IMG/VR virus record: IMGVR_UViG_3300046092_000062
Location: 62,001 to 126,000 of that record
Direction: 5' to 3' (one strand)
Length of the DNA: 64,000 nucleotides
Shown: positions 1-64,000 of the stretch, one piece after another
Position numbering within the stretch: the first letter of the stretch is position 1
How the letters are laid out: the number at the start of each line of letters is the position of its first letter
Notes under the pieces: generated by a model
Databases searched by the model: none
Seen by the model: the letters and a program-made list of their open reading frames with translations, nothing else
What the model was told of the DNA's origin: nothing
Translations under genes and position numbers: made by a program

Positions 1-3
1 TGT

Positions 4-77
4 TGGGGATTAGTTAAACGGTATAACTACGGATTTTGATTCCGTCATTAGTGGTTCGATTCCACTATCCTCTGCCA
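4..77 (+). tRNA. tRNA-Gln(TTG)
   Basis: Cloverleaf; anticodon arm ACGGA-ttTTGat-TCCGT; GTTCGATTC T-loop; encoded CCA at 75-77; T1.T72 mismatch. Confidence 0.9.
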
Positions 78-249
78 AAATTTCATATCCTGTACGAACG
101 GCAGCTCTTGCTTTTCAGGATAATCTCGTGTAAAATGTTTAACACAAGAGAAGCTCTTAGCATCGGAATAAGTTCCGTTGCCGAGTTTAAGTAATTCATC
201 GAATCCAGGATTGGGTTTGCTCATACTGTATTTAACACAAGGAAACAAA

Positions 250-753
250 ATGCCCTGGATCCAAAACGTAGCACGTAGCGATGTCACTAAAGGGTTTCAC
301 ATCAACCCCGGTGATAACGCTATGTTGATTCAAATCGTTGACTGCGGCAGCGAATTTCCTACTCCCCTTTACAAGTTTAAAGAAGCTCATCAATTTGAGT
401 TTTTAGATGTAGAGGAAAAGGACTACGTTCTTGAAGAAGAAATGAAGTGCAGTCACGAACAAGCCGCAGAGCTAGTTCGTTTGTTGCAACATGCACTAGA
501 GAATCGCATGAACGTTATTGTTCATTGCCATGCTGGTGTTTGCCGCAGCGGTGCAGTATGTGAAGTTGGAGTCATGCTTGGCTTTGATGACACTGAAGCA
601 TTTCGTGCTCCTAACTTGCTAGTCAAGCATCGCATGATGAAGCAGCTGGGTTGGACGTATGATGAGAACGAAGAGCCAACGATCAATGGTCAACCATATC
701 AATACAGCGCAGGCGGGATCATTTTACCCCCAAGTCACGAAGGTGATATTTAA
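250..753 (+). CDS. Cys-dependent protein tyrosine/dual-specificity phosphatase
   Basis: HC-x5-R active-site loop VHCHAGVCRSG; start moved to ATG 250 after AAGGA RBS. Confidence 0.8.
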   Translation: MPWIQNVARSDVTKGFHINPGDNAMLIQIVDCGSEFPTPLYKFKEAHQFEFLDVEEKDYVLEEEMKCSHEQAAELVRLLQHALENRMNVIVHCHAGVCRSGAVCEVGVMLGFDDTEAFRAPNLLVKHRMMKQLGWTYDENEEPTINGQPYQYSAGGIILPPSHEGDI

Positions 754-1094
754 TGCACAAAATCTACGTTGATGTTCCGTACGAGTACAACTATGTGTAC
801 CGAGTTGATCATGATGAGTCCACTGGTCCAGAAGTGCTAGCAAGGGACTTTGGGGTAAAGTTTGCGTTTATTTGCAACGCTGCTCAGAGATTCAGCAACC
901 CCGAAGGACTTGGAGCAGTGGGCAATACAGGTGATGCTCACGTGGTATGGCTTGAGTCGGAGAAAGACGAATTGTTCTTTCTAATCAAGTCCGGATTTAC
1001 CAAGTTAAATAAAGATGTAGTTGAACTATTCTTGAAAGCAAGATTGGAAGCTATGCGATTAAAAGAGAGGAATGATTATGAAACGTGTAATTGA
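753..1094 (+). CDS. hypothetical protein
   Basis: 113-aa ORF, TAATG-coupled to upstream gene. Confidence 0.6.
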   Translation: MHKIYVDVPYEYNYVYRVDHDESTGPEVLARDFGVKFAFICNAAQRFSNPEGLGAVGNTGDAHVVWLESEKDELFFLIKSGFTKLNKDVVELFLKARLEAMRLKERNDYETCN

Positions 1095-1749
1095 GGTCCG
1101 TGCCGCAGAAGGTGGCGAAGACAGTAAACTATTTGTAAAAGACTTGGCACAAGCCTACATTAAATTTGCACACAGCAAAGGCTGAACTAGCCGCCTGATA
1201 AATGAGTATCTTGGCGAAGTTCATATCTTAGTCGAGGGTGCTGATTTATCTGGCTTATACAACGAGCCAGGTGGACACCGAATACAGCGTGTACCACCAA
1301 CAGAGCGAAAAGGACGAGTACATACCAGTACTGTTACTGTCGCTGTTGTTGATCCAAGTGTGCCGACCACTACCATAAAAGAATCTGATTTGCGGATTGA
1401 ATGGTACAGCGGAACAGGCGCAGGAGGACAACACCGTAACAAGCACCAAAACAGTGCCCGCGTTACGCACATACCTAGTGGCACAGTAGTAACAGCACAG
1501 TGTCGCAGTAGGGAAAATAGTTTGGCAGAAGCTATGCAAACTATTCGAGAAAGAGTTGACAAGATAACAAAAGACTGTTATAATAACAACTTAGCAAGCA
1601 ACAGAAAGCAACAAGTTGGTTCAGGGATGCGAGGAGACAAAATTCGCACATACCGCTTTCAGGACGATACAGTTAAAGATCACGTAAGTGACAAGACTGC
1701 AAGCGTTAAGAAAGTGTTAGCCGGCAACTTTGACTTACTTTGGAATTAA
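1078..1749 (+). CDS. prfA: RF1-type peptide chain release factor lacking domain 1, with in-frame TGA at 1183-1185 (probable readthrough)
   Basis: Frame from ATG 1078 (GAGAGG RBS): MKRVIEVRAAEGGEDSKLFVKDLAQAYIKFAHSKG*TSRLINE...RIQRVPPTERKGRVHTSTVTVAV...GTGAGGQHRNK; PxT specificity motif and GGQ. The ORF track shows only the 1360-1749 part. Confidence 0.88.
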
Positions 1750-1763
1750 AAAGGAAAATTGAC

Positions 1764-1787
1764 ATGAAACGTTCAGGTAAACGATAG
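1764..1787 (+). promoter_or_regulatory. putative 7-codon leader peptide MKRSGKR-TAG followed by two hairpins
   Basis: AAGGAA RBS at 1751-1756, ATG 1764, TAG 1785-1787; stem 1787-1795/1815-1823 and stem 1823-1828/1838-1843. Confidence 0.45.
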
Positions 1788-1849
1788 TGTCATCCTAGAC
1801 CCCCGTATGGTCCTGGATGGCACGTAAAAGAAAAATATTTACGATCCAT

Positions 1850-1924
1850 CCACAGCAAACTTTGCTGGCGAAGTACCCGGCTCTTACCCGGACTAACAGA
1901 GTTCGATTCTCTGGCTGTGGACCA
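1850..1924 (+). tRNA. atypical tRNA-Lys(CTT)
   Basis: Acceptor CCACAGC/GCTGTGG + A + CCA; anticodon arm CCGG-ctCTTac-CCGG; canonical T-arm; A8-A9 instead of T8-A9 and odd D-loop. Confidence 0.7.
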
Positions 1925-1927
1925 TAT

Positions 1928-2002
1928 GGGGGTATAACTTAGCGGCTAAAGTATCTGGCTTTTAACCAGAGAACCAGAGTTCGATTCTCTGTGCCCCTAC
2001 CA
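1928..2002 (+). tRNA. tRNA-Lys(TTT)
   Basis: TCTGG-ctTTTaa-CCAGA anticodon arm, T-arm, CCA. Confidence 0.92.
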
Positions 2003-2127
2003 TATCAAAGTACGCTAGTGCATTATAGTGAATCAGGTCGCTCCTGTGGAAGCTAAAACTGCATCAATTGCCCTGGAGGGAAAGGTCGACGGCTGCGGTT
2101 CGATTCCGTAGCGTACTTTGATATGGT
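1999..2127 (+). ncRNA. long-stem tRNA-like element A
   Basis: Perfect 19-bp inverted repeat 1999-2017/2109-2127 with T-arm GCGG-TTCGATT-CCGT abutting the 3' strand. Confidence 0.55.
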
Positions 2128-2134
2128 AAGGCAT

Positions 2135-2212
2135 GGAAGTATAGCTCAGTTGGTTTAGAGCATCGGACTTTTAATCCGAGGGTCCTGGGTTCGAGCCCCA
2201 GTGCTTCTACCA
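2135..2212 (+). tRNA. tRNA-Lys(TTT), second copy
   Basis: TCGGA-ctTTTaa-TCCGA anticodon arm, T-arm, CCA. Confidence 0.92.
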
Positions 2213-2282
2213 TATGCAAACACATTTTTCTGAACGCCAGTCATTTGCCGTGCAGAGTAGGTCAAGTGTGTTTACATATGGT
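2209..2282 (+). ncRNA. long-stem element B
   Basis: 19-position stem 2209-2227/2264-2282 with one C.A mismatch. Confidence 0.5.
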
Positions 2283-2412
2283 ACTAGAAGGAGTAATTAA
2301 CCTTCGCCATAATCGGGAGTCATGACCCGATGAACTCGTAGTCTTCTAATTGGTTAGGAAAGGCCCGTTATGGGGCTTAATGTTGGTTCGAGCCCAACCT
2401 ACAATGAGTTCG

Positions 2413-2509
2413 CATATATAAACATACTAGTCGGCGACTAAGCGTATTGCACGGTCTCTACGGAGTGAAAGGGTCAGTGGTTCGATTCCACATAGTGTGT
2501 TTTTATATG
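2413..2509 (+). ncRNA. long-stem tRNA-like element C
   Basis: CATATA-T-AAACATACTA / TAGTGTGTTT-T-TATATG stem with T-arm GTGG-TTCGATT-CCAC. Confidence 0.5.
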
Positions 2510-2642
2510 GTGCAAAAGTAATAAAGGGACTTGGGTGCCCAGAGTTTTGAAAACTCACACACTATAGTCGGCATGTGTGTCCACCGTGCATTAACCGACG
2601 TTTAAATAAAGCTAGGGCAAGCGCCAGTTAACGGTGGAGCCT

Positions 2643-2756
2643 ATATAGAAGTATTCTTGGCATAAGTCAAAGCGGGAGAAGAAGCCTAGTATCTGCAGAT
2701 GCGAAAGTTTCAGAGCTTGACTCCTCCTATGCTTGCATTTGAGAGTGCTTCTATAT
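2643..2756 (+). ncRNA. long-stem element D
   Basis: 16-bp stem 2643-2658/2741-2756 (3 G-U) followed by GGTA like elements A and B. Confidence 0.4.
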
Positions 2757-2857
2757 GGTATAGTGTAATGCGAATGCACGGGATCGCCACATAAGCCTTT
2801 GACGAGCGGTGGAACAAGGTTCAGGTGTGGTAGGAACCCACAATGCCATTTAAATTT

Positions 2858-2933
2858 GCCTTTATAGCTCAGTTGGTAGAGCAGAGGATTGAAAATCCTT
2901 GTGTCACTGGTTCGAATCCGGTTAGAGGCACCA
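2858..2933 (+). tRNA. tRNA-Phe(GAA)
   Basis: Canonical cloverleaf, ttGAAaa loop, CCA. Confidence 0.95.
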
Positions 2934-2948
2934 AATTATAGGAGTAGT

Positions 2949-4172
2949 ATGGCAAAGTTTTCGGAGAAGTTCTTCTGTCCTGCACCGTGGACAATGTTAT
3001 ACTATCATGCCAACTCTCCTAGTCCGTGCCACATGATTAAAAATTTAGAGATGGAAGCGACCCCATCTGAATATTTTAATAGCGAATGGCTTAAGAATAT
3101 AAAACAAGAAATGCAGCAAGGGATTGTTCCTGCTGCATGTTCTGGTTGTAAAGAGCGTGAGAGTCATGGACTAAAAAGCACACGCGGCGCTATTTGGAAT
3201 TACTATAATGTAGGACCTGAGCCCGAGTACGAAGATCAATGGTTCGCAAACAAGTTTACCGCAGACAGCCCAACCGTTCCAAAAAGAATTGAGCTTAGGT
3301 TTAGTAATCTATGTAATATGAAATGCAGGATGTGCGACGAAACATCTAGTTCCAGCTTTGCAGCAGAAAAAATTGAACATAAGATTAAACCAGACAAAAA
3401 CGGAAGTCATCTTGAGCATAGCGTGATACCCATCACAAAGATAGAAAACAATTCAATTGATGGCCTCATGGATACTGCCTTTCTAGCGTCAGTTCGAAAG
3501 GTATGTTTAACCGGTGGCGAACCATTTTTAATAAAAGAATATTACAGCTATCTAGATTACTTAATAGACAACGGTTTTAACAAAACACTAGACGTAGAAT
3601 TGTTTACAAATTGCAGTGTATATAATCCATTGTTTATTGATCGACTTAGTAAATTTAAAACAGTTCAAATGGTGATGAGCATCGATGCTGTGGGCAAAGC
3701 GGCTGAATATATTCGTAGTGGAACCGATTGGCCTAAAGTGGAAGCCAATGTGCTTCGACTAAATCAACTAGCAGCTCCATTTAAAATGGAAGTTACAACT
3801 GCCATATCTGCATACAGCCTAATGGACTTTGCAGAGACTGCACGATTTCTAATGAGGTTGTACACCGAAAACAACACCATTGGCGTAAAATGTTACAACG
3901 TAACTTCGCCTCCGGGTATGCACTTTAATAATCTGCCTAAGCCGTTGAGAATACAAGCAATAGATCAAATCGACAAGGCAGTAGAGATTCTAACAGCACC
4001 AAACTATTTGGTACTAGTTACAGAGTTGTTAAACGTGAAACACGCATTGACTACTTCGTCCCCGGATACACCACTGGCATTCTTTGACTATACTAAGAAG
4101 TACGACACCATTAGGGGAGAGTCGTTTGCGGAAGTGTTTTTAACATCTCCTGACAGCACAGATTACTTGTAA
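2949..4172 (+). CDS. radical SAM protein with Cys-rich (twitch/SPASM-like) N-terminus
   Basis: CNMKCRMC (CxxxCxxC), LTGGEPF motif; start moved to ATG 2949 after GGAG. Confidence 0.88.
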   Translation: MAKFSEKFFCPAPWTMLYYHANSPSPCHMIKNLEMEATPSEYFNSEWLKNIKQEMQQGIVPAACSGCKERESHGLKSTRGAIWNYYNVGPEPEYEDQWFANKFTADSPTVPKRIELRFSNLCNMKCRMCDETSSSSFAAEKIEHKIKPDKNGSHLEHSVIPITKIENNSIDGLMDTAFLASVRKVCLTGGEPFLIKEYYSYLDYLIDNGFNKTLDVELFTNCSVYNPLFIDRLSKFKTVQMVMSIDAVGKAAEYIRSGTDWPKVEANVLRLNQLAAPFKMEVTTAISAYSLMDFAETARFLMRLYTENNTIGVKCYNVTSPPGMHFNNLPKPLRIQAIDQIDKAVEILTAPNYLVLVTELLNVKHALTTSSPDTPLAFFDYTKKYDTIRGESFAEVFLTSPDSTDYL

Positions 4173-5161
4173 AGGTTGGCCACATACACAATATGGTCAA
4201 TGGGGTGGTCTTTCCAATTATACACTGCTGGTAGATGATGTTTAATCTCCATAATTACAAACGCTTGCAGCAATGAATGGCTTCGTAGAAAATCTGTTAA
4301 CTTATAGGTTTTTCTAAATTGTTCAATTTCGCTAAACCATTGTAAGTTTTGCTGGGCATCAATGTATGTTTGGTGGAATGACTTTGTGTAACTAGTATCA
4401 AATGTGCCAGCCCCGATAGAGTTAACAAAATTGTCGAACCAAGTGGGAAATCGATCGCTAACAATATCAGTTAACGAGATCTGGTACAGGTGATCTATTC
4501 GGTCTTTGGGTAGTACATAGGTTTGTTCGTTAACTTCATGCCCGTTGTGTTGATTCCGTACACGATACCATTCAGAATACCATTCCAGCCCGCCGGATAA
4601 CTTATCATAGTCGATGCCTCTAAGGAATGGGAAAATTTCGTAATACGATTCAACAAACAAATTCCGCGCCTCAATAGAGTCTTGACAATTAAAACTATCA
4701 AACCCAAACCGACGTTCGACTATTTGATTCGCCTTAAAGAAAACAGGCCATTTGGTGATAGTATTTAATGATCCGTATTTGCGATCGTCGAGTACATCGT
4801 TATCATTGATAATAACAATAACTGGATCGGGATCACTTAATAGTATCGATCGGATAGCCATGTCCGGTCTTGACACATCAAAAGATGTTGGTATGTCATG
4901 ACAGTTGAGTAGAAAAACTTTTTTCTCTTTTGGTTGATTGTATGTCATCCAAATTAGATGTTGATGAATACTTTGATGAGTTGGTATTCTTGCGTGTAAG
5001 TGCGCAGTACCTATTCCTCCAAACATCTCACTAACTTCTTTGTTTACTGGATCATCAACGGTTTGACTAGCTGAGTCAATTTCACTTTTGTTGATGCACC
5101 AATGTATATAACTACCCGACGACCCCGGCGGGTATAATAGATAAATGTTCTTTGACAGCAT
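4163..5161 (-). CDS. hypothetical, sulfotransferase-like P-loop N-terminus
   Basis: MLSKNIYLLYPPGSSGSYI; start moved to 5161, TAAATA on minus strand at 5166-5171. Confidence 0.6.
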   Translation of the reverse strand: MLSKNIYLLYPPGSSGSYIHWCINKSEIDSASQTVDDPVNKEVSEMFGGIGTAHLHARIPTHQSIHQHLIWMTYNQPKEKKVFLLNCHDIPTSFDVSRPDMAIRSILLSDPDPVIVIINDNDVLDDRKYGSLNTITKWPVFFKANQIVERRFGFDSFNCQDSIEARNLFVESYYEIFPFLRGIDYDKLSGGLEWYSEWYRVRNQHNGHEVNEQTYVLPKDRIDHLYQISLTDIVSDRFPTWFDNFVNSIGAGTFDTSYTKSFHQTYIDAQQNLQWFSEIEQFRKTYKLTDFLRSHSLLQAFVIMEIKHHLPAVYNWKDHPIDHIVYVANLYK

Positions 5162-5182
5162 GGAATATTTATTGAAATAAAT

Positions 5183-5256
5183 GCTCTTATAGGTAAATGG
5201 TATATCGGCGCTGTGGTATAGCGCAGTCCTAAGTTCGATTCTTAGTAGGAGCACCA
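5183..5256 (+). tRNA. tRNA-Thr(GGT)
   Basis: Acceptor GCTCTTA/TAGGAGC, anticodon arm GCGCT-gtGGTat-AGCGC (unusual G32), CCA. Confidence 0.82.
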
Positions 5257-5271
5257 CGTGATAAGTATCTA

Positions 5272-6183
5272 ATGCAACATAATTTTTTACCATGTAAATA
5301 TCCAATTATTTGTGCCCCGATGAATAGAGTGTCGGACGTTAAGCTAGCACTTGCAGTTCATAGAGCTGGGTGCTTGCCGAGCCTTGTGGTCCACAATCAT
5401 GATGAATCTGAATTAGCTAACGATGTGGCTAAGATTGTGAACGAAATGAAAGAGTTCACAGAGCTGTCGGGATCAAGCGATTTTATACTTGCACTTAGAT
5501 CAGATTTTTTATTAAAAGATACCAAGCTGCTCCCTGCGATGTTAAAGTACAGGCCTGCGTATGTTGAATTCTTTGACAATATTGATTGGTCTGACATAAA
5601 GGTGGTCAACCTTATTAAGCTGCTTAGAACATACAGAATTAAAATAATCTATAAAATACTTGCACCTAGAATATTGGGCAAGTTAGTGGAATTTGTTGAC
5701 GCTATTGACGTTAAGGGCCCTGATGCCGCTGCCCGTGTGAATACCACAACTACTACTAGTTTAGTAGATCGGATTAAGCAACTGAAATCCGCTAATCCAC
5801 ATTTGCACATTATTGCATCTGGTGGTATGTCATCGCAACAGGATGTGCAGGCATGTATTGACGCTGGCGCAAGTGCAGTGGCATTGGGCACAGTATTTGC
5901 CATGTCAGAAGAGTCGTCGATTTCAGTTGAGACAAAAATGAAAATGATTGAATCAACATTCTCACAAGTTGTGAACATTGGCGAAGCCCAACAAAATGCG
6001 TTAGTGTTTACAAACGAAAAAGATGTTGACGGCAACCACACTGTGGGACTAGAACTTGGTATAAAAAGCCCAGTCGCTGGTCATGTGTTTGTGGGGAAAG
6101 CAATTGATTCAATTGACTCAATTAAAACAGTGGAAACAATCGTGTCGGAGCTAACTGGGGTAACTGATGCAAAAACCCGATGA
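5272..6183 (+). CDS. nitronate monooxygenase / FabK-like FMN TIM-barrel oxidoreductase
   Basis: YPIICAPM N-terminus, IIASGGM and AVALGTVF FMN-binding motifs. Confidence 0.75.
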   Translation: MQHNFLPCKYPIICAPMNRVSDVKLALAVHRAGCLPSLVVHNHDESELANDVAKIVNEMKEFTELSGSSDFILALRSDFLLKDTKLLPAMLKYRPAYVEFFDNIDWSDIKVVNLIKLLRTYRIKIIYKILAPRILGKLVEFVDAIDVKGPDAAARVNTTTTTSLVDRIKQLKSANPHLHIIASGGMSSQQDVQACIDAGASAVALGTVFAMSEESSISVETKMKMIESTFSQVVNIGEAQQNALVFTNEKDVDGNHTVGLELGIKSPVAGHVFVGKAIDSIDSIKTVETIVSELTGVTDAKTR

Positions 6184-7006
6184 TGTAACTATTTGTTACT
6201 TCGGGGGCAGCGGCGGCTTCTTTTGCTTGTACCTTCTTTTGCTTAGTAACCAATACCAATGCTGCTTCGAAAATGGGTCAGCTGACGCACACGTAACAAA
6301 AGTTACGCAATGGGATATACAGAATGTTTCCAATTGGAAAGATAATGAGATATGGCCTAACAACAGCAACACCAAAGCAGAGAGTTTCGATGTTAGCAAA
6401 GTCTTTTTTCTTTGTAACCCATTGCAATTAACGCAAAAGCCCGGAGTGCAAGATGACGTGCTATCTAAATGTCCAGGAAAGAAAATTCTATTGTACACAG
6501 ATTTAGAAACACAATGGCATCTAACAAAAACTAAACGTGCCTACTGGTTTCAAAAAGGACAGCAGCTAAACGGACAAGGACCAAGTTGGCAGACAGCCGA
6601 ATATCGTGAAGAACAAGTGCTAATATGGTATAATAACATCAGACAGGATAGCTGGCCTCAAATCTCCAAGGCAGATGATTTTTACAATCTTCCGCAGGAA
6701 ATACAGGATATTTGTATAACTGACTATAGCATGTGGGAAGTCCTTGACATTGGCAAATTTGACAATGATGACTACCGACCCCGTGGAGTAGAGTTTAGGG
6801 GAGACATAGTGTACAAGAAAGTAGTGGACATTATGCCTAAGATGGACATAGTGGTTAAGCTACAAGATTTGATTAAAACACAAGGCCGTGTGTTGTTCGA
6901 CCAGCTTGGTATTGAGACAAACAAAGACACGCAAAAGTTCATAATCCAGTACCTGTCGTTGCACACAGTCGAGCAGCGGAAATTCCTATTAGGCAAGCAC
7001 ATATAA
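6167..7006 (+). CDS. hypothetical, sulfotransferase-like P-loop N-terminus
   Basis: ICYFGGSGGFF; 279 aa. Confidence 0.55.
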   Translation: MQKPDDVTICYFGGSGGFFCLYLLLLSNQYQCCFENGSADAHVTKVTQWDIQNVSNWKDNEIWPNNSNTKAESFDVSKVFFLCNPLQLTQKPGVQDDVLSKCPGKKILLYTDLETQWHLTKTKRAYWFQKGQQLNGQGPSWQTAEYREEQVLIWYNNIRQDSWPQISKADDFYNLPQEIQDICITDYSMWEVLDIGKFDNDDYRPRGVEFRGDIVYKKVVDIMPKMDIVVKLQDLIKTQGRVLFDQLGIETNKDTQKFIIQYLSLHTVEQRKFLLGKHI

Positions 7007-7031
7007 TCAATTTGGCAACCAACTCATAATT

Positions 7032-8240
7032 ATGATTAATTTAAAACTAGGATATTACTCATGCAACGGAGTCACGTTCGATTCTAAGATTGCTGCATGT
7101 GTGTATTCTGTGCAGCACAATAACGCATTAGTTACGTGGACATTCAACGACCGAGAGTTTAATCAGCACAACTGGACACAAGAACCTGACCTAACACTGG
7201 ATCAATTGTATGATATTAGATCAAAGCAGCTAAGAGATCAGTACGACTATGTTATATTGAGCTACAGCGGCGGCGCCGACAGTCACAATATCCTAATGAG
7301 CTTTATTCGTCAAGGCCTCCATATAGACGAGATTGTGGTAAACACAACTGAGAAAGCTAGTGCAAGATTCACAGAGTTAGATAAAAACAATCTTGACCCC
7401 CGCAATGCAGGAGCAGAGCATGTGTTTCAGACGTTGCCTAGACTACGTGAAATTCAGGGATTGATCCCTAAAACAAAGATTAGTGTGTTGGATTTGTCGG
7501 ATCATCTATTTGAGAGTTTTTCAAAAGCCGATGATGCTAGCTGGGTATTAGAAAAGCGCGAAAGCCTAAACCCAGCTGGAGTAACACGGTTTAATTATCT
7601 GCACTTTGATCAATTGCGCAAACAGTTTGATAAAGATAAAAAAATTGCATTAGTGCTAGGAATCGAAAAGCCCAGGGTGTTTATTAGACACGGACAGTTG
7701 GTACTACGGTTTACAGACCGTGCGGCCAACATTGTTACTGTAGCAGAACACGTTAAAGAATACACAAATAGCACAGTAGAATTCTTCTACTGGAGTCCAG
7801 ATGCAGTGCCAGTGGTTATCAAACAAGCGCACACTATCAAGCGATGGCTTGAGGCTAATCCAGACAAACAGCATCTCTGGGACGTTGACACACTAACACC
7901 GGAGATGGTGAGACTAGTGCATGAGCGAGTGTACAGACCACTGCTATACACTACGTGGGACAACAGTTGGTGGCAATCAAACAAAGCAGTTAACGATTGG
8001 ACAAGCGAGTTTGACCAGTGGTTTAAGGATGGGTACAGTGATACTCGTGCTTACCAAGTGTGGGCAGAGGGTATTGAGTATGTTCGTGAAATTTTGCATC
8101 CTTACATAAACACTACTCATCTTGTTAATGGTCAAGCAGACGGCCTTGACATATTTGTTAAAGAGTACTTAATTGGACCAGTGAAAAATCTTTGTCCAGA
8201 ATTAAAGAATAAACTGTATAGGCATTTGCAAAATAAATAA
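7032..8240 (+). CDS. PP-loop (adenine nucleotide alpha hydrolase) family ATPase
   Basis: ILSYSGGADS PP-loop motif. Confidence 0.78.
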   Translation: MINLKLGYYSCNGVTFDSKIAACVYSVQHNNALVTWTFNDREFNQHNWTQEPDLTLDQLYDIRSKQLRDQYDYVILSYSGGADSHNILMSFIRQGLHIDEIVVNTTEKASARFTELDKNNLDPRNAGAEHVFQTLPRLREIQGLIPKTKISVLDLSDHLFESFSKADDASWVLEKRESLNPAGVTRFNYLHFDQLRKQFDKDKKIALVLGIEKPRVFIRHGQLVLRFTDRAANIVTVAEHVKEYTNSTVEFFYWSPDAVPVVIKQAHTIKRWLEANPDKQHLWDVDTLTPEMVRLVHERVYRPLLYTTWDNSWWQSNKAVNDWTSEFDQWFKDGYSDTRAYQVWAEGIEYVREILHPYINTTHLVNGQADGLDIFVKEYLIGPVKNLCPELKNKLYRHLQNK

Positions 8241-8273
8241 CTAGCGTGTATAATACACAGAAGGGACGATGCA

Positions 8274-8417
8274 ATGAAGTCAAGAGAGACAATCGAAAAG
8301 GCATACGGCAACGTCCCAAAAGAAATTGGGGTCACAGTTGATGTATTTAACTGGGTCCCGGAGTTTAGAGGTGTTAAGTATTACTGGATTCGTGCAGTAA
8401 GATTTTTCACCAGGTAA
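8274..8417 (+). CDS. small hypothetical protein (47 aa, below ORF-track cutoff)
   Basis: MKSRETIEKAYGNVPKEIG...; AAGGGA upstream; fills the gap before tRNA-Ser. Confidence 0.5.
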   Translation: MKSRETIEKAYGNVPKEIGVTVDVFNWVPEFRGVKYYWIRAVRFFTR

Positions 8418-8423
8418 GAATAC

Positions 8424-8514
8424 GGAGTGTGGGCAGGCCGGTAATGCAGCACCCTGCTAAGGTGTAGACTTGTGATGAGCAGGTCATAGGGTTCGATTCC
8501 CTAACACTCCGCCA
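8424..8514 (+). tRNA. tRNA-Ser(GCT)
   Basis: Long variable arm, ctGCTaa loop, G73-CCA. Confidence 0.93.
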
Positions 8515-8532
8515 GTGATAAGTAAGTATAAT

Positions 8533-8608
8533 GCGGATGTAGCTCAGCTGGTAGAGCACAACGTTGCCAACGTCGAGGTCGTCGGTTCGAACCCGATCAT
8601 CCGCTCCA
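8533..8608 (+). tRNA. tRNA-Gly(GCC)
   Basis: GCGGATG acceptor, ttGCCaa loop, T73-CCA. Confidence 0.95.
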
Positions 8609-8613
8609 TAAAT

Positions 8614-8690
8614 GGCTCTCTAGTTCCAATTGGCAGAACATCGGATTCCAAATCCGAGTGTTGGGGGTTCGAATCCCTCGGGGGTCGCCA
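8614..8690 (+). tRNA. tRNA-Trp(CCA)
   Basis: TCGGA-ttCCAaa-TCCGA arm, G73-CCA; D-stem GTTC/GAAC. Confidence 0.93.
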
Positions 8691-8695
8691 ATATA

Positions 8696-9145
8696 ATGAA
8701 ATCAAAATTCTCCGATTCCCAATTACGCACAATCACGAAAGTGGTTACATACCGCGTGATTATCACATGTAGTCACATCATCAATGGGTTTATTGTTAGT
8801 GGTAGTCTTGCTCTTGGATTGCAAATTGCAGGCCTAGCAGCAGTAATTAACAGTTTGTTATTTTGGCTACACGAGCGCATGTGGAATAGGCTACAATGGA
8901 AACGTCTCCATTTAAACAGTTCTACGTTCGTAGAAACCAATCCTAGAAGCATCAGTAAGATATTAACTTGGCGCATTTTCTCAATGTCTAGTAATTTTCT
9001 CATCCCTTACTTGATAACTGGATCATGGGGATCAGCAGCGGCATTCCTTGGGATAGCAGTAATAGTTAACATGGCTCTATACTATCTACATGAACGAGTG
9101 TGGAACATAGTTAAGTGGGGTAAACAGGTCAACGGCCTTTGGTGA
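8696..9145 (+). CDS. membrane protein with two tandem DUF2061-like repeats
   Basis: RTITKVVTYR...LHERMWNRLQW and RSISKILTWR...LHERVWNIVKW; start moved to ATG 8696. Confidence 0.72.
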   Translation: MKSKFSDSQLRTITKVVTYRVIITCSHIINGFIVSGSLALGLQIAGLAAVINSLLFWLHERMWNRLQWKRLHLNSSTFVETNPRSISKILTWRIFSMSSNFLIPYLITGSWGSAAAFLGIAVIVNMALYYLHERVWNIVKWGKQVNGLW

Positions 9146-9207
9146 AATGGATATCATATCTGTCTTCGAAACAGATGGTGGGAGTTCGATCCTCTCAAGG
9201 CCGACCA
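9133..9207 (+). tRNA. tRNA-Arg(TCG)
   Basis: CGGCCTT/AAGGCCG acceptor, TCTGT-ctTCGaa-ACAGA arm, CCA; overlaps last 13 nt of upstream CDS. Confidence 0.88.
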
Positions 9208-9213
9208 AAATAG

Positions 9214-9242
9214 TTGACTTAGTCAACGGCAGTGTGTATAAT
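9214..9242 (+). promoter_or_regulatory. sigma70 promoter
   Basis: TTGACT-17 nt-TATAAT. Confidence 0.75.
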
Positions 9243-9266
9243 ACAAACTGTTCATAAAAGAGTTAG

Positions 9267-9454
9267 CCATGAGCAAGGCAGCTTTCTGTTACCAGTGGTA
9301 GGCGTAGTATCAATAATCTTGCAATTAGTGGCCTGTGTTTAAGTATCGGGAACCCCCGAGGCAACAAAACGATTTTAAAATTGAGAACCGTTTCGAGCCC
9401 ACAACGTGTGGTCTAGGTAGGCATTCGCAAGATGCTGCTTGATCTAGATCATGG
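9267..9454 (+). ncRNA. unidentified structured ncRNA (about 190 nt)
   Basis: Nested stems 9267-9272/9449-9454, 9274-9282/9434-9441, 9316-9322/9427-9433, 9331-9335/9418-9422 plus internal hairpins; no ORF; own promoter. Confidence 0.5.
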
Positions 9455-9469
9455 TTGCCCATCTGATCA

Positions 9470-10105
9470 ATGGGGACCAAGTGGTCCGCGGTTGAAAAAC
9501 AGAATTACATGGCTAACCCTTTTATGAATACATTAACGTTTCAGACCCCGGTACGTATAGTTAATAACTGGGATAAAACCACACAAGTAGCAAAGCACTG
9601 CATCGATCTAGTAAAGAGTCAATCGGCCAGTATCACTAGGGAATACAAGTACAGCGATTACGGATATCACTATGAACTAGGATCAACTGGCACAGTTAGT
9701 CACATCACTAACGGTAGTGCAGAATGGTATTCAGTGACTGGTAAGCTAATAGAATCTACCATGCGCTTTTTGCCGCTAATGCTAGATGACCTAGCAGACC
9801 TTGACCCTACGTTTGCTAGCATTAACTACATGGTGGGCAATGGCGCAGAGCATAGGGATCACGAAAGTCAGCAAACTGGGTTCAATTATTTTTTTGCTGA
9901 TTGTGACAGCACTACCTACGCAAGAAACGCAGACATCTGCGAATCCTATCCTAGCGTAAAAGACACAGGGTGGATCCTTGATATCCAACAACTACACAGC
10001 ATCTCAAATACAAACGAACGCATTTGGTTTAACCTTAGATTTGGTAAACCCTTTGCATATTGCAGAGATTGGTTTGCAGATCATTTGGTATTAACTTATG
10101 AATAA
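9470..10105 (+). CDS. hypothetical, possible 2OG-Fe(II)/cupin oxygenase
   Basis: HRD...LHS facial-triad-like spacing. Confidence 0.5.
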   Translation: MGTKWSAVEKQNYMANPFMNTLTFQTPVRIVNNWDKTTQVAKHCIDLVKSQSASITREYKYSDYGYHYELGSTGTVSHITNGSAEWYSVTGKLIESTMRFLPLMLDDLADLDPTFASINYMVGNGAEHRDHESQQTGFNYFFADCDSTTYARNADICESYPSVKDTGWILDIQQLHSISNTNERIWFNLRFGKPFAYCRDWFADHLVLTYE

Positions 10106-11273
10106 AATTATCTCAATTGAGCCTGCAATCGATCCAGTCAATCGTCCTACATTTTTGTTGGACTGGGAACTAACAATGAAGTGCAATTTGGATTGCGACT
10201 ACTGCTCGACTGGCATTGAGTACGGTGGTCACGACAACAGCACAGCACATCCTCCTAAAGACGAATGCTTAAAAACCATTGACTTCATGTTTGCTTATGC
10301 AGACAAGTACATGCAGCTAAAGCCCAAATGGCAGCGCATGGTGGTTCTCAATGTATACGGCGGCGAAAGTATATTTCATCCAGACATTGTTGAGATCCTA
10401 GAGCAGGTGCGAGCAAGACACACATACGATTGGCCATTGACTGTTACCTGCACAAGTAACGCAGTGGCTGGTAAGAATCTTTGGGAAAAGGTTGCAAACT
10501 TAATTGATGAGTTTACCGTTAGTTTTCACAGCAGTGCATTGCCTAAACAGAGACAGCAAGTACTAGACAACATACTTTATAATAAGGCTATCGGCAGGCG
10601 CCAAAAGGTGGTGTTTGTGATGCACAACGATCCTGTTTTGTGGGATATTAGCCAACAAGCTATTGAGTTTTGTAAAACACACGATGTTAGGTATGTAGTT
10701 AAAGCAAACGACACCCCTACACCTCAGTGGCAGTATAACAAAGAACAGTTTATTTACTTTCAAGATTACTACAAGTCACGCACACCAGCTAAGAGTAGGG
10801 ATGCTCTAACAAAGGCGCTGGATGCAGTGGAAACTGACACAGTTGGCATGGGTAAGGTCGGTCGAGGTTGTTGTGGTGGCCGAAAGCTATGCACTAACCA
10901 AGACCTACAACACCCAACAGCCTTTGTACCACATGCAGATTTCATGGGTTGGAGTTGCAGTGTTAACTGGTACTTCTTGTACATTAAACAGATCAATGGC
11001 GATGTGTACACAAACAAGGATTGCCGTATGCGCTTTGATGGTACAGTTGGTCCAATTGGTAATTTGTCAAATGGTAATCTTATACTAGAACAAGTGCAGA
11101 AAAACATTGACAACAAAGCCATGCCTGTTATACAATGTGCTAGAACAAGATGTATATGCGGTTACTGTGCTCCAAAAGCGCAAGACCCAAAAGATTTTGA
11201 AGCTATTATGGATAAACACATAGTTGACAAGCAAGTCAAATTTGTTTATAATAACAGCTTAGATGATAAGTAA
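10098..11273 (+). CDS. radical SAM protein with Cys-rich C-terminus
   Basis: CNLDCDYC, YGGES; C-terminal CCGG..C, CSV, CARTRCICGYC. Confidence 0.88.
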   Translation: MNKIISIEPAIDPVNRPTFLLDWELTMKCNLDCDYCSTGIEYGGHDNSTAHPPKDECLKTIDFMFAYADKYMQLKPKWQRMVVLNVYGGESIFHPDIVEILEQVRARHTYDWPLTVTCTSNAVAGKNLWEKVANLIDEFTVSFHSSALPKQRQQVLDNILYNKAIGRRQKVVFVMHNDPVLWDISQQAIEFCKTHDVRYVVKANDTPTPQWQYNKEQFIYFQDYYKSRTPAKSRDALTKALDAVETDTVGMGKVGRGCCGGRKLCTNQDLQHPTAFVPHADFMGWSCSVNWYFLYIKQINGDVYTNKDCRMRFDGTVGPIGNLSNGNLILEQVQKNIDNKAMPVIQCARTRCICGYCAPKAQDPKDFEAIMDKHIVDKQVKFVYNNSLDDK

Positions 11274-11284
11274 TTTATCACAAT

Positions 11285-11368
11285 GCGTAAGTGGTGGAAT
11301 GGTATACACTCTGGTCTTAGAAGCCAGCGCCGCGAGGATTGAGAGTTCGAGTCTCTCCTTACGCACCA
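11285..11368 (+). tRNA. tRNA-Leu(TAG)
   Basis: Variable arm, ctTAGaa loop, A73-CCA. Confidence 0.93.
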
Positions 11369-11398
11369 TTTATTATTTTAAGTTTTTCTAAAAAGTGC

Positions 11399-11464
11399 TT
11401 GACACTTAATGAAACTCTTGTTATAATAGATACATGTTAAGAAATTAACAAACGTTCTTTAAAA
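11399..11464 (+). promoter_or_regulatory. consensus sigma70 promoter plus boxA-like antitermination site
   Basis: TTGACA(11399)-17-TATAAT(11422); CGTTCTTTAAAA at 11453-11464 resembles rrn boxA TGCTCTTTAACA. Confidence 0.8.
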
Positions 11465-11465
11465 A

Positions 11466-11750
11466 TTTGTTTTGATGTAAAGTAAGCAGGCGTACCACGC
11501 TAATAGGTTGCGTGACTCTTGTCGAAAATTTGGTCCAGATAGAAAGCTGGGAACTCTTGAGTAGTCTGTAAGCGGCTACTGTGGCGTCTAACACCTATGA
11601 GTTAGAAACGATCTGTTCCACGTAGCAATACGCAGGAAGAATGATTGCAATAGAGTAGAGTAACGCTCTACCGGTTGCATGAGGGTCAACTGAAAGACGC
11701 AAGTCTTACCCGTTACCTTGTAACCAGGTAAAAAGAGGCATCAAAATAAA
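11466..11750 (+). ncRNA. unidentified multi-hairpin ncRNA (285 nt)
   Basis: 12-bp closing stem 11466-11477/11739-11750; at least 6 internal hairpins, several with GNRA loops; no ORF. Confidence 0.6.
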
Positions 11751-11764
11751 TTTCTAAATAACTG

Positions 11765-11838
11765 TTGACAGCAAATGAAAAGTTTGCTACAATAGCAGCT
11801 TAGTTAGACATTGTGCTAACTAACAAAGTTCTTTAAAA
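11765..11838 (+). promoter_or_regulatory. sigma70 promoter plus boxA-like site
   Basis: TTGACA(11765)-17-TACAAT(11788); AGTTCTTTAAAA at 11827-11838. Confidence 0.8.
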
Positions 11839-11855
11839 TAGATACGTATAAGAAG

Positions 11856-11970
11856 TTCTTATACACATGCACATAAATGCGTAGGCCACGCAGATATGGT
11901 TGGATTCATAGCTTGGGCTATTGCCCAGGTTGGCAGGTTCGAAACCTGTGAGTGTGCAGTTGTATAAGAA
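11856..11970 (+). ncRNA. long-stem tRNA-like element E
   Basis: TTCTTATACA/TGTATAAGAA and TGCACAT/GTGTGCA stems, T-arm GCAGG-TTCGAAA-CCTGT, D-like and variable-like hairpins, no CCA. Confidence 0.5.
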
Positions 11971-11974
11971 TTTA

Positions 11975-12875
11975 GGGCAGTTTAATGTCCTGCAAAGAGT
12001 ATGGTTCGCCCAGCTTGATGCGAAGAATAACTGTGGTGACACAGCCAAAGGAGGTATGCCTACATAACTCCGCTAGCAATAGTTCATTTAGACAAGCCTG
12101 CTCACTCCTGTGAGGGAGCGTTCACTCAGCGACGGGTGGATGTAACAGTGACGCAAAGTGCATAGGGAAGAACGTTTGCTTACAAGCCTGAGATTGCATC
12201 AAGGGGAACTTGAGTAGATGGAAAGTAACAGGTGGTGCTGACTTCTATGCGAAACCAACTTTGTTAATTGGTATGAGAAAGGGTAGTGTATTGGTTCGAA
12301 GGGTTGCACCTAAGAGCTCGTATGCAGTTTTAGTGGTTGGTGGACGTAGTAATACGAACATTGGTCGCAAAAGACGACTGAGTAGCTCGCAAGGCAAAAG
12401 GTACGTGGTGTGTTGTATTGTGTATTCCAAAAGATTATGCAGCAACTGAGTCAGCACATCGCAGTAGGTTGATATAGTTCATTGGTAGAACATCTGTCTC
12501 TTAAACAGAATGCGGTGGGTTCAATTCCCACTATCATTACAAAACGCAAAGACTGACTCGGTCGTATGTGAAAAGCATCTAATACTTGAGCCGCAAGGTA
12601 ATCAAGTCAGACGTAACTCGCAAGGTGAAATCTGTTTATGCAGGAAGTTTCGTAGCTACTTAGCGGTGGTGAATGGCTCTAAAGGTCAACGGGATAGAAA
12701 GCGTAGAATAGCATACGGCGACAAGACTACTGCCTGTCTTTAAAAACGGCGATGCTGACAGCAGACTAGACTACTATGCAAATAGGGTTTAGTGGAAGTC
12801 GGAAGAAAGTAGACTCGCAAGGTTTACAATAATGTCCGAGGTGTTGTTAGGTTAGGATGTATTCTCAGTCCGCCA
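11975..12875 (+). ncRNA. probable GOLLD large ncRNA (about 900 nt)
   Basis: ORF-free, GNRA (GCAA/GAAA) hairpin-rich, inside a phage tRNA cluster; segments such as GAAAGTAACAGGTGGTGCTGAC and 3' TATTCTCAG match my recollection of GOLLD; ends approximate. Confidence 0.65.
12468..12539 (+). tRNA. tRNA-Lys(CTT)-like module embedded in the large ncRNA, no CCA
   Basis: D-arm GTTC-attggta-GAAC, anticodon arm TCTGT-ctCTTaa-ACAGA, T-arm GTGGG-TTCAATT-CCCAC; weak acceptor, ends ACAA. Confidence 0.7.
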
Positions 12876-12969
12876 ACTTATATGCAAACACATTAGTAAA
12901 AGTCTGTAAAAGGACGAAGCAACTGACTCTGTAATAGGAGCTGTTTGCTCAGTGTGTTTACATATAAGT
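12876..12969 (+). ncRNA. long-stem element F
   Basis: ACTTATATG-C-AAACACATT / AGTGTGTTT-A-CATATAAGT, nearly the same stem as element B. Confidence 0.55.
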
Positions 12970-13056
12970 ATGCTTTGATGGTTAAAGTTGGATAGGTAGT
13001 GGGTAGCTTGTGAAATCATAGTAGCAAGTCCACAGCAACCCAAACGGTAGAAGCAG

Positions 13057-13129
13057 CTTATTTGAAAGCACATTTGTTCCTGAAAGATTTTACGGTTTGG
13101 ATGGTTCAGCAAATGTGTTTCCAAATAAG
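13057..13129 (+). ncRNA. long-stem element G
   Basis: CTTATTTG-A-AAGCACATTTG / CAAATGTGTTT-C-CAAATAAG. Confidence 0.5.
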
Positions 13130-13224
13130 AATTTGGTGATTGTGTGGAGCTAAGGCGATTCGCTGGACTATGAAGCACGACGAGAGCGTTGAACTTGAAA
13201 TAGGTTCAACCACCAGACTAATAT

Positions 13225-13300
13225 GGACGGTTGGCAGAGCGTTTATGCGCCGGATTGCAAACTCGGTATAAGGTAGGTTAGACTCCTACACCGTCCTCCA
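13225..13300 (+). tRNA. tRNA-Cys(GCA)
   Basis: ttGCAaa loop, T73-CCA; non-canonical T-loop TTAGACT. Confidence 0.85.
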
Positions 13301-13595
13301 TTTTTGCTAGTTTTTTAAAACTAGTTGTGACGTATGGAGATGAGAGATTGCACCTCTAGTTAGCACTTGACACGCTTACTGGAATATTAATCGTGATCCA
13401 GTGACCCGAGTCCCCTGGCTTAATTGCCTTGTTTGTTGACTCTCGGAAATATTGGTATCCTCTGCTTGTTGTATTTTGCTTTAGAAAACAGTTGCCTTGA
13501 AAATCAATTATATCTAATGTACATTGCACATTGTCCCGCAATTGACTTGCCATACGTTGCACCCCTATTAAAATCAAACAGAAAGGAACTCGATT

Positions 13596-14162
13596 ATGAA
13601 ATTTACACTTCGCAAAGCAAACGCCCTACAAAACACAATCCAGGAACACATCAAGACGATCGACATCGCATTGACGGTTTCCCTTAACGAGTTCCAAAGT
13701 TCAACTTCGGTGCTTGGTACCGCACGTGAGACATTGGTCCGCAACGATGCCAAGCGCACACAGTTGACCAAGGCCTTGTACGCAGTCCGTGCAAAGGTTG
13801 GTCGCGCCAACACAGAAGCCGGTGTTGCAGATCTGTTGACAGACGCTGCATTCATTGACAAGCGTTTGGGCTTCTTAAAAGGCCTAACTGAAAGCAAGGT
13901 TGTCGAAGAAATCGCAGTCATTGAAGGCAAGCTAGAAAAGCTTCGCGCACAAGACAACAAGAACCGTGTTTACGGTTACAACGACACAGTTGACACTGGT
14001 GTGCTTGAAGCGGACCAGATTGAAGGTTACAAGGCAGAAATGCGTGACCTGAAGAAACAAAAGCAAAGCATTAATGACAAGGTCCTGGAACTTAACGTTC
14101 GCACCGAGATTGAGTTGGATGCAGATACCGTTTCTTTGCTACAGGCAGAGCAACTGGTATAA
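13596..14162 (+). CDS. hypothetical coiled-coil protein
   Basis: 188-aa ORF, AAAGGA RBS, strong codon bias. Confidence 0.75.
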   Translation: MKFTLRKANALQNTIQEHIKTIDIALTVSLNEFQSSTSVLGTARETLVRNDAKRTQLTKALYAVRAKVGRANTEAGVADLLTDAAFIDKRLGFLKGLTESKVVEEIAVIEGKLEKLRAQDNKNRVYGYNDTVDTGVLEADQIEGYKAEMRDLKKQKQSINDKVLELNVRTEIELDADTVSLLQAEQLV

Positions 14163-14169
14163 ATATTGA

Positions 14170-14244
14170 AGCAGAGTAGAGAAATGGTATCTCACCAGGC
14201 TCATAACCTGGAGACAGTTGGTTCGATTCCAGCCTTTGCATCCA
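14170..14244 (+). tRNA. tRNA-Met(CAT), initiator-like
   Basis: CCAGG-ctCATaa-CCTGG arm; 1:72 mismatch (A.A); CCA. Confidence 0.85.
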
Positions 14245-14250
14245 ATACAT

Positions 14251-14325
14251 GCCTTGATAGCTCAGGGGTAGAGCGTCTCCTTTACACGGAGAGGGTCCGC
14301 GGTTCGAAACCGTGTCAAGGTACCA
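14251..14325 (+). tRNA. tRNA-Val(TAC)
   Basis: TCTCC-ttTACac-GGAGA arm, CCA. Confidence 0.93.
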
Positions 14326-14333
14326 AAGGAAAT

Positions 14334-14407
14334 GCGGGATTAGTTTAATGGTAAAACGAGATCCTTCCAAGTTCAAGTCAGCGGTTCGATTCCGCTATCC
14401 CGCTCCA
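14334..14407 (+). tRNA. tRNA-Gly(TCC)
   Basis: GCGGGAT/ATCCCGC acceptor, T73-CCA, ctTCCaa loop (weak anticodon stem). Confidence 0.88.
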
Positions 14408-14442
14408 TAACATTACCCCGCCTGGTGCGGGGTTTGCCATTT

Positions 14443-14898
14443 ATGAAAACAAAATATCAACAACTATACATGGACTGGGCGCATCGTGCAGCAGAACTAA
14501 GTCATGCACGTAGGCTCAAGGTAGGAGCAGTTATTGTCAAGGACGATGTGGTCATTTACGGCTACAATGGCATGCCAGCAGGGTGGGATAACAACTGCGA
14601 AGAACACCCTAAGATTGTTAACAAACAAACCTATGCCATTGAAGAAGATACAACTAGATTAGTAACACGACCTGAGGTATTACATGCTGAATCAAATGCT
14701 ATTGCAAAACTGGCGAAGTCTCCTAACGTTGGTAACGGGGCTGACTTATTTGTTACTCACAGTCCTTGTATCCACTGTGCCAAGCTCATTTTTCAGTCAG
14801 GTATTCGTCGTGTATTTTATGGTGCAAACTATCGCGATGATGCAGGAGTCCAATTCCTCAGGAGTTCGGGCATAACAGTTACACAAATTGAAGAATAA
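14443..14898 (+). CDS. dCMP deaminase
   Basis: HAE and PCxxC zinc motifs (LHAESNA, HSPCIHC). Confidence 0.92.
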   Translation: MKTKYQQLYMDWAHRAAELSHARRLKVGAVIVKDDVVIYGYNGMPAGWDNNCEEHPKIVNKQTYAIEEDTTRLVTRPEVLHAESNAIAKLAKSPNVGNGADLFVTHSPCIHCAKLIFQSGIRRVFYGANYRDDAGVQFLRSSGITVTQIEE

Positions 14899-14900
14899 CT

Positions 14901-14925
14901 AGCCCACTTCGGTGGGCTTTTTCTT
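14901..14925 (+). terminator. rho-independent terminator
   Basis: GCCCAC-TTCG-GTGGGC-TTTT. Confidence 0.85.
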
Positions 14926-14983
14926 GACTATACTTTCATGCTCTGCTATAATAGTAGTTCAACTAACCCAATGGAATACTTTA

Positions 14984-15145
14984 ATGTTTGAATCAATTGA
15001 AATCCGCAAAGCAGCAAACGGCTTTATCCTTATCGTGCATACCGAAGACGAAACAAAAGAATTTGTGTACGATACTGAACGCAAGCTGATGCGATCACTT
15101 AAATCGCAGCTGGGTCAAAAGATCACAGCTGACGACCAAGATTAA
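14984..15145 (+). CDS. small hypothetical protein (53 aa)
   Basis: Preceded by TTGACT(14924)-17-TATAAT(14947). Confidence 0.6.
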
Positions 15146-15897
15146 TCTCTACGCTCGATATCTTCTTCAGTGCAGTGTTTGCCGTATTGTATCTCTACAA
15201 TGCGACAAGGTGCAGTAAACGGATTGTGTAATCGATGCCATCCGTCTTTGGGTATATGGATACTCATGTGTTCGCTTAATTGTTGAGCTGGCATATGGTA
15301 TCCATTTTCCATTTGTTGCTCAGCAACACATTGTCCTTCGCTAACGTGCCAGTATTCTGCACGGTGCTGATGCCTTTGTAGACTGAGACTTTGTCCTGGA
15401 TTGATAGTCAACTCCTTGACCTTAGTACCTGGCACATCGTGTAGGACACGATAGTAACCCCATGGGCGTTCTGTCTTAGGTGCTTTCCATTCTTGTAGAA
15501 TCCAGCTTGAACTGTTGGCCTTGTTTTCACCACCAACACCAAACACAAACTCTACTCCAGTAACTGACATTTCGGGGATGTTGTCTCGTGTTCTATCGCC
15601 ACCATTGGCAAAGATGATTTCATCGTTGGGATATTGTGCTTTAAGCTCTTCCAGTAACTTAATGGCACTACCATCGCTGTCGTCCCAGTAAGTGGTTTGG
15701 GTAACATACTTGATCTTGCTTACAACAGCATATCGTTCGTCCCATGGCATAAATGCTGCACCCTTTTTGCGTTGTAGCCAAGCGTCACTGTTTAGGCCGA
15801 CGACCAAGATATCGCCAAGTTGGCTTGCTGCTTTGAGATAGGCAATGTGCCCACTATGGATAGGATCAAACCCACCGGTTACGATTACAATTTTCAT
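15142..15897 (-). CDS. cytidylyltransferase-like (HxGH) domain fused to mannose-6-phosphate isomerase-type cupin
   Basis: [11 protein letters not shown]; C-terminal ERPWG...[12 protein letters not shown]. Confidence 0.85.
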
Positions 15898-15994
15898 ACA
15901 AATATTTATTCGGTGGTCTTGCTCTTGCTTTTAAAACTTGATCCTTGTAAAATAGCTAAAATAAATACCTTATCAACTATTATTGGAGAATTAC

Positions 15995-17026
15995 TTGTCA
16001 AAGACTGTACTTATTACCGGCGGAGCCGGTTTCATTGCTCACCACGTTATTGAGCGCATCCTAAAAACTACAGATTGGAATATTGTTAGCTTAGATCGCT
16101 TAGACTATTCGGGCAATCTAAACCGTCTACATGACATGATGGAAGAGATTGCGCCAGAACAGCGCAAACGCCTACGCATTGTATGGCACGATCTCAAAGC
16201 AGAGATCAATCCACTGACTACCAGCATGATTGGTGATGTGAACATTGTGCTGCACTTGGCTGCTGGTTCGCACGTGGATCGTTCTATCGAATTCCCAATG
16301 GAGTTTGTAATGGATAACGTTGTAGGCACAACCAATCTCTTGCAGTATGCTCGTACTCTTCCGAACCTTGACCGCTTTGTTTACTTCTCGACAGACGAAG
16401 TGTTTGGTCCAGCACCCAATGGTGTTAGCTACAAAGAATACGATCGCTACAATAGCACGAACCCTTATTCAGCAAGTAAGGCAGCAGCAGAAGAAATTTG
16501 CGTTGCATTTGAAAACACTTACAAACTTCCTATCGTAGTTACACACACTATGAACGTGTTTGGTGAACGTCAGCACCCTGAGAAGTTTATCCCAATGGTA
16601 ATCCAGAAAGCCCGTGATGGCGAAGTGGTAACAGTTCATAGCGATCCAAGCAAGACCATTGCAGGTTCACGTCACTATATCCATGCTAAGGATGTAGCAG
16701 ATGGATTGATGTTTATCCTTGAAAATCTCAAAGACTATAAGCACACAGGTGATTACGGTGGTGCCAAGTGCCCTAAGTTTAACCTTGTTGGTCCAGAAGA
16801 AATTGACAACCTTACACTTGCTAAAATGATTGCAGCAGCAGTTGGCAAAGAGTTGGTATACGAAATGACAGACTTCCACAGCAGCCGTCCTGGTCACGAT
16901 CTACGTTATGCGCTCGATGGTGGCTTGCTAGCTGAACTAGGATGGACTCCTAAAATCAAACTTAGCGAACGTGTTAAGGAAGTGGTTGAATGGACACTAG
17001 CTAATAACCGTTGGTTGCGTAAATGA
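15995..17026 (+). CDS. rfbB: dTDP-glucose 4,6-dehydratase-like NAD-dependent epimerase/dehydratase
   Basis: TGGAGFI, STDEVFG, YSASK; probable TTG start at 15995. Confidence 0.88.
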   Translation: MSKTVLITGGAGFIAHHVIERILKTTDWNIVSLDRLDYSGNLNRLHDMMEEIAPEQRKRLRIVWHDLKAEINPLTTSMIGDVNIVLHLAAGSHVDRSIEFPMEFVMDNVVGTTNLLQYARTLPNLDRFVYFSTDEVFGPAPNGVSYKEYDRYNSTNPYSASKAAAEEICVAFENTYKLPIVVTHTMNVFGERQHPEKFIPMVIQKARDGEVVTVHSDPSKTIAGSRHYIHAKDVADGLMFILENLKDYKHTGDYGGAKCPKFNLVGPEEIDNLTLAKMIAAAVGKELVYEMTDFHSSRPGHDLRYALDGGLLAELGWTPKIKLSERVKEVVEWTLANNRWLRK

Positions 17027-17733
17027 AACATTGCTTTATTGTAACTAGTGCAGTTAATAGCCGCTTTGGGGTATATTCCCCAATTGAGCGGCTAGAGCAA
17101 ACAGTGACTACCGTTGCTAGTATTCGCAAGCATGTGCCGGATGCTAAGATTGTTATTATGGAAGTGACAGGGGTTCCTGTCACAGCAGAACAGACTGCAA
17201 TCTTGTCTAGTGTATGCGATGTGTTCTTGGACTTTACAGACGAAGCAGAAGTGCAAAAACTTTATCACAGTACAGACAACTGGGATGTGGTAAAGAATGG
17301 CACTGAGATCATGTGCTTTGGCCAAGCACTGAAATTGCTTAAAGAAGACGGCGAGTTTGTGGGCATCGATCGTATTCACAAGATGTCAGGTCGTTACGTA
17401 ATTAATGACTTGTTTGATCCTGAGCTATACGAAACTGAAGCAGACAAAATCATTATCGGGCGTAAGCATAAGAGTCAATTCCCTGTTGAGGTAACGCAGC
17501 AGTCTTGGCAATACATGGCACGACTATGGTCATGGCCTATTGCACTACTAGACGAAGTCATTGAGGTATACGACAACAGTTTCGCACACTTCAACGAACG
17601 AGTTACAAATGGAGGCTACACGGACATTGAGCATGTGCTTGCTAAATTCCTTAACCCTGCTCATGTAGTTGAAGTAGATCAAGTTGGCGTAGAAGGGGCC
17701 ATTGCACCTAACGGTTCATATATTAAAAACTAA
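17023..17733 (+). CDS. hypothetical, glycosyltransferase-like
   Basis: Operon context, ATGA coupling, HKMSGRY segment. Confidence 0.5.
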   Translation: MKHCFIVTSAVNSRFGVYSPIERLEQTVTTVASIRKHVPDAKIVIMEVTGVPVTAEQTAILSSVCDVFLDFTDEAEVQKLYHSTDNWDVVKNGTEIMCFGQALKLLKEDGEFVGIDRIHKMSGRYVINDLFDPELYETEADKIIIGRKHKSQFPVEVTQQSWQYMARLWSWPIALLDEVIEVYDNSFAHFNERVTNGGYTDIEHVLAKFLNPAHVVEVDQVGVEGAIAPNGSYIKN

Positions 17734-18512
17734 TGATAAACAACCACAACTGGAATCAAATCCAGCAAGACTTTTTACAAGCCAAGCCATTTAATTATGT
17801 AGTAATTGACAATTTCTTCACAGACGCGGTCGCTGCACAGCTAGTTGCAGATTTCCCGTCGTACGACAACACAGTTTGGAATGCACACTATCACAATGCA
17901 CTAGAAGATAAGAAAGCATGTAATCGCTGGGATAACTTTCCTGCAACCACATACAAGGCATTTTCTTATTTGACAGGAGCAACATTTACATCACACATGC
18001 AACACCTATTAGGTGATGCCGATCTTGCAGCCGATGTTGGACTGCATGGTGGTGGATGGCACGCTCACACTAAAGGCGGGAAGAACAACATCCACTTGGA
18101 TTACAGTATTCATCCCAAATTGGAATTGCAACGCAAGCTCAACATTATCATTTACATCAGTCCTGAATGGGATACTGCATGGGGCGGCGGCCTAGAGATT
18201 TGGGATCACAACGAAGAAACAGGCGGCCCCGGGCAATGTGTGACTACTGTTGAAAATCGTTTTAACAGAGCAGTAATTTTTGATACTACACAAAATTCAT
18301 GGCACGGCCTGCCTAAGGAACTCAACTGCCCAGACGGCAGTGTTCGTCGTAGCCTAGCAGTGTATTATGTCACTGATCCAGCAACAAACGCAGATCCACG
18401 CGGTAAAGCATTATTTGCACCATACGGCGACCAAGCAAACGATCCAGACGTGATCGAACTAATTAAAAAACGTAGCAACGTTACAAACGCACCCGGAGTT
18501 TACAAAGCATGA
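17733..18512 (+). CDS. 2OG-Fe(II) oxygenase
   Basis: IHLD...SWHG...R facial triad; FNRAVIF. Confidence 0.82.
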   Translation: MINNHNWNQIQQDFLQAKPFNYVVIDNFFTDAVAAQLVADFPSYDNTVWNAHYHNALEDKKACNRWDNFPATTYKAFSYLTGATFTSHMQHLLGDADLAADVGLHGGGWHAHTKGGKNNIHLDYSIHPKLELQRKLNIIIYISPEWDTAWGGGLEIWDHNEETGGPGQCVTTVENRFNRAVIFDTTQNSWHGLPKELNCPDGSVRRSLAVYYVTDPATNADPRGKALFAPYGDQANDPDVIELIKKRSNVTNAPGVYKA

Positions 18513-19231
18513 TTAAATTTTATTTACACGTACCAGAGTTAACTGGTTGGCAATCAGTTCTAGTTGAGATGCTAGAGAAAATGGACAACAGCGGCCTAAT
18601 CAATCGCGCAGACGAAATCATCTTCTGCTTAAATGGTGTTAAGAGCAATATGGAAATGTTCCTGTTGCCCATCCTTAAATCTAATCCTAAATTTACAGCA
18701 GTGCAAGTCCATGGCGATGCTACTAAGTGGGAATGGCCTACTATTAACAAAATCAAGCAGGATGCTGATTCTAGCGAAGATGAGTACACAATTGGTTACG
18801 CACACCTTAAAGGGCTCAGCAGAGAAAATGTTGCAGACCAAAAGGCCGCAGATTGGCGCAACTATCTAACATACTGGACAATCGAGCAATGGGAAAAATC
18901 TCTCGAAGAATTGTCTAAAGGGGTTGAAGTAGTTGGAGTCAACTGGTTGGATCATCCGTTCCCTCATTTCTCAGGAAACTTTTGGTGGACAAATAATAAC
19001 TACATCCGACGCTTGCGTAAACTGTCAGACCCTGCTACAATTGAGTGGGGCAAGGAAAGTTTATACTTGCCGGGAGTTAAACTAGATCCGGGTAACTTTA
19101 GATTTGAGCATGAGGCATGGATCGGCAGCGGAAAACCTCTGCAAACAAACATGCACTCAAGTCATGTTAAAGGAGACCCTAGCTTCCACTACAACAACGA
19201 ATATCCTTCTTCTAACTACAGAACTGAATAA
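18509..19231 (+). CDS. hypothetical, glycosyltransferase-like
   Basis: YAHLKG and HFSGNFWW motifs; operon context. Confidence 0.5.
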   Translation: MIKFYLHVPELTGWQSVLVEMLEKMDNSGLINRADEIIFCLNGVKSNMEMFLLPILKSNPKFTAVQVHGDATKWEWPTINKIKQDADSSEDEYTIGYAHLKGLSRENVADQKAADWRNYLTYWTIEQWEKSLEELSKGVEVVGVNWLDHPFPHFSGNFWWTNNNYIRRLRKLSDPATIEWGKESLYLPGVKLDPGNFRFEHEAWIGSGKPLQTNMHSSHVKGDPSFHYNNEYPSSNYRTE

Positions 19232-20457
19232 TGACATCTTGCAAATCAATTGACGCCTGCCTTGCTTGTGGTAGCAGCCACTTAACTCTTGAACTAGACT
19301 TAGGCAACCAAGCCCTTGCCAATGCTTGTATTTCGGACTTACAAGGTGACGAACTAAAGTTCCCGTTGGCCGTTAACAGATGCGAGCACTGCAATCATTT
19401 GCAATTGACTCACGCAGTTGACCCTGCACTGATTTACACTCACTACCTCTACGTAAGTGGTACAAGTAAAACAGGGCGTGATCACTTTGAGTGGTTCTCT
19501 AAGTTTGCAGTTGAGTACATGGGCAACTATCCAATGACAGTATTGGACATTGGTTGCAACGACGGTACACAATTAGATTACTTCAAACAGTTGGGATTGA
19601 GAACCACTGGTGTTGACCCTGCTGAAAACCTGTACCCGGTTAGCAGCAAGAATCACAATATCTACTGTGACTTCTTTAGCTCAACGTTAACTGAACAACT
19701 AGCCAAGGACGAAATATTCTTTGACATCATTACAGCGCAGAACAGCTTTGCTCACAATCCGGATCCACTGACTTACATGAAGAACATCAAGAGATTGATG
19801 CGTAATGGTAGCAAGTTCTTTATTCAAACAAGCCAAGCTGACATGGTCGTAAACAACGAGTTTGATACTATCTATCACGAGCATGTAAACTTCTACAACA
19901 TCAACAGCATGAATGAGTTGTGCAAACGTGCTGGATTGTATCTAGAGGATGTGGTCAAGTGCCCTATCCATGGCACAAGCTATATCTTTATTGTTAGCAA
20001 AGACAAACAACGTCCCGAACACATCAAGAACTTGATTGCAAGCGAAGCTAGTAAAGGACTGCTAACAGCAGACACTTACGACCGTTGGGCATTTAATGCC
20101 AAAGAGTTAGTAGAGGAATTGGTTGGTAGTGTTGAAGTATACGTAGAAAAGTACGGCTATAGAGCCATTGGTTATGGCGCGGCAGCTAAAGGCAATACTC
20201 TGCTACAGTTTAGTGGACTCAAGCTGGAAGCCATTATTGATGACAATCCTCTGAAGCAAGGTCTGTACAGCCCTGGTGCAAATATTCCTATTGTGCCAAT
20301 TGACTATTTGGATCAGTTCGGCGAGGATGATACAATTATCTTCATTCCACTGGCATGGAATTTCTACGAAGAGATTCGTACCCGTATTCAACAGAAGCGT
20401 AACTATCGCGGTGATCGTTATGTTAAGTATTTCCCTAAAGTAGAGATAGAACAATGA
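19231..20457 (+). CDS. NDP-sugar C-methyltransferase-type class I SAM methyltransferase
   Basis: N-terminal CxxC...CxxC, LDIGCNDG, IYHEH, GYGAAAKG. Confidence 0.85.
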   Translation: MTSCKSIDACLACGSSHLTLELDLGNQALANACISDLQGDELKFPLAVNRCEHCNHLQLTHAVDPALIYTHYLYVSGTSKTGRDHFEWFSKFAVEYMGNYPMTVLDIGCNDGTQLDYFKQLGLRTTGVDPAENLYPVSSKNHNIYCDFFSSTLTEQLAKDEIFFDIITAQNSFAHNPDPLTYMKNIKRLMRNGSKFFIQTSQADMVVNNEFDTIYHEHVNFYNINSMNELCKRAGLYLEDVVKCPIHGTSYIFIVSKDKQRPEHIKNLIASEASKGLLTADTYDRWAFNAKELVEELVGSVEVYVEKYGYRAIGYGAAAKGNTLLQFSGLKLEAIIDDNPLKQGLYSPGANIPIVPIDYLDQFGEDDTIIFIPLAWNFYEEIRTRIQQKRNYRGDRYVKYFPKVEIEQ

Positions 20458-21341
20458 AACTAGAAGTACCAATTGGAATCCTACTTCGACGCCGTGCTGC
20501 ACTTGGTGATGTGATTATTACCACAGGCGTTGTGCGTGAACTAAAAAACATGTACGGTGACAACTGTGTAATCGATGTGCATACTGAGTATCCGCAAGTG
20601 TTTAAACATAATCCTCATGTGCGTAATGTGATTCACACAGACACCGAAGTTGATGCAGCGGCATACGATGTGTTCTATAACTTAGATGACACATACGAGT
20701 ATAACCCAGATGGGCACTTTGTTGACAATTACTTCTATCGGGTTTTTGGTAACACAAATATGGACAAGAGCATGGAATTGTTTATTGGTAATGCGCAAGT
20801 CGCAGAAGTTGATAAACTAGTTGCATCAATCAACAGTCCGTTTGTGGTAATTCATATGCGCCGCTGGCACTGGGAATTGAAAAATATTGCAGTAGAAGTT
20901 TGGATAGACGTTATTAACAAAATCCTTGCAGCAGATCCTTCTGTTAAGATTGTGTGTACAGGCGGCCCAACGGATTATGCACCCGAAGGTAATCCTAGAG
21001 TAATTGACGCTAGAGGCCTTGACGCAGGATCAACTTGCTACTTAATGGATAGTGCTAAGTGCTTTGTGGGCATTGACTCGGCGCCATTTCACATTGCTGG
21101 AGCAAGTGAAACTCACATTGTGGCATTACTGAGCCACATGTATCCAGACCGTGTGTTGCCATTCCGTAATGGAGTGATGGGCGATAACTGCACAGTCATT
21201 CAAGCCAGTGTGCCCTGCGTTGGATGCCATGCTAGACAGCAACGCCCAGTTCGACAAATTGTATGCGAACGCAGCGACTACGCTTGTAATAAGTCATGGG
21301 ATATTGCTGCAATTGTAGACGCAGTAGTTAAACAATTATGA
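20454..21341 (+). CDS. glycosyltransferase family 9 (heptosyltransferase-like)
   Basis: RAALGDVI, FVGIDSAPFHIAGA. Confidence 0.82.
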   Translation: MKLEVPIGILLRRRAALGDVIITTGVVRELKNMYGDNCVIDVHTEYPQVFKHNPHVRNVIHTDTEVDAAAYDVFYNLDDTYEYNPDGHFVDNYFYRVFGNTNMDKSMELFIGNAQVAEVDKLVASINSPFVVIHMRRWHWELKNIAVEVWIDVINKILAADPSVKIVCTGGPTDYAPEGNPRVIDARGLDAGSTCYLMDSAKCFVGIDSAPFHIAGASETHIVALLSHMYPDRVLPFRNGVMGDNCTVIQASVPCVGCHARQQRPVRQIVCERSDYACNKSWDIAAIVDAVVKQL

Positions 21342-21712
21342 TCGTGTCTATTCCAGTAAGCATTGGGGAATTGTTTGATAAGATAACAATTCTCCAGATC
21401 AAAAGTGAGCGTATCAAGGATGCAACTAAGTTGGAAAATGTTAAGACCGAACTGTATCATCTCTATGTATCGCTAAATGAATTATCACTGCCCGACGTAG
21501 ATAGTTATGTGGCTGAACTAAAAGCCATTAATAGCGAACTGTGGGACATTGAAGACTTTAAACGTGCATGTGAAAAGAAGCAATCGTTTGACGCCGAGTT
21601 TATTGAAGCAGCAAGACAAGTATATCTTAAAAACGATAAACGGGCAGCTATTAAGAAAGCAATCAACGACATCTGCGGCAGCACTATTACTGAAGAAAAG
21701 AGTTATGAGTAA
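21338..21712 (+). CDS. DUF6165-like protein
   Basis: PVSIGELFDKITILQIK...LWDIED...VYLKNDKRA. Confidence 0.7.
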   Translation: MIVSIPVSIGELFDKITILQIKSERIKDATKLENVKTELYHLYVSLNELSLPDVDSYVAELKAINSELWDIEDFKRACEKKQSFDAEFIEAARQVYLKNDKRAAIKKAINDICGSTITEEKSYE

Positions 21713-22532
21713 AAGCATTACGTTAGTCACTGTAGAAACCATGTACCACAACTTAGCTCGTCGTGCATTAGAAGAAACACTCAAACACATTGACGTTAAA
21801 GAAGTTGTGGTATTCAGTGACAAAGAGATCCTACCTGGTAGCACAACAGTGCTTACCAAGCCCATCAAGAGCTTTAGGGACTACAACGAGATTATGCTTA
21901 AAAACATGTGGCCGTTTATTGACACTGACCATATCTTGTTTGCACAGTGGGATGCAATGGCATACGATGGTACCAAGTGGACTGATCAGTTTCTCGAGTA
22001 TGATTACATTGGTGCAGTTTGGCCATGGGCACCCGAAGGCCAAAACATGGGCAACGGTGGGTTCTCTCTACGTTCACGTAAGCTGTTATTGGCTTGTAAA
22101 GATCCTGCAATTCAGTTGCATGAAAAACGTAAGTTCATTGAGGAAGACGCAGTCCAGTGCGTTGACCATAGGCAGCTCTTAGAGAGCAAGTACGGTATTA
22201 AATTTGCGCCAACTGCCTTAGCACAACAGTTTAGTCACGAGATACAAGAAGGCTCATATGAATACAAACCAGGATTTGGATTTCACGGACAATGGAATGT
22301 GGTTAAGTTAGCTGACTTGGACGTAGTTGATTACTTTATTCCTAGGATGGACTACAAAGGTTGGAACATACATAAATGGCATCATTTCTTGTACGAGCTA
22401 GGCGAACGAGCAGAAGCGCACTACCATATGCCGTTTGTGATGCAGCAGATTACACAACACAGTCCTGAGCTGGTGCTCCCGGTAATGGAATGGCTTGCGA
22501 GACACAGCGAATTCTGGGCCGCAGCAACGTAA
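21705..22532 (+). CDS. DUF5672-like glycosyltransferase
   Basis: QWD...YDYIGAVW...GNGGFSLRS; start moved to ATG 21705. Confidence 0.72.
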   Translation: MSKSITLVTVETMYHNLARRALEETLKHIDVKEVVVFSDKEILPGSTTVLTKPIKSFRDYNEIMLKNMWPFIDTDHILFAQWDAMAYDGTKWTDQFLEYDYIGAVWPWAPEGQNMGNGGFSLRSRKLLLACKDPAIQLHEKRKFIEEDAVQCVDHRQLLESKYGIKFAPTALAQQFSHEIQEGSYEYKPGFGFHGQWNVVKLADLDVVDYFIPRMDYKGWNIHKWHHFLYELGERAEAHYHMPFVMQQITQHSPELVLPVMEWLARHSEFWAAAT

Positions 22533-22538
22533 TTTTGG

Positions 22539-22567
22539 TTGCCCAATAAAGGCCCTTTTGCTATAAT
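22539..22567 (+). promoter_or_regulatory. sigma70-type early promoter
   Basis: TTGCCC-17-TATAAT. Confidence 0.7.
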
Positions 22568-22597
22568 ACACGTATTGCAGCAAACAGGGCTTTTTCA

Positions 22598-22747
22598 ATG
22601 AAGTACACGCTAATCACTAGCAAGGGCAAAGTTTACACTTTCTTCTTGAAATCTGTTGCAGACACGTACCAGCAAGCGTATGGCGGTGTTGTTTTTACAC
22701 AACAAGTATTAGACTCAATTTGCCCAAAAATGGCAGAAGCAGTATAA
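22598..22747 (+). CDS. small hypothetical protein (49 aa)
   Basis: MKYTLITSKGKVYTFF...; directly downstream of promoter. Confidence 0.5.
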   Translation: MKYTLITSKGKVYTFFLKSVADTYQQAYGGVVFTQQVLDSICPKMAEAV

Positions 22748-22748
22748 T
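22720..22748 (+). promoter_or_regulatory. sigma70-type early promoter
   Basis: TTGCCC-aaAAATG..-TATAAT, 17-nt spacer. Confidence 0.7.
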
Positions 22749-22778
22749 AGATACATAGCAAGCAAAAAGGAACATACC

Positions 22779-23060
22779 ATGAAGCAAGATTACACTGTGC
22801 GCATCTTTAAACTTGATGGTCGTTGTGCCCGTGGCGAACGCCTTGTGTCAACTACAGTATGGGCAGACCGTACTGAAACTGGTATTAAGCGCGAGTGCCG
22901 AGAGCTCGAAGCTATGTGGCCAAAGAGCAAAGGCTATCGTGTAATTTACTATGCTACCATGAAAACCGTGAAAAACCTTATGACTGGTAAGGATATTCAA
23001 ATTAACGCAGACACCCCATGGTGCTGCAACCCTGCTAGCGAAACTTATTGGAGCATGTAA
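22779..23060 (+). CDS. hypothetical protein
   Basis: 93 aa, AAGGA RBS. Confidence 0.7.
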   Translation: MKQDYTVRIFKLDGRCARGERLVSTTVWADRTETGIKRECRELEAMWPKSKGYRVIYYATMKTVKNLMTGKDIQINADTPWCCNPASETYWSM

Positions 23061-23066
23061 TTTCGG

Positions 23067-23095
23067 TTGACCCGAAATGAAATCCATCGTATAAT
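23067..23095 (+). promoter_or_regulatory. sigma70-type early promoter
   Basis: TTGACC-cgAAATG..-TATAAT, 17-nt spacer. Confidence 0.78.
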
Positions 23096-23124
23096 ACATA
23101 CTTAAACAGCAAAAAGGAAAAAGC

Positions 23125-24153
23125 ATGTCAAACAGTTTTGTTCGTATCCGCAGCGGCGCCTATCGTACTACTGATGTCTCGGGTCAAACATTCGAGCTTG
23201 TAGAACAGTTTAAGACCAGCGCCAAAGGTGGTTATGTGACTGTTAAAAATGGTGGTGCTTTTCCTGGCTTTCCGGAAGATATCCGTGTTAAGGTTACTGG
23301 CCCGTTTGATTACGAGTTTGTGACTGAAGGTGATGCAGGCGTTGCCGCAGTGCAAGCCCATGCAGAGGTCGTTGTAGAGTCTGATGAGGAAGCAATTGCA
23401 CGTATCCGTGAGCGCTTTGAAATCTTGCATGAGATGACTAAGGCTGCAACCAACGGCGACATTCGTGCTATGATTGTTAGCGGCCCTCCTGGTGTGGGTA
23501 AGAGCTACGGTGTTGAGCAAGAAATTGAAAAGGCAACACTGCTGGATCAAATTGCAGGCAATCGTCTCCGTGCAGAAGTTGTTAAGGGTAGTGCTACCCC
23601 AATTGGCTTGTACCAAACCCTGTACAAGTACAGTGACGCAAATTGTGTGCTGGTGTTTGATGACTGTGACGGCATCTTGCTTGATGACGTGTCGCTTAAC
23701 TTGCTGAAGGGTGCGTTGGACTCAGGCAAGAAGCGTAAGATTTCTTGGTTGAGCGAGTCAAGTGCTCTGCGCCGCGAAGGCATCCCAGACAGCTTTAACT
23801 TTAACGGTAGTGTGATCTTTATCACTAACTTGAAGTTTGACACTATGAAGAGCCAGAAGCTCCGTGATCACCTTGATGCACTGCAATCACGCTGTCACTA
23901 CCTGGACTTGACCTTGGACACTATGCGTGACAAGATGCTCCGTATCCGTCAAATCGCAGCAGACGGCGAGTTGTTTGCAGACTACGAGTTTGATCAGATT
24001 GCCCAAGATGAGATCATTGATTTCATGGACGCTAACAAGAACAAGTTGCGTGAAATGAGTTTGCGTATGGCTCTTAAGATTGCAGACTTGCGCAAGAGCT
24101 TTCCAAATAACTGGACTGCAATGGCTCGTACTACTTGCATGAAGCCTAACTAA
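23125..24153 (+). CDS. AAA+-type P-loop ATPase
   Basis: Walker A GPPGVGKS, Walker B VLVFDD, ITN, SRC. Confidence 0.85.
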   Translation: MSNSFVRIRSGAYRTTDVSGQTFELVEQFKTSAKGGYVTVKNGGAFPGFPEDIRVKVTGPFDYEFVTEGDAGVAAVQAHAEVVVESDEEAIARIRERFEILHEMTKAATNGDIRAMIVSGPPGVGKSYGVEQEIEKATLLDQIAGNRLRAEVVKGSATPIGLYQTLYKYSDANCVLVFDDCDGILLDDVSLNLLKGALDSGKKRKISWLSESSALRREGIPDSFNFNGSVIFITNLKFDTMKSQKLRDHLDALQSRCHYLDLTLDTMRDKMLRIRQIAADGELFADYEFDQIAQDEIIDFMDANKNKLREMSLRMALKIADLRKSFPNNWTAMARTTCMKPN

Positions 24154-24162
24154 GGAGTTATA

Positions 24163-24694
24163 ATGAGTAAAGACCTCGGGTGGATTGCAGTCATAGTGTT
24201 AGCTATTTGCGGACACCCGGGCTTTGCAGTGTTTTTGGCTTTTCTTTTATTGTTGTCTTAAGGATTTTTATGTATCAAATTTGGGATGGTGATTTGTTTT
24301 TGTTTAACGTGGAAACAGCAGACGAGGCTCTTGAGCAAAGCGAAGCTGGCTTCACAGTCGAACTAGAGGCATACTACGGTGCGTAATCTTGTTATTGCAC
24401 GTTTACACGAGTGTGCCCACAAAGGCATTATTTTTAACAGTGACGGTGAAGAGTTTCCTGTTGCAAAATTAGAGCAAATGTCTAATGCAGACTTGCTGGC
24501 ATTGTTTGAAGACCTAATCGGATTTAACGGATAACAACATGGATAAATTTGAACAAATTGGAAAGCTGGCTGAAGCGGCAATTCTTATTCAGGAAGTGAT
24601 TGCCCATGCACATCCTGATTTCCGTGCAGAACTGCAAACCATAGCCGACGATGTTGCTAACATTGCCGACGATATTGAATTGGAAGAAGAGTAA
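24163..24694 (+). CDS. run of four very small ORFs (24163-24261, 24270-24386, 24379-24534, 24539-24694)
   Basis: Tightly packed 32-51 aa ORFs translated by hand; RBS before the first. Confidence 0.45.
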
Positions 24695-24749
24695 CCCCGC
24701 AGTGTGCGTAGGGGCAATGTCAATAAGACCCCTCCGATAAGGAATTAAA

Positions 24750-24974
24750 ATGATTTTGTGGGACGCAGAAACAAGGTTGTATCTCTTTACAGAAAAAGAG
24801 TTTGAACAACTGCCCGACGGCATTGAGTTAGAGACAATCGGCGGTAAATTTAAAGTCAAAGGACAAGACACAATCGATCTCGACACACGTATGGGCTATT
24901 TGGCTTTTGGTGTGCGAAATCCATTTGAACACGAACACAAGGACCTGTTCCTCTTGTTCACATTAGCGGAGTAA
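24750..24974 (+). CDS. hypothetical protein
   Basis: 74 aa, AAGGA RBS. Confidence 0.65.
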   Translation: MILWDAETRLYLFTEKEFEQLPDGIELETIGGKFKVKGQDTIDLDTRMGYLAFGVRNPFEHEHKDLFLLFTLAE

Positions 24975-24977
24975 ACG

Positions 24978-25424
24978 ATGAAATCATGGGACGTTGATAA
25001 AGATGATGCTGAGTGGGGAGGGTTTGAACGTACCCCGCGTCAAACAAAGTTTGAAAAGTTTGCTGTTGAGGCAATGGAAGAACTTGAAGCAAATGGCATG
25101 GCCGATCTCTTGTTGCTCAAGAACGATAAATTGCGTGAGTGGTGGAAGGTGCACAAAGAAGAGGAAGCCAGGAAACTTGCAGCTCGTCTGGAAAAAGAAC
25201 GTGTTGCCCGAGTAAGGGAAGAAGCACTGGCCAAACTGTCCACAGAAGAGCGCAAGGTCTTGGGCATCTCCACTGGCACTCGCAGAACGCGGAACACAAA
25301 GTCGCCCTCTGAGATGTGGCAAGGAGTAATGCACAGCGATGGCAGATTAACTGTAGTCTCTGTAGACGATCTTGAGCAACGTTGGAGTGACTATTCTGAA
25401 AACGAGGATGATGAATTATCATGA
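24978..25424 (+). CDS. hypothetical protein
   Basis: 148 aa, GGAG RBS. Confidence 0.65.
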   Translation: MKSWDVDKDDAEWGGFERTPRQTKFEKFAVEAMEELEANGMADLLLLKNDKLREWWKVHKEEEARKLAARLEKERVARVREEALAKLSTEERKVLGISTGTRRTRNTKSPSEMWQGVMHSDGRLTVVSVDDLEQRWSDYSENEDDELS

Positions 25425-25657
25425 GTGAACGAGCAAGAGAATACTTCAAGACATACCCATGTCCAAATGAGCCTAAATACTTTACAGTATTTGGTTACTT
25501 GGTGTCTGTGAATTGGGCCAATGATTGCTGGACGCATATCACAGATCGTGAAAATGAAAAGACTGACTACTTGCACTTTGGTAAAGTGCGTAACATGAAG
25601 GGCCAGACCATGTATGAAATCGTCATCTGGCGCTTCTTAATGCTGTGGGGCAAATAA
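25421..25657 (+). CDS. hypothetical protein
   Basis: ATGA-coupled 78 aa. Confidence 0.6.
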   Translation: MSERAREYFKTYPCPNEPKYFTVFGYLVSVNWANDCWTHITDRENEKTDYLHFGKVRNMKGQTMYEIVIWRFLMLWGK

Positions 25658-25666
25658 GGAAACACT

Positions 25667-26191
25667 ATGAAAACAACTAAACAATGGCTCGAACAAATCA
25701 AAGCAGATCCAGTAAAACTCAAGCAGTGGCTTGAACGTCAATACATCGGCGAGTACTTAGCAGCAGAGCGCATTGCTGATCTTGCGCATGAACAACGTGC
25801 TACACGATTTGGTCGAGTGCTGGAAAACATTGCAATTGATGAACTTACACATTCCAAGTGGGTTGGCAAGTTGCTTACTGATCGCGGCATGACTTTGCCC
25901 GAGCCTACAATAAAGGACACACGTTATTGGGAACCAATCCTGAATAACTTGCACACCTTTGAAGAAATTGCGGGTGCAGGACACCACGCCGAAACCATGC
26001 GATTGCGTCGCATCCGTGCATTGGCAGCAGATGAAGAAATTGCACAAGACATTCGCGATGTGTTTGCAAAGATTCTGCCCGATGAAGAATTCCATGCCAA
26101 AGCGTTTGCAGCAATGAGCACAACAGATGCAATTGAAAGCACCCGTGAGCTGCACAACATGGGCCTGGAAATGCTGGGACTGGAAGTTTAA
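25667..26191 (+). CDS. ferritin-like di-iron protein
   Basis: E..(GEYLA)...DELTH...E...DEEFH paired ExxH motifs. Confidence 0.78.
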   Translation: MKTTKQWLEQIKADPVKLKQWLERQYIGEYLAAERIADLAHEQRATRFGRVLENIAIDELTHSKWVGKLLTDRGMTLPEPTIKDTRYWEPILNNLHTFEEIAGAGHHAETMRLRRIRALAADEEIAQDIRDVFAKILPDEEFHAKAFAAMSTTDAIESTRELHNMGLEMLGLEV

Positions 26192-26221
26192 AAAGTAGTA
26201 CTAGAGTATTACATATTTTGG

Positions 26222-26250
26222 TTGCTCAGAAATGGTCCTTTTGCTATAAT
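26222..26250 (+). promoter_or_regulatory. sigma70-type early promoter
   Basis: TTGCTC-agAAATG..-TATAAT, 17-nt spacer. Confidence 0.72.
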
Positions 26251-26275
26251 ATACACATAGCAAGAAGGGCCAGCA

Positions 26276-26563
26276 ATGCGTGTAGAAACCAAAGTTAAAA
26301 TCATTATTTGGACTGTAACATTAGTTACTACTTTTGTTGTAGGCTTCTTAATGCTGCTAATGATTAACGAAGCATTTGGCACAGAAACCCCAGTGGGCGA
26401 GCCCTATGTAGCTAGTTATAGTTACTGCGCCGTTACTACACACGGTGTTAAGGGTCAAAGCTGGTGTAGCCAGTACAAAACAGGTCACGAAATGCGCCAA
26501 AAAACCCACATAAAAGGCCTGTTTTTTGACGGTACAGGCGATCATTTGGTTGTCCAGAAATGA
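26276..26563 (+). CDS. hypothetical membrane protein
   Basis: N-terminal hydrophobic helix. Confidence 0.6.
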   Translation: MRVETKVKIIIWTVTLVTTFVVGFLMLLMINEAFGTETPVGEPYVASYSYCAVTTHGVKGQSWCSQYKTGHEMRQKTHIKGLFFDGTGDHLVVQK

Positions 26564-26578
26564 TTTTGGTTGTATAAT
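26550..26578 (+). promoter_or_regulatory. sigma70-type early promoter
   Basis: TTGTCC-agAAATG..-TATAAT, 17-nt spacer. Confidence 0.72.
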
Positions 26579-26611
26579 AACTACATAGCAAGCAAACAAC
26601 AGGAGCAGAAA

Positions 26612-27037
26612 ATGACAGCAACTACACAACGTGATCCAAAGTGGGACGAGCGCATGGAAGTTCAAGCACAGCACATTCGCTGGCGCGAACAGTTTTACGG
26701 TGTGAAGTTTAACCTGCTCCAAAAGGCTTACGCTCACTTCCGTATGTTCTTTGTCAATAAACACACAATCATTGGTGCTAACTGCACATTGGCTGACTAC
26801 TGCGACAAGTACAAGACAGTTGATGGTCTGCGTGAAGCCATTGGTGACACTCCTAACACTGACAAGCGCAAAGCATACTTCCATGTTTTGACAGACGCTG
26901 GCAAGTTTGCTGCTTGGGCTATCCGTGTACCGTTTTTGTTGGTTGCACTGGCATTTGTCATTGTGCGCGAAGTGGCTGACTTGTGCGTAACAGGCGTACA
27001 AAAAGTGACCCAAATGTTGCCTGGTTCAATCGACTAA
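26612..27037 (+). CDS. hypothetical protein with C-terminal hydrophobic helix
   Basis: Start moved to ATG 26612 after AGGAG. Confidence 0.65.
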   Translation: MTATTQRDPKWDERMEVQAQHIRWREQFYGVKFNLLQKAYAHFRMFFVNKHTIIGANCTLADYCDKYKTVDGLREAIGDTPNTDKRKAYFHVLTDAGKFAAWAIRVPFLLVALAFVIVREVADLCVTGVQKVTQMLPGSID

Positions 27038-27058
27038 TACAGTAAGTAAAGGAACACT

Positions 27059-27360
27059 ATGCAAGCCTGTGTAAACGCCCTGATTATATTGAGCCCAATC
27101 CTGTTGATGGGATTGGCAATCATTGCTTATAACATCTTTGTTCCAGGTCAAAGCCGTGAAGATCGAATTGAAGAACAGTGTTCGAGAATTGAAGCCAAGT
27201 GGGCTCGTATGGCCAAGGAAGGTAAACTGTAATGTATATCGAAATGACAGCCTTTGCTATTCCAACTTTCATTATCACAATTTTCAAAGTGTGTGCAATG
27301 ATTGTGGGTGTTTGGTTAGCCCTTGCACTGATTGTTGGCATGTTCTATCCTAGCAACTAA
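27059..27360 (+). CDS. two small membrane ORFs (27059-27232, 27244-27360)
   Basis: 57 and 38 aa hydrophobic ORFs, RBS before the first. Confidence 0.45.
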
Positions 27361-27369
27361 GGAGTTGAC

Positions 27370-27639
27370 GTGTTCAAACTTAAAGTTGGTGATGTTTGTA
27401 AATTGAATGAAACCATCCCTGGCATTCACAAATGTGATGATTGGAAGACAGGCTTGTATCGTGTGACAAACATTTGGGCACTAGGCTGTGTTGGCAAAGA
27501 TCGAGAAGACCCACGCCGCCAAAGTTATAAGTTTGAGAAAATCAAAAAAGACGGCACAGTTTACAAAAGTTTCAACAACGGATATCGTTGCCAAGCGTGG
27601 GATAAAATGATCGACGAAGGTCGAGTGGAGATTGTATGA
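27370..27639 (+). CDS. hypothetical protein
   Basis: GTG start after AAGGAG. Confidence 0.65.
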   Translation: MFKLKVGDVCKLNETIPGIHKCDDWKTGLYRVTNIWALGCVGKDREDPRRQSYKFEKIKKDGTVYKSFNNGYRCQAWDKMIDEGRVEIV

Positions 27640-27965
27640 TTACTGCAAAAGAAGCCAAAGAACTGTATGACCAAAGTGGGCAAGAGGTTGAAGACTTCTT
27701 GAAACACAACGTTGAGCAAGCAGTGGTCAAAGCCGCAGAAGGTGGCAAGCGTCAAGTGTTTATCCATATGGGTAGTGTGAAACAGTTTGAGTACCTGGAT
27801 CGTACTATTACACCTTTACAACAGGCAGTAGCAGACAAACTCAAAACATTGGGTTATCGTGCTGATATTAAGTTAGACGGTGACAAGTATGTTCCACGAG
27901 GTCTAGCAGACGACAACGGCAATGGTCCTACAATTCAAAACTACGGTATTCAGATTAGCTGGTAA
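27636..27965 (+). CDS. hypothetical protein
   Basis: ATGA-coupled 109 aa. Confidence 0.65.
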   Translation: MITAKEAKELYDQSGQEVEDFLKHNVEQAVVKAAEGGKRQVFIHMGSVKQFEYLDRTITPLQQAVADKLKTLGYRADIKLDGDKYVPRGLADDNGNGPTIQNYGIQISW

Positions 27966-27974
27966 GGACGCAAA

Positions 27975-28262
27975 ATGGCATTGGACAAAAACATTGCACC
28001 GGGCACAGTAATTAAGGTCAAGAGCCTTAAAGGTAAAACTGCGGGCATTTGGGTGGGCGGTTCAAATATGAATTCGATCACTCTTTGGGACCCTAATGCT
28101 TTAGGTCAGGCTAAATTGGCAACGTCTCAAGTTGGGGACACATTGATTGTAATTAAAAAACCCCGTAAAGTGTACGGGATCAATGTGTGTCGGGTTGAAA
28201 CTGCTAATGGCATTCAGGGCGAAGTGTATTGGACAGAACTCCGTTCCAACTGTGAGGTATGA
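27975..28262 (+). CDS. hypothetical protein
   Basis: 95 aa, AAGGA RBS. Confidence 0.6.
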   Translation: MALDKNIAPGTVIKVKSLKGKTAGIWVGGSNMNSITLWDPNALGQAKLATSQVGDTLIVIKKPRKVYGINVCRVETANGIQGEVYWTELRSNCEV

Positions 28263-28263
28263 A

Positions 28264-28947
28264 ATGAACGAACTTACGCAAATCCGCAGCATGGCGGAAA
28301 TGATTATCGAAAAGGTTGACGCATTGGAAGGTGCAACGCCAAAGTCAAAGTTCCAAGTTGGTGATCGTGTACGTTCGATTAGCGGACCGTCCTATGGCGC
28401 TATTGGAACAGTGGTCACAGTTAGCGGCAATCTTTATTATTGCAAGTTCGACCACGGTGTGTATCATCATGGATACAACCACGAAGACGGCCTTATATTG
28501 ACCAAGTGTGATGCAGAGCCAAAATTCAAAGTCGGTGATTGCGTCCGCCACACTGGCGTGACGGGTAACAACACGGGCAAAGTCACTGGAATTCATAAGC
28601 TCGACGGACATTATCGCTATCGCTATCTTGTTCTGCTTGACAACGGTGAACACACCCATATCATTGAGCCTCAGCTTGCATTAGTTGAAGCCGATCGTAA
28701 ATGGCACAGTGGTCCGCCGCCCCATGTTGGATGGTGGAACGCAAGTTATTATGATGGACACAACCGAAACATGAGTTGGCGTTGGTGGAATGGTGAATAC
28801 TGGTCACATCTTGTATTTCCCTTTGATTCAATTGTGATGGTTGGTATCAGTTCAGGCGAGTTTGATGATTATCAAGATAAAATTCAATGGACCGACTACT
28901 GGCCAGAGAACGCTCGTGTGCCACGCATTAACCCAACAAAAGCATGA
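28264..28947 (+). CDS. hypothetical with two SH3/KOW-like repeats
   Basis: KFQVGDRVR and KFKVGDCVR repeats; start moved to 28264. Confidence 0.6.
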   Translation: MNELTQIRSMAEMIIEKVDALEGATPKSKFQVGDRVRSISGPSYGAIGTVVTVSGNLYYCKFDHGVYHHGYNHEDGLILTKCDAEPKFKVGDCVRHTGVTGNNTGKVTGIHKLDGHYRYRYLVLLDNGEHTHIIEPQLALVEADRKWHSGPPPHVGWWNASYYDGHNRNMSWRWWNGEYWSHLVFPFDSIVMVGISSGEFDDYQDKIQWTDYWPENARVPRINPTKA

Positions 28948-29100
28948 GAGGCCAAACAGCACAATATCGTTGTCGCTCTTGTGGTGGGCTTTTCGTTGCA
29001 CGAGTTGCTGATAGAAATCGCGGATGGGCAAAGTTCTGTGGTAAGGCTTGCAAACAAATAATGCAAGAAGAAGCAAAGAAAATTTGGAAGGTACTGAAAA

Positions 29101-29463
29101 ATGGCGGGTTACGAGTTAATTCTTAAAGTTAAACGTCTCGAAGATACTCTGCACAAGATGGGTATGCGTTGGGGCTACGACAAACACAATGGCCAGTGGG
29201 GCGGCAGCGAGTTTGGCGATCGTGTAGCAGTGTACCCACGTGATGAAGAACTGCCGGTTTATGCCCGTGATGCTATGTTGTTTAGCGGAACCATTGATCA
29301 GCTTCAAGTGTGGATTACTGGCATTGAATGGGCCCGCGGCTACGACATGATCAACAAAGTTAGTGACGAAAAGAAACGTGCCCGCAAGGAACAAGATCGT
29401 CGCAACGAAAACATGATGCGCCGCCTTAAAAACGAAGAAGTCATTGGGAAAGGTCACGCTTGA
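29101..29463 (+). CDS. hypothetical protein
   Basis: 120 aa ORF. Confidence 0.65.
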   Translation: MAGYELILKVKRLEDTLHKMGMRWGYDKHNGQWGGSEFGDRVAVYPRDEELPVYARDAMLFSGTIDQLQVWITGIEWARGYDMINKVSDEKKRARKEQDRRNENMMRRLKNEEVIGKGHA

Positions 29464-29488
29464 CCCGAAATGATTTTGGTGTTATAAT
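29460..29488 (+). promoter_or_regulatory. sigma70-type early promoter
   Basis: TTGACC-cgAAATG..-TATAAT, 17-nt spacer. Confidence 0.78.
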
Positions 29489-29515
29489 AACTACATAGCA
29501 GCAAAAAGGTACCCG

Positions 29516-29782
29516 ATGATTAACGAAGCAATGTTCCGCAATCGCAGTCAGTTTAACGAGTTTACTATGAGCCTGCGCCGTATGTGCGAAGTTACTGGTC
29601 CAACTCGTGTGCAGTTGCGTAATGGGTGCATTACTACTTTAGTATACAAGCCCTCTGATGAAAAACGGGACGAAGAAGCTATGTTTCACACCACAAGTTG
29701 GTCGTTGGTTTGGTACCCAGATGGGTCCAGCTGCAAAAACGCAGATCTCGACATTGTGCGCATGGGCATTGACATTCAATGA
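29516..29782 (+). CDS. hypothetical protein
   Basis: 88 aa downstream of promoter. Confidence 0.6.
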   Translation: MINEAMFRNRSQFNEFTMSLRRMCEVTGPTRVQLRNGCITTLVYKPSDEKRDEEAMFHTTSWSLVWYPDGSSCKNADLDIVRMGIDIQ

Positions 29783-29797
29783 AAACGGTGTTATAAT
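29769..29797 (+). promoter_or_regulatory. consensus sigma70 promoter
   Basis: TTGACA-17-TATAAT. Confidence 0.82.
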
Positions 29798-29826
29798 ATA
29801 CACATAGACAGCAACAAAGGACATAT

Positions 29827-30957
29827 ATGAAAAAGTTTCTAGCAGCACTCGCGTTTGGTTTGATGGCAATTGCCGCTCAAGCTGAGGCAACATTTGATCA
29901 GATCCAGGGACTGATCCAACAGCAACAATATGCCGCAGCAGCGCAAGGACTGGAAGTGATTATCCAAAATCACCCCAAGTCAGCTAAAGCATTTTATGCA
30001 ATGGCACAAGCACAAGCAGGCTTGGGCAATCAAGAAAAAGCACAAAAGGCGCTTAACATTGCAACAGGCTTGAACCCTGCACTGGACTTTGCTCCGGCTA
30101 GTAGCGTGGCAAGTTTGAAGGAAGCAATTACTCCGCAAACTAAGAAGATTGAGTCAATCGAGGAAACGCATTTTTGGCGTAATACAATCATGGCGCTTAT
30201 CTTGGCTGGCGCAGGTATTTGGGTGTTCATGATGTATATGCGTAAAGAGCAAGAAGCCGAAGCAAAGGCAGAAGCAGAACGTCAAGCAGAACTGGACCGT
30301 ATCCGTGAAGAACGTGATGCAAAGCGTAAGCAAGAACACATGGAAATGCTTGCCAAACAAGATGCAGAACGCAAAGCTGAACTGGCCGCAGAAGCAGCAT
30401 TGAAAGCACACAAGAATTATGGTCACGAACGTTTCGACCCAGCTAATCCCGACAAGTTGAAAACAGTCAAGCAGTTCAAAGAAGAAAAACTTGCAGAAGA
30501 AATGGTAGCTAAGGCCCGTGCAGAAGCAGCAGAAGCTCGAGCTCGTGCAGATGCCGCAGAAGCAAGAGGTCGCGGATACTACACTCCAGCTCAAGCTGTT
30601 CAGCCAACTCAGACAGTGGTGCATACTAGCTCGGGTAGCAACGACATGCTGACTGGTGTGTTGATTGGTAACATGTTGAGCAACAGTGGTCACCACCATG
30701 ACACTGAGCGCACTGTGATCCGCGAAACTGTGCGTGAAGTTCCTGCTCCTAGCAAGTCTAGCACATGGGATGACACTACTATCCGCGAAGAAAAGTCTAG
30801 CACATGGGACACACCTGCACCATCACGCAGCTCTAGCTGGGATGACAGTTCAAGCAAGAGTAGCTCAAGCTGGTCTAGTTCAAGCAGCGACTCTAGCTCA
30901 AGCTGGAGCAGCAGCGATAGTTCTAGCAGCAGCGACAGTTCATCAAGCTGGGATTAA
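29827..30957 (+). CDS. membrane-anchored TPR protein with coiled coil and Ser-rich tail
   Basis: Signal peptide, TPR-like helices (AKAFYAMAQAQAGLG), TM helix, SSTWD repeats. Confidence 0.72.
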   Translation: MKKFLAALAFGLMAIAAQAEATFDQIQGLIQQQQYAAAAQGLEVIIQNHPKSAKAFYAMAQAQAGLGNQEKAQKALNIATGLNPALDFAPASSVASLKEAITPQTKKIESIEETHFWRNTIMALILAGAGIWVFMMYMRKEQEAEAKAEAERQAELDRIREERDAKRKQEHMEMLAKQDAERKAELAAEAALKAHKNYGHERFDPANPDKLKTVKQFKEEKLAEEMVAKARAEAAEARARADAAEARGRGYYTPAQAVQPTQTVVHTSSGSNDMLTGVLIGNMLSNSGHHHDTERTVIRETVREVPAPSKSSTWDDTTIREEKSSTWDTPAPSRSSSWDDSSSKSSSSWSSSSSDSSSSWSSSDSSSSSDSSSSWD

Positions 30958-31096
30958 TTATGTTTTTTGCTGACCTTTTTATGATTACAATGACGTTTGT
31001 AATGTTGATTGGACTGTTCTTCATGTTTGATGAAGTTATCCTTAAAGGTTATTTTGCAACAAAACTTCGTAAACGGTTTAACGTAGAGGACTTGAA

Positions 31097-31330
31097 ATGA
31101 CACAAACAATTTACGGACTAACATGCGACTATGGTGATGGCAGTGCTGGTATGCGTTGGTATCGCAACAAAGCAACAGTTGACGCCAAACTAGATGAAGA
31201 CAGTCCGGACTGGGATGAGATGATGTATGGCAACGAAGGTACACCTAGCATGGTGCTAACTTTCCCGGCAGACTTAGATCTCGAGAAGTGTGGATTTAGG
31301 TTTGATGATAACGAGGACGATGATTTATGA
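31097..31330 (+). CDS. hypothetical acidic protein
   Basis: 77 aa, GAGGA RBS. Confidence 0.6.
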   Translation: MTQTIYGLTCDYGDGSAGMRWYRNKATVDAKLDEDSPDWDEMMYGNEGTPSMVLTFPADLDLEKCGFRFDDNEDDDL

Positions 31331-31448
31331 TTTTAATCGTAGAGTTTTTAATGGCATGTGGCTTAGTAGCGATTGTGGGTAGTTTGATCTACGCTGGCTA
31401 CAAAGCAGGTAAAGCAAGTTCAACAACGGATAAAAAGGAATAATCCAA

Positions 31449-32300
31449 ATGTTTTCAATCGTATTTTTTGCACTCTTGGCATTGGTTGCTGCTGGTGCTA
31501 TCAGCGTCTTTCTTAATCAGAAAGCACTTGGCACACTAGTAGGTATTGTCATCTTTATCGGTGGCATGGCGTTTAGTTCATTCACTGTTATCAGTGCTGG
31601 ACACACAGGCGTTATTGTTACCCTAGGTGAAGTTAACCCGGTAACACTTACTGAAGGTTGGCACCTTGTTAATCCGGTGAGCCAAGTTAAAGACGTTAAC
31701 GTTCAACTTCAGCGCACTCAGCTAGCAGGTGCTAACGCAAGTACCAAAGACTTGCAGGTTGTACACACTGACATCGTTGTTCAGTATCGACTACACGCAG
31801 ACAAAGTGCCGCACATCTACAAAGAGTACGGCTTGAATGTGGATGACAAGGTTCTTGGTCCAGCTATTAACGAAGCGTTCAAATCAATCACTGCCAAATA
31901 CACAAGTGAGGAATTGGTTACTAAGCGACAGATTGTTAGTGACGAAATCCAAACTATGTTGAAGGGTAAAGTTGCTCCGTTTGACATCGACGTAAGTGGT
32001 ATTAGTTTGGTTAACTTTGGATTCTCAGCAGAGTACCAAAAGGCCATTGAGCAGAAGGTTATTGCTACTCAACAAACAGCCAAAGCTGAACAAGACTTGG
32101 CTCGTATTAAAGTTGAAGCCGCAAGCCGTATCGCTCAAGCTGAAGGTGAAGCCAAAGCTATTGCTATTCAAGCAAGTGCTATCCAAAGCAATGGTGGACA
32201 GAACTATGTGCAGTTGCAATGGATTGAGAAATGGAATGGCAAATTGCCAGACACTGTGCTCAATGGCAACTCTAGTATGATGTTGAACATGGGCAAATAA
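31449..32300 (+). CDS. prohibitin / SPFH (band 7) membrane protein
   Basis: N-terminal TM, AGHTGVIVTLG, STKDLQ, AIEQK...AEGEAKAI. Confidence 0.9.
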   Translation: MFSIVFFALLALVAAGAISVFLNQKALGTLVGIVIFIGGMAFSSFTVISAGHTGVIVTLGEVNPVTLTEGWHLVNPVSQVKDVNVQLQRTQLAGANASTKDLQVVHTDIVVQYRLHADKVPHIYKEYGLNVDDKVLGPAINEAFKSITAKYTSEELVTKRQIVSDEIQTMLKGKVAPFDIDVSGISLVNFGFSAEYQKAIEQKVIATQQTAKAEQDLARIKVEAASRIAQAEGEAKAIAIQASAIQSNGGQNYVQLQWIEKWNGKLPDTVLNGNSSMMLNMGK

Positions 32301-32302
32301 TA

Positions 32303-32322
32303 AAAGGGCTTCGGCCCTTTTT
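32303..32322 (+). terminator. rho-independent terminator
   Basis: AAAGGGC-TTCG-GCCCTTT-TT. Confidence 0.85.
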
Positions 32323-32333
32323 AGGAGTTTAAA

Positions 32334-32702
32334 ATGAAACGTGTAATTGGAATTTTAGCAGCAGTATTGTTAGTGGGTTGTGGTGGACGTACAGACGAGG
32401 AAGCCAAAGTCTTACTGTCTGCTCCTGCCGTTAACTTTGTTGGAGTGTACGAAGGCTGTGAAGTCAAGTACGTGGATCGTGGATACCAAAATAAGAGCTT
32501 CTATATTGCCAAGTGTGGCAGTACCACTACAGCTACTCGCAACTACAGCGAGCAGTCGGGCAAGACCACAGTGTTTCGCAGCAGCACAGTAATCACACAA
32601 GAGCTTGATAAGCTGCAAGCTGAGAAAGCCGCAGCAGAAACAAAAGAACGAGCTCTTGAAAAGTTAACACCAACTGAACGTGCAGCGTTGGGGATCAAAT
32701 GA
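32334..32702 (+). CDS. putative lipoprotein
   Basis: Lipobox LLVGC after signal peptide. Confidence 0.7.
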   Translation: MKRVIGILAAVLLVGCGGRTDEEAKVLLSAPAVNFVGVYEGCEVKYVDRGYQNKSFYIAKCGSTTTATRNYSEQSGKTTVFRSSTVITQELDKLQAEKAAAETKERALEKLTPTERAALGIK

Positions 32703-32953
32703 ACGAACGAATTCGAGAACTTACTAAACAGGCTGGTATTAGTATTCTGTATGAATATGATGGATATGATGGTCACGCCGCAGTAGCCAACTTGAAGGAC
32801 ATTGAAAAGTTTGCCGAGTTGATTGTTCGGGAATGTTTAGATATTGCTAAAAATTGGGAAGACGAACTAGAAAATGCCAACATGCTCAGCGAATCAAATG
32901 CAGCTGGCATCGTGGCATATCGAATCGCCCGACAATTTGGAGTTGAAGAATGA
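32699..32953 (+). CDS. hypothetical phage protein (MNERIREL family)
   Basis: MNERIREL...EKFAELIVREC...QFGVE pattern. Confidence 0.7.
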   Translation: MNERIRELTKQAGISILYEYDGYDGHAAVANLKDIEKFAELIVRECLDIAKNWEDELENANMLSESNAAGIVAYRIARQFGVEE

Positions 32954-33258
32954 TCTACAAAGAATTTTTTCAAGACGCAAAAGTTGCTGTCAAGAACATC
33001 TCAGGTTACGCATGGATCGGCATTAAGAGTATTTCCAAGATCATTGGATATGCAATACTGTTTACTGTAGTATGTTTCGTTGTTGGCGCTATTGCATTTC
33101 AGTTTCCGTGGGTCACTGCTACTGTAGTTGCTATGCTAGCAGCCTGCGCATTATTCTGGATAGAACTAGAAACTGTTAGGTTCGTTCGTGAAAAGGAACA
33201 GCTTGAACAAGCCTGGCGAGATGAAAAGAACAAGCCAGCGCACGGAGATGTAAAATGA
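32950..33258 (+). CDS. hypothetical membrane protein
   Basis: Two hydrophobic helices. Confidence 0.6.
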   Translation: MIYKEFFQDAKVAVKNISGYAWIGIKSISKIIGYAILFTVVCFVVGAIAFQFPWVTATVVAMLAACALFWIELETVRFVREKEQLEQAWRDEKNKPAHGDVK

Positions 33259-33782
33259 AGTGGTTTGGTCGCACTGGCGGATACTACATTTTCTGGACAG
33301 GCTTTGTTTACCTTTGGGTGGGCCTGTTAAACATCTATTACAAGTTCTGTCCGGCAGAACTAATTCAAGTGCTATGGATTGTATCATTGATACTGCCACT
33401 AACAGTTAAACCTGTTGCACGGTATTTTAATATGAAACTATTTTGGGAGGAATGATATGGACGATGATATGAAGTGGTTTATGATCGCTATGATTTTTGT
33501 TATGGGATTGCCAATGGCAGGACTTGCATACTCCGACTATCAAAAGAGTCAGTGTAAGCTAGCCGGCATTGCTGCACACATGCCAACAGACGATATTGCA
33601 AAGGTGTGTAAATGAATAAGTTTCAACTTTGGTACACACAGTACAGTAGCGAAATCACATGGTTCATCATTGGCGTATGTTTGATGTCGTGCATTGCCAA
33701 TCTCTCGTTGCGTAACTACGGCAACGCAGCACTGGATGCGTTCTTTGTAGTGGTGAACTACATGTTCTGGAGTCGCCGCTAA
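33255..33782 (+). CDS. three small membrane ORFs (33255-33455, 33457-33615, 33612-33782)
   Basis: Translationally coupled 52-66 aa hydrophobic ORFs. Confidence 0.55.
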
Positions 33783-33783
33783 T

Positions 33784-34080
33784 ATGAGTAACGAAACAGC
33801 AAAGTTCTTAAACTCGCGCCGCCGCCACAAGACGGATGTTACCATTGCTAGGCAGTTGCGTATTGCCAAGCAGAGTTCTACTTATAATCCAAAGTTGGAT
33901 AAGCAGCCGCACCGTCTGGCTAAACATCGTGCTATGGATTGTGGTAAGCCTGGGTGCTTGATGTGTGGCAACCCACGCCGCAACGAGTGGCTCAAGAAAG
34001 ACCGCAGAACTGCACAAGAACGCAGACTAATGCAAGACCTAGACTCTGGTACGCACAGCAGCGATACTGAGCAAGAGTAA
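33784..34080 (+). CDS. basic protein with CxxxxCxxC motif
   Basis: MDCGKPGCLMCGNPRR. Confidence 0.65.
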   Translation: MSNETAKFLNSRRRHKTDVTIARQLRIAKQSSTYNPKLDKQPHRLAKHRAMDCGKPGCLMCGNPRRNEWLKKDRRTAQERRLMQDLDSGTHSSDTEQE

Positions 34081-34101
34081 AAGCCCCGCAAGGGGCTTTT
34101 T
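34081..34101 (+). terminator. rho-independent terminator
   Basis: AAGCCCC-GCAA-GGGGCTT-TTT. Confidence 0.85.
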
Positions 34102-34151
34102 AATGGTTAAACGTACCTCGTAAAAATTATTTGTTCCTGTTACAATGCACT

Positions 34152-35342
34152 ATGAAAAAATACGATACAGTTGAAGATTACATTGAAGTTATTTCTGGCT
34201 ACCGTGACGTTGTTACCGGTAAGCCCAAGAGTTCGTGGATGTTTAGCTTTGATCCGATTATCAATCTAGCTAGATATGATGTTAGTGTGCTGACCAGTAT
34301 GTGCGAAGCTACATACTCAGCCAAGCCTCTAACTGAACGACAAGGCGAACTGGCTTGCAAGATCCTTCTTAAGTACCAACGGCAACTTGCAGCAAAGGGC
34401 GTTGATGTAAGTCCCATTGAGCAGCCGGTGTGGAGAAATAAATTACGTAAGATGGATTACACCAAGTCCCTTACTATTAGGGATGACACCATTGTTCTGC
34501 AATTTCCTTACTCGACAGACTTGATTGAGCGTTTACGGGCTTTCAGGAAAGATAGTCAGGGACGATGCGTATTTGACAAAGAAAAGAAGCAATGGCACAT
34601 TGCCCTGACAGAATATAATCTAAACTACTGCTATGCGTGGGCTGCATCCAATGGCTTTACTGTTGGCGAAGAAGTCATTGAGTTGAATAACAAGATTGCT
34701 CAGGTTGAACAACAGCCATATGCGATTGAGTTGTTTTGCAACGGTACATCTCTAGACATTAGAAACTGCCCAGACAGCCTGCGTGAATACATTGAAACTA
34801 AACTAGGTGGATTTGCATTTGATAATCTGCTACGTCTAGTAGATGCCTCTAGTGATTTAGGGTACACTATTGATGAAGATCTAAGCCAAGCTGTGATCCA
34901 AGAGTGGGGCACAAGATTCCTACGCATTGCAAGCCATCGCGAAGTTAAGATTAACAGTGATGTTGGCATCGATGAAGATCATTTGTCTAGCGTGTTGGAC
35001 TATGCAGTAAAGGTTGGACGTTTGCCCGTGGTAATTTATGAGCCCGACTTGAGTATTCGATTGTTCCAGCGATTAAAGGAATTGTACCCAGACGAACAAA
35101 TCATTGACGTTGGCAACAGCAAAAGCGTACAAGAACGTATAACACCAGAGACAAAGTTCATATATACAGTTAAGCCCATTAAAGACCTTGAACACATCCC
35201 CATGCTTATTAGCACATCGGGAATGATCTTTGGCGGCGACAAACAAACCATGTTACAAAGATCCAGTAAGGTAGTATATACCGCAGCAGATGTGTATACT
35301 AAAGGCAATACTGGAAAGAAAGTTATTAAAATTGCAGGCTAA
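34152..35342 (+). CDS. hypothetical protein with possible HARP-like domain
   Basis: LQFPYSTDLIERLR...FDKEKKQWHI; coupled to helicase; start moved to 34152. Confidence 0.6.
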   Translation: MKKYDTVEDYIEVISGYRDVVTGKPKSSWMFSFDPIINLARYDVSVLTSMCEATYSAKPLTERQGELACKILLKYQRQLAAKGVDVSPIEQPVWRNKLRKMDYTKSLTIRDDTIVLQFPYSTDLIERLRAFRKDSQGRCVFDKEKKQWHIALTEYNLNYCYAWAASNGFTVGEEVIELNNKIAQVEQQPYAIELFCNGTSLDIRNCPDSLREYIETKLGGFAFDNLLRLVDASSDLGYTIDEDLSQAVIQEWGTRFLRIASHREVKINSDVGIDEDHLSSVLDYAVKVGRLPVVIYEPDLSIRLFQRLKELYPDEQIIDVGNSKSVQERITPETKFIYTVKPIKDLEHIPMLISTSGMIFGGDKQTMLQRSSKVVYTAADVYTKGNTGKKVIKIAG

Positions 35343-36858
35343 ATTAATTATCAAAGACGAAGTTAACGTAAAGATTGAAGGCGTTGACGTAGGGGTTAGG
35401 AAGAAACTTGTAGACAAGTTCAAATACGAAATCCCCGGAGCACGGTATCAGCCTAGCGTTCGCTTGGGACGATGGGACGGCAAAGTTAGTTACTTTCAAT
35501 TAGGTGGCAGCAGCTACATTAACCTGTTGCCTGAAATCTTGCCCGTACTAGATGCAGCAGGTTACGACATCGAAATTGACGATCGTCGCACATACTCTAA
35601 TACCATTGTGTTTGACGAGTTTAAAGAAGACACGTTTGCTCACAAGACATGGCCTGTTGGGCATCCGGCAGCAGGACAGCCTGTTATGTTCCGCGACTAT
35701 CAAGTTGGTATTATCAACAACTTCTTACAGAACCCGCAGGCATTGCAAGAGATTGCCACAGGCGCAGGCAAGACAATTATGACTGCGGCGTTGTCGTTGA
35801 GTGCCGAGAAGTACGGTAAGAGTGTGGTTATTGTTCCTAACAAGGACTTGGTGCGTCAAACAGAGCTAGACTACATTAACTTGGGATTAGACGTTGGTGT
35901 GTACTTTGGTGATCGCAAGGAAGTTGGACGCACTCATACTATTTGCACATGGCAGAGCTTGAACATTCTAATGAAGAACAGTGAAGGCCGCAATGGTGAA
36001 GATGAACCGGCTAGCCATCGTTTGTTAAAGGATCCAACAGACTATATCATTGACGATCTCGTTGATGGAGTGGCATTAGTTATGGTAGACGAAGTACACA
36101 TGGCCAAAGCAGATGCGTTAAAGACTTTGTTGACAAGTGTGTTTGCCCATGTGCCTATCCGTTGGGGACTAACAGGAACAGTGCCTAAAGAAGAATATGC
36201 AGCAGTGTCAATCTTCTGTAGCCTTGGTCCGGTAGTTGGTAAGCTAAGTGCAAGTGAATTGCAAGAAGCCGGACATTTGGCCATGTGCCACGTTAACGTT
36301 GTGCAGCTAATTGATCACGTAGAGTATAAAGACTACCAAAGTGAACTAAAGTACTTGACTACTACAGCGGCACGTATTGCATACATTGCCAAGCTAGTGG
36401 ACAAGATTAAAGAGGGCGGTAATACCCTTGTTCTAGTTGACCGCATTGAAACTGGCAAGATGTTGCAAGTGGAACTGAGTGGATTGTTTAGTTTACTAAG
36501 CGACAAGCCAGACGTGATGTTTGTTAACGGATCTACTAAAGCAAAGGATCGGAAAGATGAATATGACGATGTTGCAACAGCAACTAACAAGATTATTGTG
36601 GCGACTTATGGTGTGGCCGCTGTGGGTATTAATATTCCTAGGATTTTTAATCTGGTTCTTATGGAGCCCGGAAAGAGCTTTGTGCGGGTTATACAAAGTA
36701 TTGGGCGAGGCATTAGAAAAGCGGAAGACAAAGACCATGTAGAGATTTGGGATGTGACCAGTACCTGCAAGTTTTCTAAACGTCACCTAACAGCACGTAA
36801 GAAATTCTACAAAGATGCTAACTACCCATTTACAGTAGAGAAGATTGATTGGCAATGA
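35332..36858 (+). CDS. uvsW: UvsW-like superfamily 2 DNA helicase
   Basis: FRDYQ Q-motif, ATGAGKT, DEVH, GLTGT, QSIGRGIR; probable TTG start. Confidence 0.9.
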   Translation: MQAKLIIKDEVNVKIEGVDVGVRKKLVDKFKYEIPGARYQPSVRLGRWDGKVSYFQLGGSSYINLLPEILPVLDAAGYDIEIDDRRTYSNTIVFDEFKEDTFAHKTWPVGHPAAGQPVMFRDYQVGIINNFLQNPQALQEIATGAGKTIMTAALSLSAEKYGKSVVIVPNKDLVRQTELDYINLGLDVGVYFGDRKEVGRTHTICTWQSLNILMKNSEGRNGEDEPASHRLLKDPTDYIIDDLVDGVALVMVDEVHMAKADALKTLLTSVFAHVPIRWGLTGTVPKEEYAAVSIFCSLGPVVGKLSASELQEAGHLAMCHVNVVQLIDHVEYKDYQSELKYLTTTAARIAYIAKLVDKIKEGGNTLVLVDRIETGKMLQVELSGLFSLLSDKPDVMFVNGSTKAKDRKDEYDDVATATNKIIVATYGVAAVGINIPRIFNLVLMEPGKSFVRVIQSIGRGIRKAEDKDHVEIWDVTSTCKFSKRHLTARKKFYKDANYPFTVEKIDWQ

Positions 36859-37631
36859 AGGGAGTGATCCTTTACTTTCCGTGGGGTGCTGCTGGTAATC
36901 TTGTTCGTAACATAATTACCATTGACCCGCGCTTTGACTTCTTTGATGACAAGGAGTTTAGAGATTCTTACCCTACAGCTACAGACAGGTACAACTGGTT
37001 ATTGGAATATTATCAACGACTAATGGCTCCTGCTTTGTGGCTACAGCGTGAGTGGAGTATTCGGCAAAAGCTGCACACCTGCTATTACACTAACAATCGA
37101 ATACAGTTCTGGAACCCTGACGCATTAGTTGCATACGACTGTCATGGCCAAGAGCATGAAATCGACGAGATCCTGTCTAACCAACAACTGCGGTGTTATG
37201 ACCGACATCGTATTGCTACCGGCGAACGAGATGAACAACTTAGTACATGGCACTTGCAAGACTGCAACCATGTTTTTCTCTTGCCCAGCAACACTAAGCT
37301 GATAGCTGAAATATATAACAGCAAAAATCCATCGCTAAACCAACTAAACGGTAGCCTGCAGGAGAAACAAACAGCGGCATTGGTTGCCATAAACGCCATG
37401 TCTAATCGTCTCAGTAGTCTAGTAGATCCACTAATCACTAACGGCAGCAAGGTAAACATTTACACAGCAGACACGCTATACACTGCAAACGGATACGATA
37501 TTATCAATGACATAGTGACAAATTTACATTTAGAAGTCACGTTACACCAGATTAAGACATTGCACTCAATATGGTTGCAAAGTACTAAAGAAGTGTACTA
37601 TAATTATTTTAACAGAGAGCTTACCACATGA
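36855..37631 (+). CDS. hypothetical, sulfotransferase-like P-loop N-terminus
   Basis: ILYFPWGAAGNLV. Confidence 0.55.
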   Translation: MKGVILYFPWGAAGNLVRNIITIDPRFDFFDDKEFRDSYPTATDRYNWLLEYYQRLMAPALWLQREWSIRQKLHTCYYTNNRIQFWNPDALVAYDCHGQEHEIDEILSNQQLRCYDRHRIATGERDEQLSTWHLQDCNHVFLLPSNTKLIAEIYNSKNPSLNQLNGSLQEKQTAALVAINAMSNRLSSLVDPLITNGSKVNIYTADTLYTANGYDIINDIVTNLHLEVTLHQIKTLHSIWLQSTKEVYYNYFNRELTT

Positions 37632-38131
37632 GAATATTAACGCTGGATAATACAGCATACGACCTTAACGAAATTCCCGATGAAGTTGAGGACTTGCGAT
37701 TCGCAGTACTTGATAACAGCGATAACAAGAACCCCGATTACTTTTACATTCCCTTAATCTTTTTGGAATCATTTAATAGTCCTGCATTAGTGCTAAAAAT
37801 TGGAGACAGCGTTATTAAGATGCCAGTTGATTGGCAACTGCTAATCGGAGAACCAGATCTAGGCGATCTTGAAGTAGTTCCATTAACAAGCATTAACGAC
37901 AGAGGCTTCAGTGTATTCTGCTTTAATCCACTAAGCAGCTTCAAGCCAGAATTTAAACCAGTTGAGATTGTAGACATTTATCAAGATGTTAAATGGTACT
38001 TTCCTAAACTCAAACCTGGGCAGATGCTAGCAGTGCCGCTTGAGTCGGGAACAGAGAAACCCCTATGCGCCTACTTTGTAAAAGACATTAGTCGTCAAAG
38101 TGAGGTCGTTGATTACAGTAAGTGTTGGTAA
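37628..38131 (+). CDS. conserved-looking all-beta protein, possible degenerate Hint fold
   Basis: LKIGDSVIKMPVDWQLL...VEIVDI...WYFPKL pattern; no N-terminal Cys. Confidence 0.6.
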   Translation: MRILTLDNTAYDLNEIPDEVEDLRFAVLDNSDNKNPDYFYIPLIFLESFNSPALVLKIGDSVIKMPVDWQLLIGEPDLGDLEVVPLTSINDRGFSVFCFNPLSSFKPEFKPVEIVDIYQDVKWYFPKLKPGQMLAVPLESGTEKPLCAYFVKDISRQSEVVDYSKCW

Positions 38132-38132
38132 T

Positions 38133-38282
38133 ATGGGCAATTACACAGAACCACAAATTTTTGAAACCATTAATAGACTCGCTAGAATCTATTTGGAGAG
38201 CTACCCAGACGACAAGGAAGGACTGGAACGTTTCTTGCGCTGGGCACATCTACAATACGGATACAAGTATGGGACAGCTTAA
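38133..38282 (+). CDS. small hypothetical protein (49 aa)
   Basis: MGNYTEPQIFETINRLARIY... Confidence 0.55.
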   Translation: MGNYTEPQIFETINRLARIYLESYPDDKEGLERFLRWAHLQYGYKYGTA

Positions 38283-38544
38283 ACCTGGTGCCACTTACAT
38301 TTACGAAAGCCCGGATGGTGGCCAAACAACCTATGCTAGAGAAGTTGGTACCAATGAGCGTGTGATGATTGGGCAAAGTTACTCAGCCAGTAGCAAATGG
38401 GATCAAATCCAAGAGGATAAACTATGGGGTAATATTCGTCGCAAGGCAAAGAGTCATCCCGGTTTACAAGAAGAGCTAGATCGTGTTATAATGTTCTATA
38501 AACTACTTGAAGACAACGACGAAGTTATGTGGCATCCTGTATGA
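38269..38544 (+). CDS. hypothetical protein
   Basis: MGQLKPGATYIYESPDGGQTTYARE; start moved to 38269. Confidence 0.65.
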   Translation: MGQLKPGATYIYESPDGGQTTYAREVGTNERVMIGQSYSASSKWDQIQEDKLWGNIRRKAKSHPGLQEELDRVIMFYKLLEDNDEVMWHPV

Positions 38545-38738
38545 TAAAATATCAATACCATTATATATCCAGCCTTATTAGAGATTCAGATTCCATTGGT
38601 TCATGGATAAACACCACCGCTGAGTTAAATGAGCTTGGTGCAGAGGGGTGGGATGTTGTTACTATAACACCTGATTCCTCTAATGTGGTTGGATCGTTTT
38701 TAAACATAGTACTCCGGAGACCCTATATAGATGAGTGA
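38541..38738 (+). CDS. DUF4177-like small protein
   Basis: YQYHYI...LNELGAEGWDVV...LRRP. Confidence 0.55.
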   Translation: MIKYQYHYISSLIRDSDSIGSWINTTAELNELGAEGWDVVTITPDSSNVVGSFLNIVLRRPYIDE

Positions 38739-39198
38739 TAAACTAAACATCGCAAATGAGATGGCACAGTTTGATAACAAGAACCGTGACTTCTACGATA
38801 GCCTAAGCGAAGAAGAAAAGAAAAAGTTTAGCCCATTCCTAATGATTCGTTGGGGTGCTACAGTAGAAGGCAGCGCAGACATGCAGGCCTATTACTTAAT
38901 GAGCCTAAACGAAAAGTTAAATAAACAGTTCTTCGACGTAAGCACAAGTGAGCACAAAAAGCTACAGTGGTTGTTGGCCACTACAGTTAGTCCAGGATTG
39001 GGCAAACAGTATCACAAGTGGTTGGCAGGTAAGAAGAAAGAAAGTAACAACAAAGCAGTTAAGTTTCTTAGAGGAATTTACCCGCACTTGAAAGAAGATG
39101 AAATTGAGCTACTCGGACGACTTAACAGTAAAGACGATCTTAAACGACTGGCTAAAGAGCACGGATGGGATGACAAGCGAATCAAAGCAGACCTATAA
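38731..39198 (+). CDS. possible clamp-loader small subunit (T4 gp62-like)
   Basis: FSPFLMIRW...LNEKLN...LQW pattern; replication context. Confidence 0.5.
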   Translation: MSDKLNIANEMAQFDNKNRDFYDSLSEEEKKKFSPFLMIRWGATVEGSADMQAYYLMSLNEKLNKQFFDVSTSEHKKLQWLLATTVSPGLGKQYHKWLAGKKKESNNKAVKFLRGIYPHLKEDEIELLGRLNSKDDLKRLAKEHGWDDKRIKADL

Positions 39199-39871
39199 GT
39201 GTCAGTATTGTAGCAAATCATTTGCTAAGGAATCTACTCTAGCAAGTCATGCCTGCGAACAAAAGCGCAGAGCACAGCAACAAAACGAAACTGGCGTACA
39301 GTTGGGCTTTAAAGCATACCTGCGATTTTATCAAACAACACAAGGTGCAGGCAAGATCAAAACATACGAAGACTTTGCTGGTAGTCCATACTACACAGCA
39401 TTTGTTAAGTTTGGCAGACACCTTGTGGGCATACGTGCAGTTAACCCACTGGTATTCATCGACTGGTTACTTAAAAACAATAAGAAGTTAGACTACTGGA
39501 CCAAGGATGCGTTTTACGCAGAGTGGTTAGCAGAGTACATGAAAAAAGAAAACCCGCAAGACGCATTAGAGCGGGCACTAAAGGAAATGACAAGTTATGC
39601 AGAGGATCATCCAGAACTTAAAAACGGGTATAGAGACTATTTCAGATACGCTAATGGTAATAGGATCTGTCATCATATTAGCACCGGTCGTATTAGTCCT
39701 TGGGTTGTCTTTAATTGTGAGAGCGGGGTTGCCTTTCTTGATACGTTATCTAATGAACAAGTGGAAATAATTTTGCCTGCTATTGATCCTGATTACTGGC
39801 AGAAGAAGTTTAGAGATTATCCAGAAGACGTAACGTGGGTTAAATCAATTATGGAAGCAGCGGGACTATGA
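39170..39871 (+). CDS. C2H2-type zinc-finger protein
   Basis: YKCQYCSKSFAKESTLASHAC; start moved to 39170. Confidence 0.7.
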   Translation: MTSESKQTYKCQYCSKSFAKESTLASHACEQKRRAQQQNETGVQLGFKAYLRFYQTTQGAGKIKTYEDFAGSPYYTAFVKFGRHLVGIRAVNPLVFIDWLLKNNKKLDYWTKDAFYAEWLAEYMKKENPQDALERALKEMTSYAEDHPELKNGYRDYFRYANGNRICHHISTGRISPWVVFNCESGVAFLDTLSNEQVEIILPAIDPDYWQKKFRDYPEDVTWVKSIMEAAGL

Positions 39872-40458
39872 TTTTCAAAAGTGACGTAGACATTGACTTT
39901 GGCGATCGTAATAGAGCGCTGGCATTGCTAAAGCACACGCCAGCAGCCATTATTCGTGACGGTAAGTTGATCAAGCACAATACGGGCATCTATGTAACTG
40001 ATGTACCTGAGGATCCATTCATGTGCGTTGCAGGCATTGATCACAAAGCGGCAGAGGATCGCGGCTATGCCAAGCTGGACTTTCTGAATGTTTCTTTATA
40101 TACGCAGATAAAGAATGAGCAGCATTTGCAAGAACTGCTAGCCATTGAGCCAGACTGGGCAGCGTTATATGATCCAGAGTTTTGTGCTAAGTTGATTCAC
40201 ATTGGCGCACATTACGATACACTGATTAAGATGCCAGAAGCGGTGAATACTATTCCACGTATGGCTATGTTTCTAGCATTGATTCGCCCTGCTAAAAGGC
40301 ATTTGATTGGGAAAACTTGGAAGGAAGTTGCTGCTACAGTTTGGGACAAACCTGAAGACGACAGCTACTTCTTTAAGAAAAGCCACGCAGTTGCTTACGC
40401 ACATCTTGTGGTTGTAAACATGAACCTTCTATCCCAAGCGTCTAACGAGGGTAATTGA
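39868..40458 (+). CDS. dnaE: miniature DNA polymerase III alpha (family C) catalytic core
   Basis: SDVDIDF, KHNTG, GYAKLDFL, FKKSHAVAYA in DnaE order within 196 aa. Confidence 0.8.
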   Translation: MIFKSDVDIDFGDRNRALALLKHTPAAIIRDGKLIKHNTGIYVTDVPEDPFMCVAGIDHKAAEDRGYAKLDFLNVSLYTQIKNEQHLQELLAIEPDWAALYDPEFCAKLIHIGAHYDTLIKMPEAVNTIPRMAMFLALIRPAKRHLIGKTWKEVAATVWDKPEDDSYFFKKSHAVAYAHLVVVNMNLLSQASNEGN

Positions 40459-40800
40459 TCGGCGCTTTGAGCGTTTGCTAGCCATCTCTTTAAGGCTAGT
40501 TTGTGGACCTACTTTGATTTCCACGTCTTTACTGTTCATAGTCTTAACGCATGGCTTGAACACAACCCAATCAGCTTTAAGAAACACGTTGATTGGGATT
40601 AATCTATTGCTTTCCCACCACCATTGCTCGCCTAGTTCTAGAAACTTGGCCTTTTGTTCCGGCGTCTTCAAGCTACCAAAGTCGTAGATCGTAGTGATCT
40701 GCTCGTCTGCGTTTTGGACAATCCCGATATAATCATTCCCACCGTACACTAGATACGTTATAAAGGGATATTGTTCTAATAGCTGTTGTATTTGTTCCAC
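40429..40800 (-). CDS. hypothetical protein
   Basis: 123 aa, convergent with mini-DnaE, TAG stop. Confidence 0.7.
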   Translation of the reverse strand: MEQIQQLLEQYPFITYLVYGGNDYIGIVQNADEQITTIYDFGSLKTPEQKAKFLELGEQWWWESNRLIPINVFLKADWVVFKPCVKTMNSKDVEIKVGPQTSLKEMASKRSKRRSITLVRRLG

Positions 40801-40835
40801 CGTGTTTCGCTAAATATGTTAAAGATAATCTGAAA

Positions 40836-41330
40836 ATGCAGACTACCAAAATATATTTATATGATAACACGGTGACGGTTCAAATAATGGACCCCACCAT
40901 CTTCACCACAAGGAACAGACCTGTGTACAGTCGCCCTATTAAAGTCTATCAAGGTATAGACAACCCAATCCAAGTTTTAGTAAAGAACCAGGACCAGAAA
41001 GCTGCAAACATTGCAGGCTATGCAGTCCAAGCTGATATCCAAGACCCAACTAACCAAGTGACGGTTAGCAGCTATGCTGTCACATTCTCTAATGTGTCGT
41101 TGGGACAAGGTACATTTACTATTGACAAAAATACTGTTAGCAGCTTAGAGCAACGTTTCTACAAGTTAACCTTTAAAACAATTAAAACAAGTGACAATTC
41201 AGAGACACCTGCGTATGTAGATGACAACTACGGCGCACCACTAGACCTGCAAGTGCTACCTGCATATTATTCAGTAACTGAGCCTAGCCCAACTGTTGAT
41301 AATAGTGTAATTGATGGCGGAGATATTTAA
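40836..41330 (+). CDS. putative virion structural protein (beta-rich)
   Basis: TAAATA at 40811; heads tail-fibre operon. Confidence 0.6.
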   Translation: MQTTKIYLYDNTVTVQIMDPTIFTTRNRPVYSRPIKVYQGIDNPIQVLVKNQDQKAANIAGYAVQADIQDPTNQVTVSSYAVTFSNVSLGQGTFTIDKNTVSSLEQRFYKLTFKTIKTSDNSETPAYVDDNYGAPLDLQVLPAYYSVTEPSPTVDNSVIDGGDI

Positions 41331-42817
41331 TGACTATAGCAAATGTAAATGTAAGACAAATCTTACTTAAAAAGGGCAACACTGCTCGAAGCCAAAACTA
41401 CACCGGTGCAATTGGTGAAATTACCCTAGATACAGATTTAAACAGTATCAGAGTACACAATGGCGTTACAGCAGGCGGCGTTAATATACTTGCGACTCAA
41501 GCGCAAATCAACGCTCTAACATCTAGTATTAGTACTATCACTGGATTAGATGCCAACTTAGTTGCGAACATTAGCTCGTTGCTAGCCAATGCAGCAAGTC
41601 AACAGACCACGATCAATTCTTTACTTGCCAACGCAGCAAGCCAACAAACACAGATTGCTAATATTACCACCGGTACTGCAACCTTTGGAAACTTGTTACC
41701 AAGTGCTAACGTAACATACAGTTTAGGTAGCCCGACACAGCAGTGGAAAGACTTGTACGTTAGCAGCAACACTATCTACATTGCTGGTATCCCGTTGCGA
41801 GTAGACACCAATGGAAATTTAACCATTAACGGCAACAGTGTAAGCGGTGGTCCGAGTGGAACGGTATTGCCGCCGGACGCAAATGGCGTGCTAACTAACC
41901 TCAATGGGGGACTGGCGTGGGGCGATCCTAATAGACTTGGCTATAACGACACCTTAATCTATATGTCGGGGTATGATTCTAATCTTATTTTCCAGCGTGG
42001 ACAAACACGCTACGGTGAAATTAAAGCAGGTCCGGAATTCTTTGGACTAGAAAACAGCGGCGAAATTACCATTAACACCGGCGCCACATGGTCCTTTGCA
42101 CAGGATGGTACATTAACATTCCCTGACAATCTCACAGTTGTTGACAGCGTTATTGGTCGTCGACTAGAAGAAGTTAACGGCGAAGCAGTGGATGCAGTAG
42201 GATCAAAGTTGACATTTACTGATACTGATGTACAAATGGAGGCATACGCCGATCCAGACGGACTTAACAACATAGCTCATGCTCGCTTGTTTGCTAATGC
42301 TACCTCAGCAATTATGGAAGCATCGATTGAAGACGTCGCTGGCGTAACTTTTGGACGAATAACAGTAGCTGGTGGTGGCATAGACATGTCACTAAGTGAT
42401 GGTGTACTCGACAATTCGTGGGACTTTGCTTTAGATGGGACTACATTATTACCCAATGGTGGTCGAGTAGTTTTTGGTGCGCAAAACGGCGATTCGTACA
42501 TCCAAGCAGGGCAAGGCTTCCACATCAGTAGCCGCGAAGGCATTAGTCTTGAAGCAGTGGATGCAACAGATCCAGAGAATCCAGTTACACAAGGATGGTA
42601 CTTTAGTCCAGATAGCAGAATAACATTCCCTGATGGTACAAAGCAAGGTACTGCATACGTCCACAATAATGTCAACTTAGATGGCGGAGGAGCTAGCACA
42701 GTGTACGAAGTAGAAACAGCATACGCAGATGGCGGCTTTGCTAGCATTAGAAGTTTTAGTGAAACGTTTGATGGCAACGAAGGCAACAATTACATATTAG
42801 ATGGTGGTAGAGCATAA
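41330..42817 (+). CDS. tail fibre protein with Mtd-N/hyaluronidase-like N-terminal domain
   Basis: QILLKKG...GEITLDTD...HNGVTAGG; duplicated LLANAASQQT; DGTLTFPD repeats. Confidence 0.75.
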   Translation: MTIANVNVRQILLKKGNTARSQNYTGAIGEITLDTDLNSIRVHNGVTAGGVNILATQAQINALTSSISTITGLDANLVANISSLLANAASQQTTINSLLANAASQQTQIANITTGTATFGNLLPSANVTYSLGSPTQQWKDLYVSSNTIYIAGIPLRVDTNGNLTINGNSVSGGPSGTVLPPDANGVLTNLNGGLAWGDPNRLGYNDTLIYMSGYDSNLIFQRGQTRYGEIKAGPEFFGLENSGEITINTGATWSFAQDGTLTFPDNLTVVDSVIGRRLEEVNGEAVDAVGSKLTFTDTDVQMEAYADPDGLNNIAHARLFANATSAIMEASIEDVAGVTFGRITVAGGGIDMSLSDGVLDNSWDFALDGTTLLPNGGRVVFGAQNGDSYIQAGQGFHISSREGISLEAVDATDPENPVTQGWYFSPDSRITFPDGTKQGTAYVHNNVNLDGGGASTVYEVETAYADGGFASIRSFSETFDGNEGNNYILDGGRA

Positions 42818-43815
42818 TGGCAAATAGAATACAACTACGCAGAGATACAGCAGCTAACTGGGCTAGCGTTAACCCTGTATTAGCAGATGGCGAGCCCGGC
42901 TTAGAGTGGGACACAAACAAGATCAAATACGGCGATGGCATTACTAGCTGGGACGGATTGAGCTATGCTGGCAACGAGGTCACTTACGGTAACGTGCAAG
43001 TTGCAGAATACCTTACTCAATTTGATGGTACCATTAACTTTACATCTAGTCCAGCTGGTATCAGTGGAGCTGGTATTATCAGCACAGAAAGCCTGATTGC
43101 GTCGACTGCAACACTAACTTCGATTGAAAATGAAGTATCACAGGTGGGCACACAAATCACCGGAATTGAAGCATGGGCCGGCGCTGGCGCAGATAACGGC
43201 TTTGTATGGATTGGATCTAATCCCAATTTTGATTCGTTGTTTAACATCGGCGATAGCATTGTTGGTTGGAGTTTTTACCCAGAGGGATCTCCGGAGGCAG
43301 CAGTAACTATTACAGAATACAACCCACCACTTGGTGCTCCTGCCTTGCGCTTTTCTGGAAGTCCTGGTTCGGCACCGTATGTAGCACAAAGTCCAGATTA
43401 TTCGTCTGTACAAAATCCAGTGACAGTAACCGTTGACACTAATAACTGGGTGTTTAATGCAGATGGATCACTAACATTGCCAGCAACGTCTGCTAACGTG
43501 AGCATTGATGCTACTACTAACATTGTGTCCTTGGGCACTAACGATACTATCACATTCAGTGGGTTTAGTGGAGAAATCCTAGTTAACGACTTGTATGATG
43601 GTTACATGTACAAATATCTAGTGGGTAGCGGCAGCGTTTGGTTAATGGGCAGTACAAACACCAATTGGACTCCGGCAAATACTGCGCCAGGAAACAGCGT
43701 AACAGTTGCTGGTTATACGTCAATTGCATTTACTACCGGCGCATACATATTCACTAACTTGGCAGAAGAACGATCATACAGCTTTTATGCCGTTAAGACC
43801 AGAAACGGTGCTTAA
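42817..43815 (+). CDS. tail fibre protein with major tropism determinant N-terminal domain
   Basis: RIQLRRDTAANW...NPVLADGEPGLEWDTNKIKYGDG. Confidence 0.8.
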   Translation: MANRIQLRRDTAANWASVNPVLADGEPGLEWDTNKIKYGDGITSWDGLSYAGNEVTYGNVQVAEYLTQFDGTINFTSSPAGISGAGIISTESLIASTATLTSIENEVSQVGTQITGIEAWAGAGADNGFVWIGSNPNFDSLFNIGDSIVGWSFYPEGSPEAAVTITEYNPPLGAPALRFSGSPGSAPYVAQSPDYSSVQNPVTVTVDTNNWVFNADGSLTLPATSANVSIDATTNIVSLGTNDTITFSGFSGEILVNDLYDGYMYKYLVGSGSVWLMGSTNTNWTPANTAPGNSVTVAGYTSIAFTTGAYIFTNLAEERSYSFYAVKTRNGA

Positions 43816-43847
43816 CAATAAATATAACATAACAAGGATTTTAGAAA

Positions 43848-45290
43848 ATGGCCTCAAAGATACAAATTAGACGAGACACAGCGGATAACTGGACTAACAC
43901 AAACCCAGTTTTAGCTCAAGGTGAGCCGGGATTAGAAACAGACACACGTAAGATCAAGTACGGCGACGGCAACTCCTATTGGGTTGACTTATCGTATTCG
44001 GCTGCTGGTGTTGACATCGGCAACGATGGACAAATCACTATCGGCGAAGGTGCAGGTGCCGATGGTACAGGAACAAATGCAATCGCAATCGGTACAGACG
44101 CTGGTGTAAACCAACAGTATGTAGCTATTGCTATCGGTCATGCTGCGGGTAACAATAACCAAGGCGGCCAAGCTATTGCTATCGGTCGTAGTGCAGGTAA
44201 CAATAACCAAGACATGAACGCGATTGCTATCGGTCGATATGCTGGTAATCAAGACCAACAAGAAGAAACTATTGCTATCGGTCGTTATGCTGGTAGAACA
44301 AACCAACGTTTCCACGCTATTGCCATTGGCGCACAAGCTGGCGAATCTGACCAGTACTGGGACGCTATTGCCATTGGTCGCAGTGCAGGTAACAACGGAC
44401 AAGATCATCAAACTATTGCTATCGGACAACGTGCTGGACAAGACTACCAAGCGAGTCAAGCCATTGCTATTGGTGCATACGCAGGCAATGACACCCAAGG
44501 ACAGAACTCTATTGCGATTGGTGCTTATGCAGGGCAGAACAGCCAATACAATAACAGCATTGTGATTAACGCCACTGGCAGCTTACTAGACAGCGACGAT
44601 ACTGGTACGTTTATTGTTAAGCCAGTTCGTAGCACGGCCGATATGACTGGCTTTACCCCAATGGGATACAATGCAGATACTGGCGAAATTGCTGCCAGTG
44701 CCCAGGGTACTATTTTAGCGACTAACACAGTTAGTGGCGGCGAAGGTACTATAATTGGCCGCGCAACTGCAATTAGCTGGAACCCAACTAGCGGGTCCAA
44801 CCTAACTCCTGGTACGTATGATTTTACATTGGAATTCAATGGCGGCCTGTTTTTACGTGCAGACATATCGGAGTCTGGAGACATTGCGCTTAGTATTCTT
44901 GACGGCGGATACGGGCATACTGTTACAAATAACACTGTAATTAATGGTACAACAATCGGTGGATCTAGTCCAGCAAATGATGTAACCGTTACTATCGACG
45001 CAGTAACTGATATTTCAGATTACACTGCATTAGATTTAACCAAATCTATTAACAAGTTGAACGACGGCTACTATACACTAGCAGACGGCACAGAAGGTCA
45101 AATTATGTATTTGGCATCACTTAGCAGCATTACTAACCCATCTAGTGTACGAGTAACGGTGGCCAATGGTCGCGGTAACGGCAGTTCATGGCAAGACGGT
45201 TGGCTATTTCCGTTTAACGGCAGCGGAGTATGCACACTGCTATTTACAGATGGTTCATGGCAGATCGTTAGCGGCGGAATCTGGGATTAA
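43848..45290 (+). CDS. tail fibre with Mtd-N domain and YadA-head-like 14-aa repeats
   Basis: KIQIRRDT...KIKYGDG; about 12 AIAIGxxAGxxxQ repeats. Confidence 0.8.
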   Translation: MASKIQIRRDTADNWTNTNPVLAQGEPGLETDTRKIKYGDGNSYWVDLSYSAAGVDIGNDGQITIGEGAGADGTGTNAIAIGTDAGVNQQYVAIAIGHAAGNNNQGGQAIAIGRSAGNNNQDMNAIAIGRYAGNQDQQEETIAIGRYAGRTNQRFHAIAIGAQAGESDQYWDAIAIGRSAGNNGQDHQTIAIGQRAGQDYQASQAIAIGAYAGNDTQGQNSIAIGAYAGQNSQYNNSIVINATGSLLDSDDTGTFIVKPVRSTADMTGFTPMGYNADTGEIAASAQGTILATNTVSGGEGTIIGRATAISWNPTSGSNLTPGTYDFTLEFNGGLFLRADISESGDIALSILDGGYGHTVTNNTVINGTTIGGSSPANDVTVTIDAVTDISDYTALDLTKSINKLNDGYYTLADGTEGQIMYLASLSSITNPSSVRVTVANGRGNGSSWQDGWLFPFNGSGVCTLLFTDGSWQIVSGGIWD

Positions 45291-45302
45291 AGGATAAACA
45301 AA

Positions 45303-45500
45303 ATGACACAATACAACATCACAGCAACTTCTGCTAAAAAAGAAATCACAGTTAGTAACACTGACTCTAAGTTTGCAAGTCCAGCAGAATTTGAAACACA
45401 AGAGCTTGCACAAGCTCAAGCAGACAAATACGCAAACCACCTAAACCATGACGACTATGAGGGTGCATGGGATTGGACCGGACAAGCCACAGCGGTTTAA
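45303..45500 (+). CDS. small hypothetical protein
   Basis: 65 aa, AAGGA RBS. Confidence 0.65.
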   Translation: MTQYNITATSAKKEITVSNTDSKFASPAEFETQELAQAQADKYANHLNHDDYEGAWDWTGQATAV

Positions 45501-45546
45501 CTACCAAATAATTTGAGTTTGCTTTGCATATAGTATAAAATACTAT

Positions 45547-46509
45547 ATGATTAAAGTTTTTGACTCAGCGATCGACGATACAACAGCCATTGAATTATGG
45601 AACAAGTATCGTCGATTTCGTTTTAGCTACTACTGGGCAGGTAATGTCAAGTCTTCCTTGAACCACTGGCATCACGGCATTGCCGACGGTGGCCTCAATG
45701 GAGTGGATGATGTTTCACATAAGTTTTATAATAAGCCAGGGTATGAATTGGAGTCCCGTGTATGGGACGTTATCAAGCGTGACATTATTACTGAGCCCTG
45801 CAAGCTACTACGTTGTTATGTAAATGCCTACACCTTTGGTACAGAGGGTGCAATGCACACTGACAGCAATAGAGAAGGTGAATTCACTGTCATGCTCTAT
45901 CTCAACCGAGAATGGCAAATGAACTGGGCAGGAGAAACAGTTATCCTTGACGCAGAAGGTAAAGATATCCAGCAGTCAGTGATACCGAGATTTAGGCGCA
46001 TTGTGAAATTTCCCTGCAACCAATTACATGCAGCCAGACCCGTTAGTAAGACTTGCAATGAGCTGAGGGAAGTGTTAGTATACAAGATACGTTTAGATTC
46101 TGCACCAGATATCATTGAAGCAAAATACACAGCCTTGCTTAATCAAATTGGTGCAGACAAAACGCAGCACTCTAAAGGCACACTAAAAAGCCATTTAATG
46201 GGCACGTATCAAATACTGCAAAACAAAAAGCAAAACATTGATGTATGCCTAGCAGGATTGTTCCACAGTGTATATGGCACCAGTATCTTTACATACTCGA
46301 GTACATCCGATAGAGATGCAGTAAGAGCAGTGATTGGGGAAACTGCTGAACGTCTTGTGTGGTTGTTTTGTAACCTAGATCGGCCTACATGCTGGTCAGT
46401 GCAGGGTAATGTCTTGCCCACAAAAGACGGCAGCACTATTACGGTTAGTGATGTAGAGCGAGAGCAGTTGGCGCAAATTGAAGCAGCTAACTTAGAAGAT
46501 CAACGATAA
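45547..46509 (+). CDS. 2OG-Fe(II) oxygenase fused to DUF6817/HD-like domain
   Basis: MHTD...LHAAR; C-terminal HSKGTLKSHL...AGLFHSVYGT. Confidence 0.75.
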   Translation: MIKVFDSAIDDTTAIELWNKYRRFRFSYYWAGNVKSSLNHWHHGIADGGLNGVDDVSHKFYNKPGYELESRVWDVIKRDIITEPCKLLRCYVNAYTFGTEGAMHTDSNREGEFTVMLYLNREWQMNWAGETVILDAEGKDIQQSVIPRFRRIVKFPCNQLHAARPVSKTCNELREVLVYKIRLDSAPDIIEAKYTALLNQIGADKTQHSKGTLKSHLMGTYQILQNKKQNIDVCLAGLFHSVYGTSIFTYSSTSDRDAVRAVIGETAERLVWLFCNLDRPTCWSVQGNVLPTKDGSTITVSDVEREQLAQIEAANLEDQR

Positions 46510-47567
46510 TGTTTAATACAATCCAAGACGCAGTGCGTCAAATACTTCCTGCTAAAAAGAAAACCAGTTCTAACGGGTGGATCAGTTTCAATGGCGTGTG
46601 TTGTACGCATAATGGCGAAAGCGCAGACACACGGGGCAGGGGCGGTCTTGTGATGAACGCAGATGGTGGTACAAGCTATCACTGCTTTAACTGTGGATTC
46701 AAAGCCAACTACACACCGGGTCGTCACTTAAACTATAAATTCCGTAAGCTATTAAGCTGGCTTGGTGCAAGCGAGAACGAAGTAAAGCGTTTGGTCATTG
46801 ACGCACTTCGAGTTAAAGATCTAGTCGCACCCGAGACTATTAAAGAAGAGCGAGAAGAAGTTTCGTTTAAGGCGCGAGCACTACCAGAGGATGCAGTGAG
46901 TTTTAAGGAGTGGGAGACATTCCTGCGCTTACAAGACGACGACGAGCCCGTGCATCCACAATTTGCCAGCGCATTTAACTACATTTACAATCGTAAGATT
47001 GATTACAGTAGGTACGATTTTTACACCACAGAGAACGAAGCATACAATTTGCACAAACGTGTGATTGTTCCCTTTAAGTGGAAAGGACAGATAATTGGAT
47101 ACACAGCAAGAACATGGGACAACAACGTCAAGCCCAAATACCACAACCACCATGAGCCTAATTTCGTCTTTAATATGGATGAGCAGCTGGATACTAGCAA
47201 GTTTGTTCTTGTCATGGAAGGTCCGTTTGATGCGATGTCTGTTGACGGTGTTGCTATTCTGGGCTCCGAATGTAATGAGACTCAAGCAGACATTATCGAA
47301 TCTCTTGGTCGTGAAGTTATTGTAGTTCCAGACTTTGACATTAAAGAAGTTAAGGGCAAGATGGTATGGGCTGGAGAAAAGTTAGTAGACCAGGCAATTG
47401 AATATGGCTGGTCTGTTAGTTTCCCAGTCTGGCGAGAACTGGTTAAAGACACTGCAAATGCAGTTGAATCATACGGTAAGCTATTTACTATGAAGAGTAT
47501 CTTAGAGGGCAAGCAAACGAGCAGATTAAAGATTGAGCTTATGAAGCGCCGCATATATAATAGCTAA
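46509..47567 (+). CDS. DNA primase (Zn finger + TOPRIM)
   Basis: CCTH...CFNC, RVIVPF, MEGPFDA, VPDFD. Confidence 0.88.
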   Translation: MFNTIQDAVRQILPAKKKTSSNGWISFNGVCCTHNGESADTRGRGGLVMNADGGTSYHCFNCGFKANYTPGRHLNYKFRKLLSWLGASENEVKRLVIDALRVKDLVAPETIKEEREEVSFKARALPEDAVSFKEWETFLRLQDDDEPVHPQFASAFNYIYNRKIDYSRYDFYTTENEAYNLHKRVIVPFKWKGQIIGYTARTWDNNVKPKYHNHHEPNFVFNMDEQLDTSKFVLVMEGPFDAMSVDGVAILGSECNETQADIIESLGREVIVVPDFDIKEVKGKMVWAGEKLVDQAIEYGWSVSFPVWRELVKDTANAVESYGKLFTMKSILEGKQTSRLKIELMKRRIYNS

Positions 47568-47579
47568 CAGGAAAATTAC

Positions 47580-49019
47580 ATGGCAACAAAAGAATACAGT
47601 ACCGACTTACAAAAGCTATTTTTAGAGATGATGTTACAGGATGCACAAAGTTATGTGCGTGTGGCTAACATTTACAATCCCGAAAACTTTGATCGCAGCA
47701 TTAGATCCGCAGCGGAATTTATTAAGACACACAGTAATGACTTTAAAACATTACCAGGCTACGATCAAATCAAAGCAGTTACAGGCGTAGAGCTAAAAGC
47801 AATTCCCGATGTAGGTGAAGGGCATACTGAATGGTTCTTAACTGAGTTTGAAAACTTTACCAAGCGACAAGAGCTAGAACGTGCGATCCTTAAGGCAGCG
47901 GACATGTTAGAAGCTGGCGACTTTGATCCGGTAGAGAAGCTGATCAAGGATGCAGTGCAGATCAGTTTGCAAAAAGACATGGGTACAGATTACTTTGCTG
48001 ACCCAGCAGGTCGTATTAACAAATATTACAACAGCGGCGGACAAGTAAGTACTGGATGGCCGCAACTGGATCGACTGCTATACGGCGGGTTCTCGCGTGG
48101 TGAACTAAACATCTTTGCAGGTGGATCTGGTTCTGGTAAGTCATTGGTTATGATGAACATTGCACTCAGCTGGTTGCAAGCAGGACTAAGTGGTGTGTAT
48201 GTTACGCTGGAATTGAGCGAAGAACTTACATCATTGCGTACTGATGCTATGCTAACTGGCATGGGCACAAAAGACATCCGCAAGGACATTGATACCACAA
48301 CGCTTAAAGTTAAGCTGGTTAGCAAAAAGTCTGGGCAGTATCGCATCAAGGCATTGCCAGCGCAGAGCAACGTTAACGACATTCGTGCTTACCTAAAGGA
48401 AGTGCAATTACAAACAGGCATCAAAGTTGACTTTGTGATGGTTGACTACCTTGACTTGGTTATGCCTGTGTCAGTTAAAGTTAACCCTAACGACCAGTTT
48501 ATTAAAGACAAGTATGTAGCAGAAGAGTTGCGTAACTTGGCAAAGGAACTAGGTATCTTGTTAGTTACAGCAAGTCAGTTGAACCGCAGTGCCGTTGAAG
48601 AAGTTGAATTTGATCACAGTCACATTGCTGGCGGTATCTCTAAGATTAACACTGCTGACAACGTGTTTGGTATTTTTACTAGTCGTGCTATGAAGGAACG
48701 CGGCAAGTATCAAATCCAGTGTATGAAGTCGCGTAGTTCTACTGGTGTGGGACAAAAGATTGATCTCGAATACAACATCGAAACCATGCGTATTACAGAT
48801 CCGGGCATCGATGAAAGCAGTGGCAATGGTGGTCCACCTAGACTTGCTGGCATTATGAATCAGATCAAGAACAAGCCAGCGGCGTCCGATGATGAAGGGC
48901 CGTCGTCATTTGAACGTGCAACTGGAACGCCTGCGTGGGAACAAGGTCCTAAAGTCACAGGCGAAGTGCAAAGCAATAAGCTAAAGCAGATGCTAGCCGG
49001 GCTTAAGAAGGGTGAATAA
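47580..49019 (+). CDS. dnaB: replicative DnaB/gp41-like helicase
   Basis: GGSGSGKS, LELSE, VDYLDL, ASQLNR, KSR. Confidence 0.9.
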   Translation: MATKEYSTDLQKLFLEMMLQDAQSYVRVANIYNPENFDRSIRSAAEFIKTHSNDFKTLPGYDQIKAVTGVELKAIPDVGEGHTEWFLTEFENFTKRQELERAILKAADMLEAGDFDPVEKLIKDAVQISLQKDMGTDYFADPAGRINKYYNSGGQVSTGWPQLDRLLYGGFSRGELNIFAGGSGSGKSLVMMNIALSWLQAGLSGVYVTLELSEELTSLRTDAMLTGMGTKDIRKDIDTTTLKVKLVSKKSGQYRIKALPAQSNVNDIRAYLKEVQLQTGIKVDFVMVDYLDLVMPVSVKVNPNDQFIKDKYVAEELRNLAKELGILLVTASQLNRSAVEEVEFDHSHIAGGISKINTADNVFGIFTSRAMKERGKYQIQCMKSRSSTGVGQKIDLEYNIETMRITDPGIDESSGNGGPPRLAGIMNQIKNKPAASDDEGPSSFERATGTPAWEQGPKVTGEVQSNKLKQMLAGLKKGE

Positions 49020-50021
49020 GTCGGGCAAGTAATCTGCAATGGAGATATTCTTTAGCAGATCTTGTGTTAAAATTTCGTCAGAAAATCGCCGGAAATCGAG
49101 ATCGTCTTGATCTCGATGTTCTCTAAATAATTTATTGGGATTAGATTTTTTAACATGCTCTGGTAAACAATTTAAATTAAAATATGTAGGAGATGAAACA
49201 AGATTGTGATTGTAGGACAAACCGGCATCGCGAAACCAGCCAACTGTAGCTGAGTGTTGTAGTATGTTAAGATTGCTTATAGTGTAGCTAACAGTTAATT
49301 GGATTCCGAGGTCGCGGTATTGTTGTAAATTTAACAGTAACCGATCCCACGTTAATGGATACCGTATGTACTCAAATGTCGGTCCAATTCCATCTATGCT
49401 CACACAAAAATTCAGTCTACTAAACTTGGATAATATTGCAAGTTGTTCTCTATTCAAATGAATTGACCCATTGGTTACTAGCGATACAAAGCATGAGGTA
49501 TTACCGGAATCGATTAATCTTTGTAACACATCAAAATTCTTTTTCTCATATAGAGGCTCGCCTCCTACAAAAGACAACATTTTTAGATTTTTAAAATCAA
49601 TGTTATTAATTTGACTATCATTGATTTTAATCATTTTTTCTCCGGTATTTTTGAGACTTGCCCACTTTGAACTTGAATGTTCGTTACAGGTAACGCAGGT
49701 TGAGTTGCAGAGATTAGATGTGTATAATTTAACTATCTGTTCAGAGAACACACCATTGGCACAATCATCTTTAACAAACCTTATATCTTTATTGGCATAA
49801 AAATCATATGATGTGTTTTTTATCTGCCTGTCGCTTTGGATTTGTTGATCTTCTAACACCCAACATTTACTACATTCAACAGGTCGTTGGTTCTTTAACA
49901 TTTCCTGTTGTATGGTCTTTATACTTCTATTAGACCTTGCCATTAAACAACATGGGGTATCAAATTTGTTTTTACTGTATTCTGCACCGTAAAACGGCAT
50001 TACGCAAAAGGTATCATTCAT
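48993..50021 (-). CDS. radical SAM protein with twitch/SPASM-like N-terminus
   Basis: CNSTCVTC, FVGGEPL; TAAATA on minus strand at 50026-50031. Confidence 0.85.
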   Translation of the reverse strand: MNDTFCVMPFYGAEYSKNKFDTPCCLMARSNRSIKTIQQEMLKNQRPVECSKCWVLEDQQIQSDRQIKNTSYDFYANKDIRFVKDDCANGVFSEQIVKLYTSNLCNSTCVTCNEHSSSKWASLKNTGEKMIKINDSQINNIDFKNLKMLSFVGGEPLYEKKNFDVLQRLIDSGNTSCFVSLVTNGSIHLNREQLAILSKFSRLNFCVSIDGIGPTFEYIRYPLTWDRLLLNLQQYRDLGIQLTVSYTISNLNILQHSATVGWFRDAGLSYNHNLVSSPTYFNLNCLPEHVKKSNPNKLFREHRDQDDLDFRRFSDEILTQDLLKNISIADYLPDLFTLLKPG

Positions 50022-50079
50022 ACAATATTTAACGGGAAGTAACCTAATCTAAAAATATGTTAACACTAAATATACTAAA

Positions 50080-50343
50080 TTGGAGCAAATCTTGCAAAAA
50101 CGTACTCGTAGTATCCTAGACGAACTTGCTAGTATCGGCGCACAAAAGGACAAGGAAAGCCTTATTGAAAGCCGTGCTAATAATGTGATCGCTAGTGCTA
50201 TCAATTTAGTAAACTATATCAAGGAAAATTATGATGCCGAGACATCTGCTGAACTTGAGCGTAGGCTTCTAAACAGTATCCGTTCGCAGGATCCACAAAA
50301 ATTCACACGTGGTGTACGGAGACTAAGAAACAATGAGAATTAA
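50080..50343 (+). CDS. hypothetical protein
   Basis: 87 aa, TAAATA at 50067. Confidence 0.65.
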   Translation: MEQILQKRTRSILDELASIGAQKDKESLIESRANNVIASAINLVNYIKENYDAETSAELERRLLNSIRSQDPQKFTRGVRRLRNNEN

Positions 50344-52735
50344 CAGCATCCTATCGGAAAATGTAAAAGCGAAGCAAAGATTAATTGAAGATCCAGACTA
50401 CAAGAAATTGTATAATCTTGGTCGTTTGCTTAAAGAAGCAGACCTAACACAAGATCAAGTTAAACAAGCATTTCAGCGTGTAGCTGATGGCGCAGCAGCA
50501 GGTGCAAACACAGAATTCTCTACAGACGACCAAGCAAGCAACCGTACCCTATTAGGTAAAGGCGTTGACGTTGCTGGTAAAGTATCTTCTGCATTTAAAG
50601 ACGTTGGTAACTGGATTGGTAATTCTGGACCAGTTGCCGGCCTAGATGCAATGATTGACCAAGCGCAAAAAGAAATTATGTCAGCAGCAGGCGGTGATGC
50701 AGGCAAAGTACAACAGGCGCTTGATTGGTATCGTGAATTAAGTAAAGTACCGGGCATGGCTCTTGCCATTAAAGCAATCATTGTTGGTCTTGCAGGTCTA
50801 GCAGGATCGGGTCTTGGTCCAGTTGGTATTGCAGCAGGCTTGACATTTGCTAACAAAATGTTGCAAGGTAACAAATTCTCTAGCGCAGTTGGCAGCGCAT
50901 TAGCAACGGGCGGGACTGTTGCAGCTATGCACGTGGCAAAAGACTTATTAGCTGATGCACCAGATGCAGCAACTACAGAGCCGGATGCAGCAGCCGAGCC
51001 AGAAGCAAGCCAAGATTTACAATTACCTGACGCTGATGCAGAAATGAACGCACAAGCAGACGTAGATGCAGCACAGCAATGGCTTGATGCAGATGAAGCA
51101 GGTAAAACCGCAATCGAGCAAGCTACCGGAATGCCAGCAGCACAGTTACAAGATATTGCAGTTGGCAATAGCCTACAACCAACTGGTGCCGGCAGTGTAG
51201 ACATGGGCGGAGTTGATGCAGGCGAAGTAATTCAACACACTGTAACAAAAGGTGAGACACTGAGTCAGATTGCCAAAGCCAATGGTGTATCAGTAGAAGA
51301 ATTACAAGCTGCTAACCCAGAGATCACCGATGTACACAAGATTGCAGTGGGACAAAATATCAATATCCCAGCAGAGACTGGTAGTAATGTTTATGCCAAC
51401 GGGGTTGGCGCAGGTGGACCAACTGCATCTAGCACAATGCCGCAAGCACAAGCAGACGAATTAAGTGGACGAGCATCCAACATAAGCGCAGCACAGCAAG
51501 CCGCAGAGCCAGCAGCCGCGCCAGTTGCAGAACCGTCTACAGATTTTGCACAGCAAGCCCGCAACCAAGTTGAATTAAACAAAATGGTGCAGGACAAAGT
51601 AGATACAGATTACGCAAATCAACAAGGTGCTCAAGGAAACTACGTACCAACTGGTAATGCCTATATTGACCGTTTAAACAGAGCCGCAGCAAACGGTATC
51701 CGTTTGCGTGAAAGCTATATTGATCGTGACATGACTATCCGTATGTGGGTCTTGCGCGAAGGTATGGGCAAACCACGCGGCGGAGTACAGATTACAGAAT
51801 CTGGTCGTAAAGCTATTTTCCGTGCAATCGCTAAAGCAAGTTTAAACGAAGGTGCATTGGATAAGCTAAAGTCGTTTAACCAACAAGCTGGTGCAGCAAT
51901 TGGTAAAGCAACAGCACCACTAAAGCGTATTGCCGCAGCAGGTGCAGACGCAGCAACTAACAATATCACTTACGATAAGCTAGACATGAACTGGCGCCGT
52001 GGTGCAAAGCTAGCAGGTGCCCCAACAGTAAACAGTGAAGACCTAGTTAAGTTCCTAAGAGACCAAGGGGTCAAGGATAACTTAATTAACAGCGTATTTG
52101 CTGACATGAATATCCCGCTTGACAAATCGTCACAGGCTGCAAACGCCACAAAGGGCGGATTCTTATCTAGTTTGCTAAAAGGTGCAGGCGCACAGCAAGC
52201 AGGTCAAGCAGTTGACTCTTACAATGCAGCAAGCACTGGCGGAGCAAAAGCACCACCTGCAGATGCATCTAAGACAGCAGGCGCAGCGATGAACAATCTA
52301 CGTTCGCAATATGCCGCAGCACAACAGCCAGCAGCCACACCTGCTCCGGCAGCAACAGCGCAAGCTACACCTGCTCCTACTGCAACGGCATCAAAGCCAA
52401 CACCAGTTACTGGATCAACTGGATTTGATTATGCGTCAGCAGCTAAGATGGCCGGAATTAAGCCAGCAGCTCCTAAAGCAGCACCAAACTTTGGTCAGCA
52501 AATGGGCGGATATGGTAAGACTACAACTACTGTAAACACAACTCCTACAGTAGCTAAGCCAGTAGCAGCAGCACAGCCAAAGCAACCTAAGGTTGTATCA
52601 GGTGGTGCAACTCCTGCCGAAGTAGACGCTTACAACAAGAAAGTGCAAGCCGCAGCAGCAGCACAACCAGCAATGGCTGAAAGCAAAATTGACATCGCCG
52701 AAACACTATGGCGTAAAATGAAGAGAATCAAATGA
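50333..52735 (+). CDS. large Ala-rich LysM-domain protein, probable internal head/ejection protein
   Basis: HTVTKGETLSQIAKANGVSVEELQAANPEI..IAVGQNINIP LysM; multiple LxE sites. Confidence 0.75.
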   Translation: MRINSILSENVKAKQRLIEDPDYKKLYNLGRLLKEADLTQDQVKQAFQRVADGAAAGANTEFSTDDQASNRTLLGKGVDVAGKVSSAFKDVGNWIGNSGPVAGLDAMIDQAQKEIMSAAGGDAGKVQQALDWYRELSKVPGMALAIKAIIVGLAGLAGSGLGPVGIAAGLTFANKMLQGNKFSSAVGSALATGGTVAAMHVAKDLLADAPDAATTEPDAAAEPEASQDLQLPDADAEMNAQADVDAAQQWLDADEAGKTAIEQATGMPAAQLQDIAVGNSLQPTGAGSVDMGGVDAGEVIQHTVTKGETLSQIAKANGVSVEELQAANPEITDVHKIAVGQNINIPAETGSNVYANGVGAGGPTASSTMPQAQADELSGRASNISAAQQAAEPAAAPVAEPSTDFAQQARNQVELNKMVQDKVDTDYANQQGAQGNYVPTGNAYIDRLNRAAANGIRLRESYIDRDMTIRMWVLREGMGKPRGGVQITESGRKAIFRAIAKASLNEGALDKLKSFNQQAGAAIGKATAPLKRIAAAGADAATNNITYDKLDMNWRRGAKLAGAPTVNSEDLVKFLRDQGVKDNLINSVFADMNIPLDKSSQAANATKGGFLSSLLKGAGAQQAGQAVDSYNAASTGGAKAPPADASKTAGAAMNNLRSQYAAAQQPAATPAPAATAQATPAPTATASKPTPVTGSTGFDYASAAKMAGIKPAAPKAAPNFGQQMGGYGKTTTTVNTTPTVAKPVAAAQPKQPKVVSGGATPAEVDAYNKKVQAAAAAQPAMAESKIDIAETLWRKMKRIK

Positions 52736-53490
52736 TGTATTTGTACGAAGGTGGAAACATTTTTGGGGATGGCGACATTCCTAAGGAAGCAGTGCAGGGC
52801 ATTATTGCCCACGTACAAGCAGACTTACCAACTGGGCTAAAGGCCATTGCCGACATTGGATCGGCAGGTTTTAAAGTATCAGCAGGTGACATGGACTTGT
52901 TTTTAGATGCAGAGACTGTAATGAAGAAGTTTGGTGCAGCGGATGAGAAGGCAGCTAAAGTAGCTCTAGCAGAGTTTATGATGGCCAAAGGTTACAAGGC
53001 CAAAATCTCAGGTCGCAACGTGCATATTGAAGTTCCTTACAAAACTGAAGCCGGCAACCGTGCAGCACAAGTTGACTTAATGGTTATACCAGATGCTACC
53101 CGTGTAGCAGATTGGCACCAGCATGGCCCACGCGGCAGTTACGAAGACCCTAAGTTCAAAGCAGCACAAATCTTTATTTTGTTGAACAGCATTGGTAAGC
53201 ATCTTGGGTTTAAAGTAGATGCGTTTGCTGGCAACGTATTGCGCAGAGACAATAACGAAGTGGTAGCAAACAATAGAGATGCTGCCGCAAAAGTTTTGCT
53301 TAACCCTAAGGCAAAAGCAGCAGATTTAAACAGTGTGGGCACTATTATGGCTGCACTAAAGAACGACCCAGACCGCGAAGGTAAACTAGCACAAGCTAGA
53401 CAGGACCAAGCCAAGGGATTATTAACATTACCCGAAGACGTTGCTCCTGGTACAGCAACGTGGTTTAGAAACATATCAAGCCAATTATGA
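52732..53490 (+). CDS. pol-beta superfamily nucleotidyltransferase-like protein
   Basis: IGSAG...GDMDL and distal QVDLM. Confidence 0.68.
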   Translation: MMYLYEGGNIFGDGDIPKEAVQGIIAHVQADLPTGLKAIADIGSAGFKVSAGDMDLFLDAETVMKKFGAADEKAAKVALAEFMMAKGYKAKISGRNVHIEVPYKTEAGNRAAQVDLMVIPDATRVADWHQHGPRGSYEDPKFKAAQIFILLNSIGKHLGFKVDAFAGNVLRRDNNEVVANNRDAAAKVLLNPKAKAADLNSVGTIMAALKNDPDREGKLAQARQDQAKGLLTLPEDVAPGTATWFRNISSQL

Positions 53491-54503
53491 AAATTTTTGA
53501 AATTCTAAGAGAAGGTGGTTGGGACACTACCTTAACACAAAACACAGTTCTACATCCTAGAATCGTCGCTCCTGCATTGGCAGTAGTTGACAAGTTTGTT
53601 ATGGACTTTAACCGCTGGCTAGAGCCTAAGGGATTGGGTCCTGTACGCAGAGGCCGCCCTACAGGTAGTAGCGCACATCACGAAGCAGACGCAGCAGAAC
53701 AACCAGACAAAGTCTACGGAGACATTGACTTGCAAATGATTGGCCCTGAGTTTGAAGGTGCAACATTTGCACAGTTTACAGGCAACTGGAACAAGCTAGC
53801 AGATCAGTTTGTTAAAGAAGGTCATGCTCCTTATGTGGACACAAGCGAAAGCAAACCTGGTCACCCTATTTTCCAAATTGGCGCAAACGATTACGTACAG
53901 ATTGACTTTATGTGGCATCCTGAGCGTTTAGAGCAATGGGGTGCAGCCCGTGTTACTCCTGAGCGCGGCGTTAAGGGTTTGCTAACTGGCAACATGTTTA
54001 GTGTGCTAGGCGAGCTATTGGACATCAGTATCCAACATGCAGGTGTGCAGCTAAAGGTTATTGACAATCAGCACGTTCCGTTTAGTAAACAAAAAGGCAC
54101 ACAAGTTGTTACTATTACAACTAACCCCAGCACCTACATCCTGGATCTCTTTAACTACGAAGCCCAGCAACAAGGCGTGCAACCACGCATTGACCCTTTG
54201 CTAAAACAATTTCCAGGCAACGACTTAAACGATGTTAAAATCTCTAAACTAGTTAACGGCGTTAAAGGCTTTGCCCGTAGCGCAGAAGCCAGTGGCATGA
54301 TGGGGCAAGGCGATTTTGCTAACTTTTCTAGCGCACAGGATTTTATACAGCAGTTCTGGCAACGTTACGAAGAAAAGGCCATGATCGATATCGCAGGCAA
54401 AAAGCGTGACAAGGCACAAACACCTGATGCTATTGCTAGGGCAGAACAAGACAGACAAAAGATCCAACAGGGTCTTGACATGGTTAGAGGACTATTCGCA
54501 TAA
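53487..54503 (+). CDS. pol-beta superfamily nucleotidyltransferase-like protein
   Basis: TGSS...YGDIDL and distal QIDFM. Confidence 0.65.
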   Translation: MKIFEILREGGWDTTLTQNTVLHPRIVAPALAVVDKFVMDFNRWLEPKGLGPVRRGRPTGSSAHHEADAAEQPDKVYGDIDLQMIGPEFEGATFAQFTGNWNKLADQFVKEGHAPYVDTSESKPGHPIFQIGANDYVQIDFMWHPERLEQWGAARVTPERGVKGLLTGNMFSVLGELLDISIQHAGVQLKVIDNQHVPFSKQKGTQVVTITTNPSTYILDLFNYEAQQQGVQPRIDPLLKQFPGNDLNDVKISKLVNGVKGFARSAEASGMMGQGDFANFSSAQDFIQQFWQRYEEKAMIDIAGKKRDKAQTPDAIARAEQDRQKIQQGLDMVRGLFA

Positions 54504-55621
54504 TGAAATTCAGCTTTATTAACATGCTGACTGAAGCAGCAGATCCACGTATTCCCCACCCAGAGGATGCTATCTTTGGACCCAATGGTAGTGCAGATGC
54601 TGCACAAGCTCTTGCGGGACTTAGAGGTGCTATTGCCCAAGCTGGTAATATGAGTATTAAATGGGACGGTGGTATTGCATTGTGGTTTGGCCGTAACGAA
54701 CAAGGACAGTTGGTAGTGACTGACAAGTACATGCCAGACAAAGGTGTGCTAGCAACTAGCCCCGAGCAATGGCGTGAATACGATTTACAAAAGAAGTCGG
54801 GAACAACTCGTGATGACTTGTATGCAAAGCTAGCACAAATGTGGCCTGCATTAGATAAAGCAGTTGTTGGTCCAGGATGGTTCTTCGGCGACCTAATGTA
54901 CAGCGAACCATTGACTCCTATCCATGGACGCTTTGTGTTTAAGGGCCCAACAGTTGAGTACCGTGTTCCTATTGAAAGCGAACTAGGACATTTAATTAAC
55001 AGATCTATTGCGGGCATTGTTGTACACGTACAGTCGGATTCCCCCGGCGGTACAAAAACACCTTGGAACGGCAACGGTTTGCGTAATATTCCAGGCGGTG
55101 TGGCTATTATTAACCCTACTTTAGGCATTAAATTTAGCCTCAAGGAGCCTGTGCAGCTTTCTAAAGCAGCAGATGCGGCAATTAAAAAGTGGGGCCCAAC
55201 TGTAGACCAATTCCTTGCTACACAGTCTGGAACAGCAAAAGCTCTGCTACAGCAATTCTTTAACAAGCGTATTACTAACCAGCCCGAAGGCAGGGATCTT
55301 GTTGAGTTCTTGAAAGCAAAAGCTAGCGGAAAGCAGTTTCAAATCCTAGTAGGCGATCAGGAAACTCCTGGTGCGTTGTATGCACAAAATGCAGAAGGTG
55401 GCCTAGATGAAAGTCCGGGATACACAGGGCTTAAAGCAATATGGAACGCAATCTATGCGTTTAAAGTTAACCTAAGTCAACAGCTTGAAACTCAAGTTAA
55501 GGGACTAGAACAGTTTAGTGGTGGCCAACCCGGCGGCGAAGGATTTGTATTTCCGAGCCCAAATGGCCTGGTTAAAATTGTAAATCGTGGGCAGTTCGGC
55601 GCAGCGCATTTTAACAAGTAA
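54503..55621 (+). CDS. ATP-grasp covalent nucleotidyltransferase (RNA/DNA ligase-like, DUF6267-like)
   Basis: Motif I SIKWDG, motif III-like FFGDLMY, motif IV GEGFV, motif V LVKIV; no OB domain. Confidence 0.68.
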   Translation: MKFSFINMLTEAADPRIPHPEDAIFGPNGSADAAQALAGLRGAIAQAGNMSIKWDGGIALWFGRNEQGQLVVTDKYMPDKGVLATSPEQWREYDLQKKSGTTRDDLYAKLAQMWPALDKAVVGPGWFFGDLMYSEPLTPIHGRFVFKGPTVEYRVPIESELGHLINRSIAGIVVHVQSDSPGGTKTPWNGNGLRNIPGGVAIINPTLGIKFSLKEPVQLSKAADAAIKKWGPTVDQFLATQSGTAKALLQQFFNKRITNQPEGRDLVEFLKAKASGKQFQILVGDQETPGALYAQNAEGGLDESPGYTGLKAIWNAIYAFKVNLSQQLETQVKGLEQFSGGQPGGEGFVFPSPNGLVKIVNRGQFGAAHFNK

Positions 55622-55695
55622 ATAGCCAGTCTTTTTCTCAAAGAGATAAATATTTACATGAGGCGTATAGCCCATTCATTAAAAGGAAATTTAAA

Positions 55696-56094
55696 ATGGC
55701 ATTAGGACAAGTAAAAGTAAACGGCAAAGCAGCCGCAGGTGCATTCCAAGGTTACCAACCATTGGTTATTAAAATCGCTGACAGCCAATCTGGCTTCACA
55801 GCTACAACAGGTGGTACAAGTCAATCTGCACCATTGGTTGAAGGTGGTTACGACCAAGGTATCCGTGCAGTAGAAACATTGGGTTCTATCGTATGGGCTG
55901 GCGCTCAAACTAACGCATCTTTGTGCGTTATCGTTGACGGTGCTACATTCAACGCAGGCGCAGGTGCAACAACATCTGGTGCTTACGGTGCTTTGAAGGA
56001 TGCAGTTGCATCTGCAACAGGCATGGGTGCTGGTAACTTGACAGTTACTACATCTAGCGTGTTGAACGGCGCTGGTACATTCACATTCGCTTAA
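55696..56094 (+). CDS. small Ala/Gly-rich putative virion protein
   Basis: TAAATA at 55647, strong codon bias, followed by terminator. Confidence 0.65.
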   Translation: MALGQVKVNGKAAAGAFQGYQPLVIKIADSQSGFTATTGGTSQSAPLVEGGYDQGIRAVETLGSIVWAGAQTNASLCVIVDGATFNAGAGATTSGAYGALKDAVASATGMGAGNLTVTTSSVLNGAGTFTFA

Positions 56095-56113
56095 TATTTT
56101 AAGCAGTGAAAAC

Positions 56114-56138
56114 AAAAAGGCTCTTAGGAGCCTTTTTT
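56114..56138 (+). terminator. rho-independent terminator
   Basis: AAAAAGGCTC-TTAG-GAGCCTTTTTT. Confidence 0.85.
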
Positions 56139-56174
56139 AATGGCTAACTAAATATAGTATATTGGAGATATAAC

Positions 56175-56618
56175 ATGGCCTCAGGCGCATTAAAAGTAAA
56201 CGGCGATGCAACCGCAGTAGTTGCAACAGATATTGATGGTAACACAGACGGCTCGGCCCGCACTGCCACTGGCATCATTGCACCAGGTATGAGTGGCCGC
56301 ATCACTGCATATAAGATCACAGGTGTTGGCGGATATGCTGCAAGCAACTTAACTCTTGAAAGCGGCATTAACCGCACAACAGGTAACGTTGGGTTAGTAT
56401 CACAGATGCTTGGGGTTATTCAGCAACGTAACACAGTTGTAGCATACCAAGTCGAAAGCGGCAGTAATCAACTAAGTGCATTAGTAGAACACAGTGCATG
56501 GACTGACGCAGAATTGCAAGCATACATTCGTGCAAACATTACACAACTTGGTGTATACGGTAACAGCACAGTGTCTAGCGTATCAGTTGCTAGCACAGGC
56601 GGCTTGAAGTTAGCATAA
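56175..56618 (+). CDS. small putative virion protein, similar start to 55696 ORF
   Basis: MASGALKVNG vs MALGQVKVNG; TAAATA at 56149. Confidence 0.65.
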   Translation: MASGALKVNGDATAVVATDIDGNTDGSARTATGIIAPGMSGRITAYKITGVGGYAASNLTLESGINRTTGNVGLVSQMLGVIQQRNTVVAYQVESGSNQLSALVEHSAWTDAELQAYIRANITQLGVYGNSTVSSVSVASTGGLKLA

Positions 56619-56638
56619 GAGTTAACACTTAACAACAG

Positions 56639-56662
56639 AGGCAGTTTTATACTGCCTTTTTT
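56639..56662 (+). terminator. rho-independent terminator
   Basis: AGGCAG-TTTTATA-CTGCCT-TTTTT. Confidence 0.75.
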
Positions 56663-56681
56663 GTTGGACATAAATATCTAC

Positions 56682-57128
56682 ATGAACCGAGAACTACAGT
56701 TTTATACAGGATACACACTAGTGGACATTACTGCCACTGGTGTAACCCGATATAGACCTGAGCAAGAGTTTGAAAGAAATCAGCAACGTAACTGGGAAAC
56801 GGTATTGCAGACAATGGGTCTTAGAACCCAGCCTCTCATGATCAACGGACCGATATGCACAGAAAGTAACCTAGCAGATGGATGGAACTTTGGAGAATAT
56901 TACCGAGGACGCCATAAGATCTGGGTTTGGACCTTTGCAATCGAGCACCAAGACGTTTTCCTAGTGGGAGATAATCCACAAGGTGGCTTAGAAACTGACT
57001 TTGAACAAATTCCTGTCGTAACCGGATTGGCAGAAACAGCTCGTTTTATGTTGCCTATCTTTTATCCGCATGGCGCGATAAAAAATGTGTACTTTAAAAA
57101 CCTGGCAATAGACTTAAATAATATTTAA
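56682..57128 (+). CDS. hypothetical protein
   Basis: TAAATA at 56671; start moved to 56682. Confidence 0.7.
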   Translation: MNRELQFYTGYTLVDITATGVTRYRPEQEFERNQQRNWETVLQTMGLRTQPLMINGPICTESNLADGWNFGEYYRGRHKIWVWTFAIEHQDVFLVGDNPQGGLETDFEQIPVVTGLAETARFMLPIFYPHGAIKNVYFKNLAIDLNNI

Positions 57129-57218
57129 TGCTACGGCACACACAGGCACTCTTTTATGGCACACATTTTGGCACACTCAACAGCATTGTTATCTGAATAA
57201 CAAATAAGGAATATCGCA

Positions 57219-57476
57219 ATGGCGACGGAAATTGAAAAAGAGAATCTTGAAGCGCACGTAGAATTATGTGCTGAAAGGTATAAGAATTTGGACACTAAGC
57301 TAAACAGTCTTGATGAAAGAATGAGTCGCGTTGAGGATTTAATCGTGAGTATTAAAGAATCGCTTGCCGCTGCTCCCGATGCATCAAACAAAACAATTAT
57401 CACTATTGGTACAGCAATCATCGGCGTGTTGATCTCCGGTTTTGTTGTTGTGCTAGTTAACTTTGTCAACAAATGA
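57219..57476 (+). CDS. coiled-coil protein with C-terminal TM helix
   Basis: Heptad region then IITIGTAIIGVLISGFVVVLV. Confidence 0.65.
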   Translation: MATEIEKENLEAHVELCAERYKNLDTKLNSLDERMSRVEDLIVSIKESLAAAPDASNKTIITIGTAIIGVLISGFVVVLVNFVNK

Positions 57477-57685
57477 AAATTGTTGAACTATTAAACCACA
57501 TTAGATTGTCCATCACAAACGAAGAAGCGGATGTGTTGGGCAAATTTAATGAACACGAAATAATTAAACGGGCCGACCTGAACGAGCGCGAAATTCACAT
57601 TGCAAATCAATTAGTCAACAAAGATGTATTGTTGAGAAAGAATCAAGATGGCCAAATCACGTACAAGAAAAAATCCCATAACTAA
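57473..57685 (+). CDS. hypothetical protein
   Basis: ATGA-coupled 70 aa. Confidence 0.6.
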   Translation: MKIVELLNHIRLSITNEEADVLGKFNEHEIIKRADLNEREIHIANQLVNKDVLLRKNQDGQITYKKKSHN

Positions 57686-58175
57686 TGGGCAAGTAGTCGA
57701 GGCAATGGTAGCAGTAGATTTAGCTGCACAATATGTCAAAACCTGGACTAAAAATGAAACTCAAAAACTAATAAAAAGCGAACCCTTGATCATCCCCACT
57801 AAGGATGGATGGCAAGTTGGTAAGCACTCTATAAAACAGTCAGCAGGTGTTTGGCAACTATTCAACGACTTCACTGAGTTGATGGCCACATTCACTTGCA
57901 AACAATCTGCTGTGACGTACTCGTTGCTATATCAAACTGGCCGCTTGAAGCAAGCACAGAATTTATACCGAAACGATACGACACTAAGTAAGTTAACACA
58001 GGATAAAATCTATTACGTACACAACAGAAATCGAGCAATTAAGCGCGATGATATGTTTACAGTTGACGTATTAGATGCTAGAATAACAGATAATAGTATC
58101 ATGTTAGATCTAGCTAAAATAGATCTTGAAAAAACTTTAAATCAGGCTAAATATCTAAAAGGTATCTGGGAATAA
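57648..58175 (+). CDS. hypothetical protein
   Basis: 175 aa ORF, true start uncertain. Confidence 0.6.
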   Translation: MAKSRTRKNPITNGQVVEAMVAVDLAAQYVKTWTKNETQKLIKSEPLIIPTKDGWQVGKHSIKQSAGVWQLFNDFTELMATFTCKQSAVTYSLLYQTGRLKQAQNLYRNDTTLSKLTQDKIYYVHNRNRAIKRDDMFTVDVLDARITDNSIMLDLAKIDLEKTLNQAKYLKGIWE

Positions 58176-58180
58176 CCACT

Positions 58181-58864
58181 ATGAGATTAAACGAAATGGG
58201 CGCTAAGCCAACCGCAAAACAAATGAACAAAGTCATGGAAAGCCGCTTTGGTTTCCAAGTTGACTATGCAAACTTAACCTTCAAGAAGGCTTACACGATG
58301 GCAACTGCTATCAGCGAAAGCCTAAACAAGATTAAGAGTACACACGGCGTTCACACTGCTGAAAAGAATCCATCTTACATGGAAATGCTTATGGTACGTG
58401 AAAGCCTACACAGCTGGATGCGTGACAACAAACAACAGTTGATCAACGAAAGCGAAATGGCCAAGTCTGAAGCTATCTTAGCTGCAAAAGACATGGTTGA
58501 TAGCATCCAAGACATGTTGGAAAAAATCAGCAAAATGCAGAACGAACAGTTACCTGCATTGTTAGACACAATCCGTGACCAAATTGGCATTGAAAAAGCC
58601 GACGGCTTTAAGAGCGCAGTTAGCCCATTGCTAGGCAATTTGGCACAAACACTACAACAAGGTCGCGAAACTGCTGATTCAGCAGCACGTGGCTTAGCCG
58701 GCGAAGACATGGGCCAAGATATGGGCATGGGCGGAGCAGACTTAGGTCCAAGCATGGGCGGTGGTCTTGACGGCGAAATGAGTGATATGGACCAAGGCGC
58801 TGACTTTGGTGCCAGCGATGCAGCAACAGGCGGTACAGCCGACTTAGGCAGAGAAGTACGCTAA
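58181..58864 (+). CDS. putative prohead core/internal head protein
   Basis: MRLNE start, INESE site, acidic Gly/Met-rich tail; TAAATA at 58148. Confidence 0.55.
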   Translation: MRLNEMGAKPTAKQMNKVMESRFGFQVDYANLTFKKAYTMATAISESLNKIKSTHGVHTAEKNPSYMEMLMVRESLHSWMRDNKQQLINESEMAKSEAILAAKDMVDSIQDMLEKISKMQNEQLPALLDTIRDQIGIEKADGFKSAVSPLLGNLAQTLQQGRETADSAARGLAGEDMGQDMGMGGADLGPSMGGGLDGEMSDMDQGADFGASDAATGGTADLGREVR

Positions 58865-59286
58865 TGCGATTCGCAGAAATTATTGTTGAAGACAGCGGCA
58901 TAGGCGCAATGATCGAAGACGAGGCAGAAACTCGTGGAGATAGCGTCTTAGCCACAGCTCTTGAAGAATTACGCAATCGTGCTCATGGGCATTCAGTCCC
59001 TAAGGTACGTGTTGACAGCTTAGTTAATCTAGTTAAGCGTTTACCAGGCGGTGAATCGTTTAACGCAGATGCACTAGAATCTGCACGTAAGAGCAACGAC
59101 ACAATCAAAAACTTAATCACAGATATTAAAGACGACGAAAACGGCGTTAAGTACGTTTACTTGGCTACATTTAGTGATGACGGTTTCGGTGATGAATCGA
59201 CTCCTGGTGCAGAAGACGGAGCACAAACTGCTCCTGAGAAAACTGTTAGCAGTATGGCTAACAGGGCACTAGGAAACCGTGGCTAA
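58864..59286 (+). CDS. acidic hypothetical protein, probably head-associated
   Basis: MRFAEIIVE start. Confidence 0.6.
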   Translation: MRFAEIIVEDSGIGAMIEDEAETRGDSVLATALEELRNRAHGHSVPKVRVDSLVNLVKRLPGGESFNADALESARKSNDTIKNLITDIKDDENGVKYVYLATFSDDGFGDESTPGAEDGAQTAPEKTVSSMANRALGNRG

Positions 59287-59316
59287 ATCTGTTATAGTTG
59301 TCCATAAAGGACTTAT

Positions 59317-59709
59317 ATGGCATATTCAGACAAGGTAATTGATCACTATGAGAACCCACGTAATGTGGGTTCTTTTGCGAGTGAGGACAGCGATGTTGGC
59401 ACTGGTATGGTTGGCGCACCCGCTTGTGGTGACGTAATGAAATTACAAATAAAGGTAGACTCGAATGGAATTATCACCGATGCACGTTTTAAGACTTATG
59501 GTTGCGGGAGTGCTATTGCAAGCAGCTCATTGGTTACTGAGTGGGTTAAAGGAAAAAGTCTGTCCGAAGCAGCAAGCATCACAAACAGTGAGATCGCAGG
59601 CGAGCTAGCTCTACCACCAGTTAAAATCCATTGTAGCATCTTAGCTGAGGATGCAATCAAAGCAGCAATTGAAAATTATCGAGCAAAGAATGATTCTAGT
59701 TTACAGTGA
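59317..59709 (+). CDS. iscU: Fe-S cluster assembly scaffold IscU
   Basis: YSDKVIDHYENPRNVG, PACGD, FKTYGCGSAIASSS, LPPVKIHC. Confidence 0.95.
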   Translation: MAYSDKVIDHYENPRNVGSFASEDSDVGTGMVGAPACGDVMKLQIKVDSNGIITDARFKTYGCGSAIASSSLVTEWVKGKSLSEAASITNSEIAGELALPPVKIHCSILAEDAIKAAIENYRAKNDSSLQ

Positions 59710-60775
59710 TAGTCAGATTATTGACTTAGAGTGGCTTCCAAAAATACAGTTCAACCGCCCATACACAATTTGTCACAGCATCGACGAATACGAAGCAGCA
59801 CAAGTTGACACCAAGATAGCATTTACTACACACCGACTACACTGTGACTTTGATACAGCCTACGTTGGATTTGAAGATAAGATAAACCGTTTAAGTTACA
59901 TTAGTGATTTAGTTTTCACCTTTGAAAGCGAATTGCACAACTTCCATTGGCAAATTTGGGACCAATGCCATCACGACAATGTCTACTGGATGTTGCCAGG
60001 CGCAGTAAACGACAGAGATGACATTAACAGTCACATTCTATGCTGGGGCGACTGGTTTAAAACAACAGCAAATATCTATAAAGCATTGCCAGACAAAGTA
60101 ATGCACATCAACTACTCTGCTACCAAGCCCAAGTACTTTGATGCCTTACTAGGCAGTCCTAAGCCACACAGAGACTTTGTGTTTAAAGCAGTTAACGATA
60201 ACAAGTTAAATGACAAAGTTGTAATGACGTATGGCGGTGACTGGAAAGAAGGCGAGTTCTATGCTAAGGATTACTTTATTTGGGAAGAAGGAACTACACC
60301 AATTGGTCAAACCATTGGCACTGCTGACTGGGCAGACTATTGCGGGCAACGTGTACACCTAAGTCAGATCATTCCTATCAAGACATTCAACGAAACAGCA
60401 TACAGTATCATTGCAGAAACTGACTTTGATAATACACTAAGCTGCTTCACTGAGAAAACGGCCAAGCCAATGATTGGTCGTAGACTGTTTATTGCGTTCA
60501 CCGGTTACAAGTTTATGCACAATCTACGTGCATTGGGCTTCAAAACATTTGATGGAGTAATTGACGAGTCTTATGACTTGATTAAAGACGATAACGAGCG
60601 TTATACTGCCGCATTTGAGCAGGTTAAGTGGCTTTGTGAGCAGGATCAAGATGTTATCTATGCCAAGATCAAGCCTATTGTTGAACATAACTTTCAACTG
60701 CTAATGACACGGGATTGGACAGCATGGCCAGCATCCCGTATCACTGAGGTAATTAACTCAACAATCGTTGGTTAA
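59690..60775 (+). CDS. glycosyltransferase-like protein (GT-B/exostosin-like C-terminus)
   Basis: IIAET...FTEKTAKP...LGFKTF..IDESYD; start moved to 59690. Confidence 0.55.
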   Translation: MILVYSDSQIIDLEWLPKIQFNRPYTICHSIDEYEAAQVDTKIAFTTHRLHCDFDTAYVGFEDKINRLSYISDLVFTFESELHNFHWQIWDQCHHDNVYWMLPGAVNDRDDINSHILCWGDWFKTTANIYKALPDKVMHINYSATKPKYFDALLGSPKPHRDFVFKAVNDNKLNDKVVMTYGGDWKEGEFYAKDYFIWEEGTTPIGQTIGTADWADYCGQRVHLSQIIPIKTFNETAYSIIAETDFDNTLSCFTEKTAKPMIGRRLFIAFTGYKFMHNLRALGFKTFDGVIDESYDLIKDDNERYTAAFEQVKWLCEQDQDVIYAKIKPIVEHNFQLLMTRDWTAWPASRITEVINSTIVG

Positions 60776-61505
60776 CAATTCCGGCCCAGGCAGCATGTGC
60801 AGCAGGGCCTGGATGAAACTTGTCATCCATAAAACTTCCCATACTCTTAGCTAATTCGTAGACCCCGTCTTTGGCGTCGTTTGTAAAGATCCAGTTATCA
60901 AACTTGATTTCACGCAACAGGTGCTGAACTTCAGGGAACCCTGTAACACCAAAGTCACCATTGGGGCTGATATTCTTACCATCAGTCCAGTAGTTTACGT
61001 AACTCATAAACTTGTATTTGATGCCCTTGCTCTCTAAGAAGCTTTGTAGCTTGACCATCTCCATCAAGTTGATCATTGCTAAACTCAATTCACTGGATAC
61101 CTTGTACTGCTCATAGAACATCTTGTGCGCAACAGGATTCTTGTACCATGTGCCCATCTGCCCACCGCTAAAGATGTACCCTAGCTTCTGGTTATCCATC
61201 CTGCGATAAAACCCATAGCTGTCGTATAAGGCATTCCAGTCTGGATCAGTAACGTCGGTTAGGAAATCTAGTCTGCTTACACCACTCCACATAACCAAGA
61301 CTTGGTCATACGCACCGGGATTCTCTAAGACCTTGTGTATAACGCTGTCTGCGATGTATTGGTTACCAGCCGCTGCTTCTGCAATGGTAGTAATCTCTAG
61401 TTCTGGATTGATTTCGTTTAGGTAACGGGGCCAACACGTATTGAGTCCGCCCGGTGTCTCGGGCCATTGGGTAAAGCTACACCCACTTATAAGTAATTTC
61501 ATCAA
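60753..61505 (-). CDS. SGNH/GDSL-like hydrolase
   Basis: SGCSFT, AGNQ, distal FHPG. Confidence 0.62.
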   Translation of the reverse strand: MMKLLISGCSFTQWPETPGGLNTCWPRYLNEINPELEITTIAEAAAGNQYIADSVIHKVLENPGAYDQVLVMWSGVSRLDFLTDVTDPDWNALYDSYGFYRRMDNQKLGYIFSGGQMGTWYKNPVAHKMFYEQYKVSSELSLAMINLMEMVKLQSFLESKGIKYKFMSYVNYWTDGKNISPNGDFGVTGFPEVQHLLREIKFDNWIFTNDAKDGVYELAKSMGSFMDDKFHPGPAAHAAWAGIVNQRLLS

Positions 61506-61513
61506 AATATTTA

Positions 61514-61542
61514 TTGACTATGAGGGCACCAGTTGCTATAAT
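61514..61542 (+). promoter_or_regulatory. sigma70 promoter
   Basis: TTGACT-17-TATAAT. Confidence 0.72.
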
Positions 61543-61548
61543 TACAAT

Positions 61549-62259
61549 ATGTTAACATCACCATATGAATATTCACCATTAAGCAGAGAAACACTAGAAG
61601 GCAAACGTCACTATTGTTTACCCGACGGCAGCAAAGTACCCTCTGTTACCACTATCCTAGACCGTACCAAGAGCGAGGAAAAGAAAGCAGTCCTTGCTAA
61701 CTGGAAAAAGCGGGTAGGCGAGCAGCAAGCACAAAAGATTGTGACAGAAGCTGCTAACCGCGGCACACGTATGCACAGTTACCTAGAGCAGTACATCTTA
61801 ACAGGTGACATGAAGGAACTGCCCTCTAATCCCTTTGCACAACCCAGCTGGTTTATGGCAGCAGAAGTTATCCTACAAGGACTACAACACGTAGACGAGT
61901 TTTGGGGCACAGAAGTTCCACTTTATTATAGTGGGTTATATGCAGGTACCACTGACTGCATTGGCGTATGGAAGGGCAAGCCTGCTATCCTTGACTTTAA
62001 GCAAACTAACAAGCCCAAGAAACGTGAGTGGATTGATGATTACTTTATTCAGCTAGCAGCATACGCCGCAGCACACAATCACACTCACGGCACAGAAATC
62101 AACACTGGCGTTATTTTAATGGCTCAACAGCCAACTACATTGCCCAATGGCGAACTAGACAAGCCGGTTTATACCGAATATGTAATCGAAGGCGATGAGT
62201 TTGCACATTGGGACAAAGAGTGGATGAAACGTGTAGAGATGTATTACCTGTCTAGCTAA
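61549..62259 (+). CDS. PD-(D/E)xK exonuclease (Cas4/lambda-exo-like)
   Basis: PSVTTIL, RGTRMH, EVPL, GTTD, ILDFKQT, QLAAYA; start moved to 61549. Confidence 0.85.
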   Translation: MLTSPYEYSPLSRETLEGKRHYCLPDGSKVPSVTTILDRTKSEEKKAVLANWKKRVGEQQAQKIVTEAANRGTRMHSYLEQYILTGDMKELPSNPFAQPSWFMAAEVILQGLQHVDEFWGTEVPLYYSGLYAGTTDCIGVWKGKPAILDFKQTNKPKKREWIDDYFIQLAAYAAAHNHTHGTEINTGVILMAQQPTTLPNGELDKPVYTEYVIEGDEFAHWDKEWMKRVEMYYLSS

Positions 62260-62286
62260 ATACACAATAGTTAGAGGATTAGCACA

Positions 62287-63858
62287 ATGGCTGTCGTACA
62301 GATTTCACGCATTCAGGCACGTAGAGGCCTACAACAAGATTTACCAGCACTAGCAAGCGCAGAGTTTGCATGGAGTGTTGATACACGTAAGTTATACATC
62401 GGTAACGGCACGTTAGCCGAAGGCGCCCCTACTGAAGGGGCAACGGAGATTTTAACTCAGTATACCGACTTTGCAGCAGTATTAAAGAATTACACGTTTA
62501 AAGGCAATGCTGGCGGATATACTGCACAGACTACTACAAGCCCGCTAAATCCTATCGTACGAACAATTCAAGACAAACTTGACGATATTGTTAGTATCAA
62601 AGACTTTGGCGCAGTAGGCGATGGCGTAGCAGACGACACCGCAGCAATTAATCGTGCAATCCAACAAATTTACTTGACTACACGATTGACAAATTATCCT
62701 CAAGTGCGTAGAACAATCTTCTTCCCTGCAGGTACCTACAACGTAACTGGAGAAACTATTTTAATTCCGCCATATGCTCGTTTAATCGGGGACGGAATCG
62801 AAAGTACAATCATTAAACAAACAGACGGTACACAAACTTCCTTATTCCAGTTTACTGATAGCATGTACCAGACTGGCGCATCGCTAGGACAAAACAGTGC
62901 AACCCTGCCTGGTTACATCACAATCGAAAACATGACATTAGCAACAACTAGTGATCGTGATGTTGTTGCCATTGACAGCGCAGAACATGTGACATTCTTT
63001 GGCGTTGAGTTCTTGGGTAGCCTAAGCAGTCCGACTACTGCTGGTAGTCAAGCATACGCAGGCGTAAAAATCAATTCCTTTGCAGCGACTACTAAGAATA
63101 TCAATTTTTGGTCGTGCAAATTTAAGAACACACGTTACGCAGCATTAAGCGATGACGCTAGCAGCGACGTGAGAATGAACGGGTGTTTATTTGTTGGCTT
63201 GTACAAAGGTCTAAAGCTAGGCCAGAACAGTGCAAGCGTTGCAACCACTCCAAGCAACTACAAAATTCTAAACAGCATTTTTGCCAGTGTTGCAAACAAT
63301 GCAATTGACTGCTATGCAAACGTCACTGGCGTACTAAGCAGCGGCAATCACTTCCTTGACGTCGGTAACAACTTTGCAGGTTCCGGATCTCCTGTGGCAT
63401 CAATTATTTCGTTTGTGGCAAACGGTAACACCAGTGCCAACGATATGTTTGATCGCCCCGATGCTGACAACGTAACAGTTCCTCGATTGAGTTTTAACAA
63501 TGCTAAAAACATTGCAATTCAGGCCAACGTTGGTCTAACAGTTGGTACATATACTATCGGCACTAGCGGATATGCAGTACTAGCAGACAATACACCAGCC
63601 TTTACACAATCAAACATTAACTTAGTCAACGGGTGTACACTAACATACTCAATGACTAGAGGTACAGGTAAGCGTTTTGGTACGTTATTCTTTTCAAACG
63701 ATGGCACCACTGGAGCAAACTTCATTGAGACTGCAACACAAACTGGTTCAAACATTGGAGTTACTATCAGTGCAAGTAACGCTAACGTAATCACATATAC
63801 AACAACTTCTACTGGCTCACCTGCCATCGTTAAATACAACATCAACTACTTCAGTTAA
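62287..63858 (+). CDS. baseplate/tailspike protein with pectate-lyase-3-type beta-helix
   Basis: VVQISRIQARRG, SIKDFGAVGDGVADDTAAINRAI, IFFPAGTY; TAAATA at 62257. Confidence 0.78.
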   Translation: MAVVQISRIQARRGLQQDLPALASAEFAWSVDTRKLYIGNGTLAEGAPTEGATEILTQYTDFAAVLKNYTFKGNAGGYTAQTTTSPLNPIVRTIQDKLDDIVSIKDFGAVGDGVADDTAAINRAIQQIYLTTRLTNYPQVRRTIFFPAGTYNVTGETILIPPYARLIGDGIESTIIKQTDGTQTSLFQFTDSMYQTGASLGQNSATLPGYITIENMTLATTSDRDVVAIDSAEHVTFFGVEFLGSLSSPTTAGSQAYAGVKINSFAATTKNINFWSCKFKNTRYAALSDDASSDVRMNGCLFVGLYKGLKLGQNSASVATTPSNYKILNSIFASVANNAIDCYANVTGVLSSGNHFLDVGNNFAGSGSPVASIISFVANGNTSANDMFDRPDADNVTVPRLSFNNAKNIAIQANVGLTVGTYTIGTSGYAVLADNTPAFTQSNINLVNGCTLTYSMTRGTGKRFGTLFFSNDGTTGANFIETATQTGSNIGVTISASNANVITYTTTSTGSPAIVKYNINYFS

Positions 63859-63861
63859 TTT

Positions 63862-64000
63862 ATGTTCAAACTACAAGCTAGCGAGAGATTAACTCGCTGG
63901 CGTGAATTTCGAAAATCTCTGGATCACCTACCACTAGACAAAGCATTAGCCGAGGTTAATGACTTCTGGTCAGCATGTCCTTTCTCTCCTTACTACCTAG
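63862..64000 (+). CDS. hypothetical protein, truncated by window end
   Basis: MFKLQASERLTRWREFRKSLD... open to the edge. Confidence 0.55.
   Translation, partial: MFKLQASERLTRWREFRKSLDHLPLDKALAEVNDFWSACPFSPYYL

Follow-up and report, generated by a model that had tools for sequence, protein, structure and literature searches.

How can a phage gene for a release factor be expressed when its reading frame is broken by a stop codon that its own product should be unable to recognize? The question arises from a 64,000-nucleotide stretch (referred to below as the window) of a 320-kb IMG/VR contig from a huge phage (loci L001 and L103 are 100% identical), in which a shortened gene of the release factor 1 (RF1) type carries one in-frame TGA near its 5' end. 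The initial annotation of this locus proposed that the gene is completed only when the UGA is read as Trp, so that it reports low or inhibited host RF2. The observation itself is confirmed by our analysis, whereas its interpretation is only partly supported, because the comparative predictions hold but the regulatory role is an inference. The features discussed below are as follows.

1078..1749, plus strand: complete short RF1 gene (223 codons plus the TAA stop) with one in-frame TGA, lacking domain 1.
1078..1182, plus strand: N piece, codons 1-35, the first strand and the long helix of domain 2 that carries the GG-E tip.
1183..1185, plus strand: in-frame UGA (codon 36) at the conserved Trp position of RF1, the proposed site of Trp readthrough.
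1186..1746, plus strand: C piece, codons 37-223, the rest of domain 2 with PPT at 1294-1302, domain 3 with GGQ at 1423-1431, and domain 4.
1191..1274, plus strand: conserved RNA structure 3' of the UGA; the central helix pairs 1197-1215 with 1231-1250, a possible closing helix pairs 1191-1196 with 1269-1274, and a side hairpin spans 1252-1268.
1556..1584, plus strand: consensus sigma-70 promoter (TTGACA, 17 nt, TATAAT, with TG before the -10) embedded in the RF1 coding sequence and pointing at the downstream tRNA genes.
8614..8690, plus strand: phage tRNA-Trp (CCA), one of two copies in the tRNA island of this genome, a candidate reader of the UGA.

The first step is to ask what the gene encodes. 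The ATG at 1078 is preceded by GAGG 7 nt upstream, and one frame runs to TAA at 1747-1749 with a single in-frame stop in the context GGC TGA ACT. When the two pieces were searched separately, both matched RF1 in the same register: the 35-residue N piece matches Pfam PCRF at model positions 103-134 and NCBIfam prfA at 115-146, and the 187-residue C piece matches PCRF at 154-194 plus the RF-1 domain (E 6e-21), and prfA at 164-342 with 153-160 bits, against 100 for prfB and 43 for prfH. The register is continuous across the stop apart from a short deletion. The gene has the GGQ motif and the PxT decoding tripeptide of RF1 rather than the SPF of RF2, and the surrounding residues Q-R-V-P-P-T-E...H-T-S-T match RF1 in an alignment with PDB entries; the same V-P-P-T-E string also occurs in full-length RF1 of candidate-phyla bacteria. 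Nothing corresponds to prfA positions 1-114, and the scores fall below the prfA equivalog cut-offs of 400-423, so that the full four-domain architecture is absent; peptide release at UAA and UAG was not assayed. An AlphaFold model of a relative 88% identical, with W at the site, has a pLDDT of 93.4, covers domains 2-4 only, and superposes on ribosome-bound Thermus thermophilus RF1 with TM 0.91 and rmsd 1.9 A, and RF1 entries rank above RF2 entries in the fold search. PrfH (RF-H) is likewise a short class-I release-factor homologue that lacks domain 1, but the prfH score is far below its cut-off of 167 and the RF1 decoding motif and its neighbouring residues are kept here. The statements in the initial annotation that the protein is of RF1 type and lacks domain 1 therefore hold.

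Is the gene simply a pseudogene, an assembly error, or a pair of separate products made by termination and re-initiation? Gene callers do split or truncate it, and database entries of 172-187 aa start after the stop. However, all 78 close IMG/VR homologues (68-100% identical) have TGA at the same codon, while the flanking codons vary (GGC, GGT, GGA or AGC before it, and ACT, GCT, ACA or GCA after it), and in 77 of 78 relatives the ATG lies exactly 35 codons before the TGA. Independent NCBI and ENA assemblies carry it as well: database proteins of 222-226 residues with W at this position are gene calls made under code 4, and the underlying contigs have TGA, so that public databases hold copies with a W that is not encoded as TGG. 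Random disabling mutations in homologues had been named beforehand as grounds for abandoning the idea, and they are not seen, because more than 100 independent assemblies carry the same single TGA and no other lesion; reads from the source metagenomes were not mapped across the codon. dN/dS is 0.10 for codons 1-35 and 0.11 for the rest, and both parts are therefore translated in this frame. There is no in-frame start codon between the TGA and GTG 1360. The N piece corresponds to T. thermophilus RF1 108-138 and E. coli RF1 112-141, which is the helix whose tip reads the first base of the stop codon, and the C piece alone should therefore not work. A pseudogene, an assembly error or a split gene is thus contradicted by the comparative data and is very unlikely.

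To see how far the stop extends, more distant relatives were collected. Single-protein scans for the divergent lineages P0142 and P0135 found almost nothing, but scans seeded with an alignment reached lineages only 49-62% identical, on contigs up to 523 kb, and all 100 distinct IMG/VR genes have TGA at this position, after a Gly codon in nearly all. In a metagenome scan every short form had the TGA except two (loci L400 and L401), whereas full-length cellular RF1 had TGG. In a maximum-likelihood tree the short forms make a clade of 121 distinct members with SH-aLRT support of 100, of which 119 carry an in-frame TGA; the tree was built with a quick search, and the long branches (L085, L086, L088 and L090) are placed uncertainly. 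The same interrupted gene occurs in cultured Alphaproteobacteria, namely Gemmobacter caeni DSM 21823 (again among tRNAs), Jiella sp. LLJ827, Thalassospira xianhensis MCCC 1A02616 and Rhodovibrio sodomensis DSM 9895, and in Sphingomonas genomes assembled from metagenomes. ORF calling at the Gemmobacter locus, at 70% GC, was too noisy to tell whether it is a prophage. A search of a phage GenBank collection found no close relative of this region. Across these loci GC ranges from 44% to 70%. The initial annotation had missed this wide distribution.

Does the UGA reflect a change of genetic code? In the window, which has a GC content of 43.5% and nearly all of its genes on one strand, 50 of 81 plus-strand genes end in TAA, 29 in TGA and 2 in TAG, and many TGA stops sit in ATGA start/stop overlaps. 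Tail-fibre-like and replication genes, helicases and a transglycosylase are intact under the standard code (code 11). Only this gene in the 64-kb window has an in-frame TGA, the rest of the 320-kb genome and its complete 354- and 364-kb relatives not having been scanned, and no tRNA with anticodon UCA was found in the window or in about 60 related tRNA islands holding hundreds of tRNAs. One other candidate, the pair 26276-26563 and 26570-27037, is in frame across a TGA, but was rejected because the downstream gene has its own AGGAG plus ATG at 26612 and neither piece has a family match. Whole-genome reassignment is therefore rejected for the window, as the initial annotation had also concluded in calling this local recoding rather than code 4. 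The TGA-recoded Jade phages provide the relevant comparison (Borges et al. preprint): they too have a phage-encoded RF1 associated with decoding of UGA as Trp, but they have in-frame TGA in many late genes, a TGA suppressor tRNA and a TrpRS, and their code-change module is itself written in standard code, whereas here only the RF1 gene carries the TGA, TGA ends 36% of genes, and no suppressor tRNA was found.

What residue does the codon stand for? The aligned residue is W in 17 of 22 full-length cellular RF1 sequences and I, F or L in the rest. The initial annotation had stated that bacterial RF1 and RF2 usually have G-W in this segment; the preceding residue is in fact G in only 9 of the 22 RF1 sequences, and RF2 was not tested. 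It had also proposed, as a comparative test, that the TGA should be conserved or alternate with TGG and that synonymous sites on its flanks should be conserved, and the outcome was as predicted. Three relatives have TGG at the site, L085 and L086 inside the clade and L092, a short relative, outside it, while L090 has TGA. A further lineage, L088, has TGG at the site and a new TGA five codons later, which looks like relocation of the stop rather than its loss. Selenocysteine is a formal alternative, because a UGA followed within a few nucleotides by a conserved hairpin resembles the layout of bacterial selenoprotein genes. However, homologues have W, L, I, F, V or A at the site and none has Cys, the position is the conserved Trp of RF1, no tRNA-Sec was found in the window or in about 60 related loci (selB was not searched for), and the hairpin sequences and apical loops differ between lineages. 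Selenocysteine is thus very unlikely, and Trp is the likely reading.

The next question is whether the neighbourhood of the stop carries a recoding signal. Synonymous variation falls to 0.30 of expectation at codons 36-47 and again at codons 53-59, and these two stretches pair with each other. RNAalifold finds the helix independently. On 35 sequences, 82% of cells in the central helix are paired, against 33-50% when the partners are slid, and eight pairs show changes on both sides, although the structure tested was derived from one of the aligned sequences, which favours it. Across 100 distinct genes, the 84-nt stretch starting at the stop is the most stable in the gene, at about -26 kcal/mol against about -17.5 elsewhere. 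In most lineages a stable hairpin starts 5-12 nt downstream of the UGA, and divergent lineages have hairpins of different sequence at the same place, starting 5-7 nt after it. Of 20 diverse sequences, 12 have z of -2 or below for the 90 nt after the stop, and the window scores -4.57; the signal is strong in the main clades, but the most divergent TGA-bearing members (L090, L183, L232 and L381) show no significant structure; the hairpin is therefore not universal, and whether a covarying 3' structure belongs to the arrangement as a whole is left undecided by these data. The three TGG variants show no significant structure. This hairpin had escaped the initial annotation.

The stop itself sits in a leaky context. 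The codon before it is GGN in 115 of 119 genes, and the base after it is A in 92, G in 22, C in 5 and U in 0 of 119; by contrast, 14 of 29 genuine TGA stops in the window are followed by U. The base after the stop is also constrained by the next amino acid. Published work says that UGA followed by A is prone to misreading by tRNA-Trp and that U after the stop strengthens termination (PMC5289835), which fits the +4 A context on which the initial annotation had relied.

Which tRNA, then, would read the UGA? The RF1 gene lies inside a tRNA island in nearly all relatives, a setting that the initial annotation did not mention; the window has 16 tRNAs, and the 20.5 kb around the gene has 43, including two tRNA-Trp (CCA). 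One rival view is that the gate is set by tRNA rather than by RF2, the UGA being decoded by a specialised phage tRNA-Trp (CCA), so that RF1 would appear only after the island is expressed and the element would be a timer. About half of the 22 phage tRNA-Trp genes found near the RF1 gene have a mismatched 27:43 pair at the top of the anticodon stem, and most have U11-A24, the state produced by the Hirsh G24A suppressor mutation in E. coli; both features are reported to raise UGA reading (PMC13092985). In a wider phage tRNA-Trp family, 42 of 118 have a mismatched 27:43 pair. On the other hand, both copies of the window's own genome have U11-A24 but ordinary 5-bp anticodon stems; a scan for a further copy with a 4-bp stem in this genome covered only part of the collection and gave no answer. 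U11-A24 is common in nature, and L120 and L155 carry other 11:24 pairs yet have the same TGA, so that this feature is only a weak lead. Some TGA-bearing homologues in cultured bacteria have no tRNA nearby, and an efficient UGA reader would also read through the 36% of phage genes that end in TGA. We therefore take ordinary near-cognate reading by Trp-tRNA (CCA), from the host or from the phage island, as the base case, and regard a specialised phage tRNA as the main rival, though an unlikely one; any link between the phage tRNA-Trp and the UGA is an inference.

Taken together, these observations suggest programmed readthrough, and we hold the following explanation with moderate confidence. The gene would encode a functional RF1 without domain 1, predicted to be specific for UAA and UAG, made only when the ribosome reads codon 36 as tryptophan, with Gly in the P site, a weak stop context and, in most lineages, a hairpin downstream, which is the usual layout of a programmed readthrough signal. 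RF1 does not read UGA, so only host RF2 would compete with the tRNA at this codon, and RF1 output should rise when free RF2 is low and fall when it is high. Extra RF1 could take over the phage's UAA stops, which are 62% of those in the window, and free RF2 for UGA stops, giving an indirect homeostatic loop. What the analysis itself demonstrates is the conserved stop, the purifying selection on both sides of it, its alternation with TGG, the covarying structure, and the RF1-type fold and motifs; the insertion of Trp, the efficiency of readthrough, the dependence on RF2 and the benefit to the phage are inferred, no expression, proteomic or reporter data having been available, lake metaproteomes not having been searched for the junction peptide, and nothing being known of the RF2 level or prfB regulation of the unidentified host. 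The data fit equally well a gate set by Trp-tRNA supply or by the strength of the hairpin, or a plain attenuator. In its boldest form, the element is a natural sensor of free RF2, built from in-frame UGA readthrough, that many huge phages, and elements in Alphaproteobacteria, would use to top up RF1 when RF2 is overloaded, coupling two release factors in one loop; this is possible but tentative. It would be the in-frame release-factor feedback that was proposed before prfB was sequenced.

Another rival to the sensor view is that the UGA may be only an attenuator, keeping a potentially harmful RF1 at a low fixed level through constant low readthrough. The same conserved stop and leaky context would be expected, a plain attenuator would leave the same comparative signature, and excess release factor can plausibly be harmful. 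However, a weak ribosome-binding site would do the same job, yet the gene keeps a good GAGG site; the stop is kept across GC contents from 44% to 70% and across a deep radiation; in one lineage it was relocated rather than lost; a dedicated hairpin is conserved; and only UGA, the one stop the product is predicted not to read, is ever used. We consider a simple attenuator unlikely.

How does this arrangement compare with other systems? [quoted passage not shown] Here, however, there is no frameshift, homology continuing in frame 0, and the product is RF1, so that any feedback is indirect; the stimulator is a 3' hairpin, whereas that of prfB is an upstream Shine-Dalgarno-like element. The 2016 recoding review states that an in-frame readthrough version was envisaged before the RF2 genes were sequenced, that no such bacterial RF2 gene has been found, and that the RF1/UAG counterpart is also unknown (PMC5009743). 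It also mentions a release-factor gene of a giant amoeba virus that is expressed through readthrough plus frameshifting. That virus-encoded class-I factor, which is of the eukaryotic type, likewise needs stop-codon recoding for its own synthesis, but it uses two recoding events and its sequence is unrelated; it was not examined here. Programmed UGA readthrough in the Q-beta A1 protein and in alphaviruses and related cases also has a conserved leaky UGA read by a near-cognate tRNA and, in the animal-virus cases, an extended stem-loop a few nucleotides downstream (PMC3159437). Those cases make a C-terminally extended second product at a fixed ratio, whereas here, in a dsDNA phage gene, the 35-aa short product is presumably inert and the readthrough product is the only functional one. 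Full-text literature searches found no description of the present arrangement in bacteria or their phages.

Programmed readthrough is rare in bacteria and their DNA phages, and here the arrangement is conserved across a large radiation of huge phages and in elements of cultured bacteria. If confirmed, it would show how tRNA-rich phages handle termination as well as elongation, and it would provide a compact natural UGA readthrough element (the stop plus its hairpin) and a natural RF1 without domain 1, useful for studying termination that does not depend on RF3. As to the host, the homologues in Alphaproteobacteria and the promoter embedded in the RF1 gene are only hints. This promoter has 12 of 12 consensus matches, and the codons that form it are conserved at synonymous sites.

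The RF1 gene is surrounded by a very large tRNA island, with 16 tRNAs in the window and 43 tRNAs in 20.5 kb around the gene, covering nearly all amino acids and including two tRNA-Trp (CCA). Protein genes are interspersed among these tRNAs, and relatives share this layout. The features observed in and around the island are as follows.

Window 4-14407, and positions 1-20561 of L103 (the 20.5-kb stretch around the RF1 gene): the tRNA island.
Window 12405-12871 (+): a GOLLD RNA in the tRNA island (Rfam RF02032, 198.8 bits, E 3e-55).
Window 12468-12540: a tRNA-Lys (CTT) embedded in the GOLLD RNA.
Window 1850-1924: a tRNA-Lys (CTT) called by ARAGORN.
Window 2889-4172, 10098-11273 and 178-753: genes for two radical-SAM family proteins and a dual-specificity-phosphatase-like protein.
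Window 1556-1584 (+): a perfect sigma-70 consensus promoter inside the RF1 coding sequence.

It should be mentioned that the tRNA-Lys called by ARAGORN at 1850-1924 is not reported by Rfam's tRNA model, either at its gathering score or in a search at E up to 1. The two radical-SAM family proteins and the dual-specificity-phosphatase-like protein are encoded among the tRNA genes and might act on tRNA, although whether they do so is unknown. The promoter consists of TTGACA, a 17-nt spacer, and TATAAT, with TG before the -10, and its codons are conserved at synonymous sites in relatives. It explains a third dip in synonymous variation within the RF1 gene, and it probably drives the downstream tRNA genes.

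We also found that many phage tRNA-Trp (CCA) genes have a mismatched 27:43 pair (C:U, U:U, U:C, or G:A), which gives a 4-bp anticodon stem; examples are the tRNA-Trp genes of loci L108, L115, L124, L127, L131, L140, L143, L155, L162, and L171. In one widespread family (locus L255 and following), 42 of 118 tRNA-Trp genes are mismatched at this pair and 43 have G:U. The mismatched pair has recently been linked to UGA reading. None of the 120 loci examined for that family showed an RF1 gene within the stretch retrieved.

Among all plus-strand genes in the window, TAG is almost unused as a stop codon, terminating only 2 of 81 genes (27123-27353 and 40475-40687). The phage nevertheless encodes the factor that reads UAG.

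The homologue in Gemmobacter caeni DSM 21823 (L458, positions 2851-3531) has the same TGA and lies among eight tRNAs, in DNA of 70% GC on a 446-kb contig, but it has P-L-G in place of the P-P-T decoding tripeptide. In another lineage, represented by the homologous loci L088 (positions 551-1222) and L089, the usual site is TGG and an in-frame TGA is found five codons downstream, inside a 7-bp hairpin. The identical sequence appears in two independent samples. Finally, public protein databases hold this gene (for example, as the protein entries P0001, P0012, P0089, and many others) either translated with code 4, giving W at the TGA, or truncated to 172-187 residues that start after the stop; in other words, an annotation artefact hides the recoding.

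Follow-up and report, generated by a model that had tools for sequence, protein, structure and literature searches.

The locus studied here raises the question of why a pair of phage lysine tRNA genes should be preceded by a tiny open reading frame (ORF) whose stop codon abuts a stable RNA hairpin. The window analysed was a 64,000-nt stretch, bases 62001-126000 of a single 320,767-bp virus record (IMGVR_UViG_3300046092_000062). The record carries 48 tRNA genes in one array and uses the standard genetic code, and near-identical DNA occurs in freshwater, wetland, and wastewater metagenomes. An initial annotation, made from the sequence alone, had described a Lys/Arg leader peptide ending in UAG, two hairpins, and three consecutive tRNA-Lys genes directly behind a gene for release factor RF1. 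It had proposed a translation sensor of RF1 activity or tRNA-Lys(UUU) availability controlling expression or processing of the tRNA array, or a recoding signal. We first tested whether these features were present and conserved.

The observation was confirmed, and the arrangement is far from chance. An SD-like AAGGA lies at 1751-1755, 8 nt upstream of the ATG; like the promoter, mini-ORF, hairpins, alternative helices, first two tRNA-Lys genes, and RF gene described below, it is on the plus strand. The mini-ORF runs from ATG 1764-1766 through AAA CGT TCA GGT AAA CGA to TAG 1785-1787 (MKRSGKR), with Lys codons AAA at 1767-1769 and 1779-1781. Hairpin P1 (1787-1823) has a lower stem 1787-1795/1815-1823 that starts at the G of the TAG, an upper stem GACC/GGTC at 1798-1801/1809-1812, and a loop at 1802-1808; its energy was -21 kcal/mol (z = -4.3), with 0 of 200 shuffles as stable. 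The second hairpin, P2 (GUAAA/UUUAC, 1824-1828/1838-1842), was weak (-2.7 kcal/mol, z = -2.1). ARAGORN called tRNA-Lys(CUU) at 1850-1924, tRNA-Lys(UUU) 3 nt behind it at 1928-2002, and a further tRNA-Lys(UUU) at 2135-2212. The third tRNA-Lys is not contiguous with the others, because a 132-nt tRNA-like element (2003-2134) lies between it and the second. This element belongs to a chain of structured, partly tRNA-like elements between the tRNA genes (2003-2134, 2213-2283, 2281-2420, 2417-2516, and 2517-2762), which have long closing stems and T-arm-like GGTTCGATTCC hairpins, are each bounded by an ATATGG-type spacer, and are not called by ARAGORN or Rfam. The RF1-type ORF ends at 1749, and both it and the mini-ORF begin ATG AAA CGT (MKR; 1078-1086 and 1764-1772), which may be coincidence. 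Farther away, a dual-specificity/tyrosine-phosphatase-like ORF (250-753) lies upstream of the RF gene, with homologues following the RF gene in several relatives, and a radical-SAM ORF (2949-4172) lies behind tRNA-Phe.

The initial annotation had called the first tRNA-Lys odd, and this was also borne out. It has C1-G72, A8, and a C27.A43 mismatch that leaves a 4-bp anticodon stem, and the Rfam tRNA model did not list it even at E <= 10. Nevertheless, it has the cloverleaf, 7-bp acceptor stem, T-loop, and encoded CCA of a canonical bacterial tRNA, and the cloverleaf is its MFE fold. Of 80 distinct leader-linked tRNA-Lys(CUU) sequences, all have C1-G72 and 71 have a mismatch at 27:43, whereas the companion tRNA-Lys(UUU) usually has that pair. 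The same window contains a second tRNA-Lys(CUU) at 12468-12540, embedded in a full-length GOLLD RNA (12405-12871, 198.8 bits), with an ordinary G1 start and a 5-bp anticodon stem. The genome therefore wraps two different tRNA-Lys(CUU) genes in two different structured RNAs.

To determine how widely the module is conserved, relatives were retrieved in several ways. A search with the RF protein found 316 related loci in IMG/VR, and only 4 of the best 80 had the leader directly behind the RF gene; these four keep the mini-ORF (MKRIAKM, MKRKSRKL), P1 with changed but still complementary stems, and complements for the alternative pairings described below. A pattern built on P1 hit at least 119 viral stretches. 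A retrieval anchored only on the 19-nt junction between the two tRNAs, without use of the leader, gave 107 stretches, and all 76 distinct upstream regions with enough sequence carried the leader. Altogether, 129 distinct versions were recovered, from uncultured jumbo phages, and tRNA-Lys(UUU) followed tRNA-Lys(CUU) in 114 of 128. In contrast, no match to 1751-1935 was found in 50,697 GenBank phage records. In 596 Gb of prokaryote sequence (185,579 species genomes) the P1 pattern hit 59 times, and only two of these hits were real leaders, both on short MAG contigs (1.8 kb and 3.9 kb). A covariance-model search of 1751-1850 against Rfam 15 returned only noise matches with E >= 2.

The conservation of the mini-ORF points to translation. 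When the versions were anchored on P1 alone, all 129 had a stop at the foot of P1, and in all of them the nearest ATGAAR was in frame, an exact multiple of three (18-27 nt) upstream. The stop was TAG sharing its G with the stem in 128 versions and TAA followed by the stem G in one (the version designated L315); no version had TAA or TGA in the place of the TAG itself. There were 28 peptide variants of 6, 7, 8, or 9 codons, so that indels came only in threes. Codon 2 was Lys in 128 of 128 (AAA 123, AAG 5) and the penultimate codon was AAA in 128 of 128, whereas the other codons varied: codon 3 was mostly Arg with free third-position change (CGT 88, CGA 29, CGC 3), and the last codon was Arg, Leu, Gln, Pro, Met, or Ser. 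An SD 4-mer lay 5-8 nt upstream of the invariant ATG in 123 of 128. No experiment or ribosome data were available, and translation is inferred from sequence conservation only. This is the pattern of a translated ORF whose length is flexible but whose start, two Lys codons, and stop position are fixed.

We then examined the RNA structure. Folding of 1750-1930 gave an unexpected minimum-energy structure that the initial annotation had missed, in which the loop and 3' half of P1 (1802-1820) form a continuous antisense to two other stretches and which is mutually exclusive with P1. In helix P3, 1814-1820 pairs with 1846-1852, which covers positions -4 to +3 around the 5' end of tRNA-Lys(CUU), i.e., its RNase P site; P2 caps this helix. 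In the long-range helix P4, 1802-1813 (the P1 loop plus the upper 3' strand) pairs with 1919-1930, which spans G71 G72 A73 CCA of tRNA-Lys(CUU), the UAU spacer, and the first GGG of tRNA-Lys(UUU), or positions -9 to +3 of the latter. The closed fold therefore buries both RNase P sites.

Both folds were tested in a structure-blind MAFFT alignment of 82 versions. The P1/P2/acceptor state had 91.7% of cells paired, against 25-48% when partners were slid by 1-3 columns, and the P4/P3/P2 state had 90.5% paired, against 30-49%. In the lower stem of P1, 98.5% of cells were paired with compensatory changes, and the variant L294 carries a doubly compensated stem foot (GAGCCA/TGGCTC). P2 had 70.7% of cells paired, with a GC-to-AU compensatory change at the closing pair, and P3 had 90.6% paired. 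Alignment column 96, the A of GGAUGG, changed together with its P1 partner (U-A 46, A-U 26) and also with its P3 partner (A-U 46, U-A 28); a nucleotide that covaries with two different partners is direct evidence that both folds are used. P4 was mostly invariant in sequence, but its length covaried: loops of the forms CCGUAUGG, CCGUAUUGG, and CCGUAUAUGG went with junctions ACCAUAUGG, ACCAAUAYGG, and ACCAUAUAYGG, respectively. At least 11 contiguous P4 pairs were present in 119 of 128 versions, against a mode of 5-6 for shuffled junctions. Conserved G.U pairs in P1 and P4, the P4 pair being kept in 75 of 82, show that the pairing is in RNA of the plus strand and not a DNA inverted repeat.

Energy calculations were used to examine the order of events. 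P1 was the MFE fold of the nascent RNA 1742-1830, and P1 plus P2 remained the best fold of 1785-1853. The full precursor preferred P3/P4 in 122 of 123 versions, by a median of 15.6 kcal/mol, although this comparison ignores tRNA tertiary structure. When the stretch from the 5' end to 12 nt past the stop was made unavailable, as under a terminating ribosome, P3 formed fully in 86 of 123 versions and with at least 5 bp in 109; the effect of the ribosome is thus modelled only. A further helix, P0, between the SD/AUG region and the 5' strand of P1 would complete a 1:2/3:4 chain. It is possible in most versions (78.8% paired) and drives the MFE switch in the window, but it showed no covariation and is absent in variants such as L294, and it is kept only as a possibility.

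A consensus sigma-70 promoter (TTGACA, 17 nt, TG-TATAAT; 12 of 12 matches with an extended -10) was found at 1556-1584 inside the 3' part of the RF gene, 179 nt upstream of the ATG, and is the likely start of the leader/tRNA transcript in this phage. A perfect TTGACA-N16-18-TATAAT promoter ended 20-30 nt upstream of the ATG in 31 versions and an 11/12 one did so in 10 more, and in 3 versions, this window among them, a 12/12 promoter ended 166-179 nt upstream. No match of 11 or more occurred on the reverse-complement control. The leader is thus the very 5' end of a dedicated transcript in many phages. Contigs of four freshwater metatranscriptomes covered 1757-1858 at depths 10- to 90-fold above the RF gene, and RNA contigs of relatives skipped 2202-2864. 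Because these depths sum many relatives and favour conserved stretches, and DNA carry-over is not excluded, they were taken only as presence in RNA libraries; the contig ends coincide with the edges of the conserved core and were not read as RNA ends. The leader was also specific for its tRNA. Among 3,772 tRNA genes in 2.5 Mb of these phage loci, an SD-led mini-ORF 15-100 nt upstream was found at 126 of 131 distinct tRNA-Lys(CUU) upstream regions, against at most 13% for any other tRNA type. The few mini-ORFs recurring elsewhere (MQESAKL, MQRIANP, and others) lay inside uncalled tRNA-like genes and are artefacts, and no other leader of this kind lies in the tRNA region of this genome.

The interpretation offered by the initial annotation was therefore only partly supported: the coupling of a leader ORF, inferred to be translated, to RNA structure and its link to the tRNA-Lys genes hold, but the links to RF1 and to recoding do not find support. 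The neighbouring gene (1078-1749) encodes a truncated RF1-type factor lacking domain 1, with Pfam PCRF and RF-1 domains and prfA as the best NCBIfam match. Lack of conservation of the mini-ORF and stems next to homologous RF genes had been named in advance as grounds for rejection, and this condition was fulfilled as worded, with adjacency in only 4 of 80 RF loci; however, it counts against only the RF1 reading and not against the element. Four leader-bearing phage genomes estimated to be 97-100% complete had no RF1-like gene, whereas the same search found it in three control genomes.

The RF gene itself contains an in-frame TGA at 1183-1185, at the position where E. coli RF1 has Trp, and this TGA is kept in 78 of 78 homologues at 68-97% identity. 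Genome-wide recoding was rejected as the cause, because ORFs of at least 100 aa cover 83.6% of the genome under the standard code and 152 of them end in TGA. The phage tRNA-Trp(CCA) genes were rejected as 4-bp-stem UGA readers, since both have 5-bp anticodon stems. The arrangement also differs from RF2-type (prfB-like) autoregulation by a +1 frameshift, because RF1-type factors do not read UGA and the ORF continues in the same frame. It looks like programmed read-through of a codon that only RF2 reads, i.e., cross-control of an RF1-like factor by RF2 activity, and we found no description of it.

The module is best explained as the 5' leader of a phage tRNA-Lys(CUU)-tRNA-Lys(UUU) transcription unit, built like a leader-peptide attenuator but acting on tRNA ends rather than on a terminator. 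In this view, P1 would form first during transcription, and while it stands the sequences around both tRNA 5' ends and the CCA end would be single-stranded, so that the tRNAs could fold, be cut by RNase P, and be trimmed. A ribosome that translates the ORF to its stop would hold the whole 9-bp lower stem of P1 in its mRNA channel; this stem is about the length of mRNA drawn into a ribosome with the stop in its A site, an inference that rests on established footprint sizes. The freed 3' strand and loop of P1 would then pair into P3 and P4, the thermodynamically favoured, closed state. Because reaching the stop requires decoding two Lys codons, the last always AAA and read by tRNA-Lys(UUU), poor Lys decoding should stall the ribosome upstream of P1 and release the phage's own lysine tRNAs, whereas good decoding should close the precursor. 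The analysis itself establishes the parts, their conservation, both alternative folds, and the exclusive link to tRNA-Lys; translation of the ORF, the direction of the switch, RNase P as the affected step, and Lys sensing are our inferences from these. We prefer this model with no more than even confidence. There are only two Lys codons, and AAA as second codon and Lys at the penultimate position also favour initiation and termination in E. coli, so their conservation need not mean sensing. All versions are homologous, and the link to tRNA-Lys is one evolutionary event rather than repeated independent evidence. Moreover, a ribosome stalled at the second AAA would already open about 4 bp of P1, P4 might coexist with the lower stem of P1 as a pseudoknot, leaving only P3 under ribosome control, and the closed state could be the productive one, for example as an RNase III substrate, which would invert the logic. 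The most likely reading is that ribosome position on the Lys codons decides whether the tRNA ends are free or sequestered.

The main rival, which we consider possible but less likely, is that P3/P4 is a processing scaffold, a leader-trailer duplex enclosing tRNA-Lys(CUU) like the stems around rRNAs, which sets the order or site of cleavage (RNase III, RNase E, RNase P) or protects the precursor. The mini-ORF would then only recruit a ribosome that melts the kinetic trap P1, or stabilise the 5' end, and the Lys codons would be kept for efficient initiation and termination. This reading is consistent with P3/P4 being the ground state in 122 of 123 versions, with the approximately 19-22 stacked pairs that P4 plus P3 give on one continuous strand, and with the abundance of the leader fragment in RNA libraries, as expected of a stable processing product. 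However, it does not explain why only tRNA-Lys among 3,772 tRNAs has such a leader, why the penultimate codon is never AAG, or why a strong P1 that competes with the scaffold is itself maintained by compensatory changes.

A sensor of RF1 or UAG, in which dwell time at UAG would set how long P1 is held open, is unlikely as the general function. In its favour, UAG occurs in 128 of 129 versions, an RF1-type gene with a programmed in-frame UGA lies next door, and the genome has a well-formed tRNA(CUA) that would compete with the phage RF1-like protein. This tRNA (genome position 187515-187589; locus L324:216-290; 66.7 bits against the Rfam tRNA model) lies outside the window and far from the tRNA array, has its own consensus TTGACT-N17-TATAAT promoter just upstream, and is 100% identical in the closest relative, making it a candidate amber suppressor in a genome where 48 of 475 long ORFs end in TAG. 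In contrast, the G of UAG is the first base pair of P1 (G-C in 82 of 82), so that structure alone explains it, one version has UAA followed by G, and the four nearly complete genomes lacking the RF gene also lack any sequence similar to this tRNA(CUA). An added layer of this kind in this phage cannot be excluded. A recoding element is very improbable despite the stable hairpin at the stop codon and the tRNA(CUA), because the frame after the stop stays open for anything from 3 to 98 codons, with a second stop after 3 codons in 46 of 128, one-nucleotide indels in the P1 loop shift that frame, and no downstream ORF exists, only tRNAs.

Among known systems, the leader-peptide attenuators of amino-acid operons (trpL, hisL, pheL, thrL, leuL) share a short SD-led ORF and a chain of mutually exclusive pairings, in which a ribosome at the leader stop masks the segment that would otherwise hold the open fold and a ribosome stalled upstream leaves that fold standing. 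The module has the ORF with its own ribosome-binding site near the transcript 5' end and the mutually exclusive hairpins, but no terminator-like site was found between 1787 and 1930, and P3/P2 is followed by the tRNA and not by a U-run. In those attenuators the regulatory codons are cognate to the product and usually stand in a run; here only two conserved Lys codons stand before tRNA-Lys genes, and since they are not tandem and have alternative explanations, they do not settle whether they are regulatory codons in the attenuator sense; in addition, the controlled genes are tRNAs rather than enzymes, and the host is a phage. In translational attenuation leaders (ermC, cat, cmlA), ribosome position on a very short ORF likewise re-pairs a downstream hairpin and exposes or hides a functional site without terminating transcription, but those leaders expose a ribosome-binding site and respond to a drug-stalled ribosome, whereas here the hidden sites are RNase P sites and a CCA end. 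The T-box riboswitch is also a leader RNA tied to one tRNA species, with a UGGN stretch that pairs with the NCCA end (UGGU with ACCA here). In the present module, however, the pairing is in cis with the precursor and extends into the spacer and the next tRNA, the element contains an ORF inferred to be translated, there is no specifier loop or T-box sequence, and no Rfam T-box match was obtained at E <= 1 in 1-16000 or at E <= 10 in 1740-2010. In leader-trailer processing stems of rRNA and some tRNA precursors (RNase III sites), sequences on both sides of a stable RNA also pair into a long helix from which the mature RNA protrudes, but here the 5' strand of that helix is alternatively locked in a hairpin whose foot is a stop codon.

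Phage-encoded lysine tRNAs with unusual anticodon arms have been linked to counter-defence against anticodon nucleases (e.g., PMC10264068, PMC11555353), but no regulatory leader for them was described in the papers that could be searched. A more speculative and rather unlikely reading is that the leader is an inducible counter-defence that monitors decoding of AAA by the host's tRNA-Lys(UUU), the usual victim of anticodon nucleases. When that decoding fails, it would release a nuclease-insensitive tRNA-Lys(CUU) together with a fresh tRNA-Lys(UUU). A 2026 paper proposes that 4-bp-stem tRNAs with C34 can also read the NNA codon by "extended superwobble" (PMC13092985), and the conserved 4-bp anticodon stem would by this idea let tRNA-Lys(CUU) read AAA as well as AAG; for these tRNAs that is a lead and not a result. 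If true, this would be the first attenuator that controls tRNA maturation and the first regulated phage anti-defence tRNA. A betaproteobacterial host is hinted at by a phage-encoded permuted tmRNA of betaproteobacterial type (116 bits; genome position 180859-181245; locus L325:160-546).

Ribosome-sensed leader RNAs are textbook regulators of amino-acid genes and resistance genes, but in the literature searched none is known to gate the maturation of a tRNA and none is known in front of phage tRNA genes. The purpose of phage tRNA genes has been debated for decades and is now linked to escape from tRNA-cleaving defences. The module described here is short, sharply defined, widespread in giant freshwater phages, and easy to test. 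Even if only the architecture holds, it is a new RNA family for which two alternative folds have been shown. If the sensing model holds, it shows that phages meter their own lysine tRNAs against the state of host decoding, and it would also supply a natural part that couples translation to RNA processing.

What the first reader, a model, noticed from the sequence alone, without database searches (positions are those of the whole stretch)
1999..13129. Family of seven long-stem elements, three with tRNA T-arms, dispersed through the tRNA island
Seen at 1999-2127, 2209-2282, 2413-2509, 2643-2756, 11856-11970, 12876-12969 and 13057-13129: 16-19 bp closing stems with an AT-rich outer half (CATAT/ATATG or CTTAT/ATAAG), often one mismatch about 8-10 bp in, and an inner AAACACA/TGTGTTT-like half, enclosing unrelated 40-90 nt interiors. 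In A, C and E a T-arm (TTCGA loop) stacks directly on the stem like an over-long acceptor stem with no CCA. Inference: a shared protein-binding or RNase III-type processing handle carrying variable cargo; conceptually like Y RNA tRNA mimics but with different geometry. I know no named family that fits.
Basis: partly seen in the sequence, partly recalled or inferred. Interest (0 to 1): 0.8.

Follow-up and report, generated by a model that had tools for sequence, protein, structure and literature searches.

The report
Conserved-stem hairpin RNAs beside phage tRNAs
The seven long hairpins are real and belong to a large, unnamed RNA family in the tRNA islands of uncultured freshwater giant phages: a nearly invariant 19-bp stem, starting at the CCA end of tRNA-Lys(UUU) or GOLLD RNA, encloses a changeable interior and is most likely a shared processing or binding handle.

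Summary
Observation confirmed and extended. All seven stems are at the stated coordinates. The window has nine closing stems with at least 14 of 16 Watson-Crick pairs, against 0-2 in shuffles. A covariance model built from relatives recovers exactly these seven in 15 kb: B, F, C and G strongly, A and E significantly, D marginally.

The stem of B and F recurs letter for letter in 56 stretches of IMG/VR phage contigs. I counted 117 distinct elements with 86 unrelated interiors. Twelve of 16 stem pairs covary. G-U outnumbers A-C 174 to 29 on the tRNA strand, so this is an RNA structure.

The stem starts at the discriminator and CCA of the upstream RNA. All 46 free-standing tRNA-Lys(UUU) genes carry it. 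In loci fetched without reference to the hairpin, 17 of 18 tRNA-Lys(UUU) carry it against 1 of 586 other tRNAs. In all 10 GOLLD loci checked it follows the GOLLD 3' end. The same interiors sit at different sites in different phages.

D and E have conserved, covarying interiors; E is a tRNA-like cloverleaf.

There is no Rfam match, no paper and no cultured phage.

Function is inferred: a precursor-RNA handle for double-strand processing or protein binding. No RNase III, Ro60 or RtcB gene was found among the ORFs scanned in the window.

The parts
1999..2128 (+). Element A: 16-18-bp perfect closing stem that starts at the discriminator and CCA (1999-2002) of tRNA-Lys(UUU) 1928-2002. The interior carries a T-arm abutting the 3' strand. 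Divergent member.
   Evidence: z -5.15; 25.7 bits, E 9e-4; not in the seed. Orthologues in L003 and L004 are 96% identical.
2208..2283 (+). Element B: core member. The stem starts at A2209-C-C-A2212 of tRNA-Lys(UUU) 2135-2212. C.A mismatch at the ninth pair.
   Evidence: z -5.55; 58.1 bits. Identical copies in L030 and L035.
2410..2512 (+). Element C: core member, with a 4-bp T-arm-like hairpin 1 nt from the 3' strand. It follows the tRNA-like unit X1.
   Evidence: 46.0 bits. The same interior sits directly behind tRNA-Lys(UUU) in L003 and L004.
2639..2760 (+). Element D: divergent member. The outer arm is of the family type and the inner arm has changed. The interior is conserved and structured.
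   Evidence: 15.9 bits, E 0.14; nine loci at 84-99% identity; six pairs with compensatory changes; conserved between anchors in four phages.
11857..11969 (+). Element E: tRNA-like cloverleaf (inner 7-bp stem, three arms, T-arm). Its leader and trailer pair in a 10-bp outer stem across a 2x2 internal loop. It lies between a promoter with a boxA-like box and the 5' end of GOLLD.
   Evidence: z -5.95; 21.6 bits, E 7e-3; 17 of 40 pairs compensatory; orthologues are called tRNA-Pro(UGG), 88-89 nt, by ARAGORN..
12876..12969 (+). Element F: core member with the same arms as B. It starts 1 nt after CCA 12873-12875 at the GOLLD 3' end.
   Evidence: 54.8 bits; the same junction in 10 of 10 GOLLD loci. 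The same interior lies behind a ...CACCA end in L002.
13056..13130 (+). Element G: core member with variant arms (ATTTGAAAGCACA paired with TGTGTTTCCAAAT).
   Evidence: z -4.82; 43.0 bits. Orthologue in L002, 95% identical.
1928..2002 (+). tRNA-Lys(UUU) copy 1. Its ACCA end forms the first four pairs of A.
2135..2212 (+). tRNA-Lys(UUU) copy 2. Its ACCA end forms the first four pairs of B.
11980..12875 (+). GOLLD RNA as seen in metatranscriptome contigs. The Rfam 3' domain is 12405-12871, with tRNA-Lys(CUU) 12468-12540 inside. It is flanked by E and F.
   Evidence: 198.8 bits; depth profile; adaptor-joined ends at 11980 in two runs; a match ending at 12875.
11765..11838 (+). Near-consensus promoter (11765-11793), a hairpin, and a boxA-like box GTTCTTTAAAA (11828-11838) upstream of E. 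This places E, GOLLD, F and G in one + strand transcript.

Best explanation
The elements act as RNA, in cis, within the long untranslated precursor transcripts of the phage's tRNA and ncRNA island.

Each is a 19-bp helix. Its 5' strand begins with the discriminator and CCA of the upstream RNA (tRNA-Lys(UUU), GOLLD, or a tRNA-like RNA). Its 3' strand ends in UGGU.

The helix has three parts: an A-U-rich outer 8 pairs, a usually mismatched ninth pair (C.A or A.C), and a nearly invariant inner 10 pairs (AAACACAUU paired with AGUGUGUUU).

I infer that this helix is a common handle read by a double-strand-specific factor. The factor would be an RNase III-type endonuclease, possibly guided by a sequence-specific dsRNA-binding protein.

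Cleavage near the mismatch would leave the upstream RNA with a short A-U-rich trailer. That trailer would melt and be trimmed back to CCA. The interior would be released as a small RNA closed by the 10-bp inner stem.

Shown here: the RNA-level structure; the sequence conservation; the junction with CCA; the specificity for tRNA-Lys(UUU) and for the GOLLD 3' end; and exchange of interiors between sites.

Inferred: that cleavage happens at all, which enzyme does it, and what the released interiors do.
For: Structure on the sense strand. Twelve of 16 pairs have changes on both sides, 97.6% of cells are paired, and 0 of 500 shuffles reach this. G-U outnumbers A-C 174 to 29 outside the mismatch position. 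The + strand scores 4-17 bits above the - strand for every element in the window.

All tRNAs, the promoters and the elements lie on one strand.

Junction with CCA. Forty-two of 123 instances abut a called tRNA, 32 of them tRNA-Lys(UUU), and 11 follow a GOLLD-type ...CCNCCA end. All 46 free-standing tRNA-Lys(UUU) genes have a stem of at least 15 of 18 pairs starting at CCA. In loci fetched independently of the hairpin, 17 of 18 tRNA-Lys(UUU) carry it against 1 of 586 other tRNAs. GOLLD ends 4-8 nt before the hairpin in 10 of 10 loci.

RNA ends. In four metatranscriptomes the abundant GOLLD RNA runs from about 11980 to 12875, between E and F. Depth on E, on the second half of F and on G is near zero.

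The neighbouring 290-nt RNA has its own 20-bp closing stem. Its abundant contigs begin at 11464 and end at 11753. Those two positions pair with each other in the predicted stem, as expected after a cut across a helix.

Operon context resembles rRNA operons: near-consensus promoters followed by a hairpin and a boxA-like box.
Against: No cleavage of these hairpins was observed.

The read data are assembled contigs from relatives at least 90% alike. They have no strand information. tRNA-sized RNAs are poorly captured: tRNA-Cys has depth 0-4.5. So the low depth on E, F and G does not prove removal. One RNA contig runs on for about 300 nt past 12875 into sequence unlike the window.

No RNase III gene or other candidate reader was found in the window ORFs scanned.

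RNase III alone does not explain an almost invariant stem sequence.

Most tRNAs in the same arrays mature without such a hairpin. A general processing need therefore does not explain the tie to tRNA-Lys(UUU).

A has no mismatch in its stem. The GOLLD 5' end lies 10 nt outside E rather than inside its stem.
Confidence: 0.4

Rival explanations
1. Ribonucleoprotein scaffold, in the manner of Y RNA. The conserved stem is the docking site of a phage protein, and the variable interior is an adaptor or effector module. Candidates are the 'Ro-like' DUF2828 plus vWA-like protein found in many related tRNA islands, or one of the unknown island proteins. The elements would then accumulate as stable 70-130-nt RNAs.
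For: The size, the closing stem made from both ends, the conserved non-Watson-Crick position, the variable interior and the occasional T-arm all match the general description of Y RNAs in PMC4201824.

The stem sequence is conserved beyond what pairing alone needs.

Seven hairpin loci carry a DUF2828+DUF7788 gene. Fourteen of 80 loci fetched through that gene have hairpins 2-6 kb upstream on the same strand.

Depositors name homologues in mycobacteriophages 'Ro-like RNA binding protein'. No known Y RNA was found beside the gene in L090.

D and E interiors are under structural selection.
Against: The protein is absent from the 64-kb window. The window's contig is not among the best 80 of 216 relatives.

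Ro60 likeness was not shown here. PDB sequence searches found nothing. Only one of 22 members gave a weak vWA_Ro60 hit, E 0.059.

The Y RNA models in Rfam do not match.

In Citrobacter phage Ci1 a tRNA-like RNA next to the gene is the more obvious partner.

The complex prediction was not run by the tool.
Confidence: 0.2
2. CCA-masking 'pro-tRNA' device. The hairpin keeps the 3' ACCA of phage tRNA-Lys(UUU), and of GOLLD, base-paired until a timed or triggered cut. It would act as storage or as protection against host nucleases or transferases that attack tRNA ends or tRNA-Lys.
For: The tie to tRNA-Lys(UUU) is near obligate and exclusive. The first four pairs are the discriminator and CCA with UGGU, and they covary with context.

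The window holds four tRNA-Lys genes. Related islands carry RNA-repair-type genes: an RNA ligase 1 family protein, a P-loop kinase and a metallophosphoesterase.

From my own knowledge, not tested here: tRNA-Lys(UUU) is the target of the PrrC and RloC anticodon nucleases, and T4 counters PrrC with Pnkp and Rnl1.
Against: This is entirely inferential. Many family members follow RNAs that have no CCA (contexts CT/AG and CTT/AAG). It does not explain the conserved inner stem or the structured interiors. No defence or trigger has been identified.
Confidence: 0.12
3. DNA-level element. The arms are terminal inverted repeats or recombination sites of a mobile cassette, in the manner of a MITE or an integron attC site, that shuffles small RNA genes among phages.
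For: Twelve interior classes occur in two or more different flank contexts. Whole units of element plus spacer are present or absent between conserved anchors in related phages. The junction CCATATGG between the first two tRNA-Lys genes looks like an empty site. HNH endonuclease genes lie in related arrays.
Against: Orientation relative to transcription is fixed, and G-U greatly exceeds A-C on the sense strand.

Occupancy at tRNA-Lys(UUU) is 46 of 46, which is not the pattern of sporadic insertion.

The flanks beyond ATAT are complementary rather than directly repeated.

No long version with an ORF between the arms was found.

Exchange of interiors is explained just as well by homologous recombination within the identical arms.
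Confidence: 0.1
4. No specific function. The elements are decayed tRNA genes or neutral structured spacers that merely keep neighbouring RNAs from misfolding or from Rho-dependent termination.
For: Some interiors keep a T-arm. E orthologues are still called tRNA by ARAGORN. Interiors are mostly unrelated.
Against: The stem sequence is nearly invariant across phages whose neighbouring radical SAM protein is only 51% identical and whose tRNA-Lys genes have a median identity of 83%. The specificity for tRNA-Lys(UUU) argues against neutrality. D and E interiors covary. The tRNA model does not hit A, C or E at E up to 10.
Confidence: 0.08

Closest known systems
RNase III processing stalks (flanks of 16S and 23S rRNA in rrn operons; phage T7 early-RNA sites). 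From my own knowledge.
   Same: A long helix in an untranslated polycistronic precursor, often with an internal mismatch near the cut. It sits downstream of a promoter with boxB/boxA-type antitermination signals. It releases stable RNAs, and the leftover stem halves are trimmed.
   Different: Here each hairpin is self-contained rather than formed by the two flanks of the product. Its sequence is nearly invariant. It begins exactly at a CCA end, is tied to one tRNA species, and carries a variable interior. Cleavage has not been shown.
Y RNAs and bacterial YrlA (Ro60/Rsr partners; PMC4201824)
   Same: Length of 80-130 nt. A conserved stem made from the 5' and 3' ends. A variable interior that can mimic tRNA, including a T-arm. 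Found in phages and next to RNA-repair genes.
   Different: The stem does not resemble the GNCGAA-type Rsr-site motif described in that paper. There is no Rfam match. No TROVE gene lies beside the elements in this window. Where a T-arm is present it stacks on the closing stem, so the closing stem takes the acceptor position instead of replacing another arm.
Phage T4 stable RNAs C and D (species 1 and 2 RNAs; NC_000866 70908-71171)
   Same: Small non-tRNA RNAs of unknown function, co-located with the phage tRNA cluster immediately after a tRNA. RNA C has a T-arm next to its terminal stem.
   Different: The family model does not match them. They have no long conserved closing stem, are single-copy, and do not begin within the CCA.
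Functional RNAs cut out of tRNA spacers (E. coli 3' external transcribed spacer of leuZ; murine gammaherpesvirus 68 tRNA-miRNA transcripts). From my own knowledge.
   Same: A tRNA and a downstream hairpin RNA are made as one transcript. The tRNA's 3' processing sets the 5' end of the hairpin RNA.
   Different: Different organisms and enzymes. Those cases have no shared conserved stem across many cargoes and no pairing with the CCA.
Integron attC sites and REP-type palindromes (DNA-level hairpins; attC as summarised in PMC5737381)
   Same: Imperfect inverted repeats with a conserved non-paired position, a variable centre, and cassette-like exchange.
   Different: No cassette ORFs and no integrase. 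Fixed orientation with transcription. A G-U bias that points to RNA. The conserved core is unlike the attC R-boxes as I recall them.

Membership tests
Any Rfam 15 family | Covariance-model match at or near the gathering score | tested here: not met
   Only tRNA and GOLLD pass. The sole hit on an element is a miRNA model on the - strand of B, 24.6 bits against a gathering score of 100.
Y RNA / YrlA | Gene lies next to a Ro60/Rsr (TROVE) gene | tested here: not met
   No TROVE hit among the window ORFs scanned. The DUF2828 'Ro-like' protein of relatives is absent from the window. The rest of the 320-kb genome was not seen.
Y RNA / YrlA | Conserved Rsr-binding stem motif and a match to the YrlA or Y RNA model | tested here: not met
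   The stem consensus (ATAT, two variable bases, AAACACATT) does not resemble the GNCGAA-type motif cited in PMC4201824. No Y RNA or YrlA model hit at E up to 10.
Y RNA / YrlA | Long stem from the 5' and 3' ends plus a variable or tRNA-like interior, 80-130 nt | tested here: met
   This is a resemblance in form only.
Ordinary or decayed tRNA | Cloverleaf recognised by a tRNA model, with a 7-bp acceptor stem and an encoded CCA as in the phage's other tRNAs | tested here: not met
   ARAGORN and the Rfam tRNA model call none of the seven. Only E is cloverleaf-like. Its orthologues are called tRNA-Pro(UGG) with a long variable arm, but E has no encoded CCA and the window copy has an 8-nt loop.
RNase III substrate | About two turns of dsRNA, often with an internal loop at the cut | tested here: met
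   19 pairs with a mismatch at the ninth. This shows geometry only.
RNase III substrate | Staggered cleavage of both strands by RNase III | not testable with these tools
   Needs an enzyme assay or end mapping. One search gives only indirect contig ends, on neighbouring RNAs.
MITE or insertion-sequence derivative | Direct target-site duplication, sporadic occupancy, and an autonomous copy with a transposase | tested here: not met
   The flanks are complementary, not direct repeats. Occupancy is 46 of 46 at tRNA-Lys(UUU). No ORF-bearing version was found.
T4 RNA C / RNA D | Sequence and structure homology | tested here: not met
   Model R1 gives nothing above 9.6 bits on the T4 tRNA region.
This hairpin family itself (model R1) | Match to the 88-position, 16-pair model built from 60 relatives | tested here: met
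   B, F, C and G score 43-58 bits (their copies from L001 were in the seed). A scores 25.7 and E 21.6 bits, both significant and neither in the seed. D scores 15.9 bits, E 0.14, which is inconclusive.

The most novel reading that the evidence does not exclude
The hairpins could be a phage-wide system of 'handled' small RNAs. In this reading one invariant double-stranded handle obligately caps the CCA end of phage tRNA-Lys(UUU) and of the GOLLD nanocage RNA. The handle is read by a dedicated phage protein, for example the Ro-like DUF2828-vWA protein or an unknown island protein. Its exchangeable interiors form a fast-evolving library of decoys or adaptors used in the conflict over tRNA cleavage and repair.
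Probability: 0.12. Interest if true: 0.85.

Novelty: new variant of a known kind. Interest (0 to 1): 0.7.

Why it matters
Giant phages carry tRNA islands whose non-tRNA content is largely unexplored. Phage T4's RNAs C and D, which sit in its tRNA cluster, are annotated only as small stable RNAs, and to my knowledge their function is still unknown.

This family is abundant, strongly supported by covariation, and has precise anatomical rules. It starts at CCA, it always follows tRNA-Lys(UUU), and it follows GOLLD. That makes the maturation of phage tRNA precursors and of GOLLD directly testable.

If the handle is a processing or protein-docking signal, it is also a natural, portable cassette for expressing small structured RNAs. 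The near-exclusive tie to tRNA-Lys(UUU), together with RNA-repair-type genes in related islands, hints at a link to tRNA-targeting host defences.

Tried and rejected
Rfam at gathering and at E up to 10: no family.

GenBank phages by megablast and blastn: no cultured relative, only chance hits. The tRNA region of Xanthomonas phage Xoo-sp13 and the island of Citrobacter phage Ci1 have no R1 match. Ci1 does have an unrelated hairpin that starts in the CCA of its tRNA-Lys.

Bacterial and archaeal genomes: true members occur only on tRNA-array contigs binned into freshwater MAGs. The other hits are unrelated perfect hairpins. No host was learned.

Pfam, PHROGs and NCBIfam on the island ORFs and on the larger ORFs elsewhere in the window: no RNase III, RtcB, TROVE or ligase.

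Orphan arms and long arm-bounded elements: none with an ORF.

T-arm as a family feature: rejected, 4 of 117.

Ro60 likeness of the DUF2828 protein: not settled.

The protein-RNA complex prediction was not folded by the tool and is not evidence.

ESM Atlas on the conserved 188-aa island protein: uninformative.

Literature searches found no description of the family.


Full report
**Source and setting.** The window is part of IMG/VR contig IMGVR_UViG_3300046092_000062, 320,767 bp. Locus L001 matches it at 100%. The DNA occurs in freshwater and wastewater metagenomes. No GenBank phage is close. The first 15 kb hold 16 tRNA genes, all on the + strand. They also hold a GOLLD RNA (RF02032, 198.8 bits, 12405-12871) with tRNA-Lys(CUU) embedded. 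Several near-consensus sigma-70-type promoters lie on the + strand. Genes that may act on tRNA or in translation are present: twitch-type radical SAM proteins, a cytidine/tRNA-type deaminase and an RF-1-domain protein.

All seven stems are present as described. A scan for closing stems with at least 14 of 16 Watson-Crick pairs at spans of 50-170 nt finds nine loci in 64 kb, against 0-2 in twelve dinucleotide shuffles. Seven of the nine are the reported elements or cross-pairs of their near-identical arms. B and F have identical arms, including a C.A mismatch.

**It is a large family.** The exact arms of B and F, with a gap of 35-65 nt, occur in 56 stretches of IMG/VR contigs. These carry 39 different interiors. 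With up to four arm mismatches I found 174 instances and 117 distinct sequences in 66 loci plus the window. By shared 11- or 12-mers the interiors fall into 86 classes.

A covariance model (R1; 60 seeds, 88 positions, 16 pairs) gives 250 matches at E up to 0.001 in 0.7 Mb. B, F, C and G score 43-58 bits. A scores 25.7 bits (E 9e-4), E 21.6 (E 7e-3) and D 15.9 (E 0.14). For every element the + strand scores 4-17 bits higher than the - strand. A, D and E are therefore divergent relatives.

**Anatomy of the stem.** The three outermost pairs follow the context: C-G or U-A, with A-U at the third.

- Four pairs A-U, U-A, A-U, U-A come next.
- One freely covarying pair follows: G-C 51, A-U 40, U-A 19.
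- One position is usually not Watson-Crick: C.A 47, A.C 19, against 35 Watson-Crick.
- Seven nearly invariant pairs follow (AAACACA with UGUGUUU).
- Then a pair that is U.G in 73 cases, C-G in 23 and U-A in 11.
- One or two further pairs close the stem.

On the model alignment 12 of 16 pairs change on both sides and 97.6% of cells pair. No shuffle out of 500 and no slid register comes close. Outside the mismatch position G-U outnumbers A-C 174 to 29 on the tRNA-sense strand. That bias, the fixed orientation and the strand asymmetry of the model scores point to an RNA structure on the transcribed strand.

**Where it sits.** In B and A the first four pairs are the discriminator and CCA of the preceding tRNA-Lys(UUU), paired with UGGU. 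Across loci, 42 of 123 distinct instances abut a called tRNA. Thirty-two of those are tRNA-Lys(UUU). Eleven follow a ...CCNCCA end. Many of the rest follow ends of the NCCA type. Thirty-seven have a tRNA within 15 nt downstream.

The association was then tested on loci fetched without reference to the hairpin. In 80 loci found through an unrelated protein, 11 of 11 tRNA-Lys(UUU) and none of 426 other tRNAs are followed by the element. In nine loci found through the radical SAM protein the figures are 6 of 7 tRNA-Lys(UUU) and one tRNA-Asn.

Over all loci, 46 of 48 distinct tRNA-Lys(UUU) genes have a stem of at least 15 of 18 pairs starting at CCA. The two exceptions are copies embedded in GOLLD. 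The 46 carry 34 interior classes.

The ...CCNCCA contexts are GOLLD 3' ends. In 10 of 10 loci the Rfam GOLLD match ends 4-8 nt before the hairpin. That sample was chosen for having hairpins. In the window CCA is at 12873-12875 and F starts at 12876.

**Interiors.** Most are unrelated, but they are not all junk.

D is conserved at 84-99% identity in nine loci and has six compensatory pairs.

E is conserved upstream of GOLLD in several phages and has 17 of 40 compensatory pairs. It forms an inner 7-bp stem, three arms and a T-arm. A 2x2 internal loop and a 10-bp outer stem are made from its leader and trailer. ARAGORN calls the orthologues in L003, L004, L019, L028 and L035 tRNA-Pro(UGG) of 88-89 nt. 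The window copy has one extra U in that loop and is not called. E has no encoded CCA.

A strict T-arm occurs in only 4 of 117 elements, against 0.3 expected.

Twelve interior classes occur behind two or more different flanks, with the outer pairs adapted to each site. For example, F's interior lies behind a ...CACCA end in L002. Another interior is found after tRNA-Lys, after GOLLD and before tRNA-Glu in three different phages. Between conserved anchors, related phages differ by whole units of element plus spacer. Recombination within the identical arms explains this. No arm-bounded element with an ORF exists in the data.

**RNA evidence.** I laid the assembled contigs of four freshwater metatranscriptomes on 11300-13400 at 90% likeness.

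- Depth is high on 11442-11796 and on about 11980-12875.
- Depth is near zero on the promoters, on E, on the second half of F and on G.
- Adaptor-joined contig ends lie at 11980 in two runs.
- One match ends at 12875.

The strongly uneven profile argues for RNA rather than DNA carry-over.

The caveats are serious. The contigs come from relatives and carry no strand information. tRNA-sized RNAs are barely captured. One contig continues past 12875 into unlike sequence.

The upstream 290-nt RNA has its own 20-bp closing stem. The abundant contigs begin at 11464 and end at 11753. Those positions are partners in that stem, as expected after a cut across a helix.

Both promoters, at 11399 and 11765, are followed by a hairpin and the box GTTCTTTAAAA. 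This resembles the boxB-boxA antitermination signals of rRNA operons (my own knowledge).

**Candidate readers.** The window ORFs scanned (the island ORFs and the larger ORFs elsewhere) show no RNase III, RtcB, TROVE or ligase. The remaining 256 kb of the genome were not available.

In related hairpin loci the commonest neighbouring proteins, out of 56 contigs, are:

- a cysteine-phosphatase-fold protein (window 178-753): 26 contigs;
- an unknown 188-aa protein (window 13596-14162): 21;
- a metallophosphoesterase: 18;
- a P-loop kinase: 10;
- an RNA ligase 1 family protein: 8;
- a DUF2828+DUF7788 protein: 7.

The DUF2828+DUF7788 protein has 702 homologues in cultured phages. Some depositors name them 'Ro-like RNA binding protein'. 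I could not verify a Ro60 fold. The complex prediction was not run by the tool.

**Interpretation.** Shown here: an RNA helix of conserved sequence, fused to the CCA end of specific upstream RNAs, carrying exchangeable interiors of which some are structured RNAs.

Most likely (0.4): it is a common handle in the precursor, read by a double-strand-specific nuclease and perhaps a sequence-specific partner. That would free the upstream 3' end and release the interior as a stem-closed small RNA.

Rivals: a Y-RNA-like scaffold (0.2), a CCA-masking device for tRNA-Lys(UUU) (0.12), a DNA-level cassette (0.1), and neutral spacers or decayed tRNAs (0.08).

**Novelty.** No Rfam family, no paper in the searchable library and no cultured phage carries it. 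In kind it is nearest to processing stalks and to spacer-derived or tRNA-cluster small RNAs. The invariant handle, the CCA junction and the tie to tRNA-Lys(UUU) and GOLLD are new.

Noticed in passing
window 11440-11760 (abundant RNA about 11464-11753): An unnamed RNA of about 290 nt lies behind a perfect consensus promoter (11399-11427). It is very abundant in lake metatranscriptomes and 89-94% conserved in nine loci. It has a predicted 20-bp A-U-rich closing stem of its own and no Rfam match.
   Followed up: partly
window 11440-11464 and 11806-11838: Both ncRNA promoters are followed by a small hairpin and the identical box GTTCTTTAAAA (11454-11464 and 11828-11838). This resembles the boxB and boxA antitermination signals of rRNA operons. 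It is conserved in L002, L003 and L005.
   Followed up: partly
window 2284-2411: Unit X1 between B and C is a conserved tRNA-like RNA, 77-93% identical in ten loci. It has a 6+4-bp terminal stem, two arms and a T-arm, with nine compensatory pairs. No tRNA finder calls it. In several phages a family hairpin follows it.
   Followed up: partly
window 2560-2640, 2759-2857 and 13130-13224: Further conserved non-coding blocks lie between the hairpins and tRNA-Phe or tRNA-Cys. These are the 3' part of X2, X3 and X5, at 80-100% identity in relatives. Their nature is unknown.
   Followed up: no
window 1850-2212 and 12468-12540: There are four tRNA-Lys genes: CUU, UUU and UUU in a row, plus CUU inside GOLLD. 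Related islands carry an RNA ligase 1 family protein, a P-loop kinase and a metallophosphoesterase. This suggests pressure on tRNA-Lys, as from anticodon nucleases.
   Followed up: partly
window 11857-11969; L003:16145-16232: E orthologues are called tRNA-Pro(UGG) with a long variable arm and no encoded CCA. The window copy has an 8-nt anticodon-like loop. This is either an odd tRNA or a tRNA mimic placed exactly upstream of GOLLD.
   Followed up: partly
window 1799-1933: A 15-bp pairing (14 of 16 Watson-Crick) encloses tRNA-Lys(CUU). Its 3' strand consists of that tRNA's GGACCA end, the TAT spacer and the first bases of the next tRNA. It may be an alternative precursor structure or chance.
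   Followed up: no
L006:15034-16461 and 216 relatives; L171:11977-13377 and 13988-14101: A DUF2828 plus vWA-like protein, named 'Ro-like RNA binding protein' in some GenBank phages, is common in phage tRNA islands. In Citrobacter phage Ci1 a 114-nt tRNA-like pseudo-tRNA lies just downstream of it, which makes it a candidate partner RNA.
   Followed up: partly
L171:1780-1840 (Citrobacter phage Ci1): In this cultured T4-like phage the tRNA-Lys is also followed by a two-tier hairpin whose stem starts in the CCA. It is unrelated in sequence to the family. The arrangement may be more general than the family itself.
   Followed up: no
window 2889-4172, 10098-11273 and 48993-50021: Three radical SAM proteins are encoded. 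One is a twitch-domain type scoring 277 bits against NF033640. Two of the three are embedded in the tRNA island.
   Followed up: no

Follow-up and report, generated by a model that had tools for sequence, protein, structure and literature searches.

A conserved hairpin that pairs with the CCA end of tRNA-Lys(UUU) and certain other tRNAs in a giant freshwater phage and its uncultured relatives

Background

In the tRNA array of a giant freshwater phage, two tRNA-Lys(UUU) genes run without a gap into long inverted repeats that include the encoded CCA end of the tRNA. Are these helices real, are they found elsewhere, and how might the 3' end of such a tRNA be set free? The sequence examined (the window) is a stretch of 64,000 nucleotides, bases 62001-126000 of the 320,767-bp IMG/VR virus record IMGVR_UViG_3300046092_000062, and all coordinates below are window positions. 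The record carries 47 tRNA genes between 54 and 77 kb, a tmRNA, and an isolated suppressor tRNA(CUA). An earlier note, made from the sequence alone, described the two stems. It proposed that they mask the aminoacylation end in the precursor and act as a conditional maturation switch or reserve pool, perhaps released after host tRNA-Lys is destroyed.

Results

The two stems and their neighbors

ARAGORN and Rfam place three tRNAs in a row, surrounded by the following features, all on the plus strand.

1797-1813 (+), 5' leader strand that pairs with 1919-1935
1814-1852 (+), leader hairpin whose last 3 nt are the first 3 nt of tRNA-Lys(CUU)
1850-1924 (+), tRNA-Lys(CUU), whose ACCA (1921-1924) pairs with the leader sequence GUAUGGU
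1928-2002 (+), tRNA-Lys(UUU) copy 1 (66.2 bits), with a G1.U72 wobble and A73
1998-2128 (+), hairpin A, arms 1998-2017 and 2109-2128, with a T-arm-like hairpin (about 2094-2112) next to the 3' arm
2135-2212 (+), tRNA-Lys(UUU) copy 2 (70.1 bits)
2208-2283 (+), hairpin B, a typical member of the family described below, arms 2208-2227 and 2264-2283, whose interior continues as an irregular stem-loop

Stem A has 20 perfect base pairs with 91 nt between the arms. The helix given in the earlier note (1999-2017/2109-2127) is the same one without the U72:A pair. Stem B has 20 positions with one C.A mismatch (2217/2274, stem position 9 counted from A73) and one U.G wobble (position 17), and 36 nt lie between its arms. 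Both helices begin at U72/A73-C74-C75-A76 of the tRNA, which is joined to UGGU(A). Stem A folds at -54 kcal/mol (z = -5.1) and stem B at -29.6 kcal/mol (z = -5.4), and none of 200 shuffles folds as well in either case. The arms of A and B differ at 9 of the 19 positions from A73, with the core most diverged, yet both pair. The observation of the earlier note, including its remark on compensatory change, is therefore confirmed.

A family of hairpins

A generic stem search found four more copies in the window, which makes six.

2411-2510 (+), hairpin C, pairs 2413-2418/2504-2509 and 2420-2429/2493-2502, with a T-arm-like interior; not flush with a tRNA here
2641-2758 (+), hairpin D, arms 2641-2660 and 2739-2758, 20 bp including G.U pairs
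12876-12969 (+), hairpin E, arms almost identical to those of B but with the base reading ACUUAUAU/AUAUAAGU, starting 5 nt after the 3' end of a GOLLD RNA
13057-13129 (+), hairpin F, about 95 nt upstream of tRNA-Cys

Four more copies lie elsewhere in the phage genome, which gives at least 10. One of them starts at the ACCA of the isolated suppressor tRNA, 110 kb from the array, and lies between this tRNA and a downstream ORF. B, E, and F share nearly the same arms but have unrelated interiors. The T-arm-like interiors of A and C were considered as hidden tRNAs, but no cloverleaf is recognized there by ARAGORN, nor by Rfam (RF00005) at E<=10.

Eighty related loci (here and below, single related loci carry a number with L) were collected through the release-factor-like gene just upstream of the unit. 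They hold about 45 distinct family hairpins. In these loci, 27 of 530 distinct tRNAs have a helix of at least 16 bp starting exactly at N73, while only 3 of 1590 random start points do. Recurrence in relatives was the check that the earlier note had asked for, and the pairing recurs. Of the tRNA-Lys(UUU) genes in relatives, 17 of 19 carry the hairpin, against 19 of 523 other tRNAs. These counts are not phylogenetically independent, and part of the tRNA bias may be inherited synteny rather than repeated selection. The 5' edge is sharply registered. With a generic stem finder, 26 of 31 stems that start within -10..+40 nt of a tRNA end begin at N71-C74. The 3' edge lies loosely, from -6 to +14 nt of the next tRNA.

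Modules are gained, lost, and swapped at the same site. The interior of A is 94.5% identical in L002 and L003 only, and that of C is 100% identical in these two loci. L002 and L003 lack B plus the following element, and there the same module as C abuts tRNA-Lys(UUU) copy 2 and pairs with its ACCA. The homologue of D in L054 follows tRNA-Leu(UAG), flush with the ACCA. Contig joints 2226->2493 and 2413->2643 in related strains point the same way, and the repeated arms mediate deletions and module swaps between strains.

A two-arm pattern of the hairpin hit more than 120 IMG/VR contigs. In 72 of those loci, 62 of 80 sense-oriented hairpins start at the CCA of a called tRNA: Lys(UUU) 37, Gln(UUG) 10, Glu(UUC) 5, Leu(UAG) 5, and others 5. 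The pattern forces CCAUAU at the start, so this set speaks to which RNA lies upstream and not to whether a CCA is present. In most of the remaining cases the upstream RNA is not a tRNA but still ends in ACCA. One case is the 3' end of GOLLD in L131. The hairpin often fills the whole spacer between two tRNAs, and 42 of 80 have the next tRNA within -4..+15 nt. Most tRNAs of the same arrays, however, are separated by 3-10 nt spacers without any hairpin.

The same pattern occurs only 12 times in 596 Gb of bacterial genomes. Eight of these are phage-like tRNA arrays on short lake-MAG contigs, apparently mis-binned phage contigs, and four are not beside any tRNA and are taken as chance. A BLAST search of 1750-3000 against 50,697 deposited phage genomes matched only the tRNA segments, and no cultured relative was found. 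Rfam was searched at the gathering threshold and at E<=10 on the window, and at E<=0.5 or the gathering threshold on eleven related loci. No family fits the hairpins, and the stem gave only chance microRNA-like hits. No description of the motif was found in the searched literature either.

Anatomy of the helix

Counted from the tRNA, N72 is paired in 59% and N73 in 79% of copies. C74:G, C75:G, and A76:U follow, then three invariant A/U pairs and a fourth pair that varies and covaries. Position +5 is an A.C mismatch in 63% and paired in 30%. AAACACA then pairs with UGUGUUU, within about 10 further pairs (AAACACAUU with AGUGUGUUU), and position +13 is a U.G wobble in 74%. Pairing decays after +15. 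In short, the helix is 8 bp, a recurrent mismatch, then 10 bp. G-C pairs exist only at C74:G and C75:G, which are the only ones in the outer 12 bp, and at +9 and +11.

Only the stem is conserved, and the variable interior that closes the hairpin is apparently dispensable. Interiors range from 19 to 93 nt and are hypervariable in sequence and fold, although some are well-structured conserved RNAs. In one class the same interior module sits in different outer stems that always pair, and 19 pairs covary with double changes in seven sequences.

The hairpin is an RNA structure on the tRNA-sense strand. In the 9-bp core of 46 members found without any sequence pattern, there are about 70 G.U-type pairs against 2 A.C-type mismatches. 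The 3' arm is nearly invariant (GUGUGUUU), while the 5' arm varies through wobble-compatible transitions. Stem positions outside the CCA show several Watson-Crick pair types across the family, and all of the types occur at the variable positions. Where the discriminator is U, in tRNA-Arg(ACG) of L068 and tRNA-Ser(GGA) of L054, the closing base is A. This covariation holds for A73 and U73 tRNAs but not for most G73 tRNAs. For tRNA-Gln (nine G73 genes plus one A73), N73 pairs in only 2 of 10, and for most tRNA-Gln genes (G73) the helix starts at C74 instead.

The leader of tRNA-Lys(CUU)

The CCA of the adjacent tRNA-Lys(CUU) is also paired, but from the other side. Leader 1799-1813 pairs with 1919-1933, which comprises G71-G72-ACCA, the UAU spacer, and the first six nucleotides of tRNA-Lys(UUU) copy 1. 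The helix is found as an inverted repeat and forms in the MFE structure of 1760-2290. It is kept in 11 distinct relatives (84% of cells paired), and where the spacer is longer the leader is longer to match, with compensating indels in L044, L055, and L005. It excludes the acceptor-stem ends of both Lys tRNAs, whereas for hairpins A and B themselves no alternative partner was found. In constrained folds the clamped form scores -130.9 kcal/mol and the form with both acceptor stems enforced scores -113.4 kcal/mol, a difference of about 17 kcal/mol. Even with the acceptor stems enforced, the leader still pairs with ACCAUAU. These energies ignore tRNA tertiary structure and base modification.

Transcription and candidate partner genes

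The region is transcribed. In four freshwater metatranscriptomes that contain related sequence, the depth over 1600-2200 and 2800-3000 is many times that of the flanking coding regions, and contigs run from tRNA-Lys(UUU) across the junction into hairpin arms. These data are assembled contigs, in which ends near 2001-2004 coincide with strain branch points and not with RNA ends. No terminator-like site is found at any of the hairpins. The stems are A/U-rich and are followed by GGUA or the next tRNA, unlike the G+C-rich stem and U tract of an intrinsic terminator. A promoter reading of the arms had no support either. The 321-kb record encodes no RNase III, no RtcB, and no Ro60 (TROVE, PF05731), while the positive controls of the PF05731 search were found. 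For Y RNA and YrlA (RF00019 and RF02553), 1750-3000 gave no hit at E<=10, and L054 gave only 25-bit hits against a 69-bit threshold, at or abutting tRNA genes.

Discussion

A CCA clamp and its possible release

The two stems are copies of a phage-specific RNA element that is conserved in sequence, here called a CCA clamp. It fills the spacer after an RNA gene in the sense transcript of the array. In the primary transcript, the CCA and the A/U-rich nucleotides just after it are locked in a helix of roughly -30 kcal/mol or stronger. In the E. coli model, RNase E cuts 1-3 nt after the encoded CCA (PMC2190699), and this site is inside the helix here. The helix is too stable to open unaided. Therefore, a double-strand-specific endonuclease is the simplest way out, most likely RNase III of the host. 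E. coli RNase III holds about 22 bp, and the two pairs between its cuts are usually G-C (PMC6212723). The helix is flush with the acceptor stem and may stack on it. The acceptor stem (7 bp) plus ACCA:UGGU (4 bp) on one side and about 15 bp on the other fit this footprint, and the only G-C pairs in the outer half of the helix are those of the CCA, so that a cut right at the CCA is geometrically possible. In this view, the short A/U-rich outer duplex would melt after the cut, and exonucleases and RNase P would finish the neighboring ends.

The structure, its conservation and covariation, its RNA strand, its registration with the tRNA 3' end, and its bias to tRNA-Lys(UUU) are established by the analysis, while the enzyme, the cleavage itself and its position, and any regulatory use are inferred. 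The processing model is the best reading but remains tentative, somewhat less likely than not. RNase III has weak sequence specificity, so it does not explain the strong conservation of the stem (especially the 3' arm), the recurrent A.C mismatch, or the U.G wobble. The bias to Lys(UUU), Gln(UUG), and Glu(UUC) has no explanation in this model. Since most tRNAs of the arrays lack the hairpin, the element is not needed for ordinary processing.

Other readings

The interpretation of the earlier note is supported in part. That the end is masked until the stem is cut or unwound follows directly from the structure. Nothing shows, however, a conditional switch, a reserve pool, or a link to the loss of host tRNA-Lys. 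A regulated clamp, which would hold phage tRNA-Lys and a few other tRNAs as an inactive precursor pool and release it only under a condition such as the loss of host tRNA-Lys to an anticodon nuclease or a stage of infection, is possible but unlikely on present evidence. In its favor, Lys, Gln, and Glu account for 52 of the 62 tRNA-flush hairpins, and these are the tRNAs with 2-thiolated U34 that known anticodon nucleases attack. Both Lys tRNAs are clamped, the leader helix competes with the acceptor stem, the clamped fold scores better in silico, and the unit is conserved just downstream of the release-factor-like gene. On the other hand, no trigger, sensor, or alternative partner of the hairpin was found, and there is no conserved aptamer-like interior. 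The same hairpin follows other tRNAs, a suppressor tRNA, GOLLD, and other non-tRNA RNAs, which fits a general 3'-boundary or processing element better than a Lys-specific sensor.

About as doubtful is a protein-binding scaffold, in which the stem is the site of a phage or host protein, as Y-RNA stems bind Ro60, and tethers, protects, or delivers the adjacent tRNA or the variable module instead of being cleaved. The conservation of sequence and not only of structure over very diverse contigs, the position-specific mismatch and wobble, and the modular design of a constant stem with many interiors agree with it. No Ro60 gene, no Y RNA or YrlA match at threshold, and no candidate partner protein was found, and since a G/U-only arm is mutationally robust, part of its conservation may be neutral. 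Regulated release, protein binding, or both remain possible.

Less likely still is a structural insulator that keeps neighboring tRNAs from misfolding with each other, or a barrier to 3'-to-5' decay, with the CCA pairing as a by-product of tight packing. The high stability and the filling of whole spacers agree with it. Insulation, however, needs neither sequence conservation, nor strict registration at N72/N73, nor covariation of the closing base with the discriminator, and a barrier flush with the CCA would block normal 3' trimming rather than help it. A DNA-level palindromic cassette (MITE-like) targeting tRNA 3' ends is the least likely, despite the terminal inverted repeats, variable interiors, and module swaps, because mismatches are strand-biased towards G.U, stem positions covary (which protein-recognized repeats need not do), the flanks are complementary and not target-site duplications, and the element is stably orthologous after tRNA-Lys(UUU) across a wide clade.

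Comparison with known systems

RNase III processing stems are found as leader-trailer helices around 16S and 23S rRNA, as R sites of T7 early transcripts, and in the T4 tRNA cluster. Like them, the element has about 20 bp of nearly continuous helix (19-20 bp from N72/N73, with one central mismatch in most copies and none in A) and lies between stable RNA genes of one transcript or between a tRNA and an ORF. Only the stem matters, and mismatches occur inside it. But it is a hairpin after the gene, with the tRNA-Lys(CUU) leader helix as the exception. It starts inside the mature tRNA, is strongly conserved in sequence, and is attached to a few tRNA species only, and its cleavage is only inferred. 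In standard bacterial pre-tRNA maturation, the RNase E cut is followed by exonucleases and then RNase P (PMC2190699). The CCA is likewise encoded here and followed by A/U-rich nucleotides (UAU), but the RNase E site and the CCA are double-stranded, so this pathway cannot start as such.

In the TMERs of murine gammaherpesvirus 68, a tRNA-like element is followed directly by pre-miRNA hairpins, separated by tRNase Z. There too a viral tRNA runs without a spacer into a ~20-bp hairpin whose end is defined by tRNA-processing geometry. However, that is a eukaryotic virus using the Dicer pathway, the hairpin does not pair with the CCA, the tRNA lacks an encoded CCA, and there is no sequence relationship. 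The T-box discriminator UGGN and the GGU of the RNase P RNA P15 loop also pair with tRNA 3' ends. They act in trans on a free end over 2-4 bp, while here the pairing is in cis, opens a 19-bp helix, and exists before the end is made. No T-box match was found in Rfam. Y RNA and YrlA have a terminal stem bound by Ro60 and a tRNA-like module, and the clamp similarly encloses variable modules, some with T-arm-like hairpins (A, C, L052, L116, L138). Here the T-arm abuts the terminal stem as in a real tRNA, unlike YrlA, and the stem sequence is unrelated.

Significance

Phage tRNA arrays are usually read as lists of tRNA genes. Here the spacers carry a conserved, abundant RNA motif that takes hold of the functional 3' end of the tRNA. 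The motif gives a simple substrate for asking how a base-paired CCA end is matured, a searchable signature, not in Rfam, that marks phage tRNA arrays in metagenomes, and a set of unknown structured RNAs enclosed by the same stem. A further, rather unlikely possibility is that the clamp is a dedicated phage device with two possible uses, which may combine. It may make maturation of Lys-UUU, Gln-UUG, and Glu-UUC, the trio attacked by anticodon nucleases, depend on one dsRNA-cleaving step, which would be a gated supply of replacement tRNAs. Or it may use the acceptor stem as half of an RNase III site, so that a single cut after A76 yields the finished CCA-3'OH end without RNase E or exonucleases. 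Either use would be a new route of tRNA 3'-end formation in bacteria and their viruses. If the motif governs release of tRNA-Lys(UUU) and its kin, it adds a processing layer to how large phages supply tRNAs, possibly in the contest with tRNA-cleaving host defences.

Genes and promoter-like sites around the tRNA-Lys pair

The tRNA-Lys pair lies just downstream of a release-factor-like gene, and this order is always kept. The features of this region of the window are as follows.

1078-1749: release-factor-like gene with PCRF and RF-1 domains, a GGQ motif and a PxT-like PPT motif
1183-1185: in-frame TGA of this gene
1556-1584: sigma-70-type promoter match, 12 of 12 with an extended TG
1759-1788: sigma-70-type promoter match, 10 of 12

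The in-frame TGA, which is kept in 77 of 77 relatives, is found at what would be a conserved Trp position in RF1/RF2. While the first promoter match lies inside the release-factor-like gene, the second would start transcription close to the leader strand that pairs with the tRNA-Lys junction.

Other genes are interspersed in the array, at window positions 178-753, 2949-4172, 5272-6183, 7032-8240, and 8630-9145. These are a dual-specificity-phosphatase-like protein, a radical SAM protein, an NMO/IMPDH-type FMN barrel, a protein with an SGGxDS PP-loop-like motif and no Pfam hit, and a DUF2061 membrane protein.

Other structured RNAs associated with the hairpins

Hairpins of the conserved family are also found next to RNAs other than ordinary tRNAs. 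At window 12405-12871 there is a GOLLD RNA (RF02032, 198.8 bits) with tRNA-Lys(CUU) embedded in it at 12468-12540, and a family hairpin starts 5 nt after its 3' end. The same order, GOLLD and then hairpin, occurs in L131 (handles beginning with L denote loci of relatives), where GOLLD is located at 2633-3098 and the hairpin starts from about 3100. Another example is found outside the window, at genome positions 187515-187699, where an isolated suppressor tRNA(CUA) has a TTGACT-17-TATAAT promoter-like site upstream and an 18-bp stem starting at A73 downstream, followed by a ribosome-binding site and an ORF. A tmRNA is located at 180876-181270 of the genome.

Two unannotated conserved RNAs lie between the hairpins, at window 2283-2410 and 2759-2857. 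The first has a T-arm (2383-2399) and a tRNA-like outline, although it is not called by ARAGORN or Rfam, and it is conserved in 8 relatives. The second lies just before tRNA-Phe and is conserved in 6 relatives. In relatives, a conserved structured RNA of about 90 nt is found inside the family stem (L068:3141-3271, L054:2470-2600, L046:1223-1353, L004:3001-3128, L024:445-567, and others). It shows 19 pairs with compensatory changes in seven sequences and has no Rfam match.

In relatives, real tRNAs (Met, Asn, Gly, Gly, and His, at L004:4009-4105, L005:1005-1108 and 9880-9991, L008:2233-2330, and L016:555-652) are enclosed by leader-trailer helices 18-22 bp long, which extend the acceptor stem and include the CC of the 3' end. 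In the tRNA region of the window, other long inverted repeats of 21-23 bp, with 79-259 nt between the arms, exist at 9249-9530, 11458-11758, and 11853-11973; these do not belong to the family consensus. The tRNA arrays of hairpin-bearing relatives also include group I introns and permuted tmRNAs (L087:6941-7138, L082:926-1123, L088:8496-8776, and L131:812-1112).

Apparent loss and exchange of hairpin modules

When window 2213-2410 was compared with L002:5339-5441 and L003:6852-6954, relatives whose release-factor-like protein is 95% identical, these were found to lack hairpin B (the hairpin that follows tRNA-Lys(UUU) copy 2 in the window) and the following RNA. In them, hairpin C, another member of the family, abuts tRNA-Lys(UUU) copy 2. 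RNA-seq contigs of related strains show the joints 2226->2493 and 2413->2643. The repeated arms appear to mediate deletions and module swaps.
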